A stretch of 64,000 bases of DNA from Bacteroidia bacterium (GCA_965216465.1 CBDCFW010000003.1:288001-352000); one strand, 5' to 3'; positions 1 through 64,000 are shown, counted from the stretch's first letter. Translations and numbers: made by a program. The notes: generated by a model from the sequence alone, not told the origin.

Positions 1-66
1 CCTTTAAAGGTTTCCAAGTGGAAAGGTAATCCAAGCCGCAGAAAGACTACTAGAAAAAGCTGGTAA
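1..66 (+). CDS. 3' end of a truncated basic hypothetical protein
   Basis: Frame 1 reads PLKVSKWKGNPSRRKTTRKSW*; its TAA overlaps the next ATG (TAATG). Confidence 0.4.
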   Translation, partial: PLKVSKWKGNPSRRKTTRKSW

Positions 67-257
67 TGTTAAAGTGGCTAAAGACAGGATTTGGTTGGCT
101 GAAAACAGCCAACCAATTCTACCGAAAGGTTAAGACCTCATTCAAAATGATTGAATGGGTTGGAGACGTTTTGGAATTTGCACAGAAAAGGTATGCTGAA
201 ATCTTTGAAATAGAAGACGACAGCGAAGTAGAACAGGAAAATCAGACCAATGAGTAA
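66..257 (+). CDS. Small amphipathic-helix phage protein
   Basis: Homologous to 10052-10276 (KW.K...F/W....., W...V...A, acidic tail) and in the same position. Confidence 0.75.
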   Translation: MLKWLKTGFGWLKTANQFYRKVKTSFKMIEWVGDVLEFAQKRYAEIFEIEDDSEVEQENQTNE

Positions 258-906
258 TGAAAGCGAAAAATATAGCCATCATTGTAGTGTCAATTGTCCT
301 CATTGTGGGGGGCTTCTTACTATACAAACGGCGCAAAAAAAAACGTTAGACGACCATCGTGAAAGTAGGCTAAAGTTAGCAGGTAAGGTGATTCTAAAAT
401 GGGAGGGGGGATATGTCAATGACCCCGACGATAGAGGAGGAGCAACCAACAAAGGTGTAACTTATGCTACTTATCAAAATCTAGCACATAGTGTTTTAAA
501 GGTATATCCAACGAAAAAGCATTTTGAAAGTCTTTCAGACAATGAAGTGCTGAAGATTATCGCCTGGTACTATGATAAGGTAAAAGGTGATCACTTAAAA
601 AGTGGAGCTGTTGCAGTAGGAATAACAGATTATTATTGGGGAAGTGGATTGTATGCCATCAAACGCATCCAATCAGCTTTAAATATCCATTACTCAAGAA
701 ACTTATCAGTTGATGGCGTAGTGGGAGCAAAAACTGTCCAGGCTATCAATTCGGTTCCTGCTAAACATATGCTATCAATCTTAAAGGAAGTACGAGCACA
801 ACACTATGCAGCGATTGTAAGACACGATGCAAGTCAAGGTAAATTCATAAACGGTTGGAACAATCGCAATTATGATGTCTTTAACTCTTTAATTGAATAT
901 GTATGA
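250..906 (+). CDS. Glycoside hydrolase family 108 lysozyme (endolysin) with C-terminal PG-binding region; true start uncertain
   Basis: EGGYVNDPDDRGGATNKGVT catalytic motif; VDGVVGAKT and F..GW.NR C-terminal motifs. Confidence 0.9.
   Translation: MSNESEKYSHHCSVNCPHCGGLLTIQTAQKKTLDDHRESRLKLAGKVILKWEGGYVNDPDDRGGATNKGVTYATYQNLAHSVLKVYPTKKHFESLSDNEVLKIIAWYYDKVKGDHLKSGAVAVGITDYYWGSGLYAIKRIQSALNIHYSRNLSVDGVVGAKTVQAINSVPAKHMLSILKEVRAQHYAAIVRHDASQGKFINGWNNRNYDVFNSLIEYV
257..349 (+). CDS. 30-aa single-TM peptide MKAKNIAIIVVSIVLIVGGFLLYKRRKKKR (absent from the ORF track)
   Basis: Translated by hand. Coupled by TAATG to the upstream gene; homologue of 10269-10457 (shared VLIV, gtcctcattgt). Confidence 0.75.
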   Translation: MKAKNIAIIVVSIVLIVGGFLLYKRRKKKR

Positions 907-1307
907 TCAATGAAATAGATATCGAAAAAGAAGTAATCCAAACGACTACTTTTAGGCAAAAACTAAATCCAATGTATTGGTTCAGACGCTTTGTACAACC
1001 TGCCTTCAGGCAAATTTCTTTCTATTCAGGAATTAACCTGGTATGGAAGATTACAGACGTGTTTATCAAAGTGCCAAAATTGATAAACGAAGAGGATGCA
1101 GATATGGTAAGCAGTAAAACAAGAAAACAACAATTGTTGAGTATTGTCTTACACATCTTATTTATAGCACTACCTCTTTTACTGATACTTAAAAAGAAAT
1201 GGTATGTCTTACCAGTCGTACCAATTCTTATGGCGTTTAATATCCTGGTACACTTACGAGGAATATACCTAGCAATCATGGTATATCGAAGTCATGCACG
1301 GAATTAA
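903..1307 (+). CDS. Hypothetical membrane protein (2 TM), holin candidate
   Basis: Two hydrophobic segments; overlaps the lysin stop (ATGA). Confidence 0.6.
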   Translation: MINEIDIEKEVIQTTTFRQKLNPMYWFRRFVQPAFRQISFYSGINLVWKITDVFIKVPKLINEEDADMVSSKTRKQQLLSIVLHILFIALPLLLILKKKWYVLPVVPILMAFNILVHLRGIYLAIMVYRSHARN

Positions 1308-1539
1308 ACCTACACTCATAGGGTTTGCTTCACTTGCAGGGGTTAATGTTGCTGAATTAACAGCAGAGAACCTAGAAAGCATTGAAGCAATCCTTATGAG
1401 CTTAGTTAAATGGATAATAGCAGGATTAACCATTTACACCCAAATCAAATCAATCAGAAATGAAAAAGCTAATAACCGGGTTGCTAATGATAGTAACCGT
1501 GCTAGTGGCTCCAGGAGCACTAGCAGAACAAACAAGTGA
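1294..1539 (+). CDS. Small membrane protein, holin-like
   Basis: Hydrophobic segments and basic tail; similar to 10834-11031. Confidence 0.6.
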   Translation: MHGIKPTLIGFASLAGVNVAELTAENLESIEAILMSLVKWIIAGLTIYTQIKSIRNEKANNRVANDSNRASGSRSTSRTNK

Positions 1540-1930
1540 CAACCTAAATTTTAACCTAAAAACAGAAATACAAATGTGTAACGAACATGTAAACTACGAG
1601 TTTGAATTAAGCGATACCAGACAACCATTGTTCTGCGATTCAAAACATCTTCTAGTAGGTGTTATAAATCACTTTTCAGATTTCACCAACTATAAGATCA
1701 ATACTGACATTGATCCTGGAACTGGTGCACCATGGGTAATAGACAGTGGCTTAAATGATGCAGAGATACTAATTAACTCGCTAAAATCAGGCGGCACTAA
1801 AATACCAATAGAACTGATAAAGAATATTCCTTTAGATCAGTGGCATGAAAGAGGAACAAGGGATATCAATGCGCCTATTGCCACTGGTAACACCCGTAGG
1901 TATGTTGTAATCAAGTGTAGACAGGCTTAG
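1460..1930 (+). CDS. Conserved phage protein (possibly structural); alternative start at 1574
   Basis: From M39 it aligns with 11012-11380 (MC.E..N..FE..D, GLN..EI.IN, PL......GTRD). Confidence 0.75.
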   Translation: MKKLITGLLMIVTVLVAPGALAEQTSDNLNFNLKTEIQMCNEHVNYEFELSDTRQPLFCDSKHLLVGVINHFSDFTNYKINTDIDPGTGAPWVIDSGLNDAEILINSLKSGGTKIPIELIKNIPLDQWHERGTRDINAPIATGNTRRYVVIKCRQA

Positions 1931-1932
1931 TC

Positions 1933-2118
1933 ATGGGATTAAGTAAAGAAAAATCCAAGCACTTCAACAAGAAAGTCAAAGAATTTTCTAAAACAGCTTG
2001 GGAAACATTCAACACCACTCACTTTGATTCACTAGCTGAATATCAAAATGAGAAGTTCTTAGTTGAGCAATCAATTAGAGAATTTCAACGCTCAGAACTT
2101 GATAAAGTAAAGGAGTAA
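1933..2118 (+). CDS. Small helical phage protein
   Basis: Homologous to 6735-6965 (AW..F...T.FD...E.......VEQ.I). Confidence 0.75.
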   Translation: MGLSKEKSKHFNKKVKEFSKTAWETFNTTHFDSLAEYQNEKFLVEQSIREFQRSELDKVKE

Positions 2119-2146
2119 ACATTGTAGCAGATCTGCTCAACATGCT

Positions 2147-2175
2147 AAAAGCCACCTTTTGCAGGTGGCTTTTTA
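2147..2175 (+). terminator. Intrinsic terminator, probably bidirectional
   Basis: aaaagccacct-tttgc-aggtggcttttt. Confidence 0.8.
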
Positions 2176-2354
2176 GTGATAATATACTGAAATTATATGT
2201 GAATTGGGTTATGTAAATAGATACAAATTGATATCTATTTATATGCAGTTTAATTTAAGGGATGGACGTAATATTGTTCACTGAATTGTAAAATGTTTTG
2301 GATATCCAAAACTTTGGAATGGATTTTGTACCTTTGTAACCGTTAAATAATACT

Positions 2355-2642
2355 ATGTCTAATAAAATAAGAGTAACTAATCATAAGGTCCTTGTGCTTT
2401 ATAGTTTTGATGAAGTAAATAAACTTTATACTCTTTCAACACTTGAAAGAGGAGGACCTCTTGTTGTGGATTCGGATTTCGAAACAGCTAAGAAAAAAAT
2501 GGCTGAGCAACTAATTGTTGTAAGCTCTCTTGGTAAATTAATGTTCTATGATAAATATAGGACTAATGAAGATAGGAAGACATCGTTGGCTAATAGTTTA
2601 GGGAAGGTTATAGAGGAGACGTATTTGGAACTTGTAGCATAG
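2355..2642 (+). CDS. Cargo protein, weakly HicB-like N-terminal fold
   Basis: Upstream TAccTTTG promoter motif; the pattern Y...LE.GG.LVV.SDFE.AKKKM.EQL recalls HicB. Confidence 0.5.
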   Translation: MSNKIRVTNHKVLVLYSFDEVNKLYTLSTLERGGPLVVDSDFETAKKKMAEQLIVVSSLGKLMFYDKYRTNEDRKTSLANSLGKVIEETYLELVA

Positions 2643-3152
2643 ATGTTAATTACCTATCGAGCACTAAGAGAACTTTTATATCAGAAATATGCAGAGAAGT
2701 CTCTGCAAGGAGTTATAGACGACTTTTCAGAATATTTTGATGAATCCCTCGCAACTGCAGAGCAGATTGAGGATTATGAGTATCTGTCAACATTCATTGA
2801 GAATAGAAAGGATATAGAAGAGAAATATCGTTTTTTCTGGAACTACAAGCAATGTTCGGTGCCAACGATGGTGGAGAAGCATGACTATTACACGGTTGAT
2901 GCATTATCAGTAATTGCTTATGATCATCCCGATATCGACGTAAGACATTTTGAACAGCTCATTGAAGAGATTGCAACAAGAGACAAGCACGATTTGGAGC
3001 AGTGGTTAGGTAGATTTAGAAGTTTGTACAAGGCTAGAGTAAATATTGGTAACGCGATACGAAGCTACAAATTAGGGTACATCGGAAGAAATGATCTTTG
3101 CTACTGCGGGAGTGGTAAGAAATACAAAAAGTGCCACGGGTTCAATAATTAA
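2643..3152 (+). CDS. Cargo protein with C-terminal SEC-C zinc-binding motif
   Basis: GRNDLCYCGSGKKYKKCHG. Confidence 0.85.
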   Translation: MLITYRALRELLYQKYAEKSLQGVIDDFSEYFDESLATAEQIEDYEYLSTFIENRKDIEEKYRFFWNYKQCSVPTMVEKHDYYTVDALSVIAYDHPDIDVRHFEQLIEEIATRDKHDLEQWLGRFRSLYKARVNIGNAIRSYKLGYIGRNDLCYCGSGKKYKKCHGFNN

Positions 3153-3296
3153 AACGATATCAAATCACTTTGTCCTGGAGCTGCTCGAGCTGAACAAATG
3201 ATATCAAATCCGTTTCCGGCGTCCAGGATCTCAGGGTAAATATGATATCAAATAACTTATCTGCAGCAGATCTGCAGCTGACCAAATGATATCAAA
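3151..3296. repeat. Four GATATCAAA repeats with exact 44-bp period
   Basis: Cores start at 3156, 3200, 3244 and 3288. Confidence 0.9.
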
Positions 3297-3383
3297 AGAA
3301 ATAACTATAGGTTTTGCTCCAATGTCTATATTTGAATGACATATTAAATTTGTTACGTAACATTAGGGATTGATGTGATCAAA

Positions 3384-3412
3384 TAAAAAGCCACCTGTAA
3401 AAGGTGGCTTTT
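3384..3412. terminator. Intrinsic terminator; inverted near-identical copy of 2147-2175
   Basis: taaaaagccacctgtaaaaggtggctttt, 28/29 identical to the reverse complement of 2147-2175. Confidence 0.8.
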
Positions 3413-3676
3413 CTGTTTTTAGATTAACTAAATCCATGCGAACATGGACAAAACCTTTAATGATCAAAAATAAAAGCCGTCTCCTCTGGAAACGGCAATT
3501 AATAAGGTTAGTTAGGTACTATTGCTAAATATAAACACGAAGATAACCTAAATGGTAACAAAACCTCCTGAATAATAGAAATGTATAGGAACTACTGAAT
3601 TAATTAGGTATACTTGATAGTCCTTAACTTATTTTACTACTGGTTATCTATTAATCAAAGTTGAGGTATTAACCCT

Positions 3677-3713
3677 AGGCCATCCCGAGTGGGGTTTTGG
3701 GATGGCCTTTTTT
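3677..3713 (+). terminator. Intrinsic terminator
   Basis: aggccatccc...gggatggcct followed by a T run. Confidence 0.75.
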
Positions 3714-3725
3714 GTTAATTAGAAA

Positions 3726-3965
3726 TCACTCAATCTTCTCAAGCTCCTTTAAATGATAAAAGAAGTTCTTAGTCTTGTCCTTGACATCTCTAAGTTGAAT
3801 TTCAAGTGATGAATTCTCATCGGTCAAAGACTTAATCCTATCACACATGGGAATGTAGGAGCGAAGCAATAATGCAAAAATTTCTGAATTGGTTTTAATG
3901 TAGGTCTTAGCTTTAATAGCCTCTAACTGTTTAGTCTGTTGATCTGTTAATCTTGATACTAGCAT
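3726..3965 (-). CDS. Probable ribbon-helix-helix/CopG-like DNA-binding protein with coiled-coil tail
   Basis: MLVSRLTDQQ..QLE.IK....IKTNSEIFALLLR; homologous to 7132-7368, which fixes the start. Confidence 0.7.
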   Translation of the reverse strand: MLVSRLTDQQTKQLEAIKAKTYIKTNSEIFALLLRSYIPMCDRIKSLTDENSSLEIQLRDVKDKTKNFFYHLKELEKIE

Positions 3966-4168
3966 AAATAAAATTTTAACATGGTTAAACATTTTCGAGT
4001 AGACTCTCGATCTCTCGAAATCATAGGCATCCAAAGGCGTAAGTGAAAAGCAGTTGTCAATATAAATGAAGGGCAGTAGGGTATAGGCCAGTGTTTAAGC
4101 ATTGACAACAATGTTCACGGGCCAATTTTGCACTCTGATTATGAGAAAAGAATAGGTATCTTTGGAGT

Positions 4169-4423
4169 GTGAGCAATAAAGAAAAGTTATCAGGTAAAGA
4201 GTTGACTATGTATAAGCAGATAGAAACAAACTATGAATATAATGGTAAAACCTTCAAAAATGATTATGTACACCAGATGAGCATTATAGGATATAAACGA
4301 ATAGAAATACCTGGTGTAGAGTTTATTGGTGTTGGTGGTCAGAATTATTTAGAAATCGAGAGGACATACAGAGATATGTTAGTCATGTTCTGCCAAGACC
4401 GAGGAATAACTGAGCTTGATTAA
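4169..4423 (+). CDS. Hypothetical protein
   Basis: 84-aa ORF with GTG start, preceded by TAtcTTTG. Confidence 0.55.
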   Translation: MSNKEKLSGKELTMYKQIETNYEYNGKTFKNDYVHQMSIIGYKRIEIPGVEFIGVGGQNYLEIERTYRDMLVMFCQDRGITELD

Positions 4424-4746
4424 TAAGGCAATTTAACACGTTTCAATTTCTTTGGCTTATCACCAATAGGGTTTGGCACAAACAATTGCTTAACATTCTC
4501 AAACACCTCAAAATGATGCAATAATTGCTCTTCTAAAGTTTCTATTTGCTTCTGAAGTGACATAATAGTGTCGAAATCTTCCATCGATCTACGCTGTAAT
4601 TTCATGTGCCGAATCAACATTCTTTCAACAATGTCATGTAATCCATTTGCATCATGATGGAAATATTTGAACTCTTTATAAGCTGCCTTAGCCTCATCAG
4701 AAAGCAGCGTAAATATTAGGGGTTTACCACATTCTTCACATTTCAT
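4420..4746 (-). CDS. Putative regulator with coiled coil and N-terminal CxxC
   Basis: Weakly similar to 11810-12172 (F.Y.H, heptads) and in the same position. Confidence 0.65.
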   Translation of the reverse strand: MKCEECGKPLIFTLLSDEAKAAYKEFKYFHHDANGLHDIVERMLIRHMKLQRRSMEDFDTIMSLQKQIETLEEQLLHHFEVFENVKQLFVPNPIGDKPKKLKRVKLPY

Positions 4747-4871
4747 AGACAGCAAAAAACTAATCAGGATTTTGAATATTTTGTATATAAAAAGATGCAA
4801 GCTGTTGAAAACGTGTGAATTATCGACGAATGATAAAACTAATATTTGAGTTCGAAATCAAATTAGTTATC

Positions 4872-5021
4872 ATGGTATTAATACTTAATCAACGAGAAGC
4901 TCGTATGCTTAAACGTCTCATACAAGGATATGAAAGACGAACTCCTGCAAAACGTCAGAAGCGTAAAATCACTGAAGGATTAAAATTAAAACTTAATGAT
5001 AAAAAGAAAGCCGCTGCATAA
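4872..5021 (+). CDS. 49-aa basic protein, candidate antisense-regulated gene
   Basis: Positional and weak sequence homologue of 12253-12444. Confidence 0.6.
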   Translation: MVLILNQREARMLKRLIQGYERRTPAKRQKRKITEGLKLKLNDKKKAAA

Positions 5022-5041
5022 AACTATGCGAGCGGCTTTTT
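5007..5041. terminator. Bidirectional terminator
   Basis: aaagccgct-gcata-aaac-tatgc-g-agcggcttt with an A run on the left and a T run on the right. Confidence 0.75.
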
Positions 5042-5214
5042 AATTTCTTAAGCGGTACTTAATCAAATTTAGGTTCGAAATCAAATTTTATCATGTTGAC
5101 CGCTTAGATGTATAACTTCTAAAGTTATTCACTTTCAAATATAAAAGCTAAACAAATGTACGTGAATGGATTAGCCACGAATGTTAAAACGTTGTTAACA
5201 AAAGAGTTATTATT

Positions 5215-5242
5215 TGTGCCTATAATTTATATTCCGCTAACC
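5215..5242 (+). other. dif-like XerCD site with degenerate XerD arm (element 1/2 junction)
   Basis: TGTGCCTATAA-TTTATA-TTCCGCTAACC, 11-6-11 layout; compare E. coli dif GGTGCGCATAA-TGTATA-TTATGTTAAAT. Confidence 0.85.
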
Positions 5243-5349
5243 GCTTTAGCACCAAAAAGACAGCGTTATCAACGAATTGTGGACTATTCGATTCCAAATG
5301 TTGAAAGTGCAAAACATTGTTAACAATTAAGCACAAAGTATGTGTTTAA

Positions 5350-6600
5350 TTGAAAAATCAAAATAAAGGAGATTGGCAGCGTAAAATACTGCATTCAATA
5401 GAAGTAGACAGTTTGAAGCTCTCGTTTGAGCTTAACCACTACGAACCGTTAAATCAAATCAAAATTCTTGATACTCGTCTAGGTACTGAATACCGAAAAA
5501 TTACTATTGATGGTGAAGAGATGGACGAGAAGCTCTACAAGGAGAATGCTCGACAATATGGAGCAGACAAAGCACCAATTTATATGAGTTTGGTTGCACG
5601 TCAAGACTTAGCAACGAAAGAAGTCAAAACGTATCTAGTAATATTAATCAATTCTAAGCATTTAGGAGCGCATTATTTCAAAGGTATAAAACGTCATAAT
5701 GTTGGTAACATATACGATGCCATAATAGCGACAAAAGCCGTAAGAATGGATTACAGCATCTTTATGCAGGGCAAGGTTACAGACTGTGATTTTAAGATGG
5801 ATTACCAAATGGAGTTTCACGAATGGATTAAACTAAATGAATTTGCAAGAAAGAGGACTAAGTTGCACACTCGCAGCGATTCGGGATATACGAGGTTTCC
5901 AAAAAAGGATAACGGAATTGACCGTGAAAATTACAAAATGTATGGTACTCAATGGAGCTTTAGAACAACAACGAGTTTTGCAACTGCACCATATATTAAA
6001 ATGTATCACAAAGGGCTAGAAGCAGAACATAGAAGTTCAGAGTTTTTTTCTTCTTATGAATTTGAGGGTTACGGTAATACGGTGATAGATTATAGCGATA
6101 TAGTAAGAACTGAGTATACTATCAAAAACAAAAAGCATTTTAAACAAGCTGGGATGGTCAAAGATGACCAAGACAACACGCTTGAAAATATTCTAAACTT
6201 TAACTATGAAACAAAGCTAAGTGCTTTAATAGATGGCTTTGCTGCTCATTGGAAAAAAGAGAAAGCAAGAATTACACAAGTAACAGGCTTAAAAGGCGTT
6301 CAGTTGATGCTTGCCGCTTTAATAGATGACCAAGTTAAACAAGGCGGAAAGAGTAAGTCAGAATTAAGAGATACGGCTCTTTCACTTCTTCCAAAAAAGA
6401 ATCAAGAACGCTACAAGAAGCTGTTTGAAGAGGTGTGGAGATATCTAGCAATTGAAGAGGATTTTAGAGTTGAAGCAGAAAATAATGAAGCTGCATACAA
6501 TTGGTTTAAAATCTTGGTTGAGGGTTCAAAGAATACCAAACTAAGAGGAATGTTTACAGACGAAGCAACATATACGGAAAGATGGCACGAAGCAAGTTAA
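5350..6600 (+). CDS. Rolling-circle replication initiator (Rep_trans / gpII-X-like)
   Basis: Ordered motifs VDSLKLSF, VTDCDFKMD, IKMYHKGLE (catalytic Tyr) and IVRTEYTI. Confidence 0.75.
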   Translation: MKNQNKGDWQRKILHSIEVDSLKLSFELNHYEPLNQIKILDTRLGTEYRKITIDGEEMDEKLYKENARQYGADKAPIYMSLVARQDLATKEVKTYLVILINSKHLGAHYFKGIKRHNVGNIYDAIIATKAVRMDYSIFMQGKVTDCDFKMDYQMEFHEWIKLNEFARKRTKLHTRSDSGYTRFPKKDNGIDRENYKMYGTQWSFRTTTSFATAPYIKMYHKGLEAEHRSSEFFSSYEFEGYGNTVIDYSDIVRTEYTIKNKKHFKQAGMVKDDQDNTLENILNFNYETKLSALIDGFAAHWKKEKARITQVTGLKGVQLMLAALIDDQVKQGGKSKSELRDTALSLLPKKNQERYKKLFEEVWRYLAIEEDFRVEAENNEAAYNWFKILVEGSKNTKLRGMFTDEATYTERWHEAS

Positions 6601-6722
6601 GTAATTATTTCATTGGCAAAGATGGAAGGTTATATTTAAAGAAGTATGGGAGTGAATATAGTGTCAGAGGGTTTGCCAATTTAGGAGAACGGTTATTTGT
6701 GATAACAGATGGAAAAAATTAA
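6582..6722 (+). CDS. 46-aa hypothetical protein MARSKLSNYFIGKDGRLYLKKYG... (absent from the ORF track)
   Basis: Translated by hand; overlaps the rep 3' end and fills the gap to 6735. Confidence 0.55.
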   Translation: MARSKLSNYFIGKDGRLYLKKYGSEYSVRGFANLGERLFVITDGKN

Positions 6723-6734
6723 ATATTTAATAAA

Positions 6735-6965
6735 ATGTCAAAAGAAGATTTCAAAACAAAAACAAAGACAATGATTGAGAATTTCAATACTGCGTCAAAC
6801 GATGCTTGGGCGGAGTTTGAAGCTCGTACAGACTTCGATACGGTTCAAGAAAGAGAAGATGCAAGGCTACAAGTTGAGCAACAAATTAAAATCGACCATA
6901 AAAAGCTAAAAGAGGATATCAAAGCTGAAAAGGAGCTTTACAAGGCTGAAGCAAAGGCAGAATAA
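6735..6965 (+). CDS. Small helical phage protein
   Basis: Homologue of 1933-2118. Confidence 0.75.
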   Translation: MSKEDFKTKTKTMIENFNTASNDAWAEFEARTDFDTVQEREDARLQVEQQIKIDHKKLKEDIKAEKELYKAEAKAE

Positions 6966-6999
6966 GAGACTTATTTGTAATTCATGTTTGTTTAAAAGT

Positions 7000-7029
7000 A
7001 AAAGGCAGTCCGTAAATGGGCTGCCTTTT
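7000..7029. terminator. Bidirectional terminator
   Basis: aaaaggcagtcc-gtaaat-gggctgcctttt. Confidence 0.8.
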
Positions 7030-7034
7030 CTGTT

Positions 7035-7136
7035 TAAACGATATCAAAAAGTGAGTTCAGATCCTGGAAAAAACACTTGAAATGATATCAAATACTTTCT
7101 CCAGGAAAGATCTGCAGCTGATTAAATGATATCAAA
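7035..7136. repeat. Three GATATCAAA repeats with exact 44-bp period
   Basis: Cores start at 7040, 7084 and 7128. Confidence 0.9.
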
Positions 7137-7368
7137 TATCCATCATCTTCTTTAAATGGTAGGTAAAATCCTTTACGTTGTTTTTAATGGAATTGTTCTG
7201 TATTGATAAAGATGAATTTTCTTCTACCAAGTCTTTAATTCTAGATTGACTAGGTAAATAAGCACGTAAGCAAAGGGCAATAACATCTGAGTTGGTTTTA
7301 ATACCTGTATGCTCCTTAATGAGTTCAATTTGTTGTTTCTGTTCGTCTGTTAATCTTGATATAAGCAT
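7132..7368 (-). CDS. Probable RHH/CopG-like DNA-binding protein with coiled coil
   Basis: Clear homologue of 3726-3965. Confidence 0.7.
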   Translation of the reverse strand: MLISRLTDEQKQQIELIKEHTGIKTNSDVIALCLRAYLPSQSRIKDLVEENSSLSIQNNSIKNNVKDFTYHLKKMMDI

Positions 7369-7375
7369 GATATTA

Positions 7376-7579
7376 TTAATTATTAGGTGGTGTTATATAT
7401 CCAATACCGTTTTGAAAAAAGTGTTTTGCTGTACAAACAACATAGGGCTTTTTGTTAGGGTGCTTCTCGCTGTATCGGTTGCGAATAGTGCGTGTAAAAA
7501 TGAAGAGTTTTGGCTTTTGTGGTTGTGATGCTAAGAAAGTAGCAGCCTCGCTGTACGTTTCAAATTCAAATTGTGTCAT
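7376..7579 (-). CDS. Hypothetical phage protein
   Basis: Tightly spaced minus-strand operon. Confidence 0.6.
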   Translation of the reverse strand: MTQFEFETYSEAATFLASQPQKPKLFIFTRTIRNRYSEKHPNKKPYVVCTAKHFFQNGIGYITPPNN

Positions 7580-7585
7580 AATGAT

Positions 7586-7783
7586 TTATTTAATTTTTGC
7601 GGCTGTGAAAGATTTGAGGTATTCTAGGTTGTCAATAGCTTGGTTTAAGCTTGCTACTGAAAGGTTAAGGTAAATGGAAGAGGTGTATTCACGTCTTAAC
7701 GGTGCTTGTTCGGCATACTCGCGAATCAAGTCTCTTTTCATTTTAAGTGTGATTAGTGTGTCGTTGATTAAGTCGATTGTCAT
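7586..7783 (-). CDS. Hypothetical helical phage protein
   Basis: First gene of the minus-strand operon. Confidence 0.6.
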   Translation of the reverse strand: MTIDLINDTLITLKMKRDLIREYAEQAPLRREYTSSIYLNLSVASLNQAIDNLEYLKSFTAAKIK

Positions 7784-7924
7784 GTTTCAATTATTTAAAA
7801 AGTTATACTTCAGGCGTAAGCAATTGCAGACCTGCTTCGCTCCGCCAATATTTTTTTTCGGAAAAACCGAAATATGAAACAAACACAAGCAAAAAGGCTT
7901 TCATAGAACTATAAAAGAGGGGGA

Positions 7925-8300
7925 CAAAAGTTTATTCCGTCAGGATCAAACTTTTGGCAAGAGGGTAGTGGCTAGTGTTTATGCGTTCGACTGAAATCCG
8001 ACTTGCTTAAACTCGTTGAAATAATTCTTTTTCTCTGAAAAAATTATCCAATTATTACTACTGTAAAAATGTCGTTTGTGATACCCAATTAGGGTGTCAC
8101 AAATCTGCCCGAAATAGGGCTTAAAAATCCCAATTTTTCAAAATCGAAAAATCCCACCTTATGATGGTGGGGAATTTGCCTCAAATTTGAGGTTTTTGCT
8201 TTGTCCAAAAAACGGACGAAATCTGAGTCCTTTTTTTGGTGTTTTTGCAGACCAATATCGACCCGATTTTAAGGCTTGATTTGCTACTCAAGTAGCGAAA
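7925..8300. other. Hairpin-dense intergenic region, candidate single-strand origin or packaging signal
   Basis: Stems at 7925-7956, 8075-8103, 8107-8120, 8149-8177, 8179-8192, 8205-8239 and 8280-8299. Confidence 0.55.
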
Positions 8301-8431
8301 TAATCTCGGTCAATTTTTCATCATGATAATCAGCAACTTACCGGTTTTTGGGTTTTTTAAATTTTCATAACCCGATTTGCTGCCCTCTCTTTGTATTCAC
8401 AAAACGAAGTAAAAGAGTTAAAATTTAGAAT

Positions 8432-9169
8432 ATGGAAGTATTTAGCGGACAAATCCCTGCAACGGGAAAATTCGGAGAAAAACAACTAGAAACAAGACTT
8501 GGAGAGTTAATTTTCCAAATGTCGGGCGTGGGGTTATGTACACCTGCGAACTTGCGACTTGCAAAAATTCAGTTGACAAAGGTTGATAGAAAGACAGGGC
8601 AAAAGGAGTTTTTGCCAAAAATTGATTTGTATACGCTGTTTGAATTAACAGCACATCACGAGGGGCACTTTCAACAGTCTAATGATGCGGCTTTTGGAAT
8701 GGTAGATTTAACACCTTTTGGCTCTTTAGAGTTAAATAGTAGTGAATACCTGTCTTTAAGTGGAGAGGGTTTTCAGGACACTCTTCAGCTTGATATCTTC
8801 ACTCAAGAAGAACCGCACAAGGCTGAAAAGGCTCTAAAGTATGAAACAAATCATGTACCTGTTGGTACTGCTCCAAAAGATGTAAACTTGGGTTCAGTTG
8901 TGGCAATAGCTATGCCAACTGGCGAGGTTGATTATGTAGAAATTACCTATGCTAACGGTAAAACGATTAGAAAGGGTCAAGCAGAATTAACAGCAGAGCA
9001 GCTGAAACGAGACAATGTGATTGCGACAAGCAGCCTTACAGGCGGCACAATTACTATGAACTATATTGACTACTTCTACATAGAAGTAAGTGACGCTGTA
9101 AGTATGCGTTACAAGCCCGAGGGTTCAAACGCTCATGAAATTTACCTTGTTCGTGAGGTAACGGCATAA
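8432..9169 (+). CDS. Candidate major capsid protein (double jelly-roll)
   Basis: 245 aa, alternating beta-strand pattern, two repeated strand-turn-strand-helix units; first gene of the structural operon. Confidence 0.6.
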   Translation: MEVFSGQIPATGKFGEKQLETRLGELIFQMSGVGLCTPANLRLAKIQLTKVDRKTGQKEFLPKIDLYTLFELTAHHEGHFQQSNDAAFGMVDLTPFGSLELNSSEYLSLSGEGFQDTLQLDIFTQEEPHKAEKALKYETNHVPVGTAPKDVNLGSVVAIAMPTGEVDYVEITYANGKTIRKGQAELTAEQLKRDNVIATSSLTGGTITMNYIDYFYIEVSDAVSMRYKPEGSNAHEIYLVREVTA

Positions 9170-9258
9170 GAAATTCATTTATTTATTGGTTTAGGGTTCA
9201 GGAAGCGGGCAGTATACGGAGATAGTTAGCTGCCCGCAATTCCGAAAATAAAAAGCAG

Positions 9259-9666
9259 ATGGTGAGAGAAAAAAAGAGAAAAGGACTGTTTAACGGTCGA
9301 ATAAAAAAAGCATTGGGAAGCCAATTCAAAAGAAAGGTTGGCGGTACTAAGCTAGGTAATGCGGTAAGGGGTTTTGTACGAAACAAAACAGGCGGTTTGC
9401 TTGGCAACGGCTTATTGATGCTAAAAGAGAATGAAACAAAAGCAGAGACAGATGCAAAAGCAAGAGAAGTTCTTACCGATACTGCGGCGGCTGCGACTGA
9501 GAAATTTGAGAGTTCTCAGAGAAAAGCTCTTGAAGATGTTGAAAGAAAGGCAACGATGGAAAGACTCAAAAAAATAGGCTTTACGGTTGTACTTCCTTTA
9601 TTAGTCGTGGCGGGTGTAGTGGTTTACATATTCAAAAACAAAAAAAAGTCTAAAAGACGTAGATAA
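9259..9666 (+). CDS. Basic N-terminal, C-terminal-TM protein (candidate DNA-binding virion/membrane protein)
   Basis: K/R/G-rich N-terminus, TM segment VVLPLLVVAGVVVYIF, KKKSKRRR tail. Confidence 0.7.
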   Translation: MVREKKRKGLFNGRIKKALGSQFKRKVGGTKLGNAVRGFVRNKTGGLLGNGLLMLKENETKAETDAKAREVLTDTAAAATEKFESSQRKALEDVERKATMERLKKIGFTVVLPLLVVAGVVVYIFKNKKKSKRRR

Positions 9667-9668
9667 TT

Positions 9669-10043
9669 ATGGCAGGAAATAGCAAGAAATCAAATAACAA
9701 GCACAGCAAAAAAAGCGGGTGCAAAGTCATAACGCCGTACGATGGTGGAGATGGAAGTCTTTTCATTAACGGTTGGAAAGTTGAGAAAGGTGTACTATGG
9801 AGTATCACTGTAAATCAAGCAAAGAAAGATGGCAAGTATATGCCTGTTTCAGAAAGTAATTCGGGTAAAATGTGGATGAATGTGATGGTTGTTGCAAAAG
9901 CACCGTTACAAGAGAACAGATATGTTTACGGCTTGTGTAACTTAGAAAACAATAAGGTGTATATCAAAGAGTGGAATTGGATAATGAATCCAAAAGGTGG
10001 TAAAGGTGGTTACTGCGGAAAACACATTTCTAACGATTATTAA
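9669..10043 (+). CDS. Beta-rich aromatic/basic phage protein (candidate ssDNA-binding protein)
   Basis: W/Y/K-rich strands and NP.G..GGY.G C-terminus; the function is inferred. Confidence 0.65.
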   Translation: MAGNSKKSNNKHSKKSGCKVITPYDGGDGSLFINGWKVEKGVLWSITVNQAKKDGKYMPVSESNSGKMWMNVMVVAKAPLQENRYVYGLCNLENNKVYIKEWNWIMNPKGGKGGYCGKHISNDY

Positions 10044-10051
10044 AAACGGCT

Positions 10052-10276
10052 ATGAAATGGGTTAAATCAGTATCAGACTTTTTCGATAAGGTAGTCAAGT
10101 ATGGAAAAAAGCTAAATACGATTGTAAAGGTTTTTGACTGGTTGAATGGCGTTATTCAGTACGCTAAAACTACGTGGGATGAAAAGTTTAATGAATCTAT
10201 CCGAGAAGTGATTGAGGATATAAAAGAAGATATCGCAGAAGAGGTAACAGAAAAAACAGAAACAGCAAATGGTTAA
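10052..10276 (+). CDS. Small amphipathic-helix phage protein
   Basis: Homologue of 66-257. Confidence 0.75.
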   Translation: MKWVKSVSDFFDKVVKYGKKLNTIVKVFDWLNGVIQYAKTTWDEKFNESIREVIEDIKEDIAEEVTEKTETANG

Positions 10277-10457
10277 TAGAAGAAATACAAGAGGGAAATC
10301 AAACGGTAAAAAGTGGGTTTTATGGGTAATAGTTGGAGTTGTCCTCATTGTAGCACCGTTTTTCATCTTCAAGAAGTTGAGAACGAAAGCAAAAGAGGCA
10401 ATCAAGAAAGTAGCAGCGAAGTTTTCAAAAAAAAAGGCAACAGAAGCAGTAGCCTAA
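10269..10457 (+). CDS. Single-TM small protein
   Basis: WVLWVIVGVVLIVAPFFIF TM segment; homologue of 257-349. Confidence 0.75.
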   Translation: MVNRRNTRGKSNGKKWVLWVIVGVVLIVAPFFIFKKLRTKAKEAIKKVAAKFSKKKATEAVA

Positions 10458-10837
10458 CAAAGAATTTCACGCTTAAAGAATTTGCTTGCAAATGTGGTGC
10501 GGCTGTTCCTGACAAGTATTACAACAACGTCAAAACACTAGCAGAAAATTTACAAGTCCTTAGAGACCATTTTAACGGTGCTAGACGAATAAAAGTAAAC
10601 TCAGGATATAGAACACCTGACTATAACAAAAGGGTAGGGGGTTCTCCAAAATCACAACATTTACTTGCAAAAGCTGCGGATATCGAAATTGACGGTTACA
10701 CGACAAAAGAAGTAGCAGAGATTATTGAAATGCTAATACAAGAGGGCAAAATGAAGCAGGGCGGTATTGGTATTTATAACACTTTTGTTCACTACGATAT
10801 CAGAGGTAAGCGGGCTAGATGGGATTTGAGAAAATGA
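10313..10837 (+). CDS. Peptidase M15A (D-Ala-D-Ala carboxypeptidase family) endolysin; true start uncertain
   Basis: NFTLKEFACKCG, NSGYR...N..VGG...SQH....AAD and FVHYD.RG zinc-peptidase motifs. Confidence 0.9.
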   Translation: MGFMGNSWSCPHCSTVFHLQEVENESKRGNQESSSEVFKKKGNRSSSLTKNFTLKEFACKCGAAVPDKYYNNVKTLAENLQVLRDHFNGARRIKVNSGYRTPDYNKRVGGSPKSQHLLAKAADIEIDGYTTKEVAEIIEMLIQEGKMKQGGIGIYNTFVHYDIRGKRARWDLRK

Positions 10838-11031
10838 GTTATACAAGAGATATGATAGTCGGAAGTGTTGGAGCGGGTTCCATTGAATTGGTAGACCAAA
10901 TCGCGGCACATCCGACTACTTTTAGCATGATACTCCAAGCAATTATTGCTCTTGGTACTATTGCTAAAATAGGTAACAATTGGTTGAAAGAACGTAAAAA
11001 GAAAAAAGAAGATGTGCGGCGAAGTAAGTAA
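10834..11031 (+). CDS. Small membrane protein, holin-like
   Basis: ATGA-coupled to the lysin stop; similar to 1294-1539. Confidence 0.65.
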   Translation: MSYTRDMIVGSVGAGSIELVDQIAAHPTTFSMILQAIIALGTIAKIGNNWLKERKKKKEDVRRSK

Positions 11032-11380
11032 CGGTAATTTTGAGATATACGACTCAATTGCTAACGTGTTGGAAATTCCATTTAATCACATTATCTGTGC
11101 AGGATTGTCTAACGGTCAACAAATTGGTGGTTTGCAAAACATCGATTCTGACCCTGAAGTAATATCAAGCGTTGGCGGTCTAAATGAACATGAGATATTC
11201 ATTAATAAAATGGTGGGTTATCCTCAAAGTGGAGATACACCCGACTTCTCAGGTTTATTAAGCAAAATGCCATTGCACGCTTATCAGCCAAAAGGCACTA
11301 GAGACGTTACAAATATTAACTTAATGAATTCGGCTTGGAATGGTAAATTCTTGGTATGGGTTTGTAAAAATGATAACTAA
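11012..11380 (+). CDS. Conserved phage protein (possibly structural)
   Basis: Homologue of 1574-1930. Confidence 0.75.
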   Translation: MCGEVSNGNFEIYDSIANVLEIPFNHIICAGLSNGQQIGGLQNIDSDPEVISSVGGLNEHEIFINKMVGYPQSGDTPDFSGLLSKMPLHAYQPKGTRDVTNINLMNSAWNGKFLVWVCKNDN

Positions 11381-11389
11381 AAAATTACT

Positions 11390-11815
11390 ATGGTTGGAAA
11401 AATAAAACAAGGTGTACAGATGGTAAGTAAGGTTAATCCAATGTATTTAATTGGCGGTTTATTACTATTTGTGTTTGTCTTCTTAGGCAAAAGAATAAGA
11501 GAAAGATTCAATACAGCAAGAACCGTTAACGAGTGGTTTGGGACAAAGAATTTGAAAGAGGGTAGCGACGGCGAAAATATCTCGCTAAGTGCTATTGCAT
11601 ACGAAATTTATGATGCGTTTTACAATAACGATTATTTAGGATTGACAGAGGATGAAGCTGCGGCAATAGCAGCCGTTCAAAAGGTGCATCCAAGAGATAT
11701 GAAGCAGCTCGCAAAGGAGTATGCTAAAATAGGGGGTCGAAATAAAGTGTTAATGCACGATTTGAATAAATACTTGTCTTCTGCTCAAAAATCAGCCATT
11801 AAAGATTGGTTATAA
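11390..11815 (+). CDS. N-terminal-TM protein with annexin-repeat-like C-terminal domain
   Basis: A..IYDAF...G.TEDEAA.I......QL...Y......L..DL...LS pattern. Confidence 0.6.
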   Translation: MVGKIKQGVQMVSKVNPMYLIGGLLLFVFVFLGKRIRERFNTARTVNEWFGTKNLKEGSDGENISLSAIAYEIYDAFYNNDYLGLTEDEAAAIAAVQKVHPRDMKQLAKEYAKIGGRNKVLMHDLNKYLSSAQKSAIKDWL

Positions 11816-12172
11816 TGTTCTTTGACGTTGTGAGTTTGGCTCTTGATTTAACACTTGGCGAGTTAGTGCATCAGGTTCTAACAGGTTGAGCAACAACTTA
11901 ACAAGTCGTTGTTTAAATTGGTGTTCAAAATTGGAAGTTTCAGAAAGTTGTCTTTGCAATTCTTCGATATGAGACTCCAATTTATCAACATCCTTATAGT
12001 GGTTCATGTTTTTATTTTGAACTTCAATATAGCGGTCAATTAGGTGTCTAAATGCGAGTGTTGTATCATAGCCGTGCAAGTAGCGAAATTGCTCAACTAC
12101 ACGATTTTGATGAGGTTCAAGTCCATGTATTTCAAATTTTTTAGATAGTGTGTATTTCCTTTTCTTAGTCAT
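11810..12172 (-). CDS. Putative regulator with coiled coil
   Basis: Weak homologue of 4420-4746, divergent from 12253. Confidence 0.65.
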   Translation of the reverse strand: MTKKRKYTLSKKFEIHGLEPHQNRVVEQFRYLHGYDTTLAFRHLIDRYIEVQNKNMNHYKDVDKLESHIEELQRQLSETSNFEHQFKQRLVKLLLNLLEPDALTRQVLNQEPNSQRQRTL

Positions 12173-12252
12173 TTATTGTGGATAAGTAGTCACGGCAAAG
12201 AAATGAAAAACTTATAAGATTTGAAGTAGCAAAACAATTAAAATTTAAGTGA

Positions 12253-12444
12253 ATGACTATATCGAAAAATAATGTCTCGCTGTGCATTTCATATCAAGCA
12301 GCTAAGGAATTAAGAAGAGATTTACAATTTGCCAAATCAAGGCGAAAGTTTCCAAGTCGTTATGCTGATAGCAATTTGGAGAAAGTTAATAAGAGTATTA
12401 ACCGAGCTGAAAATAAAAAGGCTGCTCTAAAGAGAACAGCCTAA
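12253..12444 (+). CDS. 63-aa basic protein, candidate antisense-regulated gene
   Basis: Positional homologue of 4872-5021. Confidence 0.6.
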   Translation: MTISKNNVSLCISYQAAKELRRDLQFAKSRRKFPSRYADSNLEKVNKSINRAENKKAALKRTA

Positions 12445-12500
12445 ATATTTTATTGGAGCATTAAGCAAATGTTAGCAAAACAATTTAATAGCTCCAAAAG
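12411..12500 (-). ncRNA. Candidate ~90-nt antisense sRNA
   Basis: Minus-strand TAACTTTG at 12509-12502, hairpin 12453-12497, terminator 12419-12442 with minus-strand U tract. Confidence 0.45.
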
Positions 12501-12584
12501 ACAAAGTTAGCGTTTAACCGCTTAATTGTTTAACAAATGTATTTCGGTGTATCATATAAGCAAAATGTTGATTACTAACAAATG

Positions 12585-12612
12585 TTAGCCTATAATTTAT
12601 ATTATGTTAACC
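12585..12612 (+). other. dif: dif site (XerCD), right boundary of the island
   Basis: TTAGCCTATAA-TTTATA-TTATGTTAACC; XerD arm 9/11 identical to E. coli TTATGTTAAAT. Confidence 0.88.
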
Positions 12613-12774
12613 ATTGCAGAACAAGGCATACCAATGGATCATATTATGCACCCCTATCATTGTTCTCTATAGGTATCAATGATTAACCTCCATTAATTAA
12701 GGATTGAGATGTTCTCAACTCCGTTAGATGTAGTTTGAGTTGGAGAGTGAGTTTTGAGTAAATGATTCAGAATC

Positions 12775-12930
12775 CTAACCAATATCAAATTCGCGTATAA
12801 TAGAAAAGGAGGCTCTTTGAAAAACCTCCCCTTCGATTAGTTATGGTTAATAACTGTCTTTATGTTAACCAAAATGATATGGACAGGAGGCTCTTTGAAA
12901 CACCCCCCATCCAATTTTGGTTAATAATTA
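12775..12930. repeat. Tandem pair of related hairpin units
   Basis: aggaggctctttgaaa at 12807 and 12886, each inside a taacca...tggtta stem. Confidence 0.6.
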
Positions 12931-12940
12931 TCTTGATGTC

Positions 12941-14143
12941 TTATTCATTGTCGCTAATATATGCTTTTATTTCATTGTAGTCGTCCATGCGGCCTAATTG
13001 TGCATATATTTTCTTCATTGTTTTGGCTAAATCTAATCTTTCTTCATCGCCCATATCGTTGTTGTTATTGAAAACATTCTCGAATTGAACAATTGCTTCA
13101 CCATACATGGTGTTGATTTTACCTTCGTAAACCGCAATCTCACTTGGTTTGTAGATGTTCTTTTCGTTCATCTCATCTACCAAATCACCAATTTTAGTTA
13201 GGTACATAACTCCTTTATTATAAGCAGCATCGTAGTACTCAGGATCTATTTCTAAAATCTTGTCGTAGTCTGCTCCTGCTTTTTCGAGGTCACCCAATCC
13301 TTCATAGCTAATCGCTCGTGCGAAGTAGTAAATGGTGTTTCCTGGATCGTCTTCGATTGCGATATTTAACTTGTTAATCAACTCTTCACTTCTACCTTGC
13401 TTCAGATAAATATCAAGCTCCTGATTGATTAATGTTTTATCGGTTTCATTTAACTCTTTACCGTTAGAAATAACCTCTAAAGCCTTAGCTGTATCTCCTT
13501 CTTGTAAGTGAATTAATGCCAAGTTACTAAATAGCGCAGGATCTGAAGAACCTTTCTCAATCAGTGAGTTTAACGATTTTTTAGCACCAGCCTTATCTCC
13601 CATTTCAATCGCAGTGAAAGCCATCATTTGTTCAATAAGTTCAGCGGTTAAGTTGTTTCGCTTCAATAATCCCTCAGTATCATATTCCATTAAAGGAAGT
13701 GTTTTCGCGAAATAATCATTCGCCACTTTAAAGTCCCTCGCTTGGTAAGCTGTAAACGCCTTATTGTATAAACCAATTGCAACGTTCAATAAATGACCTT
13801 TTGCTTCTTCAGTATATTTATTCTTTGCATCTGTTTTAATTGCATTCTGAAATGATTCTAGAGCAATGTCTATCGCATTTGGGGTTGCTTGAGTTAACTC
13901 GCTGTTAACACCCGCAATCTTTAAATACAACAATCCTTTGTAGAACCACATCTTCGGAGAATTTGAAGTTTTTGGATGCGTAGATGCCTCAGTAATAAGC
14001 TCTAGACACTTCTGCAAATCCTTGTCGGTATCATCAACGGTGTGATCAACCAAAATCATTTTGGCCGTCTCCACATTGAAGTTTTGAGCATAACTCATTA
14101 CTCCTACCAATAGCATTCCTGCTAACACTGCAACTTTCTTCAT
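12941..14143 (-). CDS. Secreted tetratricopeptide repeat protein
   Basis: Signal peptide MKKVAVLAG..., TPR motifs; lies directly downstream of gyrA. Confidence 0.9.
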   Translation of the reverse strand: MKKVAVLAGMLLVGVMSYAQNFNVETAKMILVDHTVDDTDKDLQKCLELITEASTHPKTSNSPKMWFYKGLLYLKIAGVNSELTQATPNAIDIALESFQNAIKTDAKNKYTEEAKGHLLNVAIGLYNKAFTAYQARDFKVANDYFAKTLPLMEYDTEGLLKRNNLTAELIEQMMAFTAIEMGDKAGAKKSLNSLIEKGSSDPALFSNLALIHLQEGDTAKALEVISNGKELNETDKTLINQELDIYLKQGRSEELINKLNIAIEDDPGNTIYYFARAISYEGLGDLEKAGADYDKILEIDPEYYDAAYNKGVMYLTKIGDLVDEMNEKNIYKPSEIAVYEGKINTMYGEAIVQFENVFNNNNDMGDEERLDLAKTMKKIYAQLGRMDDYNEIKAYISDNE

Positions 14144-14156
14144 ACTAAATTTCATT

Positions 14157-16736
14157 TTAATCATTGTTTTCTGTTTCATTATTATCATCAGCAGATTCCG
14201 TGCCATTATTTGCGTCCGCACCCTCTCCTGCTGTTTCATCAGTTACAACATTTCCTTCAGCATCAAGAATTTCTTCATCCTCTTCTTCTACTTTAGGAAC
14301 TTTTGCTACTGATGCTATGTCGTCTTTGTCACGAACTTTAATCAATCGAACTCCTTGTGTTGCTCTTCCCATAACTCGAACATCTTCCATCTTCATTCTT
14401 ATGGTGATTCCAAGCTTGGTGATAATCATCAAGTCGTTTTCATCTGTTACATCTTTTATAGAGATTAAAGCACCTGTTTTGTCGGTGATACTCAAGGTTT
14501 TAACACCTTTTCCTCCCCTACCCGTAATTCGGTAATCGTCGATGTCTGTACGTTTGCCATATCCTTTTTCAGACACCACCATAATGCTTGTATCTTCAGC
14601 ACTTTCAGGCACGCAAACCATTCCGATTACTTCATCATTTTCATCTTCAAGCCTCACTCCTCTTACTCCGGCTGCTGTTCTTCCCATTGGTCGAACTGTG
14701 TTCTCGTTAAAACGAATTGCTTTACCCGATTTCTTAGCCATTAAGATCTCTGCCGTACCGTCAGTCAGTTTAGCTTCTAACAAGGTGTCACCATCTTTAA
14801 CGGTGATTGCATTAATACCATTAGTTCTTGGTCGAGAGTATGCCTCCAAAGAAGTCTTCTTAATTGTACCCTTTTTAGTACACATTACGATGTAATTGCT
14901 GTTCACATACTCTTCGTCTTTCAAGTTACCAGTTGCCACAAACGCACGTACCGAGTCATCTGAAGGTATGTTAATCAAGTTTTGGATTGCTCTTCCTTTA
15001 GATACTTTCCCGCCTTCTGGTATTTCGTATACCTTCATCCAGAAACATCTACCTTGGTCAGTAAAGAACAACATGTAGTTGTGCGTCATGGTCACAAACA
15101 AGTGCTCAACAAAGTCTTCGTCTCTGTGCTTCACTCCTCTGTTACCGACTCCTCCTCTACTTTGTGTTTTGTATTCAGACAGCGGAGTACGTTTCACGTA
15201 ACCCATGTGCGAAATGGTCACTACCATTTCTTCATTGGCAATTAAATCTTCAATATTGATTTCGCCAGCGTCGAGCTCAATTTGAGTTCTTCTTTCGTCG
15301 CCGTACTTATCTCTAATTTCTAACAACTCATCTTTAATGATGGTCATTCTTCTATTCTTGTCAGCTAAGATGTCTTTCAAATCAGCAATGGTTTCCATTA
15401 ATTGTCTATGCTCTTCTCTAACCTTGTCTCTTTCAAGTCCAGTTAACTTTTGAAGTCGCATATCCAAAATGGCTTTAGCTTGAATCTCAGACAGGCTAAA
15501 CGTGCTTATTAAGCCATTTCTAGCTTCTTCTACAGTCTGACTGCCTCTAATCAGCTTAATTACCTCATCAAGGTTGTCAATAGCAATTAACAAGCCTTCT
15601 AAGATGTGTGCTCGTTTCTCAGCTTCTTTCAGTAAGTACTCTGTTCTGCGAACAACAACTTCGTGACGGTGATCTACATAGTGACTGATCATCGACTTAA
15701 GATTCAACATCTCTGGTCTACCATTCACCAAAGCAATGTTATTTACACTGAAACTGGTTTGTAGCGGTGTGTACTTGTAAAGCTTATTCAGAACGATGTT
15801 TGGAATTGCATCACGTTTTAAATCGAAAACAATTCTTAATCCCTGGCGACCACTCTCATCCCTAACTTCAGAAATACCTTCAATCACCTTGTCGTTAACC
15901 AAGTCAACGGCTTTAACGATGATTTGTGAAGGACTTACTTGGTAAGGAACTTCAGTAATGATTATCTGCTCTCTTCCCGTTTTGGTCACATCGAATTCGG
16001 CTTTACCCCGCATTACGATTCGACCTCTACCCGTTTCAAAAGCTTGCTTCACTCCTTCTGTACCATAGATGATACCTCCGGTTGGAAAATCAGGAGCCTT
16101 CACATAATTGATTAACTCAGACACTTCAATCTCTGGATTATCGATGTAGGCAACTGTACCATCAATTACTTCTGTAAGGTTGTGTGGAGCCATGTTTGTA
16201 GCCATACCTACCGCAATACCCGCTGCACCGTTTACCAATAAACTTGGAATTCGAGCAGGGAGTACAGTCGGCTCAGACAAACTATCATCAAAGTTTGGTC
16301 TGAAGTCTACAGTATCTTTATCAATGTCGGCTAGCATTTCTTCCGCTAGCTTACGCATTCTTGCCTCTGTATAACGCATTGCTGCAGGAGGATCGCCATC
16401 GATAGAACCAAAGTTACCTTGGCCATCTACCATGGGATATCGCAGACTCCAATCTTGAGCCATACGTACCATAGTATCGTAGACCGATGTGTCACCGTGA
16501 GGGTGATACTTACCAAGCACCTCTCCCACGATTCTTGCAGATTTTTTATACGGTCTGTTGCTGGCTAAACCCAGTTCGGTCATACCATACAACACCCTTC
16601 TATGTACAGGTTTTAAACCATCTCTTACATCAGGTAATGCTCTCGAAACAATTACTGACATCGAATAATCGATGTAGGCTGTTTTCATTTCATCCTCGAT
16701 GTTAATAGGAATTATTTTTTCGTTTTCCGAATTCAT
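14157..16736 (-). CDS. gyrA: DNA gyrase subunit A
   Basis: [29 protein letters not shown], GyrA-box QSRGGVG. Confidence 0.98.
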
Positions 16737-16974
16737 TCAATAAATGATTAATTAAGGGCTGCAATCTATACGCAAAACCTATACATTAACTACATTACAA
16801 CGGCAAAATACCCACAATTAACCTACAATTTTGGGGATAAATTGACCTGTGTCAGTTCTGAATTCACAAGTTGTTGGTTTTAACAGACTAACGCAAACCA
16901 AAACCACATAAAAGAAGCTCGTTTGCACTTTGATAATTAAGCACATACGAGCTTTAAAGTTTTATGTTCAAGAG

Positions 16975-17832
16975 CTAGTAGGTTGCGACGAAACTTCCAC
17001 CAGTAATGGAAACGGTATTTCCATCTTTCTCGGCCTCAAAACTAAAGGTTCCTTTTATCACTCCAGAAATGTCGTCGAACTCGGTAATATTGATGGTTCC
17101 ATCCGTGGGAGTATAGAATTCGGTTGATGATGCATTGTACTGAGCACGATAATCTCCGAAGAATGAAATTTCATGTTCGCCTACGGTTGCATTATCTGGT
17201 ACCACAATGCCAATAGCCGTGTTGTTAGGGCCATTTCCAACTGTGTTGATCATACCTAAACCTTTAACAGCAGTAACATTAGTCGCAGACCATGCTGAAC
17301 CATCGACCGTTGCCGTCATGGTTTTCCCAGGAGTTGGAGGCAATTCTGTGCTGAATGGAAGGTCAACAAATTCGATACTAACACTAACGATTTTATCGTC
17401 CAATATACGTCTGGCCTCAGTAACGATTGAACCACTACATTTTTTAGAAGTTTTATCAAACTTGGTGAACGACATTTCTCCCGGGAACGGCGTAGATCCG
17501 TCAAACTGATTGGTGGTGTAAGCACTCTCACCATTAGGCACATACGCTAATGCATCAGTTTCGTCTTCATAGTAAAATTGGTAAGGAAGTCCTACCTCAT
17601 ATCCATCAAAAAGAAGCATGCGAACAGTGATAATATCACCACTATTTGTTTCCATAGCCATTACAAAAGTTTCGTTATTGTAATAGCCAGCGCTTTTGGT
17701 TTTTACTGATAGTGTTGCACCATCAATTTTAGCAGTAAACGAAGCTCCTGGAGCAGCGTCTTCGCTTTTGCATCCCGACATGGCAAAAAGGGAAGCAATC
17801 GTAATCATTGTAAGGATTTTAATTGTTTTCAT
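16975..17832 (-). CDS. Lipoprotein with two repeated beta domains (DUF6252-like)
   Basis: Lipobox MSGC; FTAKIDG / MTATVDG duplication; GTFSF...ITGGSF C-terminus. Confidence 0.75.
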   Translation of the reverse strand: MKTIKILTMITIASLFAMSGCKSEDAAPGASFTAKIDGATLSVKTKSAGYYNNETFVMAMETNSGDIITVRMLLFDGYEVGLPYQFYYEDETDALAYVPNGESAYTTNQFDGSTPFPGEMSFTKFDKTSKKCSGSIVTEARRILDDKIVSVSIEFVDLPFSTELPPTPGKTMTATVDGSAWSATNVTAVKGLGMINTVGNGPNNTAIGIVVPDNATVGEHEISFFGDYRAQYNASSTEFYTPTDGTINITEFDDISGVIKGTFSFEAEKDGNTVSITGGSFVATY

Positions 17833-17867
17833 ATCTGAATTTTAGAGTTAGAGCGAATATAAGAAAA

Positions 17868-18737
17868 TCAGCGATAAACTGAAATGTATCCGTTATCATA
17901 AAATTGGGTGTCTAGATTGGTTAGTATGGCACAATTGATCTCAGCTTTGAAGAAACCTGAACCCCAATTTCTTTCTATGATCCTCAATTCTCCATCCACT
18001 CCAGGAGATGTACCTGTTCCAAACACATTTCTAAGCTGAACATCACCAAACTCTGAAATTTTGTAACTGCCAGTGTCAAGATGCTCTGGAAAGCTGAGAA
18101 TTTTTCGGCTAGTTCTGTTCGAGGCAGGAATAAATTTTGTACCCTCTAAATAGACTACGCCCTTATGTTCACTCCAAGTATGTGCGTCTGCCTCCCAAAC
18201 AATGTTGAACCATCGATTGTGTAGTTCAAATTCCGTTTCGCGGTTAGGATTAATAACCCGCGGTTCAAACAAAAGGGCTTCAAAGTTCACCTCGATATTT
18301 ATTGAACCTGAACTGTTCAGAGCTAATAACTTGGCCTCAACAGAACCGTTGTGAAATTCAGATTTGTTAAGAGATTGAACTTCTATGCTCCCTCCAAATG
18401 GAGGTTCTTGAAGGCTTAGATGGTTCGTCGAGAATGTCTCACCATCTTTGTAGTACGATACCTTGTTTTTCCAATCGCCAAAGAAAAACCGCGACTGCAA
18501 TCGACCTATGGAGTCTTTCTCAAGGGTACTTCGTATGATAAGTATACTTCCATCCGAAAATTCAACACGAAACACCGCTATGTGCTCGTCATACATCAAT
18601 GTAGATTGAGATGTTATTGTTTGCAAAGAATCATCAATTTTTACTTCAAGAGAACTTACTGCTGAGGGTGTTTCAGTTTTGCAACTTGCACATGCAACGA
18701 CAACGAGAAACGTTATCACTTGGGTAAATGTTTTCAT
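17868..18737 (-). CDS. Lipoprotein, probable diverged paralogue of 16975-17832
   Basis: Lipobox CASC, LEVKIDD, similar length and layout. Confidence 0.7.
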   Translation of the reverse strand: MKTFTQVITFLVVVACASCKTETPSAVSSLEVKIDDSLQTITSQSTLMYDEHIAVFRVEFSDGSILIIRSTLEKDSIGRLQSRFFFGDWKNKVSYYKDGETFSTNHLSLQEPPFGGSIEVQSLNKSEFHNGSVEAKLLALNSSGSINIEVNFEALLFEPRVINPNRETEFELHNRWFNIVWEADAHTWSEHKGVVYLEGTKFIPASNRTSRKILSFPEHLDTGSYKISEFGDVQLRNVFGTGTSPGVDGELRIIERNWGSGFFKAEINCAILTNLDTQFYDNGYISVYR

Positions 18738-18757
18738 ATTAGGTCTTCTGTCTATCC

Positions 18758-19375
18758 TTACGAACGGCTGTTGTCTACATTTATTGCTCCTCCTCCAATG
18801 AAATGAAACAGCATGTAAGCCGCCAGATCAAACACCACTTTCAATGCCATGAAAAGTAGGAAAGCTCCCCCTCCCATTCCCGTATTTACAGGTGAGAATA
18901 TGATAAATAGATGTATTGGAATGATTCGCGTGTAAGCAGCTATAACTGAAGGCTTTGGGTAGCTCTGTGTCGTTGGAATAACCTCTCGTCCAAATACGAA
19001 AGCCAAGTTCATTACCAAGGTTCCTAAGGTTATGCGAATAAAGCTGTAGAGCGAAAGATAGTGTTCTATCTCGCCTTTCAGGCTCATGCCGGTTAGAAAT
19101 ACAAAATATACCAGATGGAAGAGCCCGAAATGCAGGATAAAAAAGAAGGTAAAGGCAAACTTCTTAAGCGGAAAAATTGAACGATCACGCTTGGTCTTTT
19201 GGATGAAAGACAAGCCCACATATTCTATTCCAATAAAAACAGACTGTAAGTAATATCCCCAGATTATGAAACGAGCATCATAATTGTTGGTTAAGTACAA
19301 TCCTATCAAGACTGCATTAAAAACAATAATGAACCAGAATTCGGGATCACGGAATATGGAAGATTTACCTTTCAA
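18758..19375 (-). CDS. Integral membrane protein (DUF6498-like)
   Basis: FF..HFG.FH.VY and Y.RI.P.H motifs. Confidence 0.7.
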   Translation of the reverse strand: MKGKSSIFRDPEFWFIIVFNAVLIGLYLTNNYDARFIIWGYYLQSVFIGIEYVGLSFIQKTKRDRSIFPLKKFAFTFFFILHFGLFHLVYFVFLTGMSLKGEIEHYLSLYSFIRITLGTLVMNLAFVFGREVIPTTQSYPKPSVIAAYTRIIPIHLFIIFSPVNTGMGGGAFLLFMALKVVFDLAAYMLFHFIGGGAINVDNSRS

Positions 19376-20190
19376 TTGGGTGTCAGTTTTAGCATGCGGG
19401 TTTTTCCATTGATGTCTTGCCTAAACTCATAAGCAATTGATTCCTGGTTTAACCAAGCCTCAAGCTCATCGTTGTAAAACTCGCTGGTTTCAAAATAACA
19501 TATAGATTTTTGAATTTTTGCAATTTGAGCAATTTGCTTGTAAAACAATAGAACATCATCATCGTCTACAAACAAGGCTAGATGTGGCTCATATTCAAGT
19601 ACATGGCTTGCCATGCTTTTCATTTCGTTGCGTGAAATGTAGGGTGGATTGCTGATTAAAACATCGTAGTCTTTAATATCGTCATTCAAAATGTCGCAGC
19701 GAAAAAAGCGTACATCTAAGTTCAAATTTTTAGCATTTTCTTTGGCTACTATCAAAGCTTCCTTGCTTACATCACATCCTTCAACATTAGCTTCTCCTAA
19801 ATTCTTTTTTAACGCAAGAGCGATACACCCGCTGCCTGTACCAATATCCAGTATTGACTTCCTTCCCATTGCAACTTCATCTTCTAAAACCCAATTAACC
19901 AGCTCTTCTGTTTCCGGCCTTGGGATTAGAACCGAAGAATTAACCTTGACGTTCATGCCATAAAATTCGGCTATACCAAGCACATACTGAATTGGTTTTC
20001 CCTGACTCAAATGCTTAATAATTGAGTTATGTTTACTTTCAGCTTCTGTGTCTTCATCCATTAAGATATGGTGGTACGATTTTTCTTCAACGTGTTGCAA
20101 AACCAAGTGAAAAATAGCCGTAATCTCGTCGGTGGCGTACAAGTTACCTAACTTGCTTATATAGAGCTGCTTGAGTGTTGAAAGTTTCAA
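19372..20190 (-). CDS. prmC: Release factor glutamine methyltransferase
   Basis: LIPRPETEEL, DIGTGSGCI, SNPPY. Confidence 0.96.
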   Translation of the reverse strand: MKLSTLKQLYISKLGNLYATDEITAIFHLVLQHVEEKSYHHILMDEDTEAESKHNSIIKHLSQGKPIQYVLGIAEFYGMNVKVNSSVLIPRPETEELVNWVLEDEVAMGRKSILDIGTGSGCIALALKKNLGEANVEGCDVSKEALIVAKENAKNLNLDVRFFRCDILNDDIKDYDVLISNPPYISRNEMKSMASHVLEYEPHLALFVDDDDVLLFYKQIAQIAKIQKSICYFETSEFYNDELEAWLNQESIAYEFRQDINGKTRMLKLTPN

Positions 20191-20245
20191 AATAAATCGA
20201 GGGTTTCAAACTTAAATATTTATATCATTAAATCTATATGTAATT

Positions 20246-21277
20246 TTGGCGGCGATGACAGACGAGCAAGCAATGGCCTTTTGTTTGGAACTAGCAAATC
20301 TTGGCAATGGCAAGGTTGCTCCTAATCCGATGGTGGGTTGTGTGATTCTAAAAAACAAGAAGATTGTGGCCAGTGGCTATCATCGTCAATATGGAGGTCC
20401 TCATGCAGAAGTAAATGCATTCAATGCTCTCCCGAAAGAAATAGACCCTGCAGATTGCGAAGTATATGTGAGTTTAGAGCCTTGCTCTCACTTTGGAAAA
20501 ACTCCTCCATGTGCTGATTTAATAATCAAGAAAAGACCCAAGCGATTGGTGGTGGGCATGTTAGATCCAAATCCACTAGTTGCGGGCAAAGGATTAGGAC
20601 GAATTAAAAATGCTGGCATCCAAGTTAAAATGGGTGTGTTGGAAGATAAATGCAAGCTTCTAAATAAGCGATTTGTTGTAGCTCACACAAAGAATCGACC
20701 ATTTGTACTGTTAAAATGGGCTGAAACGGCCAGCGGGCACATCGGGCGACTACCTGGGAGTGCAGCATCGAAAAAGATAAGCGACCCAAGAAATGATGGG
20801 TTTGTGCACCAACAACGTGCTTCAAACATGGCCATTCTTATTGGAGCTGAAACCGCCAACCAAGACAATCCAAAGCTAGATGCAAGACACTGGAACGATA
20901 ATCATCCAATAAAGATAATTCTTTCTAAATCAGGAAGCGTAAATCCAAGTTTAGACCTATTTAAAACTGGACGAACTCTTGTGCTAACCGAATCTGAAAT
21001 AGAAGGTGATTTTGAAGTGCTTACTCCCCCCTCTTTTGACATTGAATCTATTCTTGAAACCTTGTACAAGGCCGGGATACAAAGTGTGCTCGTTGAAGGA
21101 GGTAGCAAAGTTTTACAACAGTTTATAAATGCGAACCTGTGGGATGAAATTTTACGGCTTAAGTCCACTAAAATTTGGGAGGATGGAATTACTGCTCCTC
21201 AAATAAACCGGGAACCGGATCATGATGTGAAGCAATACGATGATCAAATTCAAATGTATATTAACTCGTGGCAGTAA
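20246..21277 (+). CDS. ribD: Riboflavin biosynthesis deaminase/reductase
   Basis: PNPMVGCV, HAE, LEPCSH.GKTPPC, VEGG. Confidence 0.96.
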   Translation: MAAMTDEQAMAFCLELANLGNGKVAPNPMVGCVILKNKKIVASGYHRQYGGPHAEVNAFNALPKEIDPADCEVYVSLEPCSHFGKTPPCADLIIKKRPKRLVVGMLDPNPLVAGKGLGRIKNAGIQVKMGVLEDKCKLLNKRFVVAHTKNRPFVLLKWAETASGHIGRLPGSAASKKISDPRNDGFVHQQRASNMAILIGAETANQDNPKLDARHWNDNHPIKIILSKSGSVNPSLDLFKTGRTLVLTESEIEGDFEVLTPPSFDIESILETLYKAGIQSVLVEGGSKVLQQFINANLWDEILRLKSTKIWEDGITAPQINREPDHDVKQYDDQIQMYINSWQ

Positions 21278-22131
21278 CTTTCTTACTTCTTAGCATCGCT
21301 TTAAATACTGCTGTTAACCTGATATTCAGATGGTTTAAGGTTTTTGAGATAAATAAGTTACATGCCATAGTTGTTAACTATTTAATCTGCTTTCTGGTAG
21401 GTTTGAGCATTTCAAATGAGCGAGATATTCTTGGCTACATCGATCAACATTGGTTCTTGTATAGCCTCTTGCTTGGGGTACTCTTTATTAGCATATTCTA
21501 TTTAATGGCATTAACCACTGAAAAATTAGGAGTAAGTGTAAATGCCGTTAGCAATAAAATGTCAGTGGTCATACCTGTTTCTTTTGCTTTAATTGTTGCT
21601 AAAGAAAGCTTCAGTTTACTTTTTTTAGTTGGTATAATTATCTCATTAGCAAGCATATATCTAATCTCAGGTAAAAAGAACATGAGAATAGAACGGAAAT
21701 ATTATGCACTTCCCGTTGGGGTATTTTTGGGAGGAGGATTTATCGATACTTCCTTAAAACTATTGGAGACAAATTTTGCATCGGAAGTAGAATTGAGCAC
21801 AATTACTTATACTATATTTCTGGGAGCATTTATAACAGGTTTATTCATTGTTCTACTAAGCGGACTAAATCGAAATAAGCTTAGTGCAAAGAACGGTTTG
21901 GCGGGTATTGTACTGGGTGTACCCAACTTTTTTTCGGTGTTCTTTCTACTAAAGGCAATTGAAGCGTTCTCATTAAAGAGTGCATTTGTATTTGGCATTA
22001 ACAACGTTTCTATTGTATTGGTCAGCACGGTGTTATCTATTGTAATTTTTAAAGAACAGCTTTCTCGATTCAACAGAATTGGTTTAATTTTGGCCATTGT
22101 ATCGATCATTATAATTGCTTATGCCAGCTGA
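21268..22131 (+). CDS. DMT/EamA family transporter
   Basis: About 10 TM segments. Confidence 0.8.
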   Translation: MAVTFLLLSIALNTAVNLIFRWFKVFEINKLHAIVVNYLICFLVGLSISNERDILGYIDQHWFLYSLLLGVLFISIFYLMALTTEKLGVSVNAVSNKMSVVIPVSFALIVAKESFSLLFLVGIIISLASIYLISGKKNMRIERKYYALPVGVFLGGGFIDTSLKLLETNFASEVELSTITYTIFLGAFITGLFIVLLSGLNRNKLSAKNGLAGIVLGVPNFFSVFFLLKAIEAFSLKSAFVFGINNVSIVLVSTVLSIVIFKEQLSRFNRIGLILAIVSIIIIAYAS

Positions 22132-22705
22132 TACTTATCTAGGAATTGAGAGGGAGTTTAAGAGTTACCACAAGTTAGGTGGCAGCAAATTCTATGGTTT
22201 CCTCTTTCCTGTTAGGCATTTAGAGCATTTTGAGCAGCAGATTAAAGAATTTAAACAGCAATTTGAAGATGCCACTCACGTGTGTTCTGCCTGTGTAATT
22301 GGTATTAACAGAGAAACGCAGCGTTTTAGCGACGATGGAGAACCTAGCAACAGTTCAGGACGCCCCATGTTAAACGCATTACTGTCTAAAAATTTAACTT
22401 ACGTAGGCACTGCAGTGGTACGTTATTATGGAGGCAAAAAGCTGGGAATTCCTGGTTTGATAGAGGCCTATGGTGGTGCCACCCAGCTATGTATCAATCA
22501 AGCTGAAATTTTAGAGCTAGTTCTGAAAGATAATATCGTTTGCTCGATTGATGAAGACAAGGCCTATTTGTTATATAACTTCCTTGGAAAGCGTTCAGAC
22601 CTCTCCTACCAAGTCGCCGATGGTCAATTTAATATTAGCTGTGCTCAAAGTATGACTGAAGGCTTACGGAAAGAGTTATCAGAAATCGATACCTTAGCGT
22701 TTTGA
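22115..22705 (+). CDS. IMPACT/YigZ family protein
   Basis: SKF, ATH.C.A, SDDGEP...GRP, VVRYYGG.KLG. Confidence 0.92.
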   Translation: MLMPADTYLGIEREFKSYHKLGGSKFYGFLFPVRHLEHFEQQIKEFKQQFEDATHVCSACVIGINRETQRFSDDGEPSNSSGRPMLNALLSKNLTYVGTAVVRYYGGKKLGIPGLIEAYGGATQLCINQAEILELVLKDNIVCSIDEDKAYLLYNFLGKRSDLSYQVADGQFNISCAQSMTEGLRKELSEIDTLAF

Positions 22706-22706
22706 A

Positions 22707-24392
22707 ATGAGGTTCAGGCTGTTACATATTGCACTATTTGCACTTATTCCGTTTGTAGGTATTGCTCAAACTAATAATATCAATGCCCCTAATTACCAAC
22801 TTATTCTTCTTGAAGAGCTTCCTCAAAAAGGTGCAGACATTCATCACGAAACACGGTTATTAAATTACTTCAATCTTGGAGATGATTTCAGCTTCAAAAA
22901 GTCTTATGATATCAGCAGCCCATATGCGCAGCACTTAACTTACAAACAATACTACAAAGACAAGCAGATCTTGTTTACATCCGTAAAAATGCATATTAAA
23001 CTTGATGGATCGGTGATTCTACAAGCTAATGTATATGCGAATGAAGTAGCAGATTATCGTCCAGATATGGAATACCTTTTACCTACATCCAAAGGATTAG
23101 TTTCGGTGAACGAAGTTGAAGTACCTCATGACGTTTATCCCAGAACGACATATATAGACGGTAATAACAATACGCTGTTTGAAAAATTCAAATACAAGTA
23201 CTATAAAGATACAACAGCTAAGGCACAGGTCTATATGGTGAATCCGATTAATACGGCCAATACATCGTATGGAGGAAACTACATAGACAATGGAGATCAA
23301 AGCAATAGTTCACTTGATTCACAGCGGGTTTGGGTTGATTTAAATCTGAATTATGAGGATGATAGTTTTAGACTTGAATCGAAGTTCATGTTCTTAAAAG
23401 AAATAAGTTTTCCTTTTGAAGCACCATTTAATCAGATCTCAGACACATTCTCTTTTAATCGAGGTGAACAAGGTTTTGAAGCTGTAAATACTTACTACCA
23501 TATTAATGAGTACGCGAAGTATATTGAGTCTCTAGGTTATTCGTCTATAGTTGATACCCTAGGTGTTGACGTGCACGCCTTTGGAGGTGCTGATAATTCA
23601 GCTTATGATCCTGACAATCATACCTTACAGTTTGGAGAAGGTGGCGTTGATGATGCGGAGGATGGCGAAGTTATTATACACGAATTTGTTCATTCCTTAA
23701 GCGAATTGGCATCGCCAGACAATACGATCGGAAAAGAAAGAGGTGCTATGGAAGAAGGGCACTGCGACTACATGGCCAAAGCCTATAGCAGAACCTACAA
23801 CGACAATACTCCTAACCAGGTGTTTAGTTGGGATGGATTTAATCCATTTTTTGATGGCATTGATATCAACACAGGGAAAGATTATCCTGAAGATCTTACC
23901 GGCGTACAAAATGTCGATCGTGATGTGTGGTCGAGTGCATTGATGTGCGTTCATGATTATATAGGTCAACGAGCTACCGATAGTTTAGTCCTTGAACACT
24001 TCTTTTATCAAGCCGAGAGTACTTCTATGGCCCAAATGGCTAAGATTCTATTGACTATTGACAGTGCAGATTTTAACAGAAGATATTACTCGCCGCTTAA
24101 GCAATGCTTAGTCGATGCGGGATTTGTAGATCGAGGTGCCGTAGCAAAACCTCCACAACATAAGTTGCTGACTATACTTAATTCAGCAGGTTTTTCAACG
24201 GGTGAAGCTCCAGCGATCATAGTGCTTAATTCTCCTGGCCAATGGCAATTGTACAACGTGGCAGGCCAATTGGTTGATGCTGGAAAAGCAGAAAGAAGAA
24301 TTGAATTGCAGCCATCTGATTATGCAAAAGGAGTCTATATTCTTCATTTAAAGGTGGATAATCAAGATTATTCTTTTAAACTTGTCCGATAG
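22707..24392 (+). CDS. Secreted zinc metallopeptidase (M36/M4-like) with T9SS C-terminal domain
   Basis: Signal peptide, GGVDDAED.EVIIHEFVH, EG..DY, GVYIL...K CTD. Confidence 0.85.
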   Translation: MRFRLLHIALFALIPFVGIAQTNNINAPNYQLILLEELPQKGADIHHETRLLNYFNLGDDFSFKKSYDISSPYAQHLTYKQYYKDKQILFTSVKMHIKLDGSVILQANVYANEVADYRPDMEYLLPTSKGLVSVNEVEVPHDVYPRTTYIDGNNNTLFEKFKYKYYKDTTAKAQVYMVNPINTANTSYGGNYIDNGDQSNSSLDSQRVWVDLNLNYEDDSFRLESKFMFLKEISFPFEAPFNQISDTFSFNRGEQGFEAVNTYYHINEYAKYIESLGYSSIVDTLGVDVHAFGGADNSAYDPDNHTLQFGEGGVDDAEDGEVIIHEFVHSLSELASPDNTIGKERGAMEEGHCDYMAKAYSRTYNDNTPNQVFSWDGFNPFFDGIDINTGKDYPEDLTGVQNVDRDVWSSALMCVHDYIGQRATDSLVLEHFFYQAESTSMAQMAKILLTIDSADFNRRYYSPLKQCLVDAGFVDRGAVAKPPQHKLLTILNSAGFSTGEAPAIIVLNSPGQWQLYNVAGQLVDAGKAERRIELQPSDYAKGVYILHLKVDNQDYSFKLVR

Positions 24393-25701
24393 TAATTTCC
24401 TATTGTCGAACATCGTAAAAATCCATACTGATCAAAAATCTCCACGTAGCAATTATGTGTTTGATTTGATATTTAAAGAGCTCTTAGGCGTTGATTATGA
24501 ATACGTTGCGTCAGATGAAGCCGATTTAAATTACAGTACAACACAGTCAGAAGGATTGCATTGTGTACCTCATGGATTACTCACGGAGACCACATTACGT
24601 GAGACTATAAAAGATGAGATACATTTTGGAGCATGGCTAAACTCCAACTGCTTCTTTCGTACAGGAGGAGAACTCCCGTATGATATATTCTCAGCTGCCT
24701 TTTACTTAACCTCGAGATATGAAGAGTACTTAGACTTTCAGGCTGATGCTCACAATCGATTTCCAGCTGAGGAATCAGTTTTACATAAGGCTAAGTTGCT
24801 AGAAGAACCGCTGGTGAATCAATGGGCTTTGATCTTAAAAGAAGCCCTCATTAAAGTAAACCCATCGTTACAATTCTATCCAAGAAGTTTTGAGTTTATT
24901 TCGACACTCGATATTGATCAAGCTTGGAAGTTCAAAAACAAAGGGTTTAGACGAAACTTAGGGGGATTACTGCGAGATGTAGTAAAATTAGATTTTAAAC
25001 AAGTTAAAGAACGCATGGCTGTAATGTTCAATTTGAAGGAAGATCCCTTCTTCAATTTCGACTGGCAGGAGCAAGTTCATAGTGCAAATGGTATTGAGTC
25101 GAGGTACTTTATTTTGCTTGGAAGCCATAGCGAATTTGACAAGAATATTAGCCCTGATAACATAGAATTTCAAAGCTTAATTAGACACATTAATTCGTAT
25201 TCCAATTCTCGAATTGGCATCCATCCATCCTATCAAAGCAATTATAACTCAGACCTAATCCAAAAAGAAATTAAGCGTTTAAGTGACATTTGTGAAGCCG
25301 AAATTGATACAAGTCGGCAACATTTTCTAATGCATGAAATGCCAAATACTTATGAGCATTTGGAGCATATTGGAATTGTAGAAGAGCACACCATGGGATA
25401 TTCTACACACTTCGGATTTAGAGCCGGAATAGCGGCACCATTTTATTTTTACAATCTAGAATTTGAACTGAAGACTTCCATGAAACTCTACCCTTTTTGT
25501 GCCATGGATATTACACCGCTGCACTATCGTGGAGAGAGCCCTGAGCAAGCCAAAATCGTTTTAGATGAATTAATGGATAAGGTTAAAGCTGTAGGCGGAT
25601 TATTTATTCCGTTATGGCATAACGAAAGTCTCAGTGAATCTGGCCGTTGGAAAAATTGGCGTATGGTGTATCAGCATATTATTGAGCAAAGCAATGCGTA
25701 A
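24382..25701 (+). CDS. Polysaccharide deacetylase-family protein
   Basis: DID, GIHPSY, RQHFL, GFRAG, LWHN motifs. Confidence 0.85.
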   Translation: MSDSNFLLSNIVKIHTDQKSPRSNYVFDLIFKELLGVDYEYVASDEADLNYSTTQSEGLHCVPHGLLTETTLRETIKDEIHFGAWLNSNCFFRTGGELPYDIFSAAFYLTSRYEEYLDFQADAHNRFPAEESVLHKAKLLEEPLVNQWALILKEALIKVNPSLQFYPRSFEFISTLDIDQAWKFKNKGFRRNLGGLLRDVVKLDFKQVKERMAVMFNLKEDPFFNFDWQEQVHSANGIESRYFILLGSHSEFDKNISPDNIEFQSLIRHINSYSNSRIGIHPSYQSNYNSDLIQKEIKRLSDICEAEIDTSRQHFLMHEMPNTYEHLEHIGIVEEHTMGYSTHFGFRAGIAAPFYFYNLEFELKTSMKLYPFCAMDITPLHYRGESPEQAKIVLDELMDKVKAVGGLFIPLWHNESLSESGRWKNWRMVYQHIIEQSNA

Positions 25702-25718
25702 GTGCTATCTTCGTAGCA

Positions 25719-26510
25719 ATGTGTTACGACATTAAAACCTCCTTAGAGAAGCAGCTTCGAAGGGCTATTCTAGATGGTAATCAAGCCCAAATTGATGAAA
25801 TCAATGAAAAGTTGAGCATCTTCTCTCCTACTGAAATTGAATTGAACCATGCATCCGGCTTTACTCACCCTAAAATCATCATATACACCAACGAAGCACC
25901 CATGAAACCTGTGTTGTCTCAATGGGGCTTGGTTCCGCCATGGGTGAAGGATGATGCACAAAAGAATACGCTATGGAATCGTACCCTTAATGCTCGAGGA
26001 GAAACAATGTTTGAAAAACCCAGTTTTAGATCGTCTGCAAAGAATAAGCGATGTTTAATTTTTCTGGAGGGATTTTATGAGCATCAATACGTCAAAGGCA
26101 AAACGTATCCCTACTATATAAGTCACAAAGAGAAGGATTTAATTGCTGTTGCTGGATTGTACAGCGAGTGGAAGCATCCAAGTCTTGATGAACCGCTCAA
26201 TACGTTTGCAATAGTAACAACCAAAGCAAATAGCTTAATGGCCGAAATACATAACAATCCAAAACTCGCTGAACCGCGTATGCCATTGATATTGCCTGAA
26301 GAACTACAAGAGCAATGGTTGCTAAACATAGATGAACCAACAGATAAAGAATTGGTCGAAGAGCTAATTAAGCCCTACCCTGATGATGAACTGGAAGCAC
26401 ACACCGTTGCCCGGTTAAAAGGCAAGAATGCTATAGGTAATGTTAAAGAAGCTTCTAAAGAAGTGGTTTATGCTGAATTAAGCGGCGATCAAAACCTAAA
26501 ATTATTCTAG
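25719..26510 (+). CDS. SOS response-associated peptidase (SRAP/YedK)
   Basis: N-terminal MC, WGLVP, NARGE, RC....GFYE, IH...RMP. Confidence 0.93.
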   Translation: MCYDIKTSLEKQLRRAILDGNQAQIDEINEKLSIFSPTEIELNHASGFTHPKIIIYTNEAPMKPVLSQWGLVPPWVKDDAQKNTLWNRTLNARGETMFEKPSFRSSAKNKRCLIFLEGFYEHQYVKGKTYPYYISHKEKDLIAVAGLYSEWKHPSLDEPLNTFAIVTTKANSLMAEIHNNPKLAEPRMPLILPEELQEQWLLNIDEPTDKELVEELIKPYPDDELEAHTVARLKGKNAIGNVKEASKEVVYAELSGDQNLKLF

Positions 26511-26580
26511 TGCTAAATCATAGGTAAATCTGATGAAGATGCATTGGAGAATTACTGTTCAATAAACTACATTCGCAGCA

Positions 26581-28020
26581 ATGAATGTAAGAGACTTAGA
26601 ACCTAAAGTTGTTTGGAATCATTTCGCCGATTTAAACGAAGTTCCAAGACCAAGTAAGAAAGAAGAGCGCGTTATCGCTTTTATGCAAGAATTTGGAAAT
26701 AAACTTAGCCTAGATACCTATACCGATGCTATTGGTAACGTAATCATAAAAAAGCCAGCTACCGCAGGCATGGAAGACCGTAAAACAGTTATCATTCAAA
26801 GCCATTTAGATATGGTTCATCAAAAGAATGCAGATACTGATTTTGATTTCAGTACCCAAGGAATTGAAATGTATATCGATGATGATTGGGTTCGTGCTCG
26901 AGGAACTACGTTAGGAGCTGATAACGGTATGGGAGTAGCTGCTATCATGGCATTGTTGAGTTCTACAGATATTCCACATCCTGCAATTGAAGCCTTGTTT
27001 ACCATAGATGAAGAAACAGGTATGACAGGTGCAATGAACTTAGAGCAAGGAATACTTGATGGACAAATTCTTCTGAATCTAGATACGGAAGATGACGATG
27101 AGTTCTCAATTGGTTGTGCTGGTGGAATTGACACCAACACCAAGTTTAGCTACCAAAACGTAGCTGTGATTGATGGATCAAATACCTATAAAATTACTGT
27201 AAATGGTCTTAAAGGTGGTCATTCAGGAGTTGATATTGACTTAGAAAGAGGGAATGCCAACAAGATAATGAACCGATTGATGTATCAATGTGAGCAGTAC
27301 AACTTGCAAATCGTTGAAATAAATGGCGGTAGTTTACGCAACGCAATTCCGCGTGAAAGCTTTGCCACAGTTACAGCTAGTGCTGAATATGTAAATGAAG
27401 TGAATCAAAGAGCTGCTGCAATTAAGGTTGAGTTTGAAGATGAAGATCCAGGTCTAAATATCGTTATTGAGCAAGTTGATGCCGTTAACGAAGCGATGTC
27501 AATTGCAGATACAAATACAGTTACGAAAACGCTTTATGCGTGCCACAATGGTGTCTTTAGGATGAGTAGAGCAATTGCCGGCTTGGTAGAAACATCTTCT
27601 TCTTTAGCTCGAGTAATTGTTAAAGATGGTGAGTTTGTCACTCAAAGCTTGCAGCGTTCGTCGTCTGAAAGCAGTAAGATGGATGTTGCCTATACAGTTG
27701 CAGCACCTTTCCATTTAATGGGTTGTAGTGTTGAGCACGCGGGGTCTTATCCAGGATGGGCTCCAAACCCTAAATCAGAAATTATGGACGTATTGATTCA
27801 TAAGTATGAAGAAATGTTTAACGACAAACCGAAGGTTATGGCTATTCACGCAGGACTAGAATGTGGACTGCTTGGAGAGCGTTATCCCGGTCTAGACATG
27901 ATTAGCTTTGGCCCTACCATTAAAGGAGCACATAGTCCTGATGAGCGTTGTGGAATTAAATCTACCCAAAAGTTCTGGGCATTTTTGCTAGAAATATTAG
28001 CAAATACTCCGGCTAAATAA
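26581..28020 (+). CDS. pepD: Aminoacyl-histidine dipeptidase
   Basis: HLDMV, TTLGADNG, DEETG, GGHSG, IHAGLECG. Confidence 0.96.
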   Translation: MNVRDLEPKVVWNHFADLNEVPRPSKKEERVIAFMQEFGNKLSLDTYTDAIGNVIIKKPATAGMEDRKTVIIQSHLDMVHQKNADTDFDFSTQGIEMYIDDDWVRARGTTLGADNGMGVAAIMALLSSTDIPHPAIEALFTIDEETGMTGAMNLEQGILDGQILLNLDTEDDDEFSIGCAGGIDTNTKFSYQNVAVIDGSNTYKITVNGLKGGHSGVDIDLERGNANKIMNRLMYQCEQYNLQIVEINGGSLRNAIPRESFATVTASAEYVNEVNQRAAAIKVEFEDEDPGLNIVIEQVDAVNEAMSIADTNTVTKTLYACHNGVFRMSRAIAGLVETSSSLARVIVKDGEFVTQSLQRSSSESSKMDVAYTVAAPFHLMGCSVEHAGSYPGWAPNPKSEIMDVLIHKYEEMFNDKPKVMAIHAGLECGLLGERYPGLDMISFGPTIKGAHSPDERCGIKSTQKFWAFLLEILANTPAK

Positions 28021-28970
28021 TGATTTCAAAGAATCAACATATAAAAAGGCTAGCACAGTTTTCTGTTGCTAGCCTTTTGTTTTTCTGCTCGTGTTCTGCT
28101 CAGGATTATGAGTTTGAAAGAGATGTGCATACTAAAGCGCTCGATTCTTTAGCAAAGCTTGATGTAGATATGGTTAAGGTTCAAGCTGAAATGGTTGCTT
28201 GGTTTGAAGAACAGGACATGATAAATGGCAACGACCCCAAATGGTTGCAAAATCTTATCAATAAGATAGCTAAGCATGAAGTAGCTTTTCAAGAAGAACC
28301 AATTCTTGAGGGAAACATTAACTACTACGAACAATACCAGAGGATAATAATACATTATATCAATGAATCACGTGCCGGCCCAGATAGCCTTAAGGCCGCA
28401 AATTCCCATTTAACTCAAACATTTACTGCGGTCGCAGATACGCTTTATAAAGCAGGTGATATAAATCCAGATTCGATGATGTTGCATTATCTTAGAATTG
28501 CGAATGAAGCTTCTTTCAAAGAAGATTTCTACCAAACGTTTTTAACTGGTAGTGTACTTTGGTCTTCTGACGCATCAACAGGGTTTGAGGTTAAACTCCC
28601 TCCTGTTGATACAATTCCACCAAAGGATGTACATGTAAATCAGCGATTCGTGCTCAAGATTTTAGTTACCTCAACCGATGAATTACTTATTGAGGGCGTA
28701 CCACAAGAGATGGAAGTGTTGAAACAAATGGTGAATGATCACATTGTAAAGTATGAGGATAAAGCTATTGTTTCATTGCAGAATGCACGCGGTACTTCAT
28801 ATCAAAAGTATCTCGACGTTTATAATGAGATCACCGCTGCGTATAACGACGTTCGTGACAATTACGCGTATGCAAAGTTTGGAAAGAAGTACGGTGAGCT
28901 ATCCCATGAAGAAGCTAAGGTAGTCAAGCAAAAGTACCCTAAGAAGCTCTTAGAAGCCGAGCCGTACTAA
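28020..28970 (+). CDS. Putative lipoprotein with C-terminal ExbD/TolR-like domain
   Basis: VSLQNARGTSY..Y..V.NE...AY...R...YP....EAEP. Confidence 0.75.
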   Translation: MISKNQHIKRLAQFSVASLLFFCSCSAQDYEFERDVHTKALDSLAKLDVDMVKVQAEMVAWFEEQDMINGNDPKWLQNLINKIAKHEVAFQEEPILEGNINYYEQYQRIIIHYINESRAGPDSLKAANSHLTQTFTAVADTLYKAGDINPDSMMLHYLRIANEASFKEDFYQTFLTGSVLWSSDASTGFEVKLPPVDTIPPKDVHVNQRFVLKILVTSTDELLIEGVPQEMEVLKQMVNDHIVKYEDKAIVSLQNARGTSYQKYLDVYNEITAAYNDVRDNYAYAKFGKKYGELSHEEAKVVKQKYPKKLLEAEPY

Positions 28971-29034
28971 CGCTGGTCAAGTAAAATGCAGCGTTGGTGG
29001 AATGCATTGCGAAGCTTGATACTTTGTCACACCA

Positions 29035-30225
29035 ATGTCACGTTACGGTTTTATGAACCGAAAACACTATATCATCCTTGCCGTGGTAGTGTTGTTCTCA
29101 GCGACAATTTTCTACCTTTCTTTATCGAGCTATAGCTCTTCCCACCATTCAAGTTCGATTGACTCACAAACCTCTTCTTTTGTTAAATCAAGGACGGTCG
29201 CTCAAGGCCAACAAATTGAAAATGATAGTATACCTGGATTTGAAATTGGACAATCGCTCATTTATAAGAATCTTGAGATCATTACCATACTTGGAACATT
29301 TGAAAACGACAGGCAATATGTGAGCTTAGAAGCTGCCATGGAAAAAGATTTGGTTAAGTTGATTGAAACAAGCAATGTTTCGGAATTGAATATAACCAAC
29401 CAATCTGACCAATATATTTACTTGCAATCAGGAGATATTGTAAAAGGCGGCAAACAAGACCGTACTCTTCAAATGGACGTAGTTCTTGCTCCTCAAATGA
29501 AAAATGTTCCTATAGCCAGTTTCTGTGTAGAAAGTGGAAGATGGCAGCAGCGTCAGGATGAAGATGTAACCGAATTTGCTGCTTCCGAAAAATCGCTTTC
29601 GTCTAAAGATCTTAAACTATCTGCTCGAAAATCAGCTAATCAACAAGAAGTATGGCGTGACGTTTCCGTTCAAAAAGAAAAATTAAACCAGAATCTTTCC
29701 TACAGTTTTGGAACTGCTGTAGATGTAAATGATGATGCTTCTCCATCCAGTTTGCAATTAACCTTAGAGAATAAGCAAGTAAATGAAATGATTGAACAAT
29801 ATAAAGAGGCCTTCGCAAGCTTACCCTCAGATCAAGTTGTAGGTTTTGCTTATGCGGTAAATGGTAAGATTTACGGAGCAGAAATCTACAACAACGCAGT
29901 GTTTAACGATTTAAAAGAAAAAACGCTCAATTCATTTATTACTGAAGCTATTGCGGAAGCTGATACTGGAAATATCACATTTGAAAAGATGGCCGTTGAA
30001 GCTTGGATATCATTTATAGCTCCAATAATTGAAACCAATAAGTCTTACTACCAAAAAGTGAACGACGTAACCGGATTTTTAGCCGAAGAATCAGACAGTA
30101 TTGCTCGATTTACAAGCTACGATATCGGAATCCAAAAATGGATTCACATTAGCATTCTTGAAGATTCAGGTGCTGAAACTAAAGATGTTCCAGCACCTCC
30201 TCCCCCTCCGATATACACCCGATAG
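29035..30225 (+). CDS. Membrane-anchored ARPP-1/DUF6569-like protein
   Basis: V..L...N......G....GGKQDR, FCVE.GRW, Q..VW motifs. Confidence 0.75.
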   Translation: MSRYGFMNRKHYIILAVVVLFSATIFYLSLSSYSSSHHSSSIDSQTSSFVKSRTVAQGQQIENDSIPGFEIGQSLIYKNLEIITILGTFENDRQYVSLEAAMEKDLVKLIETSNVSELNITNQSDQYIYLQSGDIVKGGKQDRTLQMDVVLAPQMKNVPIASFCVESGRWQQRQDEDVTEFAASEKSLSSKDLKLSARKSANQQEVWRDVSVQKEKLNQNLSYSFGTAVDVNDDASPSSLQLTLENKQVNEMIEQYKEAFASLPSDQVVGFAYAVNGKIYGAEIYNNAVFNDLKEKTLNSFITEAIAEADTGNITFEKMAVEAWISFIAPIIETNKSYYQKVNDVTGFLAEESDSIARFTSYDIGIQKWIHISILEDSGAETKDVPAPPPPPIYTR

Positions 30226-30289
30226 GTGTTTAATGATTGTGTATTTTGTTTGCAGTTTTTTTATGAAACTTGCGACTTAATATCACATC

Positions 30290-31096
30290 ATGGATTTATT
30301 CACACTCTCCAACCTTTGGACTCTCTTAATGCTTGTGCTTTTACAGGCTGTGCTTGGTTTTGACAACCTATTATACATTTCACTCGAATCGAAACGTGCA
30401 CCTGAAGAAAAGCAGAGCTATGTACGTAAAATGGGTATTGCCATCGCAATCATCCTGAGAATAGTATTGCTCTTTGGGCTGATGCATCTTATAGCTTACG
30501 TACAAGACAGCCTCTTTTCTATTCATTGGGAAGGAAAAGTCGAGGGTGATTTCAACCTTCATAGCATTATAGTTTTGGTTGGTGGGGCTTTTATTCTGTA
30601 CACTGCTGTTAAAGAAATTTGGCACATGATGACTCCAATTCACGATGAAATTGAAGGAGAAAGAAAAACAAAATCAACACGATCGGTAATCATCTGGATT
30701 GTTCTAATGAATTTGGTCTTCTCGTTTGATTCTATTCTAAGTGCAATGGCGTTGGCAAGCGATATAGAAGCCCCTAATGGGATGATAGTGATGGCTACGG
30801 CCATTATTATTGGAGGGATTCTGATGATTTGGCTCGCAGATAAAGTATCAACATTTTTACAGAAAAATAGAATGTATGAGGTACTCGGACTGTTCATTTT
30901 GTTTATCGTTGGAATAATGCTTATCACAGAAGGTGGAGAGTTAGCACACCTGCATTTGGCAGGAAACCCAATTGAGAAAATGAGTAAAACAACCTTCTAT
31001 TTTGTAATTGGTGTACTTATTGTAACTGATATAGTACAAACACGCTATCAAAAGAAGCTTATTGCTCAAGAGGCGCAGCTTCATAAGAAGTCATGA
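30290..31096 (+). CDS. TerC family membrane protein
   Basis: LGFDN, VFSFDS motifs. Confidence 0.9.
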   Translation: MDLFTLSNLWTLLMLVLLQAVLGFDNLLYISLESKRAPEEKQSYVRKMGIAIAIILRIVLLFGLMHLIAYVQDSLFSIHWEGKVEGDFNLHSIIVLVGGAFILYTAVKEIWHMMTPIHDEIEGERKTKSTRSVIIWIVLMNLVFSFDSILSAMALASDIEAPNGMIVMATAIIIGGILMIWLADKVSTFLQKNRMYEVLGLFILFIVGIMLITEGGELAHLHLAGNPIEKMSKTTFYFVIGVLIVTDIVQTRYQKKLIAQEAQLHKKS

Positions 31097-31788
31097 TATT
31101 AAGAACTTACATACCAATTCTGGCACTTTGCATAATAGCAATTGGGTGTAAATCTTCAAAACTGGCTCAAAACAACAACAATTCATTTGTAGGAAAAATA
31201 GTCTACGATATCATCGTTGAAGGGGATTCCCAAAATATAGAGGATATTCAAAGAGCAAAAGAGCTTTATGGTAATACTTTAGAACTCAGCATATTTGAAA
31301 ACGGCGATATTTTGATGAACTACAACGGCAGTCCAAAAGGCTACGATTTGAGCTACATCGACGTTAACGAGAATGAACTCACCGAGAAATTCAATTCGTC
31401 AGATACGCTCTACGTACGCCCTGCGTCAAAACAAAATGTTAAAAAGCTCACCGATATTCGTCAGAACGATAAAACTATTGATGTCCTGAACCACGAATGT
31501 AAGGCGGTATCACTTTCTGCAGAAGATCAAGAAAGCAAGCAATATCTAACCATAAAATACTGGTATAGTAATGACTACAAGGTGGATGCCACTCGGTATA
31601 GTTCTATAAATGAAGACCTTATGGGCTACCTCTTTCAAAAAAGCAACGGTGGTATCTTTCTTCGCAAAGAGATCAGCTACTCAGGCTACAGCATAACCTT
31701 CGTTGCTAAAGAAATTAAAAGAATAACAGCCGAAGACCTCGGAGATCAACACAAATACAAAACGTCTACAGTTATTTTGGAAGAGTAA
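31093..31788 (+). CDS. Hypothetical lipoprotein
   Basis: Lipobox AIGC. Confidence 0.7.
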   Translation: MILRTYIPILALCIIAIGCKSSKLAQNNNNSFVGKIVYDIIVEGDSQNIEDIQRAKELYGNTLELSIFENGDILMNYNGSPKGYDLSYIDVNENELTEKFNSSDTLYVRPASKQNVKKLTDIRQNDKTIDVLNHECKAVSLSAEDQESKQYLTIKYWYSNDYKVDATRYSSINEDLMGYLFQKSNGGIFLRKEISYSGYSITFVAKEIKRITAEDLGDQHKYKTSTVILEE

Positions 31789-32202
31789 CTATAGAACTGC
31801 AGCGTAGCTAACACCATCTGTTATTTCACAGCCCGATTGAATCATATCGAAAAGTTCTGACTCACGTTCTTTTTTGTAAGATTTAGAGGCAACTTGTTTC
31901 ACCATTTTATCTCCGTTTCTAATAATTCGGATGAGGTGAATTTCTGTCTCATCACATTTGAAATAGTAAGCAATGCCTTCTTCTTTCTTTTCTAAATATT
32001 CAGTTTTGCGTAACACCCCTTCCCAAATTACATCACTAAATTGGTCAATAATAGCCTCAGAAGCTTCAGAATCTTCTTCTTTTAGCTTAACCCAATCGTC
32101 TGCTGTTATTCCATTAACTACCAAGAAATCAATGAATTCTTTCTCCAAATTATGCAGCTCTTCTTCCGGCAATCTTGAATATTTCATATTTAAGAGCTGC
32201 AA
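31789..32202 (-). CDS. Conserved Bacteroidota protein (DUF6495-like)
   Basis: MKY.RL..EEL..LEKEF..FL..NGI...DW. Confidence 0.8.
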   Translation of the reverse strand: MQLLNMKYSRLPEEELHNLEKEFIDFLVVNGITADDWVKLKEEDSEASEAIIDQFSDVIWEGVLRKTEYLEKKEEGIAYYFKCDETEIHLIRIIRNGDKMVKQVASKSYKKERESELFDMIQSGCEITDGVSYAAVL

Positions 32203-32239
32203 AGCTAATTATCTCAATGGCAATATTACCTTTGCGCCA

Positions 32240-32731
32240 ATGATAATCGAGAAAAACAAAGCGGTTGGGGTTCACTATCAACTAGAAGTAGATGGTGCAA
32301 AACTAGATGCATCTGGTGATCAACCATTAATGTACTTACACGGTCATGGAATGATGATTCCAGGATTTGAAAGACAATTAGAAGGTCTTAAAGAAGGAGA
32401 CAAGTACGATTTTAAGGTTGCACCTAAAGAAGGGTATGGTGAATATAATCTTGAAGCCGTAGCTCCTCTAGATAAAAACATTTTTATGATTGACGGTAGC
32501 ATGAGTCCTGATGTATTTGAAGGTGCTCAACTGAGACTTACTAACCAAGATGGTCATCCAATGATCGGTGTGGTTAAGTCAATTGAAGAAGATACAGTAA
32601 CCATGGATTTCAATCACCAATTAGCTGGAAAAGAACTTCATTTCAGCGGTCACATTGCTAGCATTCGTGAAGCAACTGAAGAAGAAATCAGCCACGGTCA
32701 TATTCATGGACCAGGTGGACATCACCACTAA
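32240..32731 (+). CDS. slyD: FKBP-type peptidyl-prolyl isomerase SlyD
   Basis: DFNH.LAGK.L.F, His-rich tail; start reassigned to MIIEKNK. Confidence 0.93.
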   Translation: MIIEKNKAVGVHYQLEVDGAKLDASGDQPLMYLHGHGMMIPGFERQLEGLKEGDKYDFKVAPKEGYGEYNLEAVAPLDKNIFMIDGSMSPDVFEGAQLRLTNQDGHPMIGVVKSIEEDTVTMDFNHQLAGKELHFSGHIASIREATEEEISHGHIHGPGGHHH

Positions 32732-32750
32732 GAAACACTGAAATTTATTA

Positions 32751-32786
32751 AAAAAAGACCGTCCTTTTGGTACGGTCTTTTTTTTA
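32751..32786 (+). terminator. Intrinsic terminator
   Basis: aaaaaagaccgt...acggtcttttttt. Confidence 0.8.
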
Positions 32787-32883
32787 TGACTTTGCGAATC
32801 GGTGTACAAGTGAATTGTTGTTGATTGAACAATAAGCCTATTTTCGTCACCTTACTAAAACTGAAATATTAAATCTGTGCCTC

Positions 32884-33975
32884 ATGACACGCCCTACAAT
32901 TAAGTTCAATAACACCACCAATATCGAGTTTATAAAAGCACTTCGAACCAATGTAAACAAGTACTTTGTTGACAACAATATCTCGCGATACGGAAATTTC
33001 AACCTATATTTTAAAACACTCTTCATGATTGCGGTGTACTTCGTTCCACTAGGTCTAATGCTTAGTGGTGTTATACAAAACACAGGTGTGATGTATCTTA
33101 TGTGGGTCATTATGGGGTTTGGTATGGCCGGTATTGGGCTGACCATTATGCACGACGCTAACCATGGTTCATATTCGAAGAATAAAAAGGTTAATGAGGC
33201 GTTTGGGTTTATCCTTAATTTTTTAGGGGGATACCACATCAATTGGAAGATCCAACATAATGTTCTTCATCATTCCTTTACAAATATCCATGAACATGAC
33301 GAAGACATTTCTAAACCTGTAATGCGGTTTACACCAAACCAAGAGCACAAAAGCGTGTACAAATATCAAGCATTTTACGCTCCCCTATTCTATGGATTGC
33401 TTACGATATATTGGTTCTTGGCTAAAGACATTGTTCAACTCATAAATTATGGTAAAAGAAACTTGCTAAAAGCTCAAAAAAAGAGCTTTAGAGGCGCATT
33501 GATCGAGATCATATTTCATAAAACCTGGTACGTCATCTTAACCTTGGTTCTTCCAATTTGGATAATGGATATTGGTTGGGGGCATGTGGTGGCAGGTTTC
33601 TTTATTATGATGTTCATTAGCGGACTCATTTTGGCACTCATTTTTCAATCGGCTCATGTTTTAGAAGAAACCCAGTTTTTTGAAGCAGGTGAAGGGGGCA
33701 GTATGGAGAACAATTGGGCTATACACCAACTGCTAACCACAGCAAATTTTGCGAATGGAAATAAGCTGCTTACTTGGTTAATTGGAGGCTTAAATTATCA
33801 GATTGAGCACCACCTTTTCCCAACTGTTTGCCATGTGCATTATCCAAAAATTGCTGGTATTGTAAAAGAGACGGCATTGTCATACGGCATTCCCTATCAT
33901 CAACACAAAACGTACTACGGTGCATTAAAAAGTCATTTTACCCTACTGAATGATTTAGGACGAAATCGAATTTAG
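32884..33975 (+). CDS. Acyl-CoA/fatty acid desaturase
   Basis: His boxes HDANH, HNVLHH and QIEHH. Confidence 0.93.
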   Translation: MTRPTIKFNNTTNIEFIKALRTNVNKYFVDNNISRYGNFNLYFKTLFMIAVYFVPLGLMLSGVIQNTGVMYLMWVIMGFGMAGIGLTIMHDANHGSYSKNKKVNEAFGFILNFLGGYHINWKIQHNVLHHSFTNIHEHDEDISKPVMRFTPNQEHKSVYKYQAFYAPLFYGLLTIYWFLAKDIVQLINYGKRNLLKAQKKSFRGALIEIIFHKTWYVILTLVLPIWIMDIGWGHVVAGFFIMMFISGLILALIFQSAHVLEETQFFEAGEGGSMENNWAIHQLLTTANFANGNKLLTWLIGGLNYQIEHHLFPTVCHVHYPKIAGIVKETALSYGIPYHQHKTYYGALKSHFTLLNDLGRNRI

Positions 33976-35514
33976 GGCTGCAATTGCTTTAATTACCCGC
34001 TGACCATCCATAGCTGCACTAATAATTCCACCGGCATAGCCTGCACCTTCCCCACATGGGAATAAGTTTTTAACTTCTGGATGCTGCAGTTCTTTGGTTC
34101 GCGGTATACGTACAGGAGCACTAGTTCTGCTTTCTGGAGCTGTAACAATGGCATCCTTATGTGCAAATCCCTTCAGTTTATTAGTCATTTCTCTTAAGCC
34201 TTCACGCAATCTATAATTAACCTCTTCAGGATATAGCTCGTTTAAATTGCAAGCTGTCATTCCAGGATGGTAACTGCTTTTATTTAAAGCCTTAGTCTCT
34301 TCATTGTTTAGATAGTCAATCAAATTTTGAGCGGGAACTTTAAACTCCCCTCCTCCCATTTCAAAAGCCTTTTTCTCTATAAATTGTTGAAAACGTAAAC
34401 CGGCTAGTGCTCCATATTGCCTAAAATCAGCCCATTCATCTTCTCCTATTTCTGTAACCCAGCCGCTGTTCGCAAATTCACCGTTTCGTTTACTCGGGCT
34501 CCATCCGTTAACCACCACTTCTTCAAATGATGTGGCCGCTGGAGCAATAATTCCTCCTGGACACATACAAAATGAAAAGGCTCCCTTGCCTCTTACTTGA
34601 GCCACGAGGCTATAACTCGCTGGAGGAAGTAATTTAGCATTCTGCTCATTGTGGTATTGAATTACATTAATCAACTCTTGAGGATGTTCAATCCTAAAGC
34701 CCATAGCAAAGGGTTTGGCCTCAATTGCAATATTGAGTTTATCGAACAGCTCATAGATATTACGGGCTGAATGTCCCGTTGCGAGTACCACTTGTTCACA
34801 AGTCTCATAATTGCCATTGATTTGTACTTCAGTTATTTGGTCGTTGTCAATTTTTAGTCCATCAAGTTTGCTTTCAAACCTCACTTCACCCCCATGATCA
34901 ATGATAGTTTCTCGTAAACTTTCGATAATCTGAGGAAGTTTATTGGTACCGATATGAGGATGAGCTTCGTACAGAATGTTTTCATTTGCTCCATGAAGCA
35001 CAAAGTATTCTAAAATCGACCTAATCTTTCCACGTTTATGTGATCGAGTATACAGCTTTCCGTCTGAAAATGTACCTGCCCCGCCTTCGCCAAAACAATA
35101 GTTCGACTCTTCGTTCATTTCCCCTTCTCGATTCAGTTTGGCTACATCACGACGGCGATCTTTAACCGCTTTTCCCCGTTCAATAACAATAGGCTTCAAC
35201 CCCATTTCTAAACACTGCAAAGCAGCAAATATTCCAGCTGGCCCAAACCCTATTATATGCACAGTTCCACGCTGCGGTTTTTTAAATTCAGGGAGTTTTA
35301 AATCTTCAGGGAAATCGTTGTCGGTAAAAACCTCCAAACGCAAGTTGTATTTTATATTCTTCTTTCTGGCATCCAGCGACTTACGGAGAATGACAACATC
35401 ATTAATCTCCGAGGCGTTTTTACGCTTCAACCTACAGTAATAATCAACAGGTGATAATGCAAATTTTGAGTACTCTTTTAAGGCAATGCTAAGCTCTACA
35501 ATCTCTCTGGCCAC
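33955..35514 (-). CDS. FAD-dependent oxidoreductase
   Basis: GFGPAG, FGEGGAGTFSDGKL, GEGAGYAGGI.SAA.DG. Confidence 0.9.
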   Translation of the reverse strand: MAREIVELSIALKEYSKFALSPVDYYCRLKRKNASEINDVVILRKSLDARKKNIKYNLRLEVFTDNDFPEDLKLPEFKKPQRGTVHIIGFGPAGIFAALQCLEMGLKPIVIERGKAVKDRRRDVAKLNREGEMNEESNYCFGEGGAGTFSDGKLYTRSHKRGKIRSILEYFVLHGANENILYEAHPHIGTNKLPQIIESLRETIIDHGGEVRFESKLDGLKIDNDQITEVQINGNYETCEQVVLATGHSARNIYELFDKLNIAIEAKPFAMGFRIEHPQELINVIQYHNEQNAKLLPPASYSLVAQVRGKGAFSFCMCPGGIIAPAATSFEEVVVNGWSPSKRNGEFANSGWVTEIGEDEWADFRQYGALAGLRFQQFIEKKAFEMGGGEFKVPAQNLIDYLNNEETKALNKSSYHPGMTACNLNELYPEEVNYRLREGLREMTNKLKGFAHKDAIVTAPESRTSAPVRIPRTKELQHPEVKNLFPCGEGAGYAGGIISAAMDGQRVIKAIAALNSISS

Positions 35515-35587
35515 AATTTACTTTTCCAAGAAGTTTCCACAAATATTCGATAAAACCACGATATATTTCATCTTTGTTGACTTTATA

Positions 35588-36436
35588 ATGACAAAATCAA
35601 TTCAAGAACTAGAAAAATATGTTTCTCAAACCCGCAGAGACATAGTGAGAATGGTACATGCAGTTCAATCAGGGCACCCTGGAGGTTCCTTAGGCTGTGC
35701 TGAATTTTTCACCGTTTTGTATCAAAATGTTATGCGTCACAACGCAGATAATTTCAATATGAGTGGTAAAGACGAAGACGTTTTTGTTTTGTCAAACGGT
35801 CATATCTCTCCGGTGTTCTATAGTACGCTTGCTCGTGCAGGATATTTTCCAGTTGATGAATTAGCGACATTTAGAAAATTGGATAGTAGACTTCAAGGGC
35901 ATCCAACCACACATGAAGGATTGCCAGGAGTTCGTATAGCATCAGGTTCTTTAGGACAAGGCTTATCAGTTGCAGCAGGACTTGCTCAAGCCAAGAAATT
36001 GGATGGCGAAGATAAGTTGGTATATACGCTTATGGGTGACGGAGAGTTGCAAGAAGGTCAAATCTGGGAAGCTGTAATGTATGCAGCACACAACAACTGC
36101 GATAACTTAATTGCTACTGTCGATGTAAACGGAAGACAAATTGATGGTGACACTAAAGACATTATGGGCTTTGAGGACCTTAGATCGAAATTCGAAGCAT
36201 TTGGTTGGAATGTTATTACGATGAACGGAAACGATGTTAACGATGTTCAAGATACATTATCGAAAGCAGCGGTATTGTCAGGTAATGGAAGTCCAATCTG
36301 TATACTAATGACTACAGAAATGGGCAATGGAGTCGATTTTATGATGGGTAGTCATGAATGGCACGGAATCGCACCAAACGACGAACAACTGGCTTCAGCA
36401 CTAGAACAAAACCCTGAAACACTAGGCGATTATTAA
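35588..36436 (+). CDS. Transketolase, N-terminal (TPP-binding) subunit
   Basis: SGHPGGSL, LQGHP, GDGELQEG. Confidence 0.95.
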   Translation: MTKSIQELEKYVSQTRRDIVRMVHAVQSGHPGGSLGCAEFFTVLYQNVMRHNADNFNMSGKDEDVFVLSNGHISPVFYSTLARAGYFPVDELATFRKLDSRLQGHPTTHEGLPGVRIASGSLGQGLSVAAGLAQAKKLDGEDKLVYTLMGDGELQEGQIWEAVMYAAHNNCDNLIATVDVNGRQIDGDTKDIMGFEDLRSKFEAFGWNVITMNGNDVNDVQDTLSKAAVLSGNGSPICILMTTEMGNGVDFMMGSHEWHGIAPNDEQLASALEQNPETLGDY

Positions 36437-36474
36437 TCCTTTCGCATACTTTTTGAGTTAAATAATACGTAATT

Positions 36475-37836
36475 ATGGCAATGGTAAAGAAAATATGGGT
36501 GTTAGCACTACTACTAATAAGTGCTTCCTCGTATGCACAGCAGCCAGAAACACGTATTCTTTTCGTTCTCGACGGTTCAGGAAGTATGTACGCCAAAATG
36601 GGCGTCGATAACAGAATCACGGTAGCAAAGCGTTTACTAACTCGTTTGGTAGATAGCCTTCGCTACGTTGAAGACGTTGAATTGGCTTTGAGAGTATACG
36701 GTCATCAATCACCTAAAACACATCGAAATTGTAAAGATACCCGGTTAGAAGTTCCTTTTGAAAAGAATAATCATAGCCGGATAAAAGACGAGATTAAGCT
36801 CGTTAAACCAAAGGGTACCACACTTATTGCATATTCTCTTCAAGAAGCGGCATATGATTTTCCTAAAACACCTGGGGTCAGAAACATTATCATTCTAATA
36901 ACAGATGGTATTGAAGAGTGCGACGGAGATCCCTGTGCAGTGTCTCAAGCCCTTCAAAAGCAAGGTGTTGTTCTTCGTCCATTTATTATTGGTCTGGGGT
37001 TAAATGCTGAGTTTAGAAGCCAATTTGAATGTGTTGGTAGATTTTTTGAAGCTACAACTGAAGAGAACTTTAGAGAGGTGCTCGATGTAGTAATTAGCCA
37101 AGCAATAAATAATACTTCGGTTCAAGTAAATCTTCTTGACACCCAAGGTAAGCCAACTGAAACAGATGTAAACATGACCTTCAGTGACGCTAAAACGGGC
37201 AAAGAGATATATAACTATTACCACACGATGGATTATCGCGGAAATCCAGATACCATGTACTTGGATCCCAGTTATACCTACAACTTAAAGGTGCATACCA
37301 TCCCTCCTGTATATGTTGAGGGAATTACCCTAACCGCAGGAAAACATAATACTATTGTTGCAGACGCCCCACAAGGCTATTTGAACCTTGAAATCGAAGG
37401 AGTTACAAACTACAAGAATCTTCAGGCTGTGGTCATGGATAAAAAAACGGGTGAGATTATCAACATTCACAGTTTTAATGATGTTCAGAAATACATAGTT
37501 GATGATTATCATCTCGAGATATTAACCCTACCCAGAATTACACAAGAATCGGTTGGGGTCGTTCAGAATAAAACAACAACGCTCAAAGTTCAACAGCCAG
37601 GAAAGCTCAACATTGTAACCCGAATGAAACTAGAAATTGGGATTTACAGGCATGTAAATGGAAAGCTTGAAAAAGTAAAAGAGCTGAATATTAAGGCTAA
37701 TCAAGATGTTACAGTACTGCAACCAGGAGATTATACCTTAATTTACCGAGAGACCGCTGTAAAGGAAACAACGAATACAAAGACCAAAAATTTTACCATA
37801 AAATCGGGTGAAATATCCCACATAAACATTAATTAA
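36475..37836 (+). CDS. Secreted VWA-domain protein
   Basis: Signal peptide, MIDAS DGSGS, ITDG. Confidence 0.9.
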   Translation: MAMVKKIWVLALLLISASSYAQQPETRILFVLDGSGSMYAKMGVDNRITVAKRLLTRLVDSLRYVEDVELALRVYGHQSPKTHRNCKDTRLEVPFEKNNHSRIKDEIKLVKPKGTTLIAYSLQEAAYDFPKTPGVRNIIILITDGIEECDGDPCAVSQALQKQGVVLRPFIIGLGLNAEFRSQFECVGRFFEATTEENFREVLDVVISQAINNTSVQVNLLDTQGKPTETDVNMTFSDAKTGKEIYNYYHTMDYRGNPDTMYLDPSYTYNLKVHTIPPVYVEGITLTAGKHNTIVADAPQGYLNLEIEGVTNYKNLQAVVMDKKTGEIINIHSFNDVQKYIVDDYHLEILTLPRITQESVGVVQNKTTTLKVQQPGKLNIVTRMKLEIGIYRHVNGKLEKVKELNIKANQDVTVLQPGDYTLIYRETAVKETTNTKTKNFTIKSGEISHININ

Positions 37837-37842
37837 AACGAA

Positions 37843-38793
37843 ATGACAAACCTTACCTCAATGGAGAAAAAAGACACACGATCAGGATTTGGAGATGGCC
37901 TATACGAGATTGGCTTGCAAAATGATGCTGTTGTAGGCTTATGTGCAGACCTTACAGGATCATTAAAAATGAATAAGTTTCAAAACGAATTTCCTGAGCG
38001 CTTTTTTCAAGTAGGAATCGCTGAGGCGAACATGATGGGTCTTGCAGCTGGTTTAGCTACTGCAGGCAAAATTCCTTTTACAGGAACCTTCGCAAACTTC
38101 AGCACAGGAAGGGTGTACGACCAAATTAGACAGTCAATAGCGTACTCGCACAAAAATGTAAAAATATGTGCATCTCACGCAGGTTTAACGCTTGGTGAAG
38201 ATGGGGCCACGCACCAAATTCTCGAGGATATTGGTTTGATGAAAATGCTTCCAGGTATGACCGTAATTAATCCTTGTGATTACAACCAAACAAAGGCTGC
38301 GACCATGGCTATTGCCGAGCACTACGGGCCAGTTTACCTTCGTTTTGGTAGACCAAAATGGCCTATTTTTACAGAAGCAGGTAAATTTGAGATTGGTAAG
38401 GCACTTCACATGCGTCCTGGTAAAGACGTAACCATATTTGCTACCGGTCATTTAGTTTGGAACTCGTTAGAGGCTGCAAAAGCCCTTGAAGCGGAAGGAA
38501 TCTCAGCTGAAGTTATCAATATTCACACCATTAAGCCATTGGATGATGAAGCAATTCTAGATGCCTTAGCAACTACCAAATGTGCTGTTACGGCAGAAGA
38601 GCACCAAATGAATGGTGGATTAGGTGATAGCATTTGTCAACTGTTGGCTAGAAAAAGCCCAATGCCGGTTGAAATGGTTGCTGTAAACGATAGCTTTGGT
38701 GAAAGCGGAAAACCAGAAGACTTATTAAATAAATATGGTCTAGGCGTTAATGACGTTGTAGCAGCTGCTAAAAGAGCAATCGCTAGAAGATAA
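37843..38793 (+). CDS. Transketolase, C-terminal subunit
   Basis: [21 protein letters not shown]. Confidence 0.95.
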
Positions 38794-38837
38794 TTCTTTC
38801 TGACCATCCATGATTATCATTAATTTTGGATTGTTAA

Positions 38838-39683
38838 ATGAGTACGTTATTTGTATACAATAAAAAGGCTGGGAAGAACTTCCAGATTGGCATTGTAGAG
38901 CAAATCAAATCGCTGCTTCCTGCTGATTTTAAGCATCAATTTGTAGATATACGTGAGTTTGAAACTTACGACTCCTCACCTTTTGATACCCTAGTTGCCA
39001 TAGGTGGAGACGGAACCGTAAATACAGTTGCTGAAAAAGCCTATCGACAAAATAAAACCTTAGCCATAATTCCGAAAGGGTCTGGAGATGGACTTGCTCG
39101 ATTTCTAAAAATTTCAAGAGTCACTAAAGCTGCAGTTGAAACCTTATTGCAACAACACAAAATACCTGTGGATGTAGGCTTTGTATCCGAACAATTCTTT
39201 GTGAACGTTACCGGAGCTGGCTTTGAAGCTAAAGTCGCCCACAAATTTGGCAAGGAAGGCATCCGTGGTATTCGTGGATACATAAAGGCGATTGTTGAAC
39301 TTTTTAAGACCCACCAAGAACGAGAGGTTAAGCTGAAAGTAGATGGAGATACCAAATTAGTTAAATATTTTAGTCTGAGCATTGCAAATGGTGCTCAGTG
39401 GGGTAATAATTTTGAAATAGCCAGTGAGGCTGATATTCAAGATGGCCTGCTGGATATTGCTATCATGCGCAAGCCACGTTTTGTTCAGATTCCGCAGTTG
39501 ATTTCCTATTTAAGAAATCATAAGCAGCAGAGCAATAACCTCTTCACTTATTACAAAGCCTCTGAAATTGACATTAAGAAAAGTGGCAAAAAATGGCACA
39601 TTGACGGTGAGCCAATAGTGCTTAGAAAGAAAAAAGAAGTTAGAATAGATTCTAAAAGTTTAAACGTAATTGTACCGAAATGA
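38838..39683 (+). CDS. Diacylglycerol/lipid kinase (YegS-like)
   Basis: GGDGTV, P.GSG, DGEP. Confidence 0.9.
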   Translation: MSTLFVYNKKAGKNFQIGIVEQIKSLLPADFKHQFVDIREFETYDSSPFDTLVAIGGDGTVNTVAEKAYRQNKTLAIIPKGSGDGLARFLKISRVTKAAVETLLQQHKIPVDVGFVSEQFFVNVTGAGFEAKVAHKFGKEGIRGIRGYIKAIVELFKTHQEREVKLKVDGDTKLVKYFSLSIANGAQWGNNFEIASEADIQDGLLDIAIMRKPRFVQIPQLISYLRNHKQQSNNLFTYYKASEIDIKKSGKKWHIDGEPIVLRKKKEVRIDSKSLNVIVPK

Positions 39684-40051
39684 GTAAGAAGAAAAAAATG
39701 CAAAAACTCGACTTGTCGAATTTCTTTATCCAATCTGATGAATCGGATGATTTTAAAGTGCTAACCGAATCTGACGGTACTGAAGAAGAAATAACTAACC
39801 TCCCCCCTAATGCTCAGAAACTTCAAGTTAGGAAAGAAAAGAAAGGACGAGGAGGTAAGGTTGTGACTATTGTAGACGGTTATAAGGGCAACCCACAAAC
39901 GCTCGAAGAGCTCTGTAAAAAGATAAAACAGAATTGTGGTGTAGGAGGCTCAGTAAAACAAAAAACCATAATAATTCAAGGAGATATTGCAGATAAAGTG
40001 GTCACTTTCCTCATAAAAAGTGGATATCATGCAAAAAAAACTACAATGTAG
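39680..40051 (+). CDS. SUI1/YciH translation factor
   Basis: KKGRGGK.VT, CGVGGS, IQGD. Confidence 0.9.
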   Translation: MSKKKKMQKLDLSNFFIQSDESDDFKVLTESDGTEEEITNLPPNAQKLQVRKEKKGRGGKVVTIVDGYKGNPQTLEELCKKIKQNCGVGGSVKQKTIIIQGDIADKVVTFLIKSGYHAKKTTM

Positions 40052-40097
40052 ATTATGTAAGTTTTCGATGAATTTTACCTTTGCACCCTAATTTGTT

Positions 40098-41693
40098 ATG
40101 AAGTCAAACCCAATAACTGACAAGGTTTTTGATTTAGCCTCAAAGACCCACAAAAATCTCAGCTTAGAACAACTTCTTAAAGCTGCAACTGAAAGAAACG
40201 AAGGTAAGATAACAAGTACAGGAGCACTCGCTGCAGATACAGGTAGATTTACCGGCCGTTCACCTAAAGACAAATTCTCCGTAGAAGACGATACAACAAG
40301 AGATCAAGTATGGTGGGGAGATATTAACCAACCATTCTCACCAGAAAAATTTGATGCCTTACTAGAGCGTGTTATTCAACACTACGAAGGAAAAGAAATA
40401 TTTGCAAGAGATGCTTATGCTTGTGCCGATCCAGAGTACAGACTAAAAGTTCGTGTTGTTACAGAAAGTGCATACCAAAATCTTTTTGTTAATCACATGT
40501 TCATCCGTCCTGATGAAAGTGAAATTAACAACATCGATCCAGACTGGGTTATCTTAGCTGCACCAAGTTTTATGGCTGTTCCTGACAGAGATGGAACACG
40601 TCAAGAAAACTTCTCAATCATTAACTTTACTAAGAAAATTTATATCATTGGTGGTAGTGGTTATACTGGGGAGATTAAGAAAGGAATCTTCACGGTACTA
40701 AACTTCACACTACCAGTTGAACACGATGTACTATCAATGCACTGTTCTGCGAACATTGGCAATGATGGAGATTCTGCAGTATTCTTTGGTTTATCAGGAA
40801 CTGGTAAAACAACACTAAGTGCAGATCCAAACAGAAAGCTAATTGGTGATGATGAGCACGGATGGAGCAAAAACGGAATCTTCAACTTCGAAGGTGGATG
40901 TTACGCTAAAACTATCAACCTATCTGAAGAAAATGAGCCTACAATCTGGAAAGCTATTACCAAAGGAGCCTTGGTTGAAAATGTACGTTTCTTCCCTGAT
41001 TCTGATGTAGTTAATTACGACGACGTTTCTGTTACTGAGAACACACGTTGTGCCTACCCTATCGATAATGTAGATAACATTGCTGAGCCATCTGTAGGTC
41101 CTCAGCCAAAAAATATTTTCTTCTTAACTGCCGATGCGTTTGGGGTATTACCTCCAATCTCAAAACTGACTCCAGGACAAGCGATGTATCACTTCATTAG
41201 TGGTTACACAGCTAAGGTTGCTGGAACTGAAGAAGGTGTTACTGAGCCACAAGCAACATTCTCAGCTTGCTTTGGTGCAGCGTTTATTCCTCTTCACCCA
41301 GGACGATATGCAGAAATGCTTGGTAAAAAAATGACCGAGAACAATGTAAACGTATGGTTAGTGAACACAGGATGGAGCGGTGGCCCTTACGGTATTGGAA
41401 GCAGAATGAAATTGAAATACACACGTGCTATGCTAAATGCCGCGTTAGACGGTAAGTTAGACAACGTGAACTTCGAAACACATCCTGTTTTCGGTGTACA
41501 AATGCCAACAGAATGTCCTGAGGTTCCTACTGAATTGTTAAGCCCACGTAACACTTGGGAAGATAAATCAGCTTACGACGATAAAGCAGCTCACCTTGCT
41601 AACTTGTTCAACCAAAACTTTGAGCAATTTGCTGCAGGAGTTAACCAAGAAACCTTGGATGCAGCTCCTAAAGCTCCAGCAAGCAACAGCTAG
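40098..41693 (+). CDS. pckA: Phosphoenolpyruvate carboxykinase (ATP)
   Basis: TGRSPKDK, FFGLSGTGKTT, IGDDEHGW. Confidence 0.97.
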   Translation: MKSNPITDKVFDLASKTHKNLSLEQLLKAATERNEGKITSTGALAADTGRFTGRSPKDKFSVEDDTTRDQVWWGDINQPFSPEKFDALLERVIQHYEGKEIFARDAYACADPEYRLKVRVVTESAYQNLFVNHMFIRPDESEINNIDPDWVILAAPSFMAVPDRDGTRQENFSIINFTKKIYIIGGSGYTGEIKKGIFTVLNFTLPVEHDVLSMHCSANIGNDGDSAVFFGLSGTGKTTLSADPNRKLIGDDEHGWSKNGIFNFEGGCYAKTINLSEENEPTIWKAITKGALVENVRFFPDSDVVNYDDVSVTENTRCAYPIDNVDNIAEPSVGPQPKNIFFLTADAFGVLPPISKLTPGQAMYHFISGYTAKVAGTEEGVTEPQATFSACFGAAFIPLHPGRYAEMLGKKMTENNVNVWLVNTGWSGGPYGIGSRMKLKYTRAMLNAALDGKLDNVNFETHPVFGVQMPTECPEVPTELLSPRNTWEDKSAYDDKAAHLANLFNQNFEQFAAGVNQETLDAAPKAPASNS

Positions 41694-41711
41694 CAGTTTA
41701 AGACTATATTT

Positions 41712-41743
41712 AAAGGGTAGTTTCTATGAAGCTACCCTTTTTT
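41712..41743 (+). terminator. Intrinsic terminator
   Basis: aaagggtag...ctacccttttttt. Confidence 0.8.
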
Positions 41744-41794
41744 TATGCCCATTATTATGAAAATCTATGTGCTTGATTGATATTGCGGCTTTAT

Positions 41795-42835
41795 ATGTTT
41801 TCGTTCGCAGACACCAAGATAGAAAAGCTCGTATTGCATCATGTTGGAAACAAGTTCAATGAGGAGAATTTGGTCATAGGAAAAACTGAACTCAACTATA
41901 CTGAAGAAGTAGAAAAAGACTTGTTGACCTACTTTTTATCTTCCTTCAAGCAGAATGAGTATTTCAATCTACATCATGAAACAGATTTAGGGCTCAATGA
42001 AGTATATAATTATGCCACTGCCATATTTGATAGTCCAAATGAGCTTTATGATCAATCTGTGAACCTTGCGAAACACCTTTTTGAAAACAGTACGCATCCA
42101 AAAGTTAAGGGAGGGGAATTCTATGTTGTATACCTCAAAGATTGCATATTAGAAGGAGAATTGCTTGATGCAGTAGGTTTGTTTAAAGCTGAAAATAAAG
42201 ATACCTTTCTTAAAATCAGATCAGGTGAAAATGGCTTTGAAATTAACAGTCAGCAAGGCTTCAACATCAATAAGCTTGACAAAGGCTGCGTGATATTTAA
42301 CTCTGAGAAGTCGTCAGGTTATGTCGTTTCTGCCATCGACAATACCAATAAAGGAAGTGAAGCGAAATTTTGGTTTGATCACTTTTTACAGATTCAACAG
42401 CGACAAGACGAATACTTCCAAACAGAGAACATCATTGCTTTTGCAAAAGATTTTATAACGAAAGAGCTTCCAGAACAGTTTGAAGCAACAAAGGCAGATC
42501 AAGCACATTTACTCAATCGAAGTGCACAATACTTCAAAGAACAAGAAGAATTTGACCTTAGCGAGTTTGCGAACACAGTTATTGAACAACCCGACATCAT
42601 TGATAGCTTCAATGAATACCGTTCAACCTATGCCCGTGAGCAAGCCGTGCCCTTAGATGATGGGTTTCAAATCTCATCAACGGCGGTAAAAAAGAAATCG
42701 CGTGTATTTAAGAGTGTGATTAAGCTCGATAAGAACTTTCATATCTATGTACATGGCAATCGAGATTTAATTGAGCGTCATACGGATGAAAATGGAAAGA
42801 ACTACTACAAGTTATACTTTGACGAAGAACATTAA
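41795..42835 (+). CDS. Nucleoid-associated protein (37-kDa/NA37-like)
   Basis: HHVGNK, HP..K.GE, KLDKG, IKLDKNFHIY.HG. Confidence 0.85.
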   Translation: MFSFADTKIEKLVLHHVGNKFNEENLVIGKTELNYTEEVEKDLLTYFLSSFKQNEYFNLHHETDLGLNEVYNYATAIFDSPNELYDQSVNLAKHLFENSTHPKVKGGEFYVVYLKDCILEGELLDAVGLFKAENKDTFLKIRSGENGFEINSQQGFNINKLDKGCVIFNSEKSSGYVVSAIDNTNKGSEAKFWFDHFLQIQQRQDEYFQTENIIAFAKDFITKELPEQFEATKADQAHLLNRSAQYFKEQEEFDLSEFANTVIEQPDIIDSFNEYRSTYAREQAVPLDDGFQISSTAVKKKSRVFKSVIKLDKNFHIYVHGNRDLIERHTDENGKNYYKLYFDEEH

Positions 42836-42837
42836 TT

Positions 42838-43338
42838 ATGGTTGAATTTAAACTGCGATGGATTGAAGACTACGATCTTGATAATTTGGTTAAACATGCC
42901 AATAATAAAAAGATTGCGAGGTATATGACCGGAAGATTCCCTCATCCTTATACCATTGAGGCTGGCAAACAGTTTATAGCGTTTTGCAAGGCTGAAAACA
43001 GCTCTTATATAAAAGCAATAACTGTCGACAATCAATTTGTGGGAGCTGTCGGTATTCATCAACAAGACGACATTATGAAAAACAATGCAGAGCTCGGGTA
43101 TTGGGTTGCAGAAGAATATTGGAACAAAGGCATTGTGACTCGAGCAGTTAAAGAAATGAATGATTGGGCATTTCAAGAGTTAGAAATTAACCGAATATTT
43201 GCACGACCCTATGGCTCAAACAAAGCTTCCCAACGAGTTCTCGATAAGCTTGGATTTGAAAAAGAGGCTCACATCAAACAAAACATTGAAAAATGGGGAG
43301 TGCTCGAAGATGAGCTTATCTATGCCATCCGTAAATAG
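42838..43338 (+). CDS. GNAT N-acetyltransferase (RimJ-like)
   Basis: ELGYW..E.YWNKG, N.AS.RVL.K.GF. Confidence 0.9.
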   Translation: MVEFKLRWIEDYDLDNLVKHANNKKIARYMTGRFPHPYTIEAGKQFIAFCKAENSSYIKAITVDNQFVGAVGIHQQDDIMKNNAELGYWVAEEYWNKGIVTRAVKEMNDWAFQELEINRIFARPYGSNKASQRVLDKLGFEKEAHIKQNIEKWGVLEDELIYAIRK

Positions 43339-43341
43339 ATT

Positions 43342-46143
43342 CTATTGTGCTTTAGTAAGGCCAGGTAGTTTTTCCTTCAAATATTGACCCGTTACAGATT
43401 CTTTTACTTGAATTAGGTCTTCTGGTAAACCTGCAAATACCAAGTTTCCTCCTTTATCACCACCTTCAGGGCCTAAGTCAATGACCCAATCAGCACATTT
43501 AATTACATCTAAGTTGTGCTCAATTACAACAATACTGTGTCCCTTATCGATGAGTGCATTAAATGACTTTAGCAATTTCTTAATATCATGAAAATGAAGT
43601 CCAGTGGTCGGCTCATCAAAAATAAAAAGCACCTTATCCTTGCTTTGGGACTTAGCTAAGAAGGTTGCGAGTTTGATTCGTTGTGCTTCACCCCCACTTA
43701 AACTGTTGCTACTTTGTCCAAGTTTGACATAACCTAACCCGACCTCTTGTAGTGGCATCAGCTTGTTTACGATAGATTTCTGTCCTTTAAAGAAATCGAT
43801 GGCCTCATCAACGGTAAGATTTAAAACGTCGTAAATGTTTTTCTTTCTAAACTCTACATCCAGCACCTCATCCTTAAACCGTCTGCCATTACATTCTTCA
43901 CATTTTAAATGCAGGTCGGCCATAAACTGCATTTCAACAACCTCTTCGCCTTCTCCTTGACAATTCTCGCATCTTCCTCCATCAACATTAAATGAGAAAT
44001 GCTTGGTTTTGAATCCACGTTGTCTTGAAAGCGGCATGGTCGAAAACAATTCTCGAATTGCGTCATAGGCCTTAACATAGGTAACTGGGTTACTTCTACT
44101 CGACTTACCTATTGGGTTTTGATCAACCATTTCGACAGTAGCAATTTCTGATATGTCACCTGTTACTGCTTTAACTGCACCAACCTTTTGTGTACTATAC
44201 TGTTGAGTTTCTCTAAGCACTGCAGGATGTAGTATACCTTTAATCAGTGATGTTTTTCCACTACCACTCACTCCAGATACTACAGTGAAGGCATTGAGAG
44301 GTATATCAACTGTTATGCCTTTTAAATTATGCTGTGAGGCTTCAACAAGTGTTATTTTGTTGTTCCATTTTCGCCGCGAAGTTGGTACTTCAATTTTTTG
44401 AACTTCAGTTAAATATTCGGCCGTTAAGCTTCCAGCGTTTTGAATGCTTTCATAGTCTCCCGAAAAAACCACTTCTCCTCCTAAATGACCTGCTTCAGGG
44501 CCCATATCAATGAGGTGGTTTGCTTGATGCATCATGTCTTCATCATGTTCAACAACTATAACCGTATTGCCTCTTTCTTTTAAGTCATTCAATACAGATA
44601 TAAGTCGTTCTGTGTCTTTCGAGTGGAGACCAATGCTTGGTTCATCTAGAATATAAGTACTCCCCACTAAGCTACTTCCTAGTGATGTTGCAAGATTGAT
44701 TCGCTGACTTTCTCCACCCGACAAAGTGTTGCTCATTCTGTTTAAGCTCAAATAAGTCAAGCCAACACGCATTAGATAATCTAAGCGATTGTTTATTTCG
44801 ATGAGCACAGGTTTTGCAATTTCTTCCTCCTGGCTATCTAGCTTCAGTTGCTTAAAGTAGTGCTGGGCATCTTCTATATTGAGTAACAATATTTCTTGAA
44901 GCGATGCGAATTTTTCATCGTCTAAGAATGCAGGATTCTTTTCTTGATTAACCAGCTTCACATAAGAAGCATCTTTTCTTAAACGAGTTCCTGAACACGA
45001 GGGACATGTAGTTTTTCCTCTATATTTCGCCAGCATAACCCGATATTGAATCTTATACGACTTTTCTTCCAGGTATTTGAAAAAGGAGTTGATTCCATTT
45101 ACCTGCTTGTTGCCTTCCCACAATAGCTTTAGTTCAGCTTTAGTCAAATCTTTAATAGCACGATGAATCGGGAATTTATACTTTGCACTGCTGTTAATGA
45201 AGTCATTCTTCCACTCGCTCAAGGTTTCACCTTTCCAGCATGCAACTGCATTTTCATATACTGAGAGCGATTTATTCGGAATCACTAAGTCTGGATCGAT
45301 GCCAATGATAGAGCCAAATCCTTCACAAGTGCCGCATGCACCGTACGGATTATTGAAACTCAAGAAGTTAACCGATGGTTCTTCAAAGGTCATTCCATCC
45401 AACTCAAAACGGTTATTAAATTGAACTTCTTTATCCGTAATAATGGTTACTTCTCCTTTACCCTCCCAAAAAGCAGTTTCTACAGAATCTGATAGTCTGC
45501 TTCTATAGCTATCATCGGTTTCAGCAGTTTTTAATCGATCCACCAGAATATAGTAGTTTGAAAGCTGATCTTCGAGAACATCTTCTATTCGCAAGGTTTT
45601 TCCTTCGTGAAGAATACGATTGTATCCTTTTTGAAGTGCAATTTCAAGATAATTACGGTCACCATCATAGTGCGGGGTATAGCAGATATACAAGGGTGTG
45701 TCAAGTGGTAAAGCCTCAATATAAGCTACAACATCAGAGGTGCTATGCTTTTTGACCTCATTTCCACTGATTGGTGAAATGGTCTTTCCAATTCTCGCCC
45801 ACAGCAGTTTCAAGTAGTCGTATAATTCTGTAGAAGTAGCTACCGTACTTCTAGGATTTCGGGTATTAACCTTTTGCTCAATAGAAATACAAGGAGTTAA
45901 TCCTTTAATCGAATCGACTTGGGGTTTTTCAACCTTGCCTAAGAACTGACGAGCATAGCTACTTAAGCTTTCTACATAGCGTCGTTGCCCTTCTGCATAG
46001 AGGGTATTGAAAATAAGTGAAGACTTTCCAGATCCGGAAACCCCCGTCACCACAGTAAACTTGTTTCGAGGTATCTTAACATCTACCCCTTTAAGGTTAT
46101 GAAGATGCGCGTTGTTGATCTCGATGTATTTCTGTTTTGTCAT
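43342..46143 (-). CDS. uvrA: Excinuclease ABC subunit A
   Basis: Two GVSGSGK Walker A motifs, LSGGE, zinc fingers. Confidence 0.96.
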   Translation of the reverse strand: MTKQKYIEINNAHLHNLKGVDVKIPRNKFTVVTGVSGSGKSSLIFNTLYAEGQRRYVESLSSYARQFLGKVEKPQVDSIKGLTPCISIEQKVNTRNPRSTVATSTELYDYLKLLWARIGKTISPISGNEVKKHSTSDVVAYIEALPLDTPLYICYTPHYDGDRNYLEIALQKGYNRILHEGKTLRIEDVLEDQLSNYYILVDRLKTAETDDSYRSRLSDSVETAFWEGKGEVTIITDKEVQFNNRFELDGMTFEEPSVNFLSFNNPYGACGTCEGFGSIIGIDPDLVIPNKSLSVYENAVACWKGETLSEWKNDFINSSAKYKFPIHRAIKDLTKAELKLLWEGNKQVNGINSFFKYLEEKSYKIQYRVMLAKYRGKTTCPSCSGTRLRKDASYVKLVNQEKNPAFLDDEKFASLQEILLLNIEDAQHYFKQLKLDSQEEEIAKPVLIEINNRLDYLMRVGLTYLSLNRMSNTLSGGESQRINLATSLGSSLVGSTYILDEPSIGLHSKDTERLISVLNDLKERGNTVIVVEHDEDMMHQANHLIDMGPEAGHLGGEVVFSGDYESIQNAGSLTAEYLTEVQKIEVPTSRRKWNNKITLVEASQHNLKGITVDIPLNAFTVVSGVSGSGKTSLIKGILHPAVLRETQQYSTQKVGAVKAVTGDISEIATVEMVDQNPIGKSSRSNPVTYVKAYDAIRELFSTMPLSRQRGFKTKHFSFNVDGGRCENCQGEGEEVVEMQFMADLHLKCEECNGRRFKDEVLDVEFRKKNIYDVLNLTVDEAIDFFKGQKSIVNKLMPLQEVGLGYVKLGQSSNSLSGGEAQRIKLATFLAKSQSKDKVLFIFDEPTTGLHFHDIKKLLKSFNALIDKGHSIVVIEHNLDVIKCADWVIDLGPEGGDKGGNLVFAGLPEDLIQVKESVTGQYLKEKLPGLTKAQ

Positions 46144-46325
46144 GTATTTTCAATAAAAAATTGGAAGAGGCAAAATTGGCCATTTTCAAGCACAATAAAT
46201 AAGAAATCTTTGGATGTTTGAAATTATTTTCTTAATTTAGTAGGCAACTTTAAATTTTAAACACGCCTATAAGTAATACCTCTACTAGTAAAACATTTTT
46301 TTTAAACTAATTAATCGGAGGTATT

Positions 46326-46904
46326 ATGCATTCTAACAAAATTTCAGATCAATTGCTTGTAAAGCAGTATGTTCAGGGCAACGAGGCATGTCTTGAAATG
46401 TTAATTTCTCGCCATAAAGAGCGAATTTTCACCACTATTCTTCTTATCGTTAAAGACACCTACATTGCTGAGGATCTTTTCCAAGAAACCTTTATTAAGA
46501 TTATTAATAATCTGAGAAAAAAGAAGTACAATGAAGAGGGGAAATTCTTGCCTTGGGCGATTAGAATTGCAAGAAATATGGCGATTGATTATTTCCGAAA
46601 AACGAAAAGAATGCCAACGGTAACAGACTCATCTGGCGATGATGTTTTTAGAAAGATTAAAATAAAAACAGAAAACATTGAAGAAAAGATCGTTCGTACC
46701 GAAAAAGAAAATCAAGTCAGAGTCCTGATCGACAAGCTGCCTCCTGAACAAAGACAGGTTCTGATTTTAAGACACTATGGTGATCTGAGCTTCAAAGAAA
46801 TCGCCGAAATGACTGATGTAAGTATTAATACTGCTTTAGGTAGGATGAGATACGCTTTAAACAATATGCGTAGAATGATGGAGCATAGCCCCATCAAAGC
46901 ATAA
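46326..46904 (+). CDS. ECF RNA polymerase sigma-70 factor
   Basis: AEDLFQETF, W..RIARN..ID, SFKEIA...S.NT.LGR.RYA. Confidence 0.93.
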   Translation: MHSNKISDQLLVKQYVQGNEACLEMLISRHKERIFTTILLIVKDTYIAEDLFQETFIKIINNLRKKKYNEEGKFLPWAIRIARNMAIDYFRKTKRMPTVTDSSGDDVFRKIKIKTENIEEKIVRTEKENQVRVLIDKLPPEQRQVLILRHYGDLSFKEIAEMTDVSINTALGRMRYALNNMRRMMEHSPIKA

Positions 46905-46929
46905 ATAAGAACTACTATCATTAGCCTTT

Positions 46930-46953
46930 AGCCCTCTTCGGAGGGCTTTTTTT
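46930..46953 (+). terminator. Intrinsic terminator
   Basis: agccctc-ttcg-gagggctttttt. Confidence 0.85.
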
Positions 46954-47115
46954 ATGGATTTTTTTCAAATTCTCCTCTTCCGAATACTGGCATAGACAAA
47001 ATCTCTGATTTATCCACGTTGCTGTTTATAAAATTTAAAAGCGAAATAAGGCAAAAACGCTTGTGGGTACTACATTTGGGCGTTTAGCACAGGATCATAA
47101 AATTATCACGAATAA

Positions 47116-49017
47116 ATGGCAGGAAATCAATATAATGAAGACAGTATACGGTCGTTAGATTGGAAAGAGCACATTCGCCTGCGCCCAGGGATGTACATCG
47201 GTAAGCTAGGAAATGGTTCCTCGGCTGAAGATGGCATTTATATTCTCATGAAGGAAGTAATCGATAACTCAATCGATGAATTCATGATGGGCAACGGTAA
47301 GAAGATTGAAGTGAAACTCACTGAAAATGTGGTAAGTGTACGTGATTATGGCCGTGGAATTCCTCTAGGTAAAGTTGTAGATGTGGTGAGTAAGATCAAC
47401 ACAGGTGCTAAATACGACTCTGCTGTTTTTCAGAAATCTGTAGGTTTGAACGGAGTTGGTACCAAGGCGGTTAACGCCCTGTCCTCCTATTTCAAAGTAG
47501 TCAGTTATCGCGATGGCAAATCAAAGTCTGCTGAATTTGAACGTGGTGTGCTAACTTCAGAAAAAGGTGGAAAGTCAGAAGAAGCAAACGGAACATATGT
47601 AGAATACACCGCAGACACAGAAATATTTAAGAAACACAAGTACATAACTGATTACATCGATAATCAAATGTGGAACTATGTATATCTGAATGCAGGTCTT
47701 AGCATCTTCTTTAATGGAAATAGATACTACTCAAAGAATGGTCTTCTCGACCTCTTAGAGCGTAAAACAAATGCGGAGGAAAATAAGTACCCCATCATCC
47801 ATCTCAAAGAAGGAGATATAGAAGTTGCCATTACACATGACAATCACTACGGAGAAGAGTACTATTCATTCGTAAACGGTCAAAACACAACTCAAGGCGG
47901 AACACACGTTGCCGCGTTTAAAGAAGCCCTTGTTAGAACAGTTAGAGATTTCTTTGGAAAGAACTTTGATTCTACAGACATTAGAGCTTCGTTGGTGTCG
48001 GCTATTAGTGTAAGAATTCAAGAACCTGTTTTTGAATCTCAGACCAAGACCAAACTAGGAAGCACTGAAGTTGCTCCTAACGGCCCATCGCTAAAAGCAG
48101 AGATCAATCAGTTTATGAAGAAGTTAGACAACTATCTTCACAAAAACTCAGACACTGCCGAAGCACTGCTCAAAAAAATACAACTCTCAGAACGTGAACG
48201 AAAAGACATGGCTGGCGTTCGAAAAATTGCTAGAGAACGAGCTAAAAAAGCCAGTGTTCATAACAAAAAACTGAGAGATTGCAGGGTACATTTTACCGAT
48301 GAAAAGAAAGAAAATCGCTTAGACACTACCCTATTTATCACTGAGGGAGATTCTGCGAGTGGGTCGATAACCAAAGCAAGAGATGTACAAACTCAAGCAG
48401 TATTTAGTTTAAGAGGTAAACCCTTGAATTGCTTTGGATTAAAGAAGAAAATTGTATACGAAAACGAAGAATTTAACTTACTTCAACACGCTTTAAATAT
48501 TGAAGAAAGTATCGAAGATTTGAGGTACAACAAAATCGTAATTGCAACGGATGCCGATGTTGACGGTATGCATATTCGCTTGCTTATATTAACCTTCTTC
48601 TTGCAATTCTTTCCTGACCTTGTTCGTCAAGGACATCTATACATTTTAGAAACTCCTCTATTTAGAGTTAGAAATAAAAAAGAAACGATTTACTGTTATT
48701 CCGAATCGGAGCGAATTGGGGCACTTAAAAAATTGGGTAAAAATGCTGAAATTACCCGATTCAAAGGTCTTGGTGAGATTTCTCCTGATGAGTTTGGCGG
48801 ATTTATTGGTGAAGATATTCGCCTTGAACCGGTATTGCTCACAGAAGACTCGTCTATCAACAAGATGTTGACTTATTATATGGGTAAAAACACACCAAGC
48901 AGACAGCAATTTATCATCGAAAACCTACGTACTGAGATTGATGAGACCGAAGACAGTGAAGAAGCTGAGCCCAAAGAACTAGAACAACCTAAAGAAAAAA
49001 TAGTAGAAGCTGCTTAA
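47116..49017 (+). CDS. parE: DNA topoisomerase IV subunit B
   Basis: [29 protein letters not shown]. Confidence 0.92.
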
Positions 49018-49018
49018 T

Positions 49019-51832
49019 ATGGACGAGAACGAAGAGTTAGAAGAGCAAAACAACCAGCCAGAAGAGAAGGAAACCTCCATAAATTTAGAAGACGGTCAGC
49101 GTGCGGTTAAAGGCATGTATGAAGACTGGTTTCTAGACTATGCCAGCTATGTTATTCTTGAGCGTGCTGTTCCTCATATCAATGATGGTCTAAAGCCCGT
49201 ACAACGACGCTTTCTTCATTCTATGAAAGAAATGGACGACGGTCGATACAACAAGGTTGCCAACATAATTGGGCAAACCATGCAATATCACCCCCATGGA
49301 GATGCAGCTATTGGTCAGGCCATTATAAATATGGGGCAAAAAGACCTCTTGATAGATTGTCAAGGTAACTGGGGAGATATTCGAACCGGAGACGGTGCAG
49401 CTGCTCCGCGTTACATTGAAGCTCGGTTAAACAAGTTCGCGCTTGAAATTGCCTTCAACAAACAAACCACCGATTGGCAACGGTCTTATGATGGAAGAAA
49501 AAATGAGCCTATTACACTTCCTGTTAAGTTTCCATTGCTGCTCGCTCAAGGCGTTGATGGTATTGCTGTTGGTCTGAGTACCAAAATACTTCCACACAAC
49601 TTTGTAGAGCTTATTCAGTCGAGCATAAAGATCTTAGAAGGTAAAAAACCGAAACTATTCCCTGATTTTTTAACGGGAGGAAAAATTGATGTTTCAGACT
49701 ATCAAGATGGGCAACGAGGCGGCCGAATTAAAGTTCGAGCAACCATCATAGAAAAAGATAAGAAGACCCTACTCATAAAAGATGTGCCATATGGTGTCAC
49801 CACTGGAGCTTTAATTGATTCCATTCTTAAAGCAAATGACAAAGGGAAGATTAAGATCAAAAAAGTTGTAGACAATACAGCTAAAGATGTTGAAGTTGAA
49901 ATTCAGCTTCCAAATAACATATCTACCGATAAGACTATTGATGCACTGTATGCCTTCACCAATTGTGAAACATCACTTGCACCCAATGCCTGTGTTATTG
50001 TAGATGATAAGCCGCAATTTTTAGGTGTCACAGACATCTTAAAAATCAATACTGAGAATACAGTTGACCTGCTGAAGCAAGAATTGGAGATTAAACTTGG
50101 TGAGCTTGAAGAGAAGTGGCACTTCAGCTCCTTAGAAAAGATTTTCATTGAAGAACGGATATATCGAGACATTGAAGAATGTGAGACTTGGGAAGAAGTC
50201 TTAACAGCTATAGACAAAGGGCTAGAGCCTTTTAAAAAGCTTTTAAAGAGAGAAGTAACTCAAGAGGATATTGTTAAGCTTACCGAAATTAAGATTAAGC
50301 GTATCTCTAAATTTGATTCGTTTAAAGCAGATGAATTGCTGAAAGGAATTGAAGATGATTTGGAGGAAGTAAATCATCACCTTAACAACCTGGTTGAATT
50401 TGCCATTGCCTACTACCAAAATCTATTGGATAAATATGGAAAAGGCAAAGAAAGAAAGACTGAGATTAGCGACTTTGAAGAAATCAATACCAAAGTTGTA
50501 GCCGTTGCAAACGAAAAGCTTTATGCGAACCTAAAAGAAGGATTTGTTGGAACAGGGCTGAAGAAAGAAACCTACATCTGCGACTGCTCTGATATTGACG
50601 ACATTATCGTATTTAGGTCAGATGGTAAGTATTCGATCAACAAAGTTTCAAGCAAAGCGTTCTTCGGTAAGAACATTATTCATGTTGCTGTATTCAGAAA
50701 GAACGACGATCGTATGACCTATAATGCGGTGTATACGGACGGAAAGACCAAAAAGACTCTCGCTAAGCGATTCAATGTGACTAGCTTTACACGCGACAAG
50801 GAATACGATGTTACCAAAGCAAATAAAGGTTCCAAACTTCATTATTTTACAGCCAATCCTAATGGAGAAGCTGAAGTGGTGAATGTATACCTTCATTCTG
50901 CTGCAAAAGCACGAAATAAACTCATCCATTATAACTTTGCTGATTTAGCGATTAAAGGACGAACCTCACAAGGTAACATGGTTACGAAACATCCTGTTCG
51001 TAAAGTTGACCTGAAAGAAAAAGGTAAATCGACCATTGGTGGCCGGGATATTTGGTATGAAAAGAATATTGGCCGACTTAACATCCATGAGCGTGGTGAA
51101 TACCTCGGTAGCTTCCAAACAGATGATCAGATTTTGGTTATCTACGAAAGCGGTGAATACGAGTTGACCAACCATGAATTAACTAATCGCTATGTTTCAA
51201 AAGAGATTGTACTCATAGAAAAATACAATCCAGAAAAGATAATTACCGCAATTCATTACGACGGCAACTCTAAGAATTACTGTGTAAAACGATTCAACAT
51301 CGAAACGTCTACCCAATCCAAACGCTTTATGTTCATTACCGAAGCCCGTGGAAGTAAGTTGGTGTTAGCGACTACTCAGAAAGAACCGATTATTGAGCTA
51401 TTCACTAAACCTAAGGGTAAGGATAGAAGATCAGAAGACGTCAACCTAAATGAGTTTATTGATGTTAAAGGCTGGAAAAGTATTGGGAATAAGCTTTGTG
51501 GAAGAGAATTTTCACGTGCCAAATTGTATCCTCCAAAACCAGGAGATGAAACAATTGAAACGCCAAGCAAAGAAAATGTCGAACCTGCAGTCACAGATGC
51601 TCCAGAAGACCCAGTTGCAGAGACCTCAGTAGAGCAAACAACTAAAAAGGCGAAAAAGAAGACCGAAGAGCCTATAAAAGCTGAGAAGAAGGAAGCAAAG
51701 AAAGAAGAGAAAGCAGAACCGACTAAACGCATCATTAAGAAGAAAACCCCTCGAACCCCCCCGAAGTTGAAGTCTGAAGAAGACAAAGACAATCAGACAT
51801 TTACAACAGGTGACCAAATAAGCTTGCTATAA
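49019..51832 (+). CDS. parC: DNA topoisomerase IV subunit A
   Basis: DGLKPVQRR, YHPHGD, AAPRYIE; follows parE. Confidence 0.9.
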   Translation: MDENEELEEQNNQPEEKETSINLEDGQRAVKGMYEDWFLDYASYVILERAVPHINDGLKPVQRRFLHSMKEMDDGRYNKVANIIGQTMQYHPHGDAAIGQAIINMGQKDLLIDCQGNWGDIRTGDGAAAPRYIEARLNKFALEIAFNKQTTDWQRSYDGRKNEPITLPVKFPLLLAQGVDGIAVGLSTKILPHNFVELIQSSIKILEGKKPKLFPDFLTGGKIDVSDYQDGQRGGRIKVRATIIEKDKKTLLIKDVPYGVTTGALIDSILKANDKGKIKIKKVVDNTAKDVEVEIQLPNNISTDKTIDALYAFTNCETSLAPNACVIVDDKPQFLGVTDILKINTENTVDLLKQELEIKLGELEEKWHFSSLEKIFIEERIYRDIEECETWEEVLTAIDKGLEPFKKLLKREVTQEDIVKLTEIKIKRISKFDSFKADELLKGIEDDLEEVNHHLNNLVEFAIAYYQNLLDKYGKGKERKTEISDFEEINTKVVAVANEKLYANLKEGFVGTGLKKETYICDCSDIDDIIVFRSDGKYSINKVSSKAFFGKNIIHVAVFRKNDDRMTYNAVYTDGKTKKTLAKRFNVTSFTRDKEYDVTKANKGSKLHYFTANPNGEAEVVNVYLHSAAKARNKLIHYNFADLAIKGRTSQGNMVTKHPVRKVDLKEKGKSTIGGRDIWYEKNIGRLNIHERGEYLGSFQTDDQILVIYESGEYELTNHELTNRYVSKEIVLIEKYNPEKIITAIHYDGNSKNYCVKRFNIETSTQSKRFMFITEARGSKLVLATTQKEPIIELFTKPKGKDRRSEDVNLNEFIDVKGWKSIGNKLCGREFSRAKLYPPKPGDETIETPSKENVEPAVTDAPEDPVAETSVEQTTKKAKKKTEEPIKAEKKEAKKEEKAEPTKRIIKKKTPRTPPKLKSEEDKDNQTFTTGDQISLL

Positions 51833-51833
51833 C

Positions 51834-52289
51834 ATGTTAAACAAAGAATTCAAAAAACTCACCACCATTCACTTAGCCATATGTTTGTTTTTGGCGATTC
51901 TTATAATCGTGATGTACTTTGTTTTTCCTGATATATCACAGGCATCAGAAGAAACTGGACTAACCCTAGAAATGATCATTCCATTATTTGCAGTAACGTC
52001 AATAGCTGCAGGGTTCATGGTTTCAAGACAACGTTTAAATAGCATCGCTGACGATGCCACAGGAATGGAAAAAATGGCGATCTATCGAGCGGTCATGATA
52101 ATTCGATGGGCTACTGCCGAAGGTGCTGCCCTATTCGCATGTGTAGGTTACTTACTAACCCAACGGATGAATCTGATACTCTATGCCACAATGATTGGAG
52201 TATATATGATTTATTTGCGTCCAATCAAACACAAGGTGATTCAAGACCTTAAACTCACAGACGATGAGGCAGAAGAATTAAGATCGTAA
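51834..52289 (+). CDS. Hypothetical 4-TM membrane protein
   Basis: Hydrophobic segments, A..EG motif. Confidence 0.7.
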   Translation: MLNKEFKKLTTIHLAICLFLAILIIVMYFVFPDISQASEETGLTLEMIIPLFAVTSIAAGFMVSRQRLNSIADDATGMEKMAIYRAVMIIRWATAEGAALFACVGYLLTQRMNLILYATMIGVYMIYLRPIKHKVIQDLKLTDDEAEELRS

Positions 52290-52290
52290 A

Positions 52291-52785
52291 ATGACACCTC
52301 AGGCATTTCGCAAAAAGGTCAACTCTCCCCTCTTCAAATTATTCTTGTTGCAGAAGCTTCCTATGGCATTTCCTGCTGGTATTTCAGTTCAAAGTTTTAC
52401 AACGAAGCAATGCACAACTTCCATGCGATTTAAATGGCTGAATAAGAATCCATTTCGATCTCTGTATTTTGCAGCATTAGAGATGGCAGCCGAATTAAGC
52501 ACTGGTCTGCAACTATTCCAATACATAAGTCCAGACAACAAGTTCTCTATGCTTTTAATTGCCAATCAAGCACATTATCATAAAAAAGCCATTGGCAAAA
52601 TTCAGTTTGTTTGCGAAGAAGGTGAACGAGTAAATCAATTCGTAGACGACTTAGCTAAGTCACCAGATGGAGCTATAATCGACATGAAAGTGAAGGCGTA
52701 TGCCAAAGATGAAATGGTTGCGGAATTTACTTTTACCTGGTCGTGTAAAAAAAAGCAAGGCCCAGAGGTAAATTCTAGGCCTTAA
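52291..52785 (+). CDS. Hotdog-fold thioesterase-like protein (DUF4442)
   Basis: NKNPFRSLYFAA..MAAELSTG. Confidence 0.8.
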   Translation: MTPQAFRKKVNSPLFKLFLLQKLPMAFPAGISVQSFTTKQCTTSMRFKWLNKNPFRSLYFAALEMAAELSTGLQLFQYISPDNKFSMLLIANQAHYHKKAIGKIQFVCEEGERVNQFVDDLAKSPDGAIIDMKVKAYAKDEMVAEFTFTWSCKKKQGPEVNSRP

Positions 52786-52911
52786 GCTAAGGTTTGGTTA
52801 ATTAATCCCAGACTTTCTCACTGTCTGAAATGAGGTTTACATTGTAAAAGTAGCAAAAAAGCAGAAATAAACAATTCTAAAAGGGTATTAATTAAGGAAT
52901 AATACAGAGTA

Positions 52912-53787
52912 TTGCACTCGAAATTGAGCAATACAAAAACATTCAATCCTTTTTTATACCTCATCATTCTTGCTGTATTTTGGGGCAGTTCATTCATCTT
53001 AATGAAGATTGGATTGGTGTCGTACAATAGCAATGAAGTTGCGGCTCTTCGACTGGCTGTTGCTGGAATAGTTCTCATTCCTTTTATACGCTGGAAACAG
53101 GTAAAAATAAGAAAAGGAGATTTTAAGTACTTTGTATTTTCTGGTGTTTTTGGAAGTGCAATCCCAGCATTTCTATTCACTGCTGCCCAAACCACAATTT
53201 CGAGTTCACTGGCAGGAGCCTTGAATGGATTAACTCCTCTCTTTGCTCTACTCATAGGAGTCTTATTTCTCAATGTTAAATTCAGCAAGTTCAAGTTATT
53301 AGGCGTCTGTGTTGGATTGATTGGAGCATTTGCGTTGATGATGTCTACAGATTTTAAATTTGAGTTCTCAGGTACATTCCTTATTGTGTTGGCCACTGTT
53401 TTATACGGAACCAACGTAAACATAATAAAACACAAGCTTGGTGATTACCCTCCTCTGCTGGTGGCAGTTCTACCCTTAGCACTTATTTCTCTCATAGGTA
53501 TAGCCGTTCTGTTACAACAAGAAATTGCTATTGATCTTTCTTCGTCGGATGAAATAAAGTCGCTTATAGCTATCTTAATCTTAGCAATAGTTGGAACGGG
53601 AATTAGTTTGATTTTATTTAATCAATTAATCCAAAAAACCAATGCTGTCTTTGCATCTTCGGTTACATATCTTATCCCAATTGTTGCCTTATTTTGGGGC
53701 ATCTTAGATGGTGAGATCATCGGCTTGAATCATATCGCTGGATTAGGTTTGATATTACTTGCTATTTGGCTCATCAGAAAAGACTAA
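52912..53787 (+). CDS. DMT/EamA family transporter
   Basis: WGSSF, VTYLIP.VA..WG..DGE. Confidence 0.9.
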   Translation: MHSKLSNTKTFNPFLYLIILAVFWGSSFILMKIGLVSYNSNEVAALRLAVAGIVLIPFIRWKQVKIRKGDFKYFVFSGVFGSAIPAFLFTAAQTTISSSLAGALNGLTPLFALLIGVLFLNVKFSKFKLLGVCVGLIGAFALMMSTDFKFEFSGTFLIVLATVLYGTNVNIIKHKLGDYPPLLVAVLPLALISLIGIAVLLQQEIAIDLSSSDEIKSLIAILILAIVGTGISLILFNQLIQKTNAVFASSVTYLIPIVALFWGILDGEIIGLNHIAGLGLILLAIWLIRKD

Positions 53788-53822
53788 GTAAGTTTTTTAA
53801 CACCAAATCGTATTTGTATATA

Positions 53823-54428
53823 ATGAAATTTAAACATTCATTGGAAGACAGAAATGTGTTTTCGTATGAGGCATACAGAAAACATGTAGATTACCTATTC
53901 GACCACAATCGAACCACAGGTAGCAATCATTCAGAAAACATGGTAGCGTATACCCAATTGAACATTGCCCGAATGAATCGATTGGATAAACGAGCTACCA
54001 TAGATGCTCAGTTGCAAAACGCTATTAAAAGTCTTGAGCCACAGACGTGGTTAGTTATATCTGAAGCCTGGTGTGGTGATGCAGCACAAAATCTTCCCTA
54101 CATTCAGAAAATGGCAGAGCAAAATAGCAACATAGACCTTAAGATTATACTCCGCGACGAAAATTTGGATATTATAGACGATTTTCTTACCAACGGTGGA
54201 AGAGCCATACCTAAACTCAGTGCATTAGATTGCCACCAGAACGTGCTATTTACCTGGGGTGCTCGACCATATGATATTCAGCGTGAGTTTCTTGAACTTA
54301 GAGATGCAGGTTTGCCAAAATCTGAGATTTCGAAGACCATCCAAATGCTTTATACAAAGGATAAAGGACAAGGCATTCAGAATGATTTTCTAGAGATTAT
54401 CAGCAAATTGGAAATGGTATTCTGTTAA
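53823..54428 (+). CDS. Thioredoxin-family protein
   Basis: EAWCGD, TNGGRAIP, WG.RP. Confidence 0.88.
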   Translation: MKFKHSLEDRNVFSYEAYRKHVDYLFDHNRTTGSNHSENMVAYTQLNIARMNRLDKRATIDAQLQNAIKSLEPQTWLVISEAWCGDAAQNLPYIQKMAEQNSNIDLKIILRDENLDIIDDFLTNGGRAIPKLSALDCHQNVLFTWGARPYDIQREFLELRDAGLPKSEISKTIQMLYTKDKGQGIQNDFLEIISKLEMVFC

Positions 54429-54532
54429 ATGGGTAAAAGTCGATAAATAATATTGATAAGTTTTGAAAATAAAACTTGTTTAAACTCAAAAATTAGAAGT
54501 TTATTTGACGTTTTAAATTATTTAGACTGAGA

Positions 54533-55657
54533 ATGAAATTTATTGTAAATACTGATCAACTGTTAAACAAGCTTCAAGACGTTAGCGGTACCATTGTTTC
54601 AAAACCTGTAATTCCTATTTTAGACCACTTTTTGTTTGATATTAGTAACGGAAAACTAACCATTACTGCTACAGATTTGGAAACTTCAATGAGTACTTCA
54701 ATTGATGTACAAGCAGATGAAGATGTAAAAATTGCTGTACCTTCTAAGATGTGTCTTGACACGTTAAAAGCATTGCCAAATCAGCCAGTGACATTTACAA
54801 TCAATTCCGATAAGAACAGCATTGAACTAAAATCTGAGTTTGGTCGATATAAATTAATCGGTCAAAACGCTGATGATTTCCCGCGTATTCCAGATGTGTC
54901 TGCCGACAATGGATTCAAAATGGAAAGTGGCGTATTATCAAGCAGCATTGCACAGTCAATTTTTGCATCTGGTAACGATGAACTACGATTGAGTTTAACA
55001 GGTGTTTATGTTCAGCTTTATAACGACAACGCAGTATTTGTTGCTACCGATGCCAACCGCTTAGTGAAAGTTGAGCGTAGCGATGTGAATCCTGGAGTTG
55101 AAACAAACTTTATTTTACCTAAGAAGGCTCTTAACTTATTAAAGTCTCATCTTCCTCACGACTCATCAGAAGTACAGGTAAATTTTAACGACTCGAATGC
55201 ATTTTTCTCTTTTGGAGATATTAGCTTAATCTGTCGTTTGATTGACGAAAGATACCCTGATTATAAAGCAGTAATTCCTGCCGACAATCCAAACAAGCTT
55301 TCAATCTCTCGTCAAGATTTCCTGAACTCCGTTAAACGTATTAGCATCTTTGGAAATAAGACAACCAATCAAATTAACATTAAAATTACAGGCAGCGAAT
55401 TAACTATCTCTGCTGAAGATATTGACCTGAGCAATGAAGCGGTAGAACGCCTAGGTTGCGACTATGCAGGTGAAGACATGGAGATCGGATTCAACTCAAA
55501 GTTGCTGATCGAAATGCTACAAAATATCAACACTCCAGATATAACAATTGAACTATCTACTCCTAACCGAGCAGGTATAATTTTACCATCTGAGAATGTT
55601 GAAAACGAAGACTTATTAATGCTCATTATGCCAATGATGATTGCAGGGGCTAGCTAG
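54533..55657 (+). CDS. dnaN: DNA polymerase III beta clamp
   Basis: ATDLE, VATD..RL, YPDY..VIP, IGFN, MP. Confidence 0.97.
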   Translation: MKFIVNTDQLLNKLQDVSGTIVSKPVIPILDHFLFDISNGKLTITATDLETSMSTSIDVQADEDVKIAVPSKMCLDTLKALPNQPVTFTINSDKNSIELKSEFGRYKLIGQNADDFPRIPDVSADNGFKMESGVLSSSIAQSIFASGNDELRLSLTGVYVQLYNDNAVFVATDANRLVKVERSDVNPGVETNFILPKKALNLLKSHLPHDSSEVQVNFNDSNAFFSFGDISLICRLIDERYPDYKAVIPADNPNKLSISRQDFLNSVKRISIFGNKTTNQINIKITGSELTISAEDIDLSNEAVERLGCDYAGEDMEIGFNSKLLIEMLQNINTPDITIELSTPNRAGIILPSENVENEDLLMLIMPMMIAGAS

Positions 55658-55812
55658 TTATTGTAAGTTTATTGTCACTTATGTGTCAGACCAAAAATTA
55701 GTTCTTTCTCAATTCAACTTTGGTTGTATATTTGAGTGACTTAATAGTCAGAAAGCCAATCTAAAGCCTCAGTACAAGGTGCTGGGGCTTTTACATTTTT
55801 AAAAATCTCGAT

Positions 55813-56451
55813 TTGCTTAATCACTATAACTTCATAGCCAAAATCTACTCACCTATTTCTCGCTTGGTTTTTGGCCAACGACTTAAACGTATTCAGGCTG
55901 AGCTTATTAGCGAATTACCACAAGAAGGGAGCTTGGTAATTTTAGGCGGCGGAGACGGATTTATTCTTCCTCTAATCTATCAACATGCCCCTCATTTAAG
56001 GATTGAATTTGTTGAAGCTTCAAGTGAGATGATAAAACTCGCTAAAGCAAAGACAAATGCAAATCAAAATGTGAGCTTTACCCATTCCGACAGCTTTTCA
56101 TTTCAGTCATCTGATCACAACTTAATTTATGCTGCTTTTTTCCTTGATCTATTTGAGCAAGATAAAATTGGAGAAGTCATTGGCACAATAGAATCTAAAC
56201 TTAAAGACCAAAAAAATCTCAAATGGTATGTTGCAGATTTTGAATTGTCTAAAAGCACAAAACGACTTGTTTTTAGAAGATTTTTAATAAAACTGACCAT
56301 TTTATTCTTCAAGATTTTCACCAAGCATCGCGTGGATTACCTGCCAGATGTGTTTAACTCATTTGACCAACGGAAATACAAACTTCTGAACACTAAGACT
56401 TTAGGTGGAAACTTCATCAAATATCAAGTATTGGTAAATTCTTCATACTAA
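55813..56451 (+). CDS. Class I SAM-dependent methyltransferase
   Basis: ILGGGDG, E.S..M, FFLDLF. Confidence 0.8.
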   Translation: MLNHYNFIAKIYSPISRLVFGQRLKRIQAELISELPQEGSLVILGGGDGFILPLIYQHAPHLRIEFVEASSEMIKLAKAKTNANQNVSFTHSDSFSFQSSDHNLIYAAFFLDLFEQDKIGEVIGTIESKLKDQKNLKWYVADFELSKSTKRLVFRRFLIKLTILFFKIFTKHRVDYLPDVFNSFDQRKYKLLNTKTLGGNFIKYQVLVNSSY

Positions 56452-56487
56452 GTGGCATATCTTTTGAGTTATACTTAAAAGACACCA

Positions 56488-57648
56488 GTGATGAAGATTA
56501 GGAGGTTTATACTAATTGTTGGTTTGGTCTTAACAATCGCCAACATAAACGCGGGAAGTTCTATAGGAACCGCGGTAGACTTCTATGGCCACAACCTGCA
56601 TATCTCTTACGACCAACAGGTGTCGAACTTAAGCCTACAAAATTTGAGTCAGTCTGAAATCACAAGCAAACTTGCTCTGCTCAGAAACGACAACCTCAGC
56701 AAATCAACCTATTACATTAAAAAGCACATTGATTTCTACGAACTCGACGGTACTGCTACTACCCTATTGGTCGACAAGTACGCTGAGACAATAACTAAGA
56801 ACATCAATCAGAAAAATTTCATCAAGTATCTTACCCTTAAAGATCTTGGATACGATGTAATACTGACTCGTACAGGAACAAAGCTGAATTGTTTAGGAAA
56901 CCTTTCCTACAAGCCTGGAAGATACATCTACATCCGCTATGCAAATAAGATTTACAAAGATCTTGATTTTAAGAATAGAACAAATTATAGCAAACACTTG
57001 ATCTATATGGACTCGAAAAAGACCTATAGAACAATCGAGCGAAACGTTTTACGAGTTCCCAAAATCAATGCTAAGATCATATCTAAGGAATTGAATTTTG
57101 CTTACCGGGCTCAAGACCATGAATTACGTGCTCGAAGTAATCAGTCTATTACTGAGTTTTTGGGAGATCTTCCATTGTTTGATGTGGGCAGAGAGTTTAC
57201 CTATCTCAATATGTCGCGTGAAATGAACGCTACAGTTATGAGTTACTTGAGAAATGAAGTAAGAGAAATGAACAAGGTTGAAGGAGTTCGATTTCTACTA
57301 AATTTTGTTCAGCAAGTAGTACCATATGGAAGTGATTTTGACAAGTACGGAGAAGAGAGATTCTACTATCCTGAGGAAACCATCATGGCGGTTAATGCAG
57401 ACTGCGAGGACAAAGCAATTCTTCTGTCTTACCTCTCTAAGCGTTTATTAAGCGTTAATAGCATAGGTCTATTCTTTGAGAACGATGAACACTTGAGCCT
57501 TGCTTTAGAAATACCTGACTACGCTCCTGCCGGTTCATTCAACTATAAAGGTAAGACTTATATTCCTGTTGAGCCCACGGCAAAATACCCGAGATTAGGT
57601 CAATCTCAGTTTTCGCTCAACCGGGTAACAGAGGTTATTCCGCTTTAA
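56488..57648 (+). CDS. Secreted protein with transglutaminase-like Cys-His motif
   Basis: YPEET...ADCEDK, EHL, EPT. Confidence 0.7.
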   Translation: MMKIRRFILIVGLVLTIANINAGSSIGTAVDFYGHNLHISYDQQVSNLSLQNLSQSEITSKLALLRNDNLSKSTYYIKKHIDFYELDGTATTLLVDKYAETITKNINQKNFIKYLTLKDLGYDVILTRTGTKLNCLGNLSYKPGRYIYIRYANKIYKDLDFKNRTNYSKHLIYMDSKKTYRTIERNVLRVPKINAKIISKELNFAYRAQDHELRARSNQSITEFLGDLPLFDVGREFTYLNMSREMNATVMSYLRNEVREMNKVEGVRFLLNFVQQVVPYGSDFDKYGEERFYYPEETIMAVNADCEDKAILLSYLSKRLLSVNSIGLFFENDEHLSLALEIPDYAPAGSFNYKGKTYIPVEPTAKYPRLGQSQFSLNRVTEVIPL

Positions 57649-58352
57649 GCTTTTTTCTTTCTTGGCCCCCTTGGTTGTAAGGGTCTGACTTCAAGATTTA
57701 CTTGATGAAAATTATCAGGGGTCTCGGTAGCGTGAACAATCATTTGAGCTACATCTTCAGGCATTAACATATAGTCATGTGCATCGATTGAAGCTGAATT
57801 GTCAAAGAAATCAGTTTTAACCGATCCAGGATACACGCAAGTCACCTTAATTTTAAAATCACGTAGTTCTTTGTATAAGCTCTCAGAAATTCCTTTTACA
57901 GCAAACTTAGAACCGCAATAGACTGATACCTGTTGATAGGCCTCTATTCCTGCAATGGATGCAATATTCACGATATGCCCATATTCTTGTTCCTTCATAA
58001 TTGGAGCTACCAGCTTGCAGGTATACAAAGTTCCATACACGTTGGTTTCGTATACTTGGTGAATCTGCTCTAGCGAATAGTCTTCAATGTATCCGAAGTA
58101 ACCCAGTCCTGCATTATTCACTAAAACATGAACAGTTCCTTGCTTTTCTACGAATGACTGAATCGAACGTTCAACTTCCTCAAATTTCCGAACATTTGTA
58201 GTGTAGAAGGAAAAGTTTTCATGATTAATCTGTGGGTCACGAAGCCCCATCCCTCCTACTATTGCTCCTTTTTCTAGAAATTGTTTAACTAGAGCATTAC
58301 CGATACCTCGGCTAACTCCGGTTACCAGTACTCCTTTACCTTTTAAATCCAT
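57645..58352 (-). CDS. SDR family oxidoreductase
   Basis: TG..RGIG, NNAG, YCGSK. Confidence 0.93.
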   Translation of the reverse strand: MDLKGKGVLVTGVSRGIGNALVKQFLEKGAIVGGMGLRDPQINHENFSFYTTNVRKFEEVERSIQSFVEKQGTVHVLVNNAGLGYFGYIEDYSLEQIHQVYETNVYGTLYTCKLVAPIMKEQEYGHIVNIASIAGIEAYQQVSVYCGSKFAVKGISESLYKELRDFKIKVTCVYPGSVKTDFFDNSASIDAHDYMLMPEDVAQMIVHATETPDNFHQVNLEVRPLQPRGPRKKKA

Positions 58353-58354
58353 GC

Positions 58355-61273
58355 TTAGTATCCGAACAACTCTTCTAGGCTAATGGTTTTAACATTTCCA
58401 TATGCTGCAAGTGCTTCAAGGTCGATGTTCTCTTTTGAGGCAACCAGTGCATATTGATAGGTGCCGTTAATTTTTTCTTTGTGAAACTTAACGACATCAT
58501 CCATAGTAATCTCATTCAGTCGTTGGGCCTTAGATATTCTCGGATCTTCAGTGTACCCTAGCTTCATTGCATTATCATAGTTGAAAAGCACCGACGTTTT
58601 AAGTACTCTACTTGTAGCCGCCTTTTGCTCTAAAGCACTCTTACCGTTATTAAACTTGCCTTCATCAACAGGCATTGTTGTGAGTAACTCAGTCATTGCA
58701 GCCATACCATCCATTAATTTATCCGCCTGTGTTCCTACATATGCCATTACAACATTGTTGTCGCCAAGTTTTGAAGCTTGAGCATAGTAGCCATATGTTG
58801 AATAGGCCAAGGCTTTAGATTCTCTAATTTCTTGGAATACAATGCTGCTCATTCCTCCTCCAAAATACTCATTAAACATCGACACATCCGCTGATTCTTT
58901 AGTATTGAGCTCATTTGATTTCATTAACCACATAATTTCAGCCTGAACCATATCGTAGTGAGCAAAGTACACTGTACTTTCACTTGGATCTTGCATCTCA
59001 AATGTCTTCAACTTAGGTGTTTCAATAAATGTTTTTGGATTAGGATGATATTGCTTTAAGCACTTATTCAACGTTTTAACGCTCAAAGGCCCGCTGTACC
59101 AGATTTTGTGCTGGTAGAAGTTTAAATTGTGAATATAATCAGTAAGCGTTGATGCTTGAATGCTTGATAACTCATCATTTGACAATATATAGTTTGATGG
59201 ATTATTTGGCCCATACAATGCATAAGTACGCAGCTTATTCATAATTCTCCCTTTGCTAAGCTTAGCATCTTCGCGAGATTTTAGCTTCTTGGCAATCATC
59301 TGGTCTAGCTTAGCTTGATCAGGTTTTGCATTCGCCAAAAGGTGTTCGAATAACTTCAATGCGTCCTCAAAACTGCTTGCTAGCCCATTGAGGTAAACAT
59401 AGCTTTGCTCTCGGTTGGTAGAAACACCAAAATTGCAAGCGAGCTTATAAAACTCTTTTGATATCTCATCAGGGCTGTATTCATCAGTTCCTAGATATTT
59501 AAGATACTCTACCGCTAATGCCAGTTTTTGATCATGGAAAGATCCAATGTCTAAAACATAATAGAGTGAGAACAGCTGCTCGTCTCCTTCTACAACCTTC
59601 CAAATTGGAATGTTTTTACCATAAGAACCGAACTCAATATCGTTGCTGTAATCAAGATATTGAGGCGTCATTGTTGTAGTTTCACGTGTTAAGATATCGT
59701 CAACAAAAGGTGATATCTTACCTCGGTTCACCTCAACTTTTGTTATCTCAGGCTTTTCAATTTTCACACTTTCTTCTTTGTCTCCTTTACGTTTGTATAC
59801 CACTATGTTGCCTGGTGTATAGTACCTGTTAGCAAAGTACATGATGTCTTTCTTACTATAAGTGAGCATGTTATCCAGCGACTTAAGATGATCCGACCAA
59901 TCAGTGGTCATGATAAATGCATCCATAAGTGCATATGCAGTTCCTTGATACGACTCATATTGTCTAATCTCGCTTACTTTCTGATTGAGTACAATGCTTT
60001 GCACAAGATTCATATCAAAATCACCCGTCTTAATCATTTCAATCTGCTCATAAAAGAGCTTTTCGAGATCTTCAAGGCTTTGCCCCTCAAGTGGACTTCC
60101 TCCAAAATAGTGTAAGCCTCTCTCTTTCAGTAACATTGGTGAACTATAAGCTCGTATACACTTTTGAGCTTTTACCATATTCAAATCAATTAAACCTGCT
60201 TTTGAATTGGAGAAAATCAAATCAACCAGGTATACCAAATCTGCATCTTTGTCTAATGCGTCAGGAACGCGATATCCCATAACAATTGATTCGGCACTCG
60301 GTCCTACCACTTCAATTTTATGCGAGGATAAGATTGCAGGATCCTCTTCAAAAGTTTGAACAGGAACTTCTTTTCGCTTCATGTAAGCAAACTTTTCTTT
60401 GATCCAAGCAAAAGTTTGAGTTGGATCAATATCTCCTGCCAAAATAATGGCCATGTTGTTTGGAACATAGTACGTGTTATAGTATTCTCTAATCTTATTC
60501 AGACTTGGGTTTTTCAGATGTTCGATTGTTCCAATCGTGGTCTGTCTTCCGTAGTTATGATTAGGGAAGCTTGCTTCAAATAGCGACTCATATACCTTAG
60601 AGTTGTCATTGTCTAACGAGCGATTTTTTTCTTCATACACAGCTTCTAACTCGGTATGAAATAAGCGAAGTATTGGGTTTCTAAAACGCTCAGCTTCAAT
60701 GTCTAACCACGTATTAATTTGGTTTGCTGGCACATCGTTAACATATACCGTACGCTCAAAACTGGTAAAGGCATTGGTTCCTTGTGCACCTATACCTTGT
60801 AACATTCTGTCGTATTCGTTGGCAATAGCAAACTTTGCTGCTTCCCCTGAAACGCTATCGATTAAATGATAAATATGCTTACGTTCTGCTTCATCTTTGG
60901 TAGAGTTATATTGTTCGTACAGTTCATCAACCTGCTTTAAAAGAACCTTCTCTTTCTCATAGTCTAAAGCTCCATATTTATCTGTTCCCTTGAACAGCAT
61001 ATGCTCTAAGTAATGTGCTAGTCCGGTATTTGAAGATGGATCACTACTGCTTCCCGCTTTCGTTGCAATGAGGGTCTGAACGCGCGGTTTGGTATGATTT
61101 GGTGCCAAAATTACGGTCAGGCCATTTTCCATGGTGTACCAACGTGAATTGGTGGGATCATTTGAATACGCTGTGTATTCATTTCCATTTTCATCTTTTT
61201 TTACTTCGGGAACTTGAGCAAACGCAGCAACACTGCATACGAAAGCCAATAAAATAATAAGTGATCTTTTCAA
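58355..61273 (-). CDS. M16 (insulinase) zinc protease
   Basis: GLAHYLEHMLFKG, signal peptide. Confidence 0.95.
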   Translation of the reverse strand: MKRSLIILLAFVCSVAAFAQVPEVKKDENGNEYTAYSNDPTNSRWYTMENGLTVILAPNHTKPRVQTLIATKAGSSSDPSSNTGLAHYLEHMLFKGTDKYGALDYEKEKVLLKQVDELYEQYNSTKDEAERKHIYHLIDSVSGEAAKFAIANEYDRMLQGIGAQGTNAFTSFERTVYVNDVPANQINTWLDIEAERFRNPILRLFHTELEAVYEEKNRSLDNDNSKVYESLFEASFPNHNYGRQTTIGTIEHLKNPSLNKIREYYNTYYVPNNMAIILAGDIDPTQTFAWIKEKFAYMKRKEVPVQTFEEDPAILSSHKIEVVGPSAESIVMGYRVPDALDKDADLVYLVDLIFSNSKAGLIDLNMVKAQKCIRAYSSPMLLKERGLHYFGGSPLEGQSLEDLEKLFYEQIEMIKTGDFDMNLVQSIVLNQKVSEIRQYESYQGTAYALMDAFIMTTDWSDHLKSLDNMLTYSKKDIMYFANRYYTPGNIVVYKRKGDKEESVKIEKPEITKVEVNRGKISPFVDDILTRETTTMTPQYLDYSNDIEFGSYGKNIPIWKVVEGDEQLFSLYYVLDIGSFHDQKLALAVEYLKYLGTDEYSPDEISKEFYKLACNFGVSTNREQSYVYLNGLASSFEDALKLFEHLLANAKPDQAKLDQMIAKKLKSREDAKLSKGRIMNKLRTYALYGPNNPSNYILSNDELSSIQASTLTDYIHNLNFYQHKIWYSGPLSVKTLNKCLKQYHPNPKTFIETPKLKTFEMQDPSESTVYFAHYDMVQAEIMWLMKSNELNTKESADVSMFNEYFGGGMSSIVFQEIRESKALAYSTYGYYAQASKLGDNNVVMAYVGTQADKLMDGMAAMTELLTTMPVDEGKFNNGKSALEQKAATSRVLKTSVLFNYDNAMKLGYTEDPRISKAQRLNEITMDDVVKFHKEKINGTYQYALVASKENIDLEALAAYGNVKTISLEELFGY

Positions 61274-61399
61274 AATAATTTCAATTTAGAGGCATCGAAT
61301 ATAGAAATATCTTCAGCTTTTACCTTCAATCTTAAAATATAGTTTAAAACTTAGCTAAAACTTTGGGTAAAAATCACGAAATTTGCAGCCCTAAAAGTT

Positions 61400-62722
61400 A
61401 TGGCAGAATACAAATTGATCATGCCCAAAATGGGTGAAAGTATAGCAGAAGCAACGATTATCTCTTGGTTGAAGAACGAAGGTGATGCAATTGAAATTGA
61501 CGAAGCTGTACTCGAGATTGCTACAGATAAGGTTGATAGTGAGGTTCCGAGTATGGAAGCCGGTGTTTTAACCAAAAAACTGTTTAATGAAGGAGATGTA
61601 GTTAAGGTCGGTGAGCCAGTTGCTTTGATTAGCACAGAAGGTGACGCACCAGTAGCTACTGAAGCTCCAGCAGCCGTTGAAGCTCCTCAAGAATCTCCTG
61701 TTGCTGCCGTAGAATCTACTATTTCTGCTGCTAAAGAAGTAGTAAGCACTCCACTTCCTACCAATGGAAGTTCTGACCGATTCTATTCTCCACTTGTGAT
61801 GAATATTGCCAGAACGGAAGGTATTCCAATGGCAGAATTAGAAGCAATTCCTGGAACAGGTAAAGATGGTCGAGTTACCAAAAGAGATATTCTTTCTTAC
61901 CTAGAAAATGGAAGAACACAAACTGCAGCGGCTCCTCAACCTCAGGTAGAAGCTAAGCCAGTTGCTAAACCAACTCCAGCACCAGCTGCTAGTCCAAGCG
62001 TTGATCTTAATCCAGGCGATGAGATCATTGAAATGGATCGTATGCGTAAGCTTATTGCCGATCACATGGTAATGAGTAAGCAAACTTCTCCTCACGTTAC
62101 TTCATTTGTTGAAGCAGATGTAACTAACTTAGTAAACTGGAGAAATAAGATTAAAGGTGAATTTAAAGCTAGAGAGGGCGAAAACTTTACCTTCACTCCT
62201 ATTTTTATTGAAGCTATTGTAAAAGCGATTAAAGACTTCCCGTTAATCAACGTTTCGGTTAGTGGAGATAAAATTATCAAGCATAAAGGCATAAATATTG
62301 GAATGGCTGCTGCTTTACCAAGCGGAAACCTAATTGTTCCTGTAATTAAAAACGCCGACTTTATGAACCTAACCGGTCTTGCAAAAACCGTTAACGACCT
62401 AGCTAACAGAGCACGAGCTAACCAATTGAAGCCAGATGAAATTCAAGGTGGAACGTATACTGTTACTAATGTAGGTACATTTGGAAACGTTTTAGGTACC
62501 CCTATCATTAACCAACCTCAAGTTGCAATTATGGCTATGGGTGCTATCGTTAAGAAGCCTGCAGTGATTGAAACTGAACACGGTGATATGATTGGTATTC
62601 GTCATAAAATGTTCTTATCGCACTCTTACGACCATAGAGTTGTTGATGGTGCTTTAGGAGGAATGTTTGTTCGTCGTGTTGCTGATTACCTTGAGCAATG
62701 GGATGTTAACCGCGAAGTTTAG
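61400..62722 (+). CDS. 2-oxo-acid dehydrogenase E2 (dihydrolipoamide acyltransferase)
   Basis: Lipoyl TDKV, GTG..GRVTK.D, DHRVVDG. Confidence 0.95.
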   Translation: MAEYKLIMPKMGESIAEATIISWLKNEGDAIEIDEAVLEIATDKVDSEVPSMEAGVLTKKLFNEGDVVKVGEPVALISTEGDAPVATEAPAAVEAPQESPVAAVESTISAAKEVVSTPLPTNGSSDRFYSPLVMNIARTEGIPMAELEAIPGTGKDGRVTKRDILSYLENGRTQTAAAPQPQVEAKPVAKPTPAPAASPSVDLNPGDEIIEMDRMRKLIADHMVMSKQTSPHVTSFVEADVTNLVNWRNKIKGEFKAREGENFTFTPIFIEAIVKAIKDFPLINVSVSGDKIIKHKGINIGMAAALPSGNLIVPVIKNADFMNLTGLAKTVNDLANRARANQLKPDEIQGGTYTVTNVGTFGNVLGTPIINQPQVAIMAMGAIVKKPAVIETEHGDMIGIRHKMFLSHSYDHRVVDGALGGMFVRRVADYLEQWDVNREV

Positions 62723-62776
62723 GGGGGTTAAGAGGGTTAAGAGGGTTAAGGAGTTCCTTGATATTTTTTTGAAACC

Positions 62777-63526
62777 ATGAAATCTGTTATTTTCATTCCA
62801 GCTCGACTTGAGTCTACTCGATTTCCAAACAAACCTTTGGCATTGATTAATGGCAAGCCTATGATTCAGTGGGTATACGAAGCCTGCGAAAAGAGTCAAG
62901 CCACTGAAGTATTTATTGTTACCGATAGCCAAGAAATAATTGATAAGGTCGAAGAATTTGACGGTCAGGCTATTCTAACCTCGGTAAATCCACAGAATGG
63001 AACAGAACGTTGTCAAGAAGCTATGGACATTCTTGAGTCTGAAGGCCAAGAATACGATGTAATTATTAACGTTCAAGGAGACGAACCGTTGGTATCTCCT
63101 CGCGATATAGATATCATTTTAGACCTCTTTGGTGAAGATGACATTGATGTGGCTACTTTGTTGAAGCCTATCACATCAGAAGAAGAATATCGCAATCCAA
63201 ACGTTGTAAAAGCCGTTCCAACGAGTTTCGAAGATGGATTCTGTGATGTGTGCTATTTCAGCAGATCTCCTATTCCACATATGGACAGTTTCATCCCGGA
63301 AATGGCATTTAAACACATCGGAATCTACGGCTTTACAGCTACTGCGTTTGAAGAAATCAGAAATATGCCCCCTACCAACTTAGAAGATGTAGAACGTTTG
63401 GAGCAGTTGAGATGGTTACAAAATCACATCGTTATTTCGGCAGCAGTCACTGAAACAAATCTTATTGGGGTTGATACACCAGAAGATTTGAAGCTTGTTG
63501 AAAATATCTTGAAATCGAAATCTTAA
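62777..63526 (+). CDS. kdsB: 3-deoxy-manno-octulosonate cytidylyltransferase
   Basis: IPAR..STRFP.KPL, NVQGDEP, LEQLR, VDTPEDL. Confidence 0.95.
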   Translation: MKSVIFIPARLESTRFPNKPLALINGKPMIQWVYEACEKSQATEVFIVTDSQEIIDKVEEFDGQAILTSVNPQNGTERCQEAMDILESEGQEYDVIINVQGDEPLVSPRDIDIILDLFGEDDIDVATLLKPITSEEEYRNPNVVKAVPTSFEDGFCDVCYFSRSPIPHMDSFIPEMAFKHIGIYGFTATAFEEIRNMPPTNLEDVERLEQLRWLQNHIVISAAVTETNLIGVDTPEDLKLVENILKSKS

Positions 63527-63633
63527 GAAGACTTCGCATACATTAAAAATTGGAGTACATTTGTATCCCGTACAGATACGGAAGGTCTTGGCTCGATTGG
63601 CTTAATTCTTTTCCCTTTTTTACACTTTTTTAA

Positions 63634-64000
<367 letters not shown>

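Follow-up and report, generated by a model that had tools for sequence, protein, structure and literature searches.

The left-hand part of the window (the whole 64,000-nt stretch analyzed here, from contig CBDCFW010000003.1, below C3, of a Bacteroidia bacterium) raises the question of how small viral units without a recombinase gene came to lie one after another between dif-like sites, and whether they are separate proviruses that entered through the host Xer system or parts of some other island.

Dif-like sites and layout of the insertion

Two sites, the sequences of which were read directly, delimit the right-hand unit (E2):

5215–5242, + strand: site B, TGTGCCTATAA-TTTATA-TTCCGCTAACC
12585–12612, + strand: site C, TTAGCCTATAA-TTTATA-TTATGTTAACC

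The sites have the same direction and a spacing of 7,370 bp; the first-pass annotation of this DNA had reported them as two direct 11-6-11 sites, and both sequence and spacing were reproduced on re-reading. The 16-mer common to sites B and C was present in exactly two copies in the 3.23-Mb genome, with a one-mismatch copy at C3:284926 (3,075 nt upstream of the window start), and a third dif-like site (A) starts at C3:284923, 3,078 nt ahead of the window. When the 28-mer was searched with a tolerance of 7 substitutions, sites A, B and C were the sole matches genome-wide. The 11-mer TATAATTTATA had seven genome copies (both strands counted), four of which were placed in the island on the + strand, and these placements gave a fourth site at C3:281967, 2,956 nt to the left of the third. 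The insertion as a whole measures 22.2 kb and consists of a 3.6-kb cargo region, a 3-kb unit (E0), E1 (8,292 bp) and E2 (7,370 bp). Of the earlier description as a tandem array of small proviruses, the stacking was retained, but the extent was not, since the array runs over 22.2 kb and four sites and includes non-viral units: scans of E0 and the 3.6-kb cargo region with Pfam, PHROG and PADLOC revealed no viral genes, and PADLOC revealed no defense system in them.

E1 and E2 lie between dif-like sites in direct repeat (A, B and C), site C being a full dif, and the XerC arm core and spacer are perfect at both junction sites of each unit. Judging by the arms, site B is a hybrid that combines the XerC arm and spacer of the E1 attP with the XerD arm of the E2 attP. 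Site C is composed, on the same reading of the arms, of a XerC arm from the E2 attP and a XerD arm that is host DNA contiguous with TPR/gyrA. At its far left, the 22-kb insertion has no recognizable junction. A candidate dif relic located just past a 95-aa gene was rejected as not significant (its score was reached by 298 of 500 shuffles).

Site C as the chromosomal dif

The host genes that follow site C are:

12941–14239, − strand: TPR protein, host flank (Pfam TPR families; syntenic in relatives)
14157–16736, − strand: gyrA, host flank (syntenic in relatives)

A 24-mer of site C was found in a single copy in 16 of the 24 same-genus genomes and in one copy each in four of the 16 sister-family genomes, while the reversed-sequence control gave one match each in two of 41 genomes. 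A TPR homologue followed the site at 18 of the 20 relatives' loci. Six relatives showed the order 95-aa gene–dif–TPR–gyrA and an empty site, nothing lying between the first two, and the distance between these two was 22.2 kb in the source genome. Thus, an unoccupied dif beside TPR/gyrA, which the first-pass annotation had suggested seeking in relatives, exists in six of them, and its identification of the outer site as dif agrees with the single-copy occurrence in the genus, the conserved synteny and the absence of any further dif-like site genome-wide (≤7 substitutions to the 28-mer). The GC-skew check that it had also proposed came out in part: in the closed relative G007 the skew flipped at the site (+0.036 on one side, −0.069 on the other), but past site C in the source genome, along the last 80 kb of the contig, the skew was approximately zero and not negative. 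Taken by sequence and context, site C is the working chromosomal dif.

The near-zero skew of the source genome would also fit a different explanation, in which the sites are not chromosomal dif but internal repeats of one composite island of 15–22 kb. This is very improbable given that relatives carry this site in one copy, unoccupied, beside TPR/gyrA, that the skew flips there in G007, that E1 and E2 each have their own Rep, capsid gene and lysin, and that the unit sizes fit the 7,642-nt genome of phiCjT23. Site C is therefore treated below as dif, and E1 and E2 as separate units.

Gene content of E1 and E2

E1 begins outside the window: its left site, its Rep gene (397 aa) and its capsid gene (243 aa) occupy the interval from 3,078 to ~680 nt ahead of position 1, so that the upstream dif-like site with rep and capsid genes anticipated from the window sequence does occur (at C3:284923). 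The features of E1 within the window are:

1–5214, + strand: right-hand 5.2 kb of E1 (whole unit C3:284923–293242, 8,292 bp)
250–906, + strand: endolysin, GH108 and PG_binding_3 (PF05838 1.5e-17, PF09374 3.3e-10, phrog_315 6e-33)
3726–4034, − strand: 102-aa protein, candidate regulator (55% identity to E2 7132–7368, phmmer 5e-26)
4420–4800, − strand: terminal 126-aa gene beside the att site (phmmer 9.8e-5 to E2 11810–12172)

The features of E2 are:

5350–6600, + strand: putative rolling-circle initiator, 416 aa, remote Rep_trans/Phage_CRI relative
7132–7368, − strand: 78-aa protein, partner of E1 3726–4034
7376–7783, − strand: two further ORFs following the 78-aa gene
8432–9169, + strand: major capsid protein, minimal double jelly-roll, 245 aa (model, profile, phrog_20547)
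9259–9666, + strand: virion or membrane protein, 135 aa (phrog_20088 virion structural protein, 5e-7)
9669–10043, + strand: homologue of phiCjT23 gp07 and phi18:4 gp6, 124 aa (phmmer 4e-7 and 7e-7, respectively)
10313–10837, + strand: endolysin, peptidase M15 (PF08291 2.5e-20; phrog_894 endolysin 7e-38)
11012–11380, + strand: conserved 122-aa protein (homologues in E1 at 1460–1930 and in G014; phmmer 1.7e-6)
11810–12172, − strand: terminal 120-aa gene beside the att site, homologue of E1 4420–4800

Nine homologous gene pairs were found between E1 and E2 (phmmer), and E1 extends to window position 5242, in line with the earlier observation that a diverged second element ends at the first site. 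The pair 3726–4034/7132–7368 is the best conserved besides Rep; the 102-aa protein of E1 had no family match in Pfam or PHROG and may be a regulator. E1 is also related to a unit in the relative G014 (identity: Rep 62%, MCP 61%; terminal gene 4420–4800, 32%). In E1 and E2 alike, full-length ORFs without internal stops encode Rep, the capsid protein and the lysin. The earlier statement that a Rep, structural genes and a lysin lie between sites B and C with no recombinase is matched by the Rep-like, capsid and peptidase M15 genes listed above.

Relationship to phages phiCjT23 and phi18:4

The AlphaFold model of the E2 capsid protein had a pLDDT of 96.4 (a first model built from a 3-sequence alignment, pLDDT 51.6, was discarded), and its top Foldseek match was the phiCjT23 capsid 7zzz_A (E 6e-26, TM 0.83/0.85), followed by FLiP, PRD1 and PM2. 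The capsid family profile matched 7zzz_J (phiCjT23 P5) with E 1.9e-25, and phrog_20547 (virion structural protein) also matched the E2 capsid, the identity of which to the phiCjT23 capsid was ~17% in the structural alignment. The 3-sequence capsid profile gave no match against the PDB. The protein encoded at 9259–9666 was similar to phi18:4 gp5 (phmmer 8e-12), which is structural by proteomics according to that record, and the test of the next protein, 9669–10043, was run against a 28-protein set. The capsid, gp5-like and gp6/gp07-like genes follow one another in the same order as in phi18:4 and phiCjT23. The unit lengths of 7,370 and 8,292 bp are within the 6–8.4 kb range of phiCjT23-like phages (phiCjT23, 7,642 nt).

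Direct searches were less productive: no entry of the phage collection was matched by Rep2, MCP2 or MCP1 in tblastn, word-index protein searches with MCP2 and Rep2 returned the queries alone, and a scan for related loci with alignment A1 yielded nothing from viral contigs and, from genome contigs, only the G014 locus. The E2 Rep had no direct Pfam, PHROG or NCBIfam match. The Rep family profile A4 aligned with the phi18:4 Rep (annotated PF02486) at an hhalign probability of 93.6% (E 2e-7) and, with the Rep profile, phiCjT23 gp03 was reached at 63% (E 7e-5); one of the 21 family members matched PF05144 (3.8e-4), and there was an Atlas lead to Phage_CRI. Rep sits upstream of the capsid gene in both units, and its homology to Rep_trans-type initiators is remote; the E1/E2 Rep is accordingly given as a putative, remotely Rep_trans-like rolling-circle initiator. 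Rep profiles gave only chance matches against the PDB, and a link to Rep_1 was dismissed after hhalign of the E1/E2 profile with the Rep_1-type Rep of G113 revealed no relation. No homologue of the spike (gp13) was detected by phmmer at E up to 0.01, a sequence-only comparison that a diverged spike could escape.

Recombinases and the route of integration

None of the 39 ORFs scanned matched a recombinase family, and the four PF00589 matches of the genome all lie on other contigs. The host encodes XerD (342.9 bits, cut-off 329.6) and a second recombinase for which XerC was the best match (274 bits, under the NCBIfam XerC cut-off). DUF3653 (XafT) was absent among the ORFs, the best genome-wide match having E 0.98 on another contig. 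An inverted second att site was not found either; the island's reverse-strand matches all proved to be palindromic images of sites A and Z.

Of the eight further genomes that carry this capsid gene, six have the provirus enclosed by dif-like sites in direct repeat (of the remaining two, one has a contig end and one, a 2.5-kb contig, was left out). The same site is used by unrelated modules, namely Rep_1 units in G097 and G113 and an IetAS unit without a found Rep in G014, and the occurrence of unrelated replication and cargo modules at one site points to host-encoded machinery. In every case examined, the crossover regenerates an intact dif. Taken together, E1 and E2 are most probably distantly related proviruses of the phiCjT23/Cellulophaga phi18:4 group, stacked head to tail as IMEXs (integrative mobile elements exploiting Xer) that use host XerC/XerD at the chromosomal dif (probability of both points jointly, about 85%). 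Thus, the proposal that these are Xer-exploiting proviruses of Bacteroidota gained support from the dif identity, the lack of a tyrosine recombinase on the contig and the host XerD and XerC-like genes. We infer the Xer dependence from these features; the order of strand exchange, the protection from excision and the present-day activity considered below are likewise presumptive.

Most E1/E2 ORFs have no family assignment and no activator of the XafT/DUF3653 type is present, which would also suit integration by the elements' own Rep nuclease or by an unrecognized small-ORF recombinase, the host Xer proteins being uninvolved. This is improbable, as three unrelated modules (the E1/E2 Rep, Rep_1 in G097 and G113, and the G014 IetAS unit) share the site, dif is rebuilt intact in each case examined, and the attP portion common to them coincides exactly with the XerC arm core plus spacer. 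Host XerC/XerD remain the preferred agents in what follows.

attP design and proposed mechanism

The site in the phiCjT23 virion genome is ATGAACTATAA-TTTATA-GTATGATTTGC, and that of phi18:4 is TTGTACTATAA-TTTATA-GTATGTAAATT. The attPs deduced for E1 and E2 contain a canonical XerC arm, a dif-identical spacer and a poor XerD arm, a design shared with phiCjT23, where the XerD arm is of the GTATG type; the XerD arm at the E1 left junction likewise starts with GTATG. The attP lies on the gene strand in E1/E2 and on the opposite strand in phiCjT23. The circle junction predicted by the first-pass annotation is the attP deduced for E2. The three XerD-arm changes that it had noted in the inner site are present, but they represent the phage's own attP arm and not decay of dif; the phiCjT23 virion attP has the same design.

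According to the proposed mechanism, an attP that keeps the dif XerC arm core and 6-nt spacer, with a divergent XerD arm, would be carried by a double-stranded replicative form, which would recombine with dif. The left junction would then combine the host-side XerC arm with the phage XerD arm, and the right junction the phage XerC arm with the host XerD arm, making a working dif again. The next element would enter at this right junction, with older units shifted to the left; were entry always to occur there, the newest unit would therefore be E2, which adjoins TPR/gyrA. Loss of the proviruses through FtsK-driven dimer resolution is probably prevented by the divergent XerD arm of the inner junctions.

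Excision and possible decay

The stretch was found in two runs of a single sample, as metagenome contigs of low depth (~2–3). These showed no joint indicative of excision or a circle, no read across an empty site and no tandem-independent junction, a result uninformative on activity. The single listed joint was taken to come from another organism, its contig matching nothing beyond the dif site and a portion of the TPR gene. A 25-mer of site B, common to the predicted E2 circle junction, had no exact match in the viral and metagenome contig collections. The failure of both approaches to detect a circular form, the lack of a phmmer match for the spike, the absence of viral genes in the leftward units (E0 and the 3.6-kb cargo region) and an internal stop in the G014 capsid gene are all compatible with units that entered via Xer and are now fixed, decaying remnants producing neither excision products nor virions. 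This state is possible yet rather unlikely for E1 and E2, whose Rep, capsid and lysin ORFs are uninterrupted and whose junctions all retain a perfect XerC arm core and spacer.

Comparison with known systems and distribution

Kejzar et al. (2022; PMC9719478) described dif-flanked phiCjT23-like prophages of Flavobacterium and, in the available text, proposed XerC/XerD integration, so that the route itself is already published for these prophages. The shared features in that text are a size of 6–8.4 kb, Rep followed by a double-jelly-roll capsid of ~240 aa, the lack of an integrase and 28-nt dif motifs at both flanks. Unlike phiCjT23, the present units occur in another host lineage (the genomes with a capsid 62% identical to that of phiCjT23 belong to the same class, not the same order), their capsid is only ~17% identical, the Rep is remote and the lysins differ. 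Two diverged units are stacked here, whereas the word "tandem" is absent from the available main text of PMC9719478. The host lineage, the heterologous stacking and the divergence of the Rep are what these units add.

The capsid family and the order of the downstream structural genes are shared with the Cellulophaga phages phi18:4, phi12:2, phi12a:1, phi48:1 and Omtje. Among detectable relatives of the E1/E2 Rep, the closest is the Rep_trans-type initiator of phi18:4, a phage that also carries an attP-like site. Unlike E1/E2, the Cellulophaga ssDNA phages were isolated free (6.5 kb); no identifiable lysogeny genes were reported for them, and neither "XerC" nor "dif site" appears in the available text of PMC11946311.

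The IMEXs of Vibrio include CTXphi, VGJphi, TLCphi and dif-type double-jelly-roll prophages, with tandem arrays (available parts of PMC12715192 and PMC6744903). As far as these sources describe them, they resemble E1/E2 in being integrase-less at dif, in rebuilding dif at one junction and in forming successive heterologous arrays, and TLCphi also has an attP with a poor XerD arm. In contrast to the TLCphi-type IMEX, E1/E2 have no XafT/DUF3653 gene; unlike CTXphi, they have no inverted second site for a folded ssDNA hairpin attP; and host phylum, phage lineage and Rep all differ from those of the Vibrio elements. The gonococcal genetic island of Neisseria is, according to the portion of PMC6744903 available, large and non-viral, whereas small proviruses and small cargo units are found here.

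The capsid family was present in five of 191 genomes of the order and in six of 401 genomes of a class-wide sample, the source genome being counted in both. Xer-dependent lysogeny of small membrane-containing ssDNA phages would thus reach beyond Flavobacterium, and phiCjT23-type phages form stacks at dif both among themselves and with non-viral cargo, like the Vibrio IMEXs. The 11 junctions form a natural series of attP variants for XerD-arm control of integration and excision in a phylum whose Xer biology is little studied. It should be noted that stacks of 15–22 kb are easily miscalled as a single prophage in annotation.

A broader reading is offered tentatively, as a possibility with the odds against it: the Bacteroidota dif might act as a stacking dock where arriving phiCjT23-type phages rebuild dif on the gyrA side and older units are displaced outwards and stripped or replaced by cargo, the recurrent first-position G of the phage XerD arm might be a XafT-independent, phylum-specific shield from FtsK excision, and the Cellulophaga ssDNA phages might be temperate via Xer. 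If so, the attP in these cultured phages would imply an Xer-based temperate life. Examples of cargo under this reading are the IetAS defense unit in G014 and the secreted-protein genes in the source genome.

Dif-like sites in the genome

The first-pass annotation had proposed two directly oriented dif-like sites in the window; both positions were borne out (5215-5242 and 12585-12612, both +, spacing 7,370 bp). The window corresponds to C3:288001-352000 of genome G000, and upstream of it, where the annotation had suggested looking for a further site, two more were found on the same contig (C3).

Dif-like 28-mers (XerC arm, 6-nt spacer, XerD arm), from left to right
Site Z, C3:281967, + strand, TAAGGTTATAA-TTTATA-GCCATCCTGTT, with the exact 11-mer TATAATTTATA
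Site A, C3:284923, left of the window, + strand, TGTGCCTATAA-TTTATA-GTATGTTCCTA
Site B, window 5215-5242, + strand, TGTGCCTATAA-TTTATA-TTCCGCTAACC, read directly
Site C (the outer site), window 12585-12612, + strand, TTAGCCTATAA-TTTATA-TTATGTTAACC, read directly

The 16-mer common to sites B and C had exactly two copies in the 3.23-Mb genome and a one-mismatch copy at C3:284926, left of the window, and sites A, B and C were the sole genome matches to the 28-mer at up to 7 substitutions. The 11-mer TATAATTTATA had only seven copies in the genome, both strands counted; three site searches combined placed four of these copies in the island, all on the + strand.

The chromosomal dif is site C. At up to 3 mismatches, a 24-mer from it had a single match in each of 16 of the 24 genomes of the genus and 4 of the 16 from the sister family, and the reversed 24-mer, used as a control, gave one match each in two genomes. 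Of 20 loci in relatives, 18 had a TPR homologue after the site, oriented as it is in the window; the two others were that of genome G014 and one on a contig ending 46 nt past the site. The unoccupied dif that had been expected next to the TPR and gyrA genes was present in six relatives (G007, G009, G015, G016, G017 and G020) in the order DUF3817 95-aa gene, site, TPR, gyrA, with from tens of bases to about 130 bp between the 95-aa gene and the site. Between dif and the stop codon of TPR lay about 330 bp in the genome under study (G000) versus about 60-100 bp in relatives. In the closed genome of the relative G007, mean GC skew was +0.036 on one side (200 kb) and -0.069 on the other, and its sustained fall began at the site. 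The GC-skew check that had been proposed was positive in G007. G000 itself gave weaker support, with skew positive up to site C and about zero over the 80 kb from there to the contig end.

Layout of the insertion

The host 95-aa gene (C3:278089-278376) lies 22.2 kb from site C; therefore, all of the intervening DNA is an insertion by comparison with the six relatives.

Units of the insertion, from left to right
Cargo region, 3.6 kb, leftmost, followed by site Z: two paralogous T9SS-sorted proteins and a 308-aa protein
E0, 2,956 bp, between sites Z and A: four ORFs without an assigned function, one matching phrog_4780
E1, 8,292 bp, between sites A and B: provirus
E2, 7,370 bp, between sites B and C: provirus

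Sites A and B were identical over all 11 XerC-arm letters and one further letter, and therefore the unit left of site A ended in the arm of E1; despite this same terminal arm, it had no genes in common with E1. No significant dif relic was detected at the far-left end of the insertion. It should be noted that 6.5 kb of the inserted DNA, between the 95-aa gene and E1, lies left of the window (C3:278377-284922; L006:8377-14922); its two paralogous proteins are Por_Secre_tail proteins, and PADLOC gave no defence matches in it. GC skew over the stack (C3:280001-300000; window 1-12000 and upstream) was +0.15 to +0.17 versus about +0.04 in the flanking replichore, which fits units with genes almost all on one strand.

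Virion, lysis and putative replication genes of E1 and E2

A profile of the 245-aa capsid ORF of E2 and 59 relatives, drawn from a 1.84-billion-protein library (63 matches at E <= 0.001), matched PDB 7ZZZ chain J, "Major capsid protein P5", over its whole length (E = 1.9e-25); according to PMC9719478, 7ZZZ is phiCjT23, an ssDNA phage with a double-jelly-roll capsid. The AlphaFold model of this protein (pLDDT 96.4) had the phiCjT23 capsid as its best match (TM 0.83/0.85, E = 6e-26), followed by FLiP, PRD1/PR772 and PM2. The two E2 genes after the capsid gene matched gp5 and gp6 of phi18:4, another such phage, and gp07 of phiCjT23, with the order kept.

E1 and E2 had nine homologous gene pairs, with only 25-30% identity for Rep and capsid, and their lysins differed (GH108 with PG_binding_3 in E1, peptidase M15 in E2). 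The top non-Rep pair was a small reverse-strand protein (window 3726-4034 and 7132-7368, both on the - strand; 55% identity), which had no family match and may be a common or exchanged lysogeny regulator. A 169-aa E1 protein (window 2643-3152) ended in a SEC-C zinc motif (PF02810, 8.6e-10) and had no strong E2 counterpart; its sole match, a weak one (phmmer 0.0027), was the reverse-strand ORF of 65 aa at 7586-7783.

The first gene past each left site encoded a putative Rep (416 and 397 aa, 29% mutual identity), which had no Pfam, PHROG or NCBIfam match. The profile of the 21-member Rep family aligned with the phi18:4 Rep, annotated PF02486 (hhalign probability 93.6%, E = 2e-7), and with phiCjT23 gp03 (63%, E = 7e-5), the alignments spanning conserved D-x-D, G-x-Q-x3-R, Y-x-K and R-x-E-Y blocks; weaker leads pointed to Phage_CRI (an Atlas lead and one of the 21 family members). 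The Rep of E1 and E2 is thus a putative rolling-circle initiator.

Recombinases, attP sites and proposed integration

No recombinase family match was obtained among the 39 ORFs scanned. The genome contained four PF00589 matches, none of them on contig C3; one was the host XerD (342.9 bits versus a cut-off of 329.6), and another had XerC as its best match (274 bits, under the cut-off).

Assuming crossover inside the spacer at each junction, the attP of E2 was deduced as TTAGCCTATAA-TTTATA-TTCCGCTAACC, the same circle junction that the first-pass annotation had predicted, and that of E1 as TGTGCCTATAA-TTTATA-GTATGTTCCTA. In both, the XerC arm core and the spacer were complete and the XerD arm was divergent. 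The same attP design was found in the genomes of phiCjT23, at the record origin (ATGAACTATAA-TTTATA-GTATGATTTGC), and phi18:4 (KC821628.1, about 5160-5187, reverse strand, TTGTACTATAA-TTTATA-GTATGTAAATT). The XerD arm started with GTATG in 7 of 11 left-armed junctions or attPs.

The architecture of the stack and its regularity are established. In the proposed mechanism, host XerC and XerD would join the double-stranded replicative form to dif by recombination, and the right junction would remain a working dif and take the next element; since entry would occur at the right junction, E2 would be the newest unit. The divergent XerD arm of the inner junctions could limit FtsK-dependent deletion, by analogy with what has been described for the gonococcal island and the TLCphi attP (PMC6744903). 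The TLC type was the closest design to E1 and E2; the TLC-type activator XafT (DUF3653) and a CTX-type inverted site pair were absent.

Capsid-positive relatives and related loci

The capsid profile was positive in 5 of the 191 genomes of the order and in 6 of the 401 genomes of a class-wide sample (G000 in both counts), that is, in nine genomes in total, eight besides G000.

Dif-like sites in the other capsid-positive genomes
G014: three sites, spacings 7,091 and 6,544 bp
G097: C10:15879-31722 (L071/L072), tandem 7,908-bp provirus copies with identical capsid scores, three sites 7,908 bp apart
G113: two sites 8,078 bp apart, adjoining TPR/gyrA
G199: two sites, spacing 7,661 bp
G244: two sites, spacing 7,837 bp
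G489: C1, sites at locus positions 4569 and 12626 (L078), reverse strand, spacing 8,057 bp
G219: one site, then contig end
G068: capsid gene on a 2.5-kb contig, left out of the site comparison

The right end of the G113 provirus recurred at the contig start, indicating either a second copy in tandem or the junction of a circle. The G489 junction kept the dif spacer and XerD arm and had a divergent XerC arm, and thus mirrored the window's design. The Rep of the G097 provirus was of the Rep_1 (PF01446) type, unlike that in the window, so replication modules have been exchanged within the capsid family.

In G014 (L031, G014:C8:171500-191400, reverse strand; oriented 4491-11582), a 7.1-kb non-viral unit adjoined an E1-like provirus. 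It lay between two dif-like sites with the phage-type GTATG XerD arm, encoded IetA and IetS, a defence pair (413 and 934 bits in PADLOC), together with a 555-aa protein of unknown function, and looks like a defence cassette carried as a Xer-dependent element.

In Flavobacterium, PMC9719478 described 57 putative prophages of the phiCjT23-like kind, 6,021-8,407 bp long, with Rep followed by the capsid gene and 28-nt dif motifs at the flanks, and proposed XerC/XerD integration; the word "tandem" does not occur in its main text. Heterologous arrays of integrative mobile elements exploiting Xer (IMEX), dif-type double-jelly-roll prophages among them, were reported in Vibrio (PMC12715192). What is new here is a host beyond the lineage in which the phiCjT23-like hits fall, a heterologous stack that includes cargo units, a Rep family that has diverged and an attP on the gene strand.

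Possible temperate lifestyle of phage phi18:4

The cultured Cellulophaga phage phi18:4 may be temperate via Xer. PMC11946311, which mentions neither Xer nor dif, reported plaques with turbid rims and could identify no lysogeny genes. A 20-nt motif combining the phi18:4 XerC-arm core and spacer with the canonical TTATG matched at least 118 genome-contig stretches, with one match per stretch among the matches listed; these were mostly from Flavobacteriaceae, one Cellulophaga included.

Follow-up and report, generated by a model that had tools for sequence, protein, structure and literature searches.

Several small icosahedral phages of Bacteroidetes provide the closest described systems for the locus studied here. 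In Flavobacterium, 57 dif-flanked prophages similar to phage phiCjT23 are already published, and their reported lengths are 6,021–8,407 bp (Kejzar et al. 2022, PMC9719478). The Obscuriviridae phages of Cellulophaga are described as ssDNA phages of 6.5 kb, and one of them, phi18:4, reportedly has an internal membrane (PMC11946311). The FLiP group is stated to use an M13-like initiator (Yutin et al. 2018, PMC5894146), and FLiP itself is reported to carry a canonical jelly-roll penton and a separate spike (PMC9719478).

The window, that is the whole 64,000-nt stretch of Bacteroidia bacterium DNA that was analyzed (GCA_965216465.1, CBDCFW010000003.1:288001-352000), contains an element, E2, at positions 5218–12612 with a unit length of 7,370 nt. 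With a probability of roughly 85%, E2 is the integrated genome of a temperate, tailless, icosahedral phage of the phiCjT23/Cellulophaga phi18:4 (Obscuriviridae) group. It adjoins a second phage of phiCjT23-like kind, E1, at the chromosomal dif. An earlier note, made from the sequence alone, had singled out positions 8432–11815, which are the virion and lysis module only of this larger element, and had assigned them to a new member of a poorly sampled group. The assignment stands. However, similar proviruses integrated at dif have been published before (PMC9719478), so the novelty is smaller than that note implied. What is new is the host order, which has no earlier description of the phiCjT23-like group, and, further, a deep-branching major capsid protein (MCP), an unrecognized Rep type and a mixed array at dif.

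Major capsid protein and virion module

The module consists of the following features.

8432–9169, plus strand: double-jelly-roll (DJR) major capsid protein of 245 aa, with an ATG start (profile, AlphaFold2, Foldseek, phmmer, trimer prediction)
9259–9666, plus strand: virion protein of 135 aa that is homologous to phi18:4 gp5 and carries a C-terminal TM segment plus a poly-basic tail (phrog_20088, E 5e-7)
9669–10043, plus strand: 124-aa protein, homologue of phiCjT23 gp07 and of the structural phi18:4 gp6 (phrog_20522, E 0.017)
10052–10276, plus strand: 74-aa ORF, like the 63-aa ORF of E1 (66–257) at the equivalent position (weak match to the counterpart in the G025 element, E 3e-4)
10269–10457, plus strand: ORF of 62 aa whose single TM segment is strong (Kyte-Doolittle), candidate holin or membrane protein
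10313–10837, plus strand: lysin, peptidoglycan peptidase of type M15_3 (Peptidase_M15_3 and phrog_894)
10819–11031, plus strand: 70-aa ORF, weakly hydrophobic, under the TM threshold (ORF call, Kyte-Doolittle)
11012–11380, plus strand: 122-aa protein, candidate vertex protein, conserved with E1 (1460–1930) and the G025 element (sequence comparison)
11390–11815, plus strand: 141-aa protein with an N-terminal TM segment and homologues in the G075 and G087 elements (sequence comparison, Kyte-Doolittle)

The MCP of E2, at 245 aa, is a homologue of phiCjT23 P5, has the DJR fold and is predicted to trimerize. The beta-rich ORF described in the earlier note is real, and its AlphaFold2 model (pLDDT 96.4, pTM 0.92) has 19 strands and 3 helices. 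That note had made its case depend on a fold of two jelly rolls and on the match not being a non-capsid family. The predicted fold is two jelly rolls, and the best Foldseek match is the phiCjT23 capsid protein (7zzz_A, E 2.7e-25, TM 0.84/0.85), with 17% identity in the structural alignment. The FLiP MCP (5oac_A, E 1.2e-12), PRD1 P3, PM2 P2 (2vvf_A, E 1.6e-9) and STIV come next, and down to rank 44 every strong match is to a viral capsid protein. The two similar units that had been noticed, residues 45–72 and 167–190, are both strand-turn-strand-helix in the model (E45–52, E56–65 and H66–74 for the first; E166–173, E178–182 and H183–192 for the second), and thus correspond in position between the two jelly rolls. 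When the N-half of the family alignment is compared with its C-half by hhalign, precisely these residues are paired, at E 0.024 and a probability of 2%, which is not significant alone. The duplication is seen in the modelled fold and is unproven by sequence.

Trimer formation, which had been suggested as a check, is predicted with a score of 0.94 versus 0.00 for the best control; at least 94% of contacts agree between runs, with a partner pLDDT of at least 92. Among the solved pairs used for calibration, 20 of 30 reached this mark, as did 1 of 23 single chains. A similar trimer is already solved (7ZZZ), and the pass may reflect likeness to that complex.

HMMER all-against-all comparison found 82 MCP relatives (E ≤ 1e-3; 229–312 aa) among 1.84 billion representatives, the closest being 32% identical. 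A profile, A1, was made from 72 of these and the E1 MCP, leaving out ten long, partially matching proteins. Its sole match in the PDB is the phiCjT23 MCP (7zzz_J, E 1.4e-29), aligned over 1–237 versus 1–231 of 239 residues. The earlier label of FLiP/phiCjT23-like holds for the phiCjT23/phi18:4 capsid family and fails at the sequence level for FLiP, whose MCP is not reached by A1 at E ≤ 1. Single-sequence phmmer gives E 7.4e-5 with phiCjT23 gp05 and E 5.9e-8 with phi18:4 gp4 (both in a small database); against the PDB it gives E 0.023, ranked third behind two spurious matches. No match was found by tblastn of the MCP against 50,697 phage records, and IMG/VR yielded no relative of it. In the MCP tree E2 is an orphan long branch (length 1.72) outside the well-supported isolate clade. 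The same profile family includes a Flavobacteriaceae provirus MCP with 62.6% identity to the phiCjT23 MCP; its identity to the structural protein in 11 records of Cellulophaga phages is 31.6–32.4%.

The MCP and the 135-aa and 124-aa proteins are encoded by three consecutive genes that match PHROGs 20547, 20088 and 20522, each annotated as 'virion structural protein'. By phmmer they correspond to gp4, gp5 and gp6 of phi18:4, which are structural by MS/MS according to the database record; phiCjT23 gp05 and gp07 are also matched. The 135-aa protein matches phi18:4 gp5 at E 3.7e-10 (small database), and the 124-aa protein matches phiCjT23 gp07 and phi18:4 gp6 at E 2.8e-5 and 1e-5, respectively. 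In both E2 and phi18:4, the MCP gene is followed by the genes for these two homologous virion proteins. The family profile of the 124-aa protein has no match in the PDB.

The lysin that the earlier note had recognized is ORF 10313–10837, with matches to Peptidase_M15_3 (E 2.5e-20, 73.1 bits, cut-off 23.2) and to the endolysin family phrog_894 (E 7.3e-38). The 62-aa ORF overlaps its start in a different frame. The 135-aa, 62-aa and 141-aa proteins have a TM segment by the Kyte-Doolittle criterion (≥1.6), in agreement with the several small TM proteins that had been claimed. Terminase, portal, tail, Zot and FtsK-type ATPase had been called absent, and a scan of 26 ORFs with Pfam and PHROGs finds none of them; the Walker-A motif is absent from all six frames of the 22-kb inserted array. 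At its N-terminus the E2 lysin has a CPHC motif; E1 encodes a GH108 lysin that is otherwise unrelated but shares this motif.

On the model of phiCjT23, FLiP and phi18:4, the capsid trimers would make a pseudo-hexameric lattice, the internal membrane of the virion would be built around the small TM proteins, and the virion would package circular ssDNA from rolling-circle replication. The basic tail of the 135-aa protein would point to the DNA. For E2, the ssDNA genome and internal membrane are inferred from homology, the lack of an ATPase and the small TM proteins; E2 would also be active.

Integration at dif, proposed replication initiator and regulatory region

The remaining features of E2 and its surroundings are as follows.

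1–5217, plus strand: provirus E1, right-hand 5.2 kb; the E1 Rep, MCP and left dif-like site precede the window (L003:8926-11317)
5218–5242, plus strand: dif-like hybrid site GCCTATAATTTATATTCCGCTAACC, junction of E1 (left) and E2 (right) (25-mer search of the genome)
5350–6600, plus strand: replication initiator, 416 aa, probable divergent Rep_trans-like fold (fold match, hhalign)
6735–6965, plus strand: 76-aa ORF, no family match (Pfam, PHROGs)
7039–7134, no strand: three 8-bp palindromes, putative operator or iteron array (CGATATCA at 7039, TGATATCA at 7083 and 7127)
7132–7368, minus strand: 78-aa putative repressor with a ribbon-helix-helix (RHH)-like N-terminus, 55% identical to the 102-aa protein of E1 (3726–4034)
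7376–7783, minus strand: two small ORFs of 67 aa and 65 aa, no family matches (Pfam, PHROGs)
11810–12172, minus strand: 120-aa ORF, putative regulator, weak family matches only (Pfam, PHROGs)
12253–12444, plus strand: 63-aa basic ORF, then a hairpin at 12410–12451 (ORF call)
12588–12612, plus strand: chromosomal dif GCCTATAATTTATATTATGTTAACC, right end of the inserted array (25-mer search, congeners, GC skew)

The 3.23-Mb genome has only three dif-like sites (≤5 mismatches to the 25-mer), and together they bound E1 and E2. The first 14 nt of the hybrid site are the same as in the true dif, while its far arm is degenerate. The array at dif holds, in order, a 6.5-kb non-viral insert, E1 and E2. 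E1 differs from E2 and has a unit length of 8,292 nt; both elements fall inside the size range given for the published prophages (PMC9719478). The dif motif is single-copy in 5/5 genomes of the genus, with 0 matches for the reversed control. In the congeneric genomes G027, G031 and G044, homologues of the window's flanking genes on both sides enclose an empty dif. The site lies at the GC-skew switch in the closed genome G027, where the skew is +0.036 over 200 kb to the left and −0.069 over 200 kb to the right; in the window's own contig it goes from rising to flat at the site and is not clearly negative. A public run supplies an independent contig of 15,289 nt that covers part of E1, the whole of E2 and the flank on the right. 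Contigs at depth 2–3 show neither an excised circle nor an attP junction.

Insertion at dif is accompanied by a host XerD (342.6 bits, above cut-off) and a host XerC-like gene (273.8 bits, below cut-off), both encoded on other contigs, and no recombinase is found among the element ORFs (Pfam, PHROGs); these are the features of a Xer-dependent integrative element (IMEX). Host XerC/XerD would insert the E2 genome into the chromosome via a phage site made of a copy of one dif arm and the central region, with the second arm degenerate. The related G075 element is present as two tandem copies of 7,941 nt that are 99.975% identical, which points to recent activity within the phiCjT23-like group.

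The 416-aa protein upstream appears, in its model, to have a fold like that of the Rep_trans rolling-circle initiators, with a conserved Tyr. The AlphaFold2 model is middling (pLDDT 71.5). Its best and only clear fold matches, the top three, are RepD/RepDE of staphylococcal and Geobacillus plasmids (4CIJ, 4CWC and 4CWE), with 217–226 residues aligned of 265–270 and Z of 8.1–8.4 versus at most 5.2 in the next rows, where Z of about 8 is the level that carries the VIA-align caution on common arrangements. The putative catalytic residue is Tyr219 in KMYHKGLE, and R253 and E255 are conserved. In an hhalign comparison with the phiCjT23/phi18:4 Reps (E 2.5e-4, probability 43%) Tyr219 is aligned, and its Tyr-x-Lys motif pairs with the same motif in those proteins. 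Compared with Rep_trans (PF02486), the E2 Rep lies below detection by the Pfam model and has an extra helical C-terminal third. It has no sequence match in Pfam, NCBIfam or the PDB; the Pfam scan assigns 0 families to the E1 and E2 Reps, and a genome-wide PF02486 search misses both loci. The M13-like initiator was not found in the scanned ORFs either (Pfam). The E1 Rep is 30% identical, and database relatives amount to four besides the protein itself, plus the E1 and G025 copies.

Between the end of the E2 Rep and the MCP gene lies 1.8 kb that includes a regulatory block; the E1 Rep ends 384 nt ahead of the E1 MCP gene. The palindromes of E2 are spaced by exactly 44 nt, and E1 carries the same array at 3155, 3199, 3243 and 3287. 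The TGATATCA palindrome is counted 104 times in the genome. The 78-aa protein may be an RHH protein, judging from its sequence; Pfam offers one hint only, VapB_antitoxin (E 0.068). The 67-aa and 65-aa ORFs are probably part of the same regulatory module. Lysogeny would be controlled by small minus-strand (RHH-like) proteins acting on the 44-nt-phased TGATATCA palindromes.

Alternative readings

E2 could have descended from a phiCjT23-like provirus and now be defective, a trapped remnant that makes no infectious particles, locked in the chromosome by degenerate XerD-side arms and lacking a working vertex protein. We consider this unlikely. The degenerate arm in both phage-side dif sites, the orphan MCP branch, the lack of a relative in IMG/VR and of a circle junction in the contigs are all consistent with it, as is the spike: the phiCjT23 spike/penton gp13 has no homologue in E2 or E1 (phmmer, E ≤ 0.01), and the 122-aa protein gave no lead in the PDB or Atlas. 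E2 could therefore be incomplete or use a different vertex. However, the spike is the most variable gene among known relatives, and gp13 matches even the two Flavobacteriaceae proviruses that have it at only E 9e-17 and 8e-13. The module ORFs are all open and tightly packed, the MCP folds with high pLDDT and is predicted to form a trimer, and the G075 tandem copies argue for recent activity.

Two further readings concern the kind of element. A small dsDNA corticovirus-like (PM2-type) provirus in place of an ssDNA phage is very improbable, although PM2 P2 is also a small DJR MCP that matches the model and rolling-circle initiators are reported in PM2-group elements as well (Yutin et al. 2018, PMC5894146). 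Against it, E2 has no packaging ATPase (Pfam, PHROGs) and no Walker-A motif, the phiCjT23 MCP alone is its MCP sequence homologue in the PDB, and the gene order is that of phi18:4, recorded as a 6.5-kb ssDNA phage. The PM2 genome is roughly 10 kb, and E2 at 7.4 kb is smaller. A cellular or non-capsid nature of the 245-aa jelly-roll protein, with a chance position in a mobile island, is hardly credible: cellular DJR homologues are described (PMC8812541), but among PDB sequences only a capsid protein is related to it, the strong fold matches are all viral capsids and the neighboring genes encode virion protein homologues. A phage of the phiCjT23/phi18:4 group fits these observations best.

Comparison with known phages

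phiCjT23 and the Flavobacterium prophages, as described in PMC9719478 and 7ZZZ, share with E2 a minimal DJR MCP of ~240 aa, a Rep gene upstream of the MCP gene, a gp07 homologue, a length of 6–8.4 kb, the lack of a packaging ATPase and of an own integrase, and dif-like flanking sites, implying XerC/XerD integration. E2 differs from phiCjT23 in an MCP that is just 17% identical in the structural alignment and lies outside the isolate clade, a Rep that is not recognized as PF02486 and is separated from the MCP by the 1.8-kb regulatory block, an M15 peptidase as lysin and no gp13 spike homologue found. Its host belongs to a different order of Bacteroidia, and it sits in an array of unlike elements.

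The Obscuriviridae (phi18:4, phi12:2, phi12a:1 and Omtje), in the accounts of ICTV 2025 (PMC12451628) and PMC11946311, have the gene order of E2: MCP, TM virion protein, third virion protein, then small proteins and lysin. In contrast to E2, these isolated phages are lytic; their Rep is of the PF02486 type and their lysin is a glucosaminidase. Homology to the E2 proteins is remote only, and the core virion proteins gp4, gp5 and gp6 are shared. FLiP (Finnlakeviridae, 5OAC), an ssDNA phage, is like E2 in its DJR MCP (TM 0.68/0.56) and in having no packaging ATPase. Its MCP of 310 aa is similar in fold only, being out of reach of profile A1.

The Vibrio phage CTXphi is an ssDNA phage at dif, with a degenerate second arm on its phage site, and occurs in tandem arrays. 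Its replication runs across two identical origins. The E1/E2 array joins unlike elements, so replication of this type cannot be assumed here. E2 resembles CTXphi and other IMEX, to which the phiCjT23-like prophages are likened in PMC9719478, in residing at dif without an own recombinase, and differs from CTXphi in being an icosahedral DJR virus rather than a filamentous inovirus.

Capsid protein and virion module of E2

The first gene of the virion module in E2, a 7.37-kb provirus (window 5218–12612), is nearly invisible to searches with a single sequence. Its 245-aa product, the major capsid protein (MCP), shows no Pfam family match, tblastn against 50,697 phage records gives nothing at E ≤ 10, a word-indexed search of 5.8 billion clusters returns the protein itself alone (485 candidates), and there is no match in the assembled genome contigs or IMG/VR. 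PHROGs family 20547, 'virion structural protein', matches with E 1.8e-5. In a phmmer search of the PDB, 'Major capsid protein P5' of phiCjT23 ranks third (E 0.023), with residues 13–221 aligned to residues 11–215 of 239. When 1.84 billion cluster representatives are searched in full with HMMER, 82 relatives emerge at E ≤ 1e-3, nine of them at E ≤ 1e-10; they are 229–312 aa long and the closest is 32% identical. The family profile was made from 72 of these 82 and the MCP of E1, a different provirus directly upstream of E2. Ten long and partially matching sequences (P0017, 21, 33, 42, 45, 53, 59, 61, 66 and 67) were left out. This profile has a single PDB match, 7zzz_J, aligned end to end with E 1.4e-29; Kejzar et al. 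(2022, PMC9719478) state under data availability that 7ZZZ is phiCjT23. The MCP and lysin genes of the module lie at:

8432–9169, plus strand, MCP, 245 aa
10313–10837, same strand, lysin

The AlphaFold2 model calculated on the profile alignment (pLDDT 96.4, pTM 0.92) contains 19 strands and three helices. The best Foldseek match in the PDB is the phiCjT23 capsid (E 2.7e-25, TM 0.84/0.85, 17% identity), followed by the FLiP MCP (E 1.2e-12) and, further down, by P3 of PRD1/PR772, P2 of PM2 (E 1.6e-9), STIV and then the PBCV-1 capsid proteins. The model thus bears out the earlier note, which had read a β-rich double jelly roll (DJR) protein from the sequence alone. A microvirus reading of E2 was rejected on account of this fold together with the absence of microvirus family matches in Pfam and PHROGs. 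The earlier note also saw two similar units in the protein. In the model, residues 45–72 and 167–190 each fold as strand-turn-strand-helix, in equivalent positions of the two sandwiches; alignment of the N-half and C-half profiles pairs the same two segments without significance (E 0.024, probability 2%). The three-copy complex prediction scores 0.94, against 0.00 for the best control, with contact agreement of at least 94% and partner pLDDT of at least 92 across runs; of the calibration set, 20 of 30 solved pairs and 1 of 23 single chains score high enough to pass. Since the phiCjT23 trimer is already solved, this pass may only reflect likeness to it. At 17% identity to phiCjT23 the protein keeps the same minimal DJR, providing a distant sequence for finding the residues that the fold needs.

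Following the MCP gene, ORFs of 135, 124, 74, 62, 174, 70, 122 and 141 aa lie on the same strand up to 11815. A strong hydrophobic segment is present in three ORFs of the module, and the lysin matches Pfam Peptidase_M15_3 (E 2.5e-20) and a PHROGs endolysin family (E 7.3e-38), as expected from the small TM proteins and lysin noticed earlier. Three genes in a row match PHROGs 'virion structural protein' families, namely 20547, 20088 (E 5e-7) and 20522 (E 0.017). No terminase, portal, tail, Zot or FtsK family is found by Pfam or PHROGs among the 26 ORFs scanned, and a Walker-A motif is absent from every frame of the whole inserted region, again in line with the first observation. The proteins of the phiCjT23 and phi18:4 records were compared locally with all ORFs, with E-values that refer to this small database. 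The E2 MCP matches phiCjT23 gp05 (7.4e-5) and phi18:4 gp4 (5.9e-8), the 135-aa protein matches phi18:4 gp5 (3.7e-10), and the 124-aa protein matches phiCjT23 gp07 (2.8e-5) and phi18:4 gp6 (1e-5). The phi18:4 record lists gp4, gp5, gp6 and the lysin as virion components identified by MS/MS. The spike gp13 of phiCjT23 has no counterpart at E ≤ 0.01 among the E2 or E1 ORFs. PDB searches for a vertex protein, with the 122-aa sequence and with the 122-aa and 124-aa family profiles, returned nothing relevant, and the ESM Atlas gave no usable lead.

The catalytic domains of the E1 and E2 lysins (GH108 and M15) are unrelated, while both proteins start with a short Cys-rich stretch containing CPHC (window 250–300 and 10313–10370), which suggests, from sequence, that the N-terminal module is conserved and the enzymatic domains are exchanged. 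The 62-aa ORF (10269–10457) has a textbook TM segment with charged flanks. Its frame differs from that of the lysin ORF, whose first ~145 nt it overlaps, and the two may be genuine overlapping genes.

Replication initiators and small, putatively regulatory genes

Upstream of the MCP gene lies the candidate replication initiator (Rep) of E2:

5350–6600, Rep candidate, 416 aa

By sequence this protein has no match in Pfam, NCBIfam or the PDB (the last by single and profile searches) and none by tblastn in the phage records, and the word-indexed search finds itself alone among 2,969 candidates. The PF02486 model, run over the whole genome, leaves this ORF untouched, and by the Pfam model it is not a member of that family. 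It is 30% identical to the 397-aa protein encoded just before the second MCP gene, upstream of the window. Besides the query, four database relatives were found, one of which its source lists as hypothetical and from Changchengzhania lutea, and a further copy of the family is present in the same-genus genome G025. The AlphaFold2 model, made from a seven-sequence alignment, reaches pLDDT 71.5 and pTM 0.71. Foldseek with this model ranks three rolling-circle initiators first (4cwe, 4cwc and 4cij, E 1.7e-4 to 1.7e-3), ahead of TATA-binding proteins. VIA-align gives Z of 8.4, 8.3 and 8.1 for these initiators, with 217–226 residues aligned of 265–270, and Z ≤ 5.2 for the next rows. Compared by hhalign with four Reps of PF02486 type, from phiCjT23, phi18:4 and two Flavobacteriaceae proviruses, the family aligns with E 2.5e-4 and 43% probability; the alignment pairs the invariant Tyr219 (KMYHKGLE) with the tyrosine of their R-x-Y-x-K motif, and R253/E255 with their R-x-E. 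From the model and this alignment, the protein can be read as a putative, very divergent Rep_trans-like initiator. Elements in G075 and G087, genomes of a sister family with E2-like capsid proteins, carry a Rep_1 (PF01446) initiator (E 4.1e-12 and 1.7e-16), and a Flavobacteriaceae provirus carries a PF02486 initiator, which argues that the initiator is exchanged while the capsid module stays. The replication module is thereby swapped among at least three initiator types.

Three small minus-strand genes lie between Rep and MCP of E2. The 78-aa protein encoded by one of them is 55% identical to an E1 protein; its N-terminus looks ribbon-helix-helix-like by eye, and Pfam gives VapB_antitoxin alone, with E 0.068. 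Both proviruses also carry 8-bp palindromes exactly 44 nt apart, one CGATATCA and then TGATATCA:

E1, window 3155, 3199, 3243 and 3287, four palindromes
E2, window 7039, 7083 and 7127, three palindromes

The palindromes sit in 55-nt repeats that are 69–80% alike (window 3155–3294 and 7039–7134). We infer that they are operators for the small protein common to E1 and E2; a part in the origin is possible. Scans for sigma-70 promoters and terminators are uninformative for this phylum.

The array at dif

A 25-nt motif, searched within five mismatches across the 3.23-Mb genome, occurs at exactly three sites, two of them in the window (C3:288001–352000 of genome G000). These sites delimit units of 8,292 nt (E1) and 7,370 nt (E2), and a non-viral insert, E0, lies upstream:

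C3:284926, dif-like site upstream of the window, GCCTATAATTTATAGTATGTTCCTA
window 5218, dif-like site at the E1/E2 junction, GCCTATAATTTATATTCCGCTAACC
window 12588, dif site at the right end of E2, GCCTATAATTTATATTATGTTAACC
window 1–5217 plus locus L003:8926–12000 (C3:284926–293217), E1, 8,292 nt, same group as E2 and directly upstream
L003:~2400–8925 (C3:~278400–284925), E0, 6.5 kb, between the conserved left flank and E1

The first 14 nt are common to all three sites, and the second arm is intact only in the site at window 12588. We take this layout to be that of dif, the chromosomal Xer site, in which a central hexamer lies between a recombinase arm and a second arm. The same layout is drawn in Fig. 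1c of Kejzar et al. (PMC9719478). The full motif is single-copy in all five genus genomes searched, and a reversed control gave 0 matches. In G027, G031 and G044, all without MCP, dif lies between homologues of the right flank (TPR protein, gyrA) and the left flank, with nothing inserted. Left-flank homology stops at C3:278361, so the window's genome has ~22 kb of inserted DNA, in the order E0 (6.5 kb, without viral genes), E1, E2. Around dif in the closed genome G027, the 200 kb on the left have a GC skew of +0.036 and the 200 kb on the right one of −0.069, and the cumulative skew peaks within the 40 kb before the site. This marks the site as the replication terminus, where dif is expected to lie. 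In the contig that holds the window, cumulative skew climbs to the site and is flat after it, a compatible though weaker pattern. As an origin marker dnaA was set aside. It lies 0.57 Mb from dif in the 2.87-Mb G027 genome, and in the window's genome it is on contig C5, away from the skew minimum (contig C6, ~760 kb); hence dnaA does not mark the origin here.

No recombinase gene is found in the elements by Pfam or PHROGs. The host XerD scores 342.6 bits (above cut-off) and a XerC-like gene 273.8 bits (below cut-off), both on other contigs. A 15,289-nt contig of a public run covers window 1340–14000, so the order E1, E2, chromosome does not depend on one assembly. The stretch is present in three sequencing runs of one sample, as contigs at depth ~2–3, with gaps in its coverage in X2 and X3, and no RNA dataset is listed with it. 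Neither a circular nor an empty-site joint is seen, although contigs of this kind could miss one. At window 12611–13194 (L105 17611–18194), contigs from two runs of a single sample link the first base after dif to a point 582 nt on, within the 3′ portion of the TPR gene. The shorter side of this joint is only 27 letters long, so another organism or a repeat may be its source. Between dif and the TPR gene stand two direct repeats of 32 nt that are 84% alike (12807–12838 and 12885–12916), and the ~230-nt stretch that holds them is in part without counterpart at the congeners' empty sites.

E1 encodes a 397-aa Rep, a 243-aa MCP (profile E 5.1e-51), a TM virion protein, a lysin with GH108 and PG_binding_3 domains (250–906) and a SEC-C-motif protein (2643–3152). 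An E1-like provirus in G025 shows about 60% amino-acid identity across its genes, and the E1 MCP has one weak match in IMG/VR (31% over 131 residues, in a 126-kb contig). E0 is missing from the empty dif sites of three congeners and codes for two Por_Secre_tail (T9SS) proteins, along with five ORFs that match no family. It has no viral hallmark and no clear left dif-like site, with a possible relic at L003:2417–2437. Arrays at dif-like sites recur in related genomes:

L017 (G075:C10:13001–33000) 2872–18719, tandem array of E2-like elements
L019 (G025:C8:168001–187000) 11816–18889, second dif-flanked element, adjoining the E1-like provirus

The G075 array consists of two tandem 7,941-nt copies with 99.975% identity and ends at a dif-like site. 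The second G025 element encodes a 773-aa S8 subtilase, a 369-aa AAA ATPase and a 555-aa protein, and may be a defence-type island using the same Xer site. Short DNA-methyltransferase-like ORFs are seen in the elements of G075 and G087 (L018). With two unlike proviruses and a non-viral insert in a row, dif appears as a common landing site, which raises the question of how a provirus exits.

Distribution, lineage and comparison with known phages

In the host's family the MCP profile matches 4 of 66 genomes at E ≤ 1e-3, one of which (G050) shows a weak and probably spurious match inside a 965-aa frame. In the host's order it matches 4 of 121 at E ≤ 1e-5. An even phylum sample of 401 genomes gives five, the window's genome counted, and the other four all belong to one family, f4 (4 of 28). 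This family includes G361, whose Rep is the protein attributed at source to Changchengzhania lutea, and also G154 and G164, with MCPs 62.6% identical (G154) and nearly identical (G164) to that of phiCjT23. On these grounds f4 is Flavobacteriaceae, and it shares only its class with the window's genome. The nearest records to the host GyrA are 86% and 72% identical. A quick ML tree built from 81 MCPs unites the isolates with the three Flavobacteriaceae proviruses in one clade (100% SH-aLRT); E2 is an unplaced long branch within the other, 58-row part, and E1 groups with G025 and P0060 (100%).

The initial observation was correct, and its interpretation as a new FLiP/phiCjT23-like phage is supported by the profile match to the phiCjT23 MCP, although the kind itself was already known. 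E2 is a distant new member, with a new host order, an unrecognised initiator type and a mixed array at dif; its ssDNA, membrane, capsid geometry and activity are putative. More tentatively, with a probability of roughly 0.35, E2 would belong, with the large and uncultured section of the MCP tree around it, to a distinct lineage, at family level, of DJR ssDNA phages that contain a membrane. Its hosts would be Bacteroidia outside Flavobacteriales, its initiators interchangeable (Rep_trans, Rep_1 and an unrecognised Rep_trans-like family of ~7 sequences) and its vertex protein unlike any solved, and dif would be a stacking site for unlike Xer-dependent elements (virus, virus, non-viral island). 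Within such a lineage, elements would pile up at dif because degenerate second arms make insertion hard to reverse. DJR-capsid ssDNA phages connect the ssDNA and dsDNA virus worlds, and the group is now seen outside Flavobacteriales, which widens its host range.

Searches of an open-access library gave no description of phiCjT23-type proviruses outside Flavobacteriaceae, which does not prove absence; FLiP-like putative prophages in Sphingobacteriia are mentioned in the 2026 FLiP-2 paper (PMC13269007). As the literature describes them, DJR ssDNA phages comprise two structures (FLiP and phiCjT23), a handful of Cellulophaga isolates and the Flavobacterium prophages. Yutin et al. (2018, PMC5894146) treat the FLiP group as separate, with an M13-like initiator and without packaging ATPase. 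Obscuriviridae is the ICTV family for the Cellulophaga phages (PMC12451628), and an internal membrane is reported for phi18:4 (PMC11946311). Kejzar et al. (2022, PMC9719478) describe phiCjT23 as temperate and lipid-containing, with 7,642 nt of ssDNA, and report 57 Flavobacterium prophages of 6,021–8,407 bp with Rep followed by MCP and dif motifs on both sides, from which integration by XerC/XerD was inferred. E2 and phi18:4 are alike in gene order: MCP, TM virion protein, third virion protein, small proteins and lysin.
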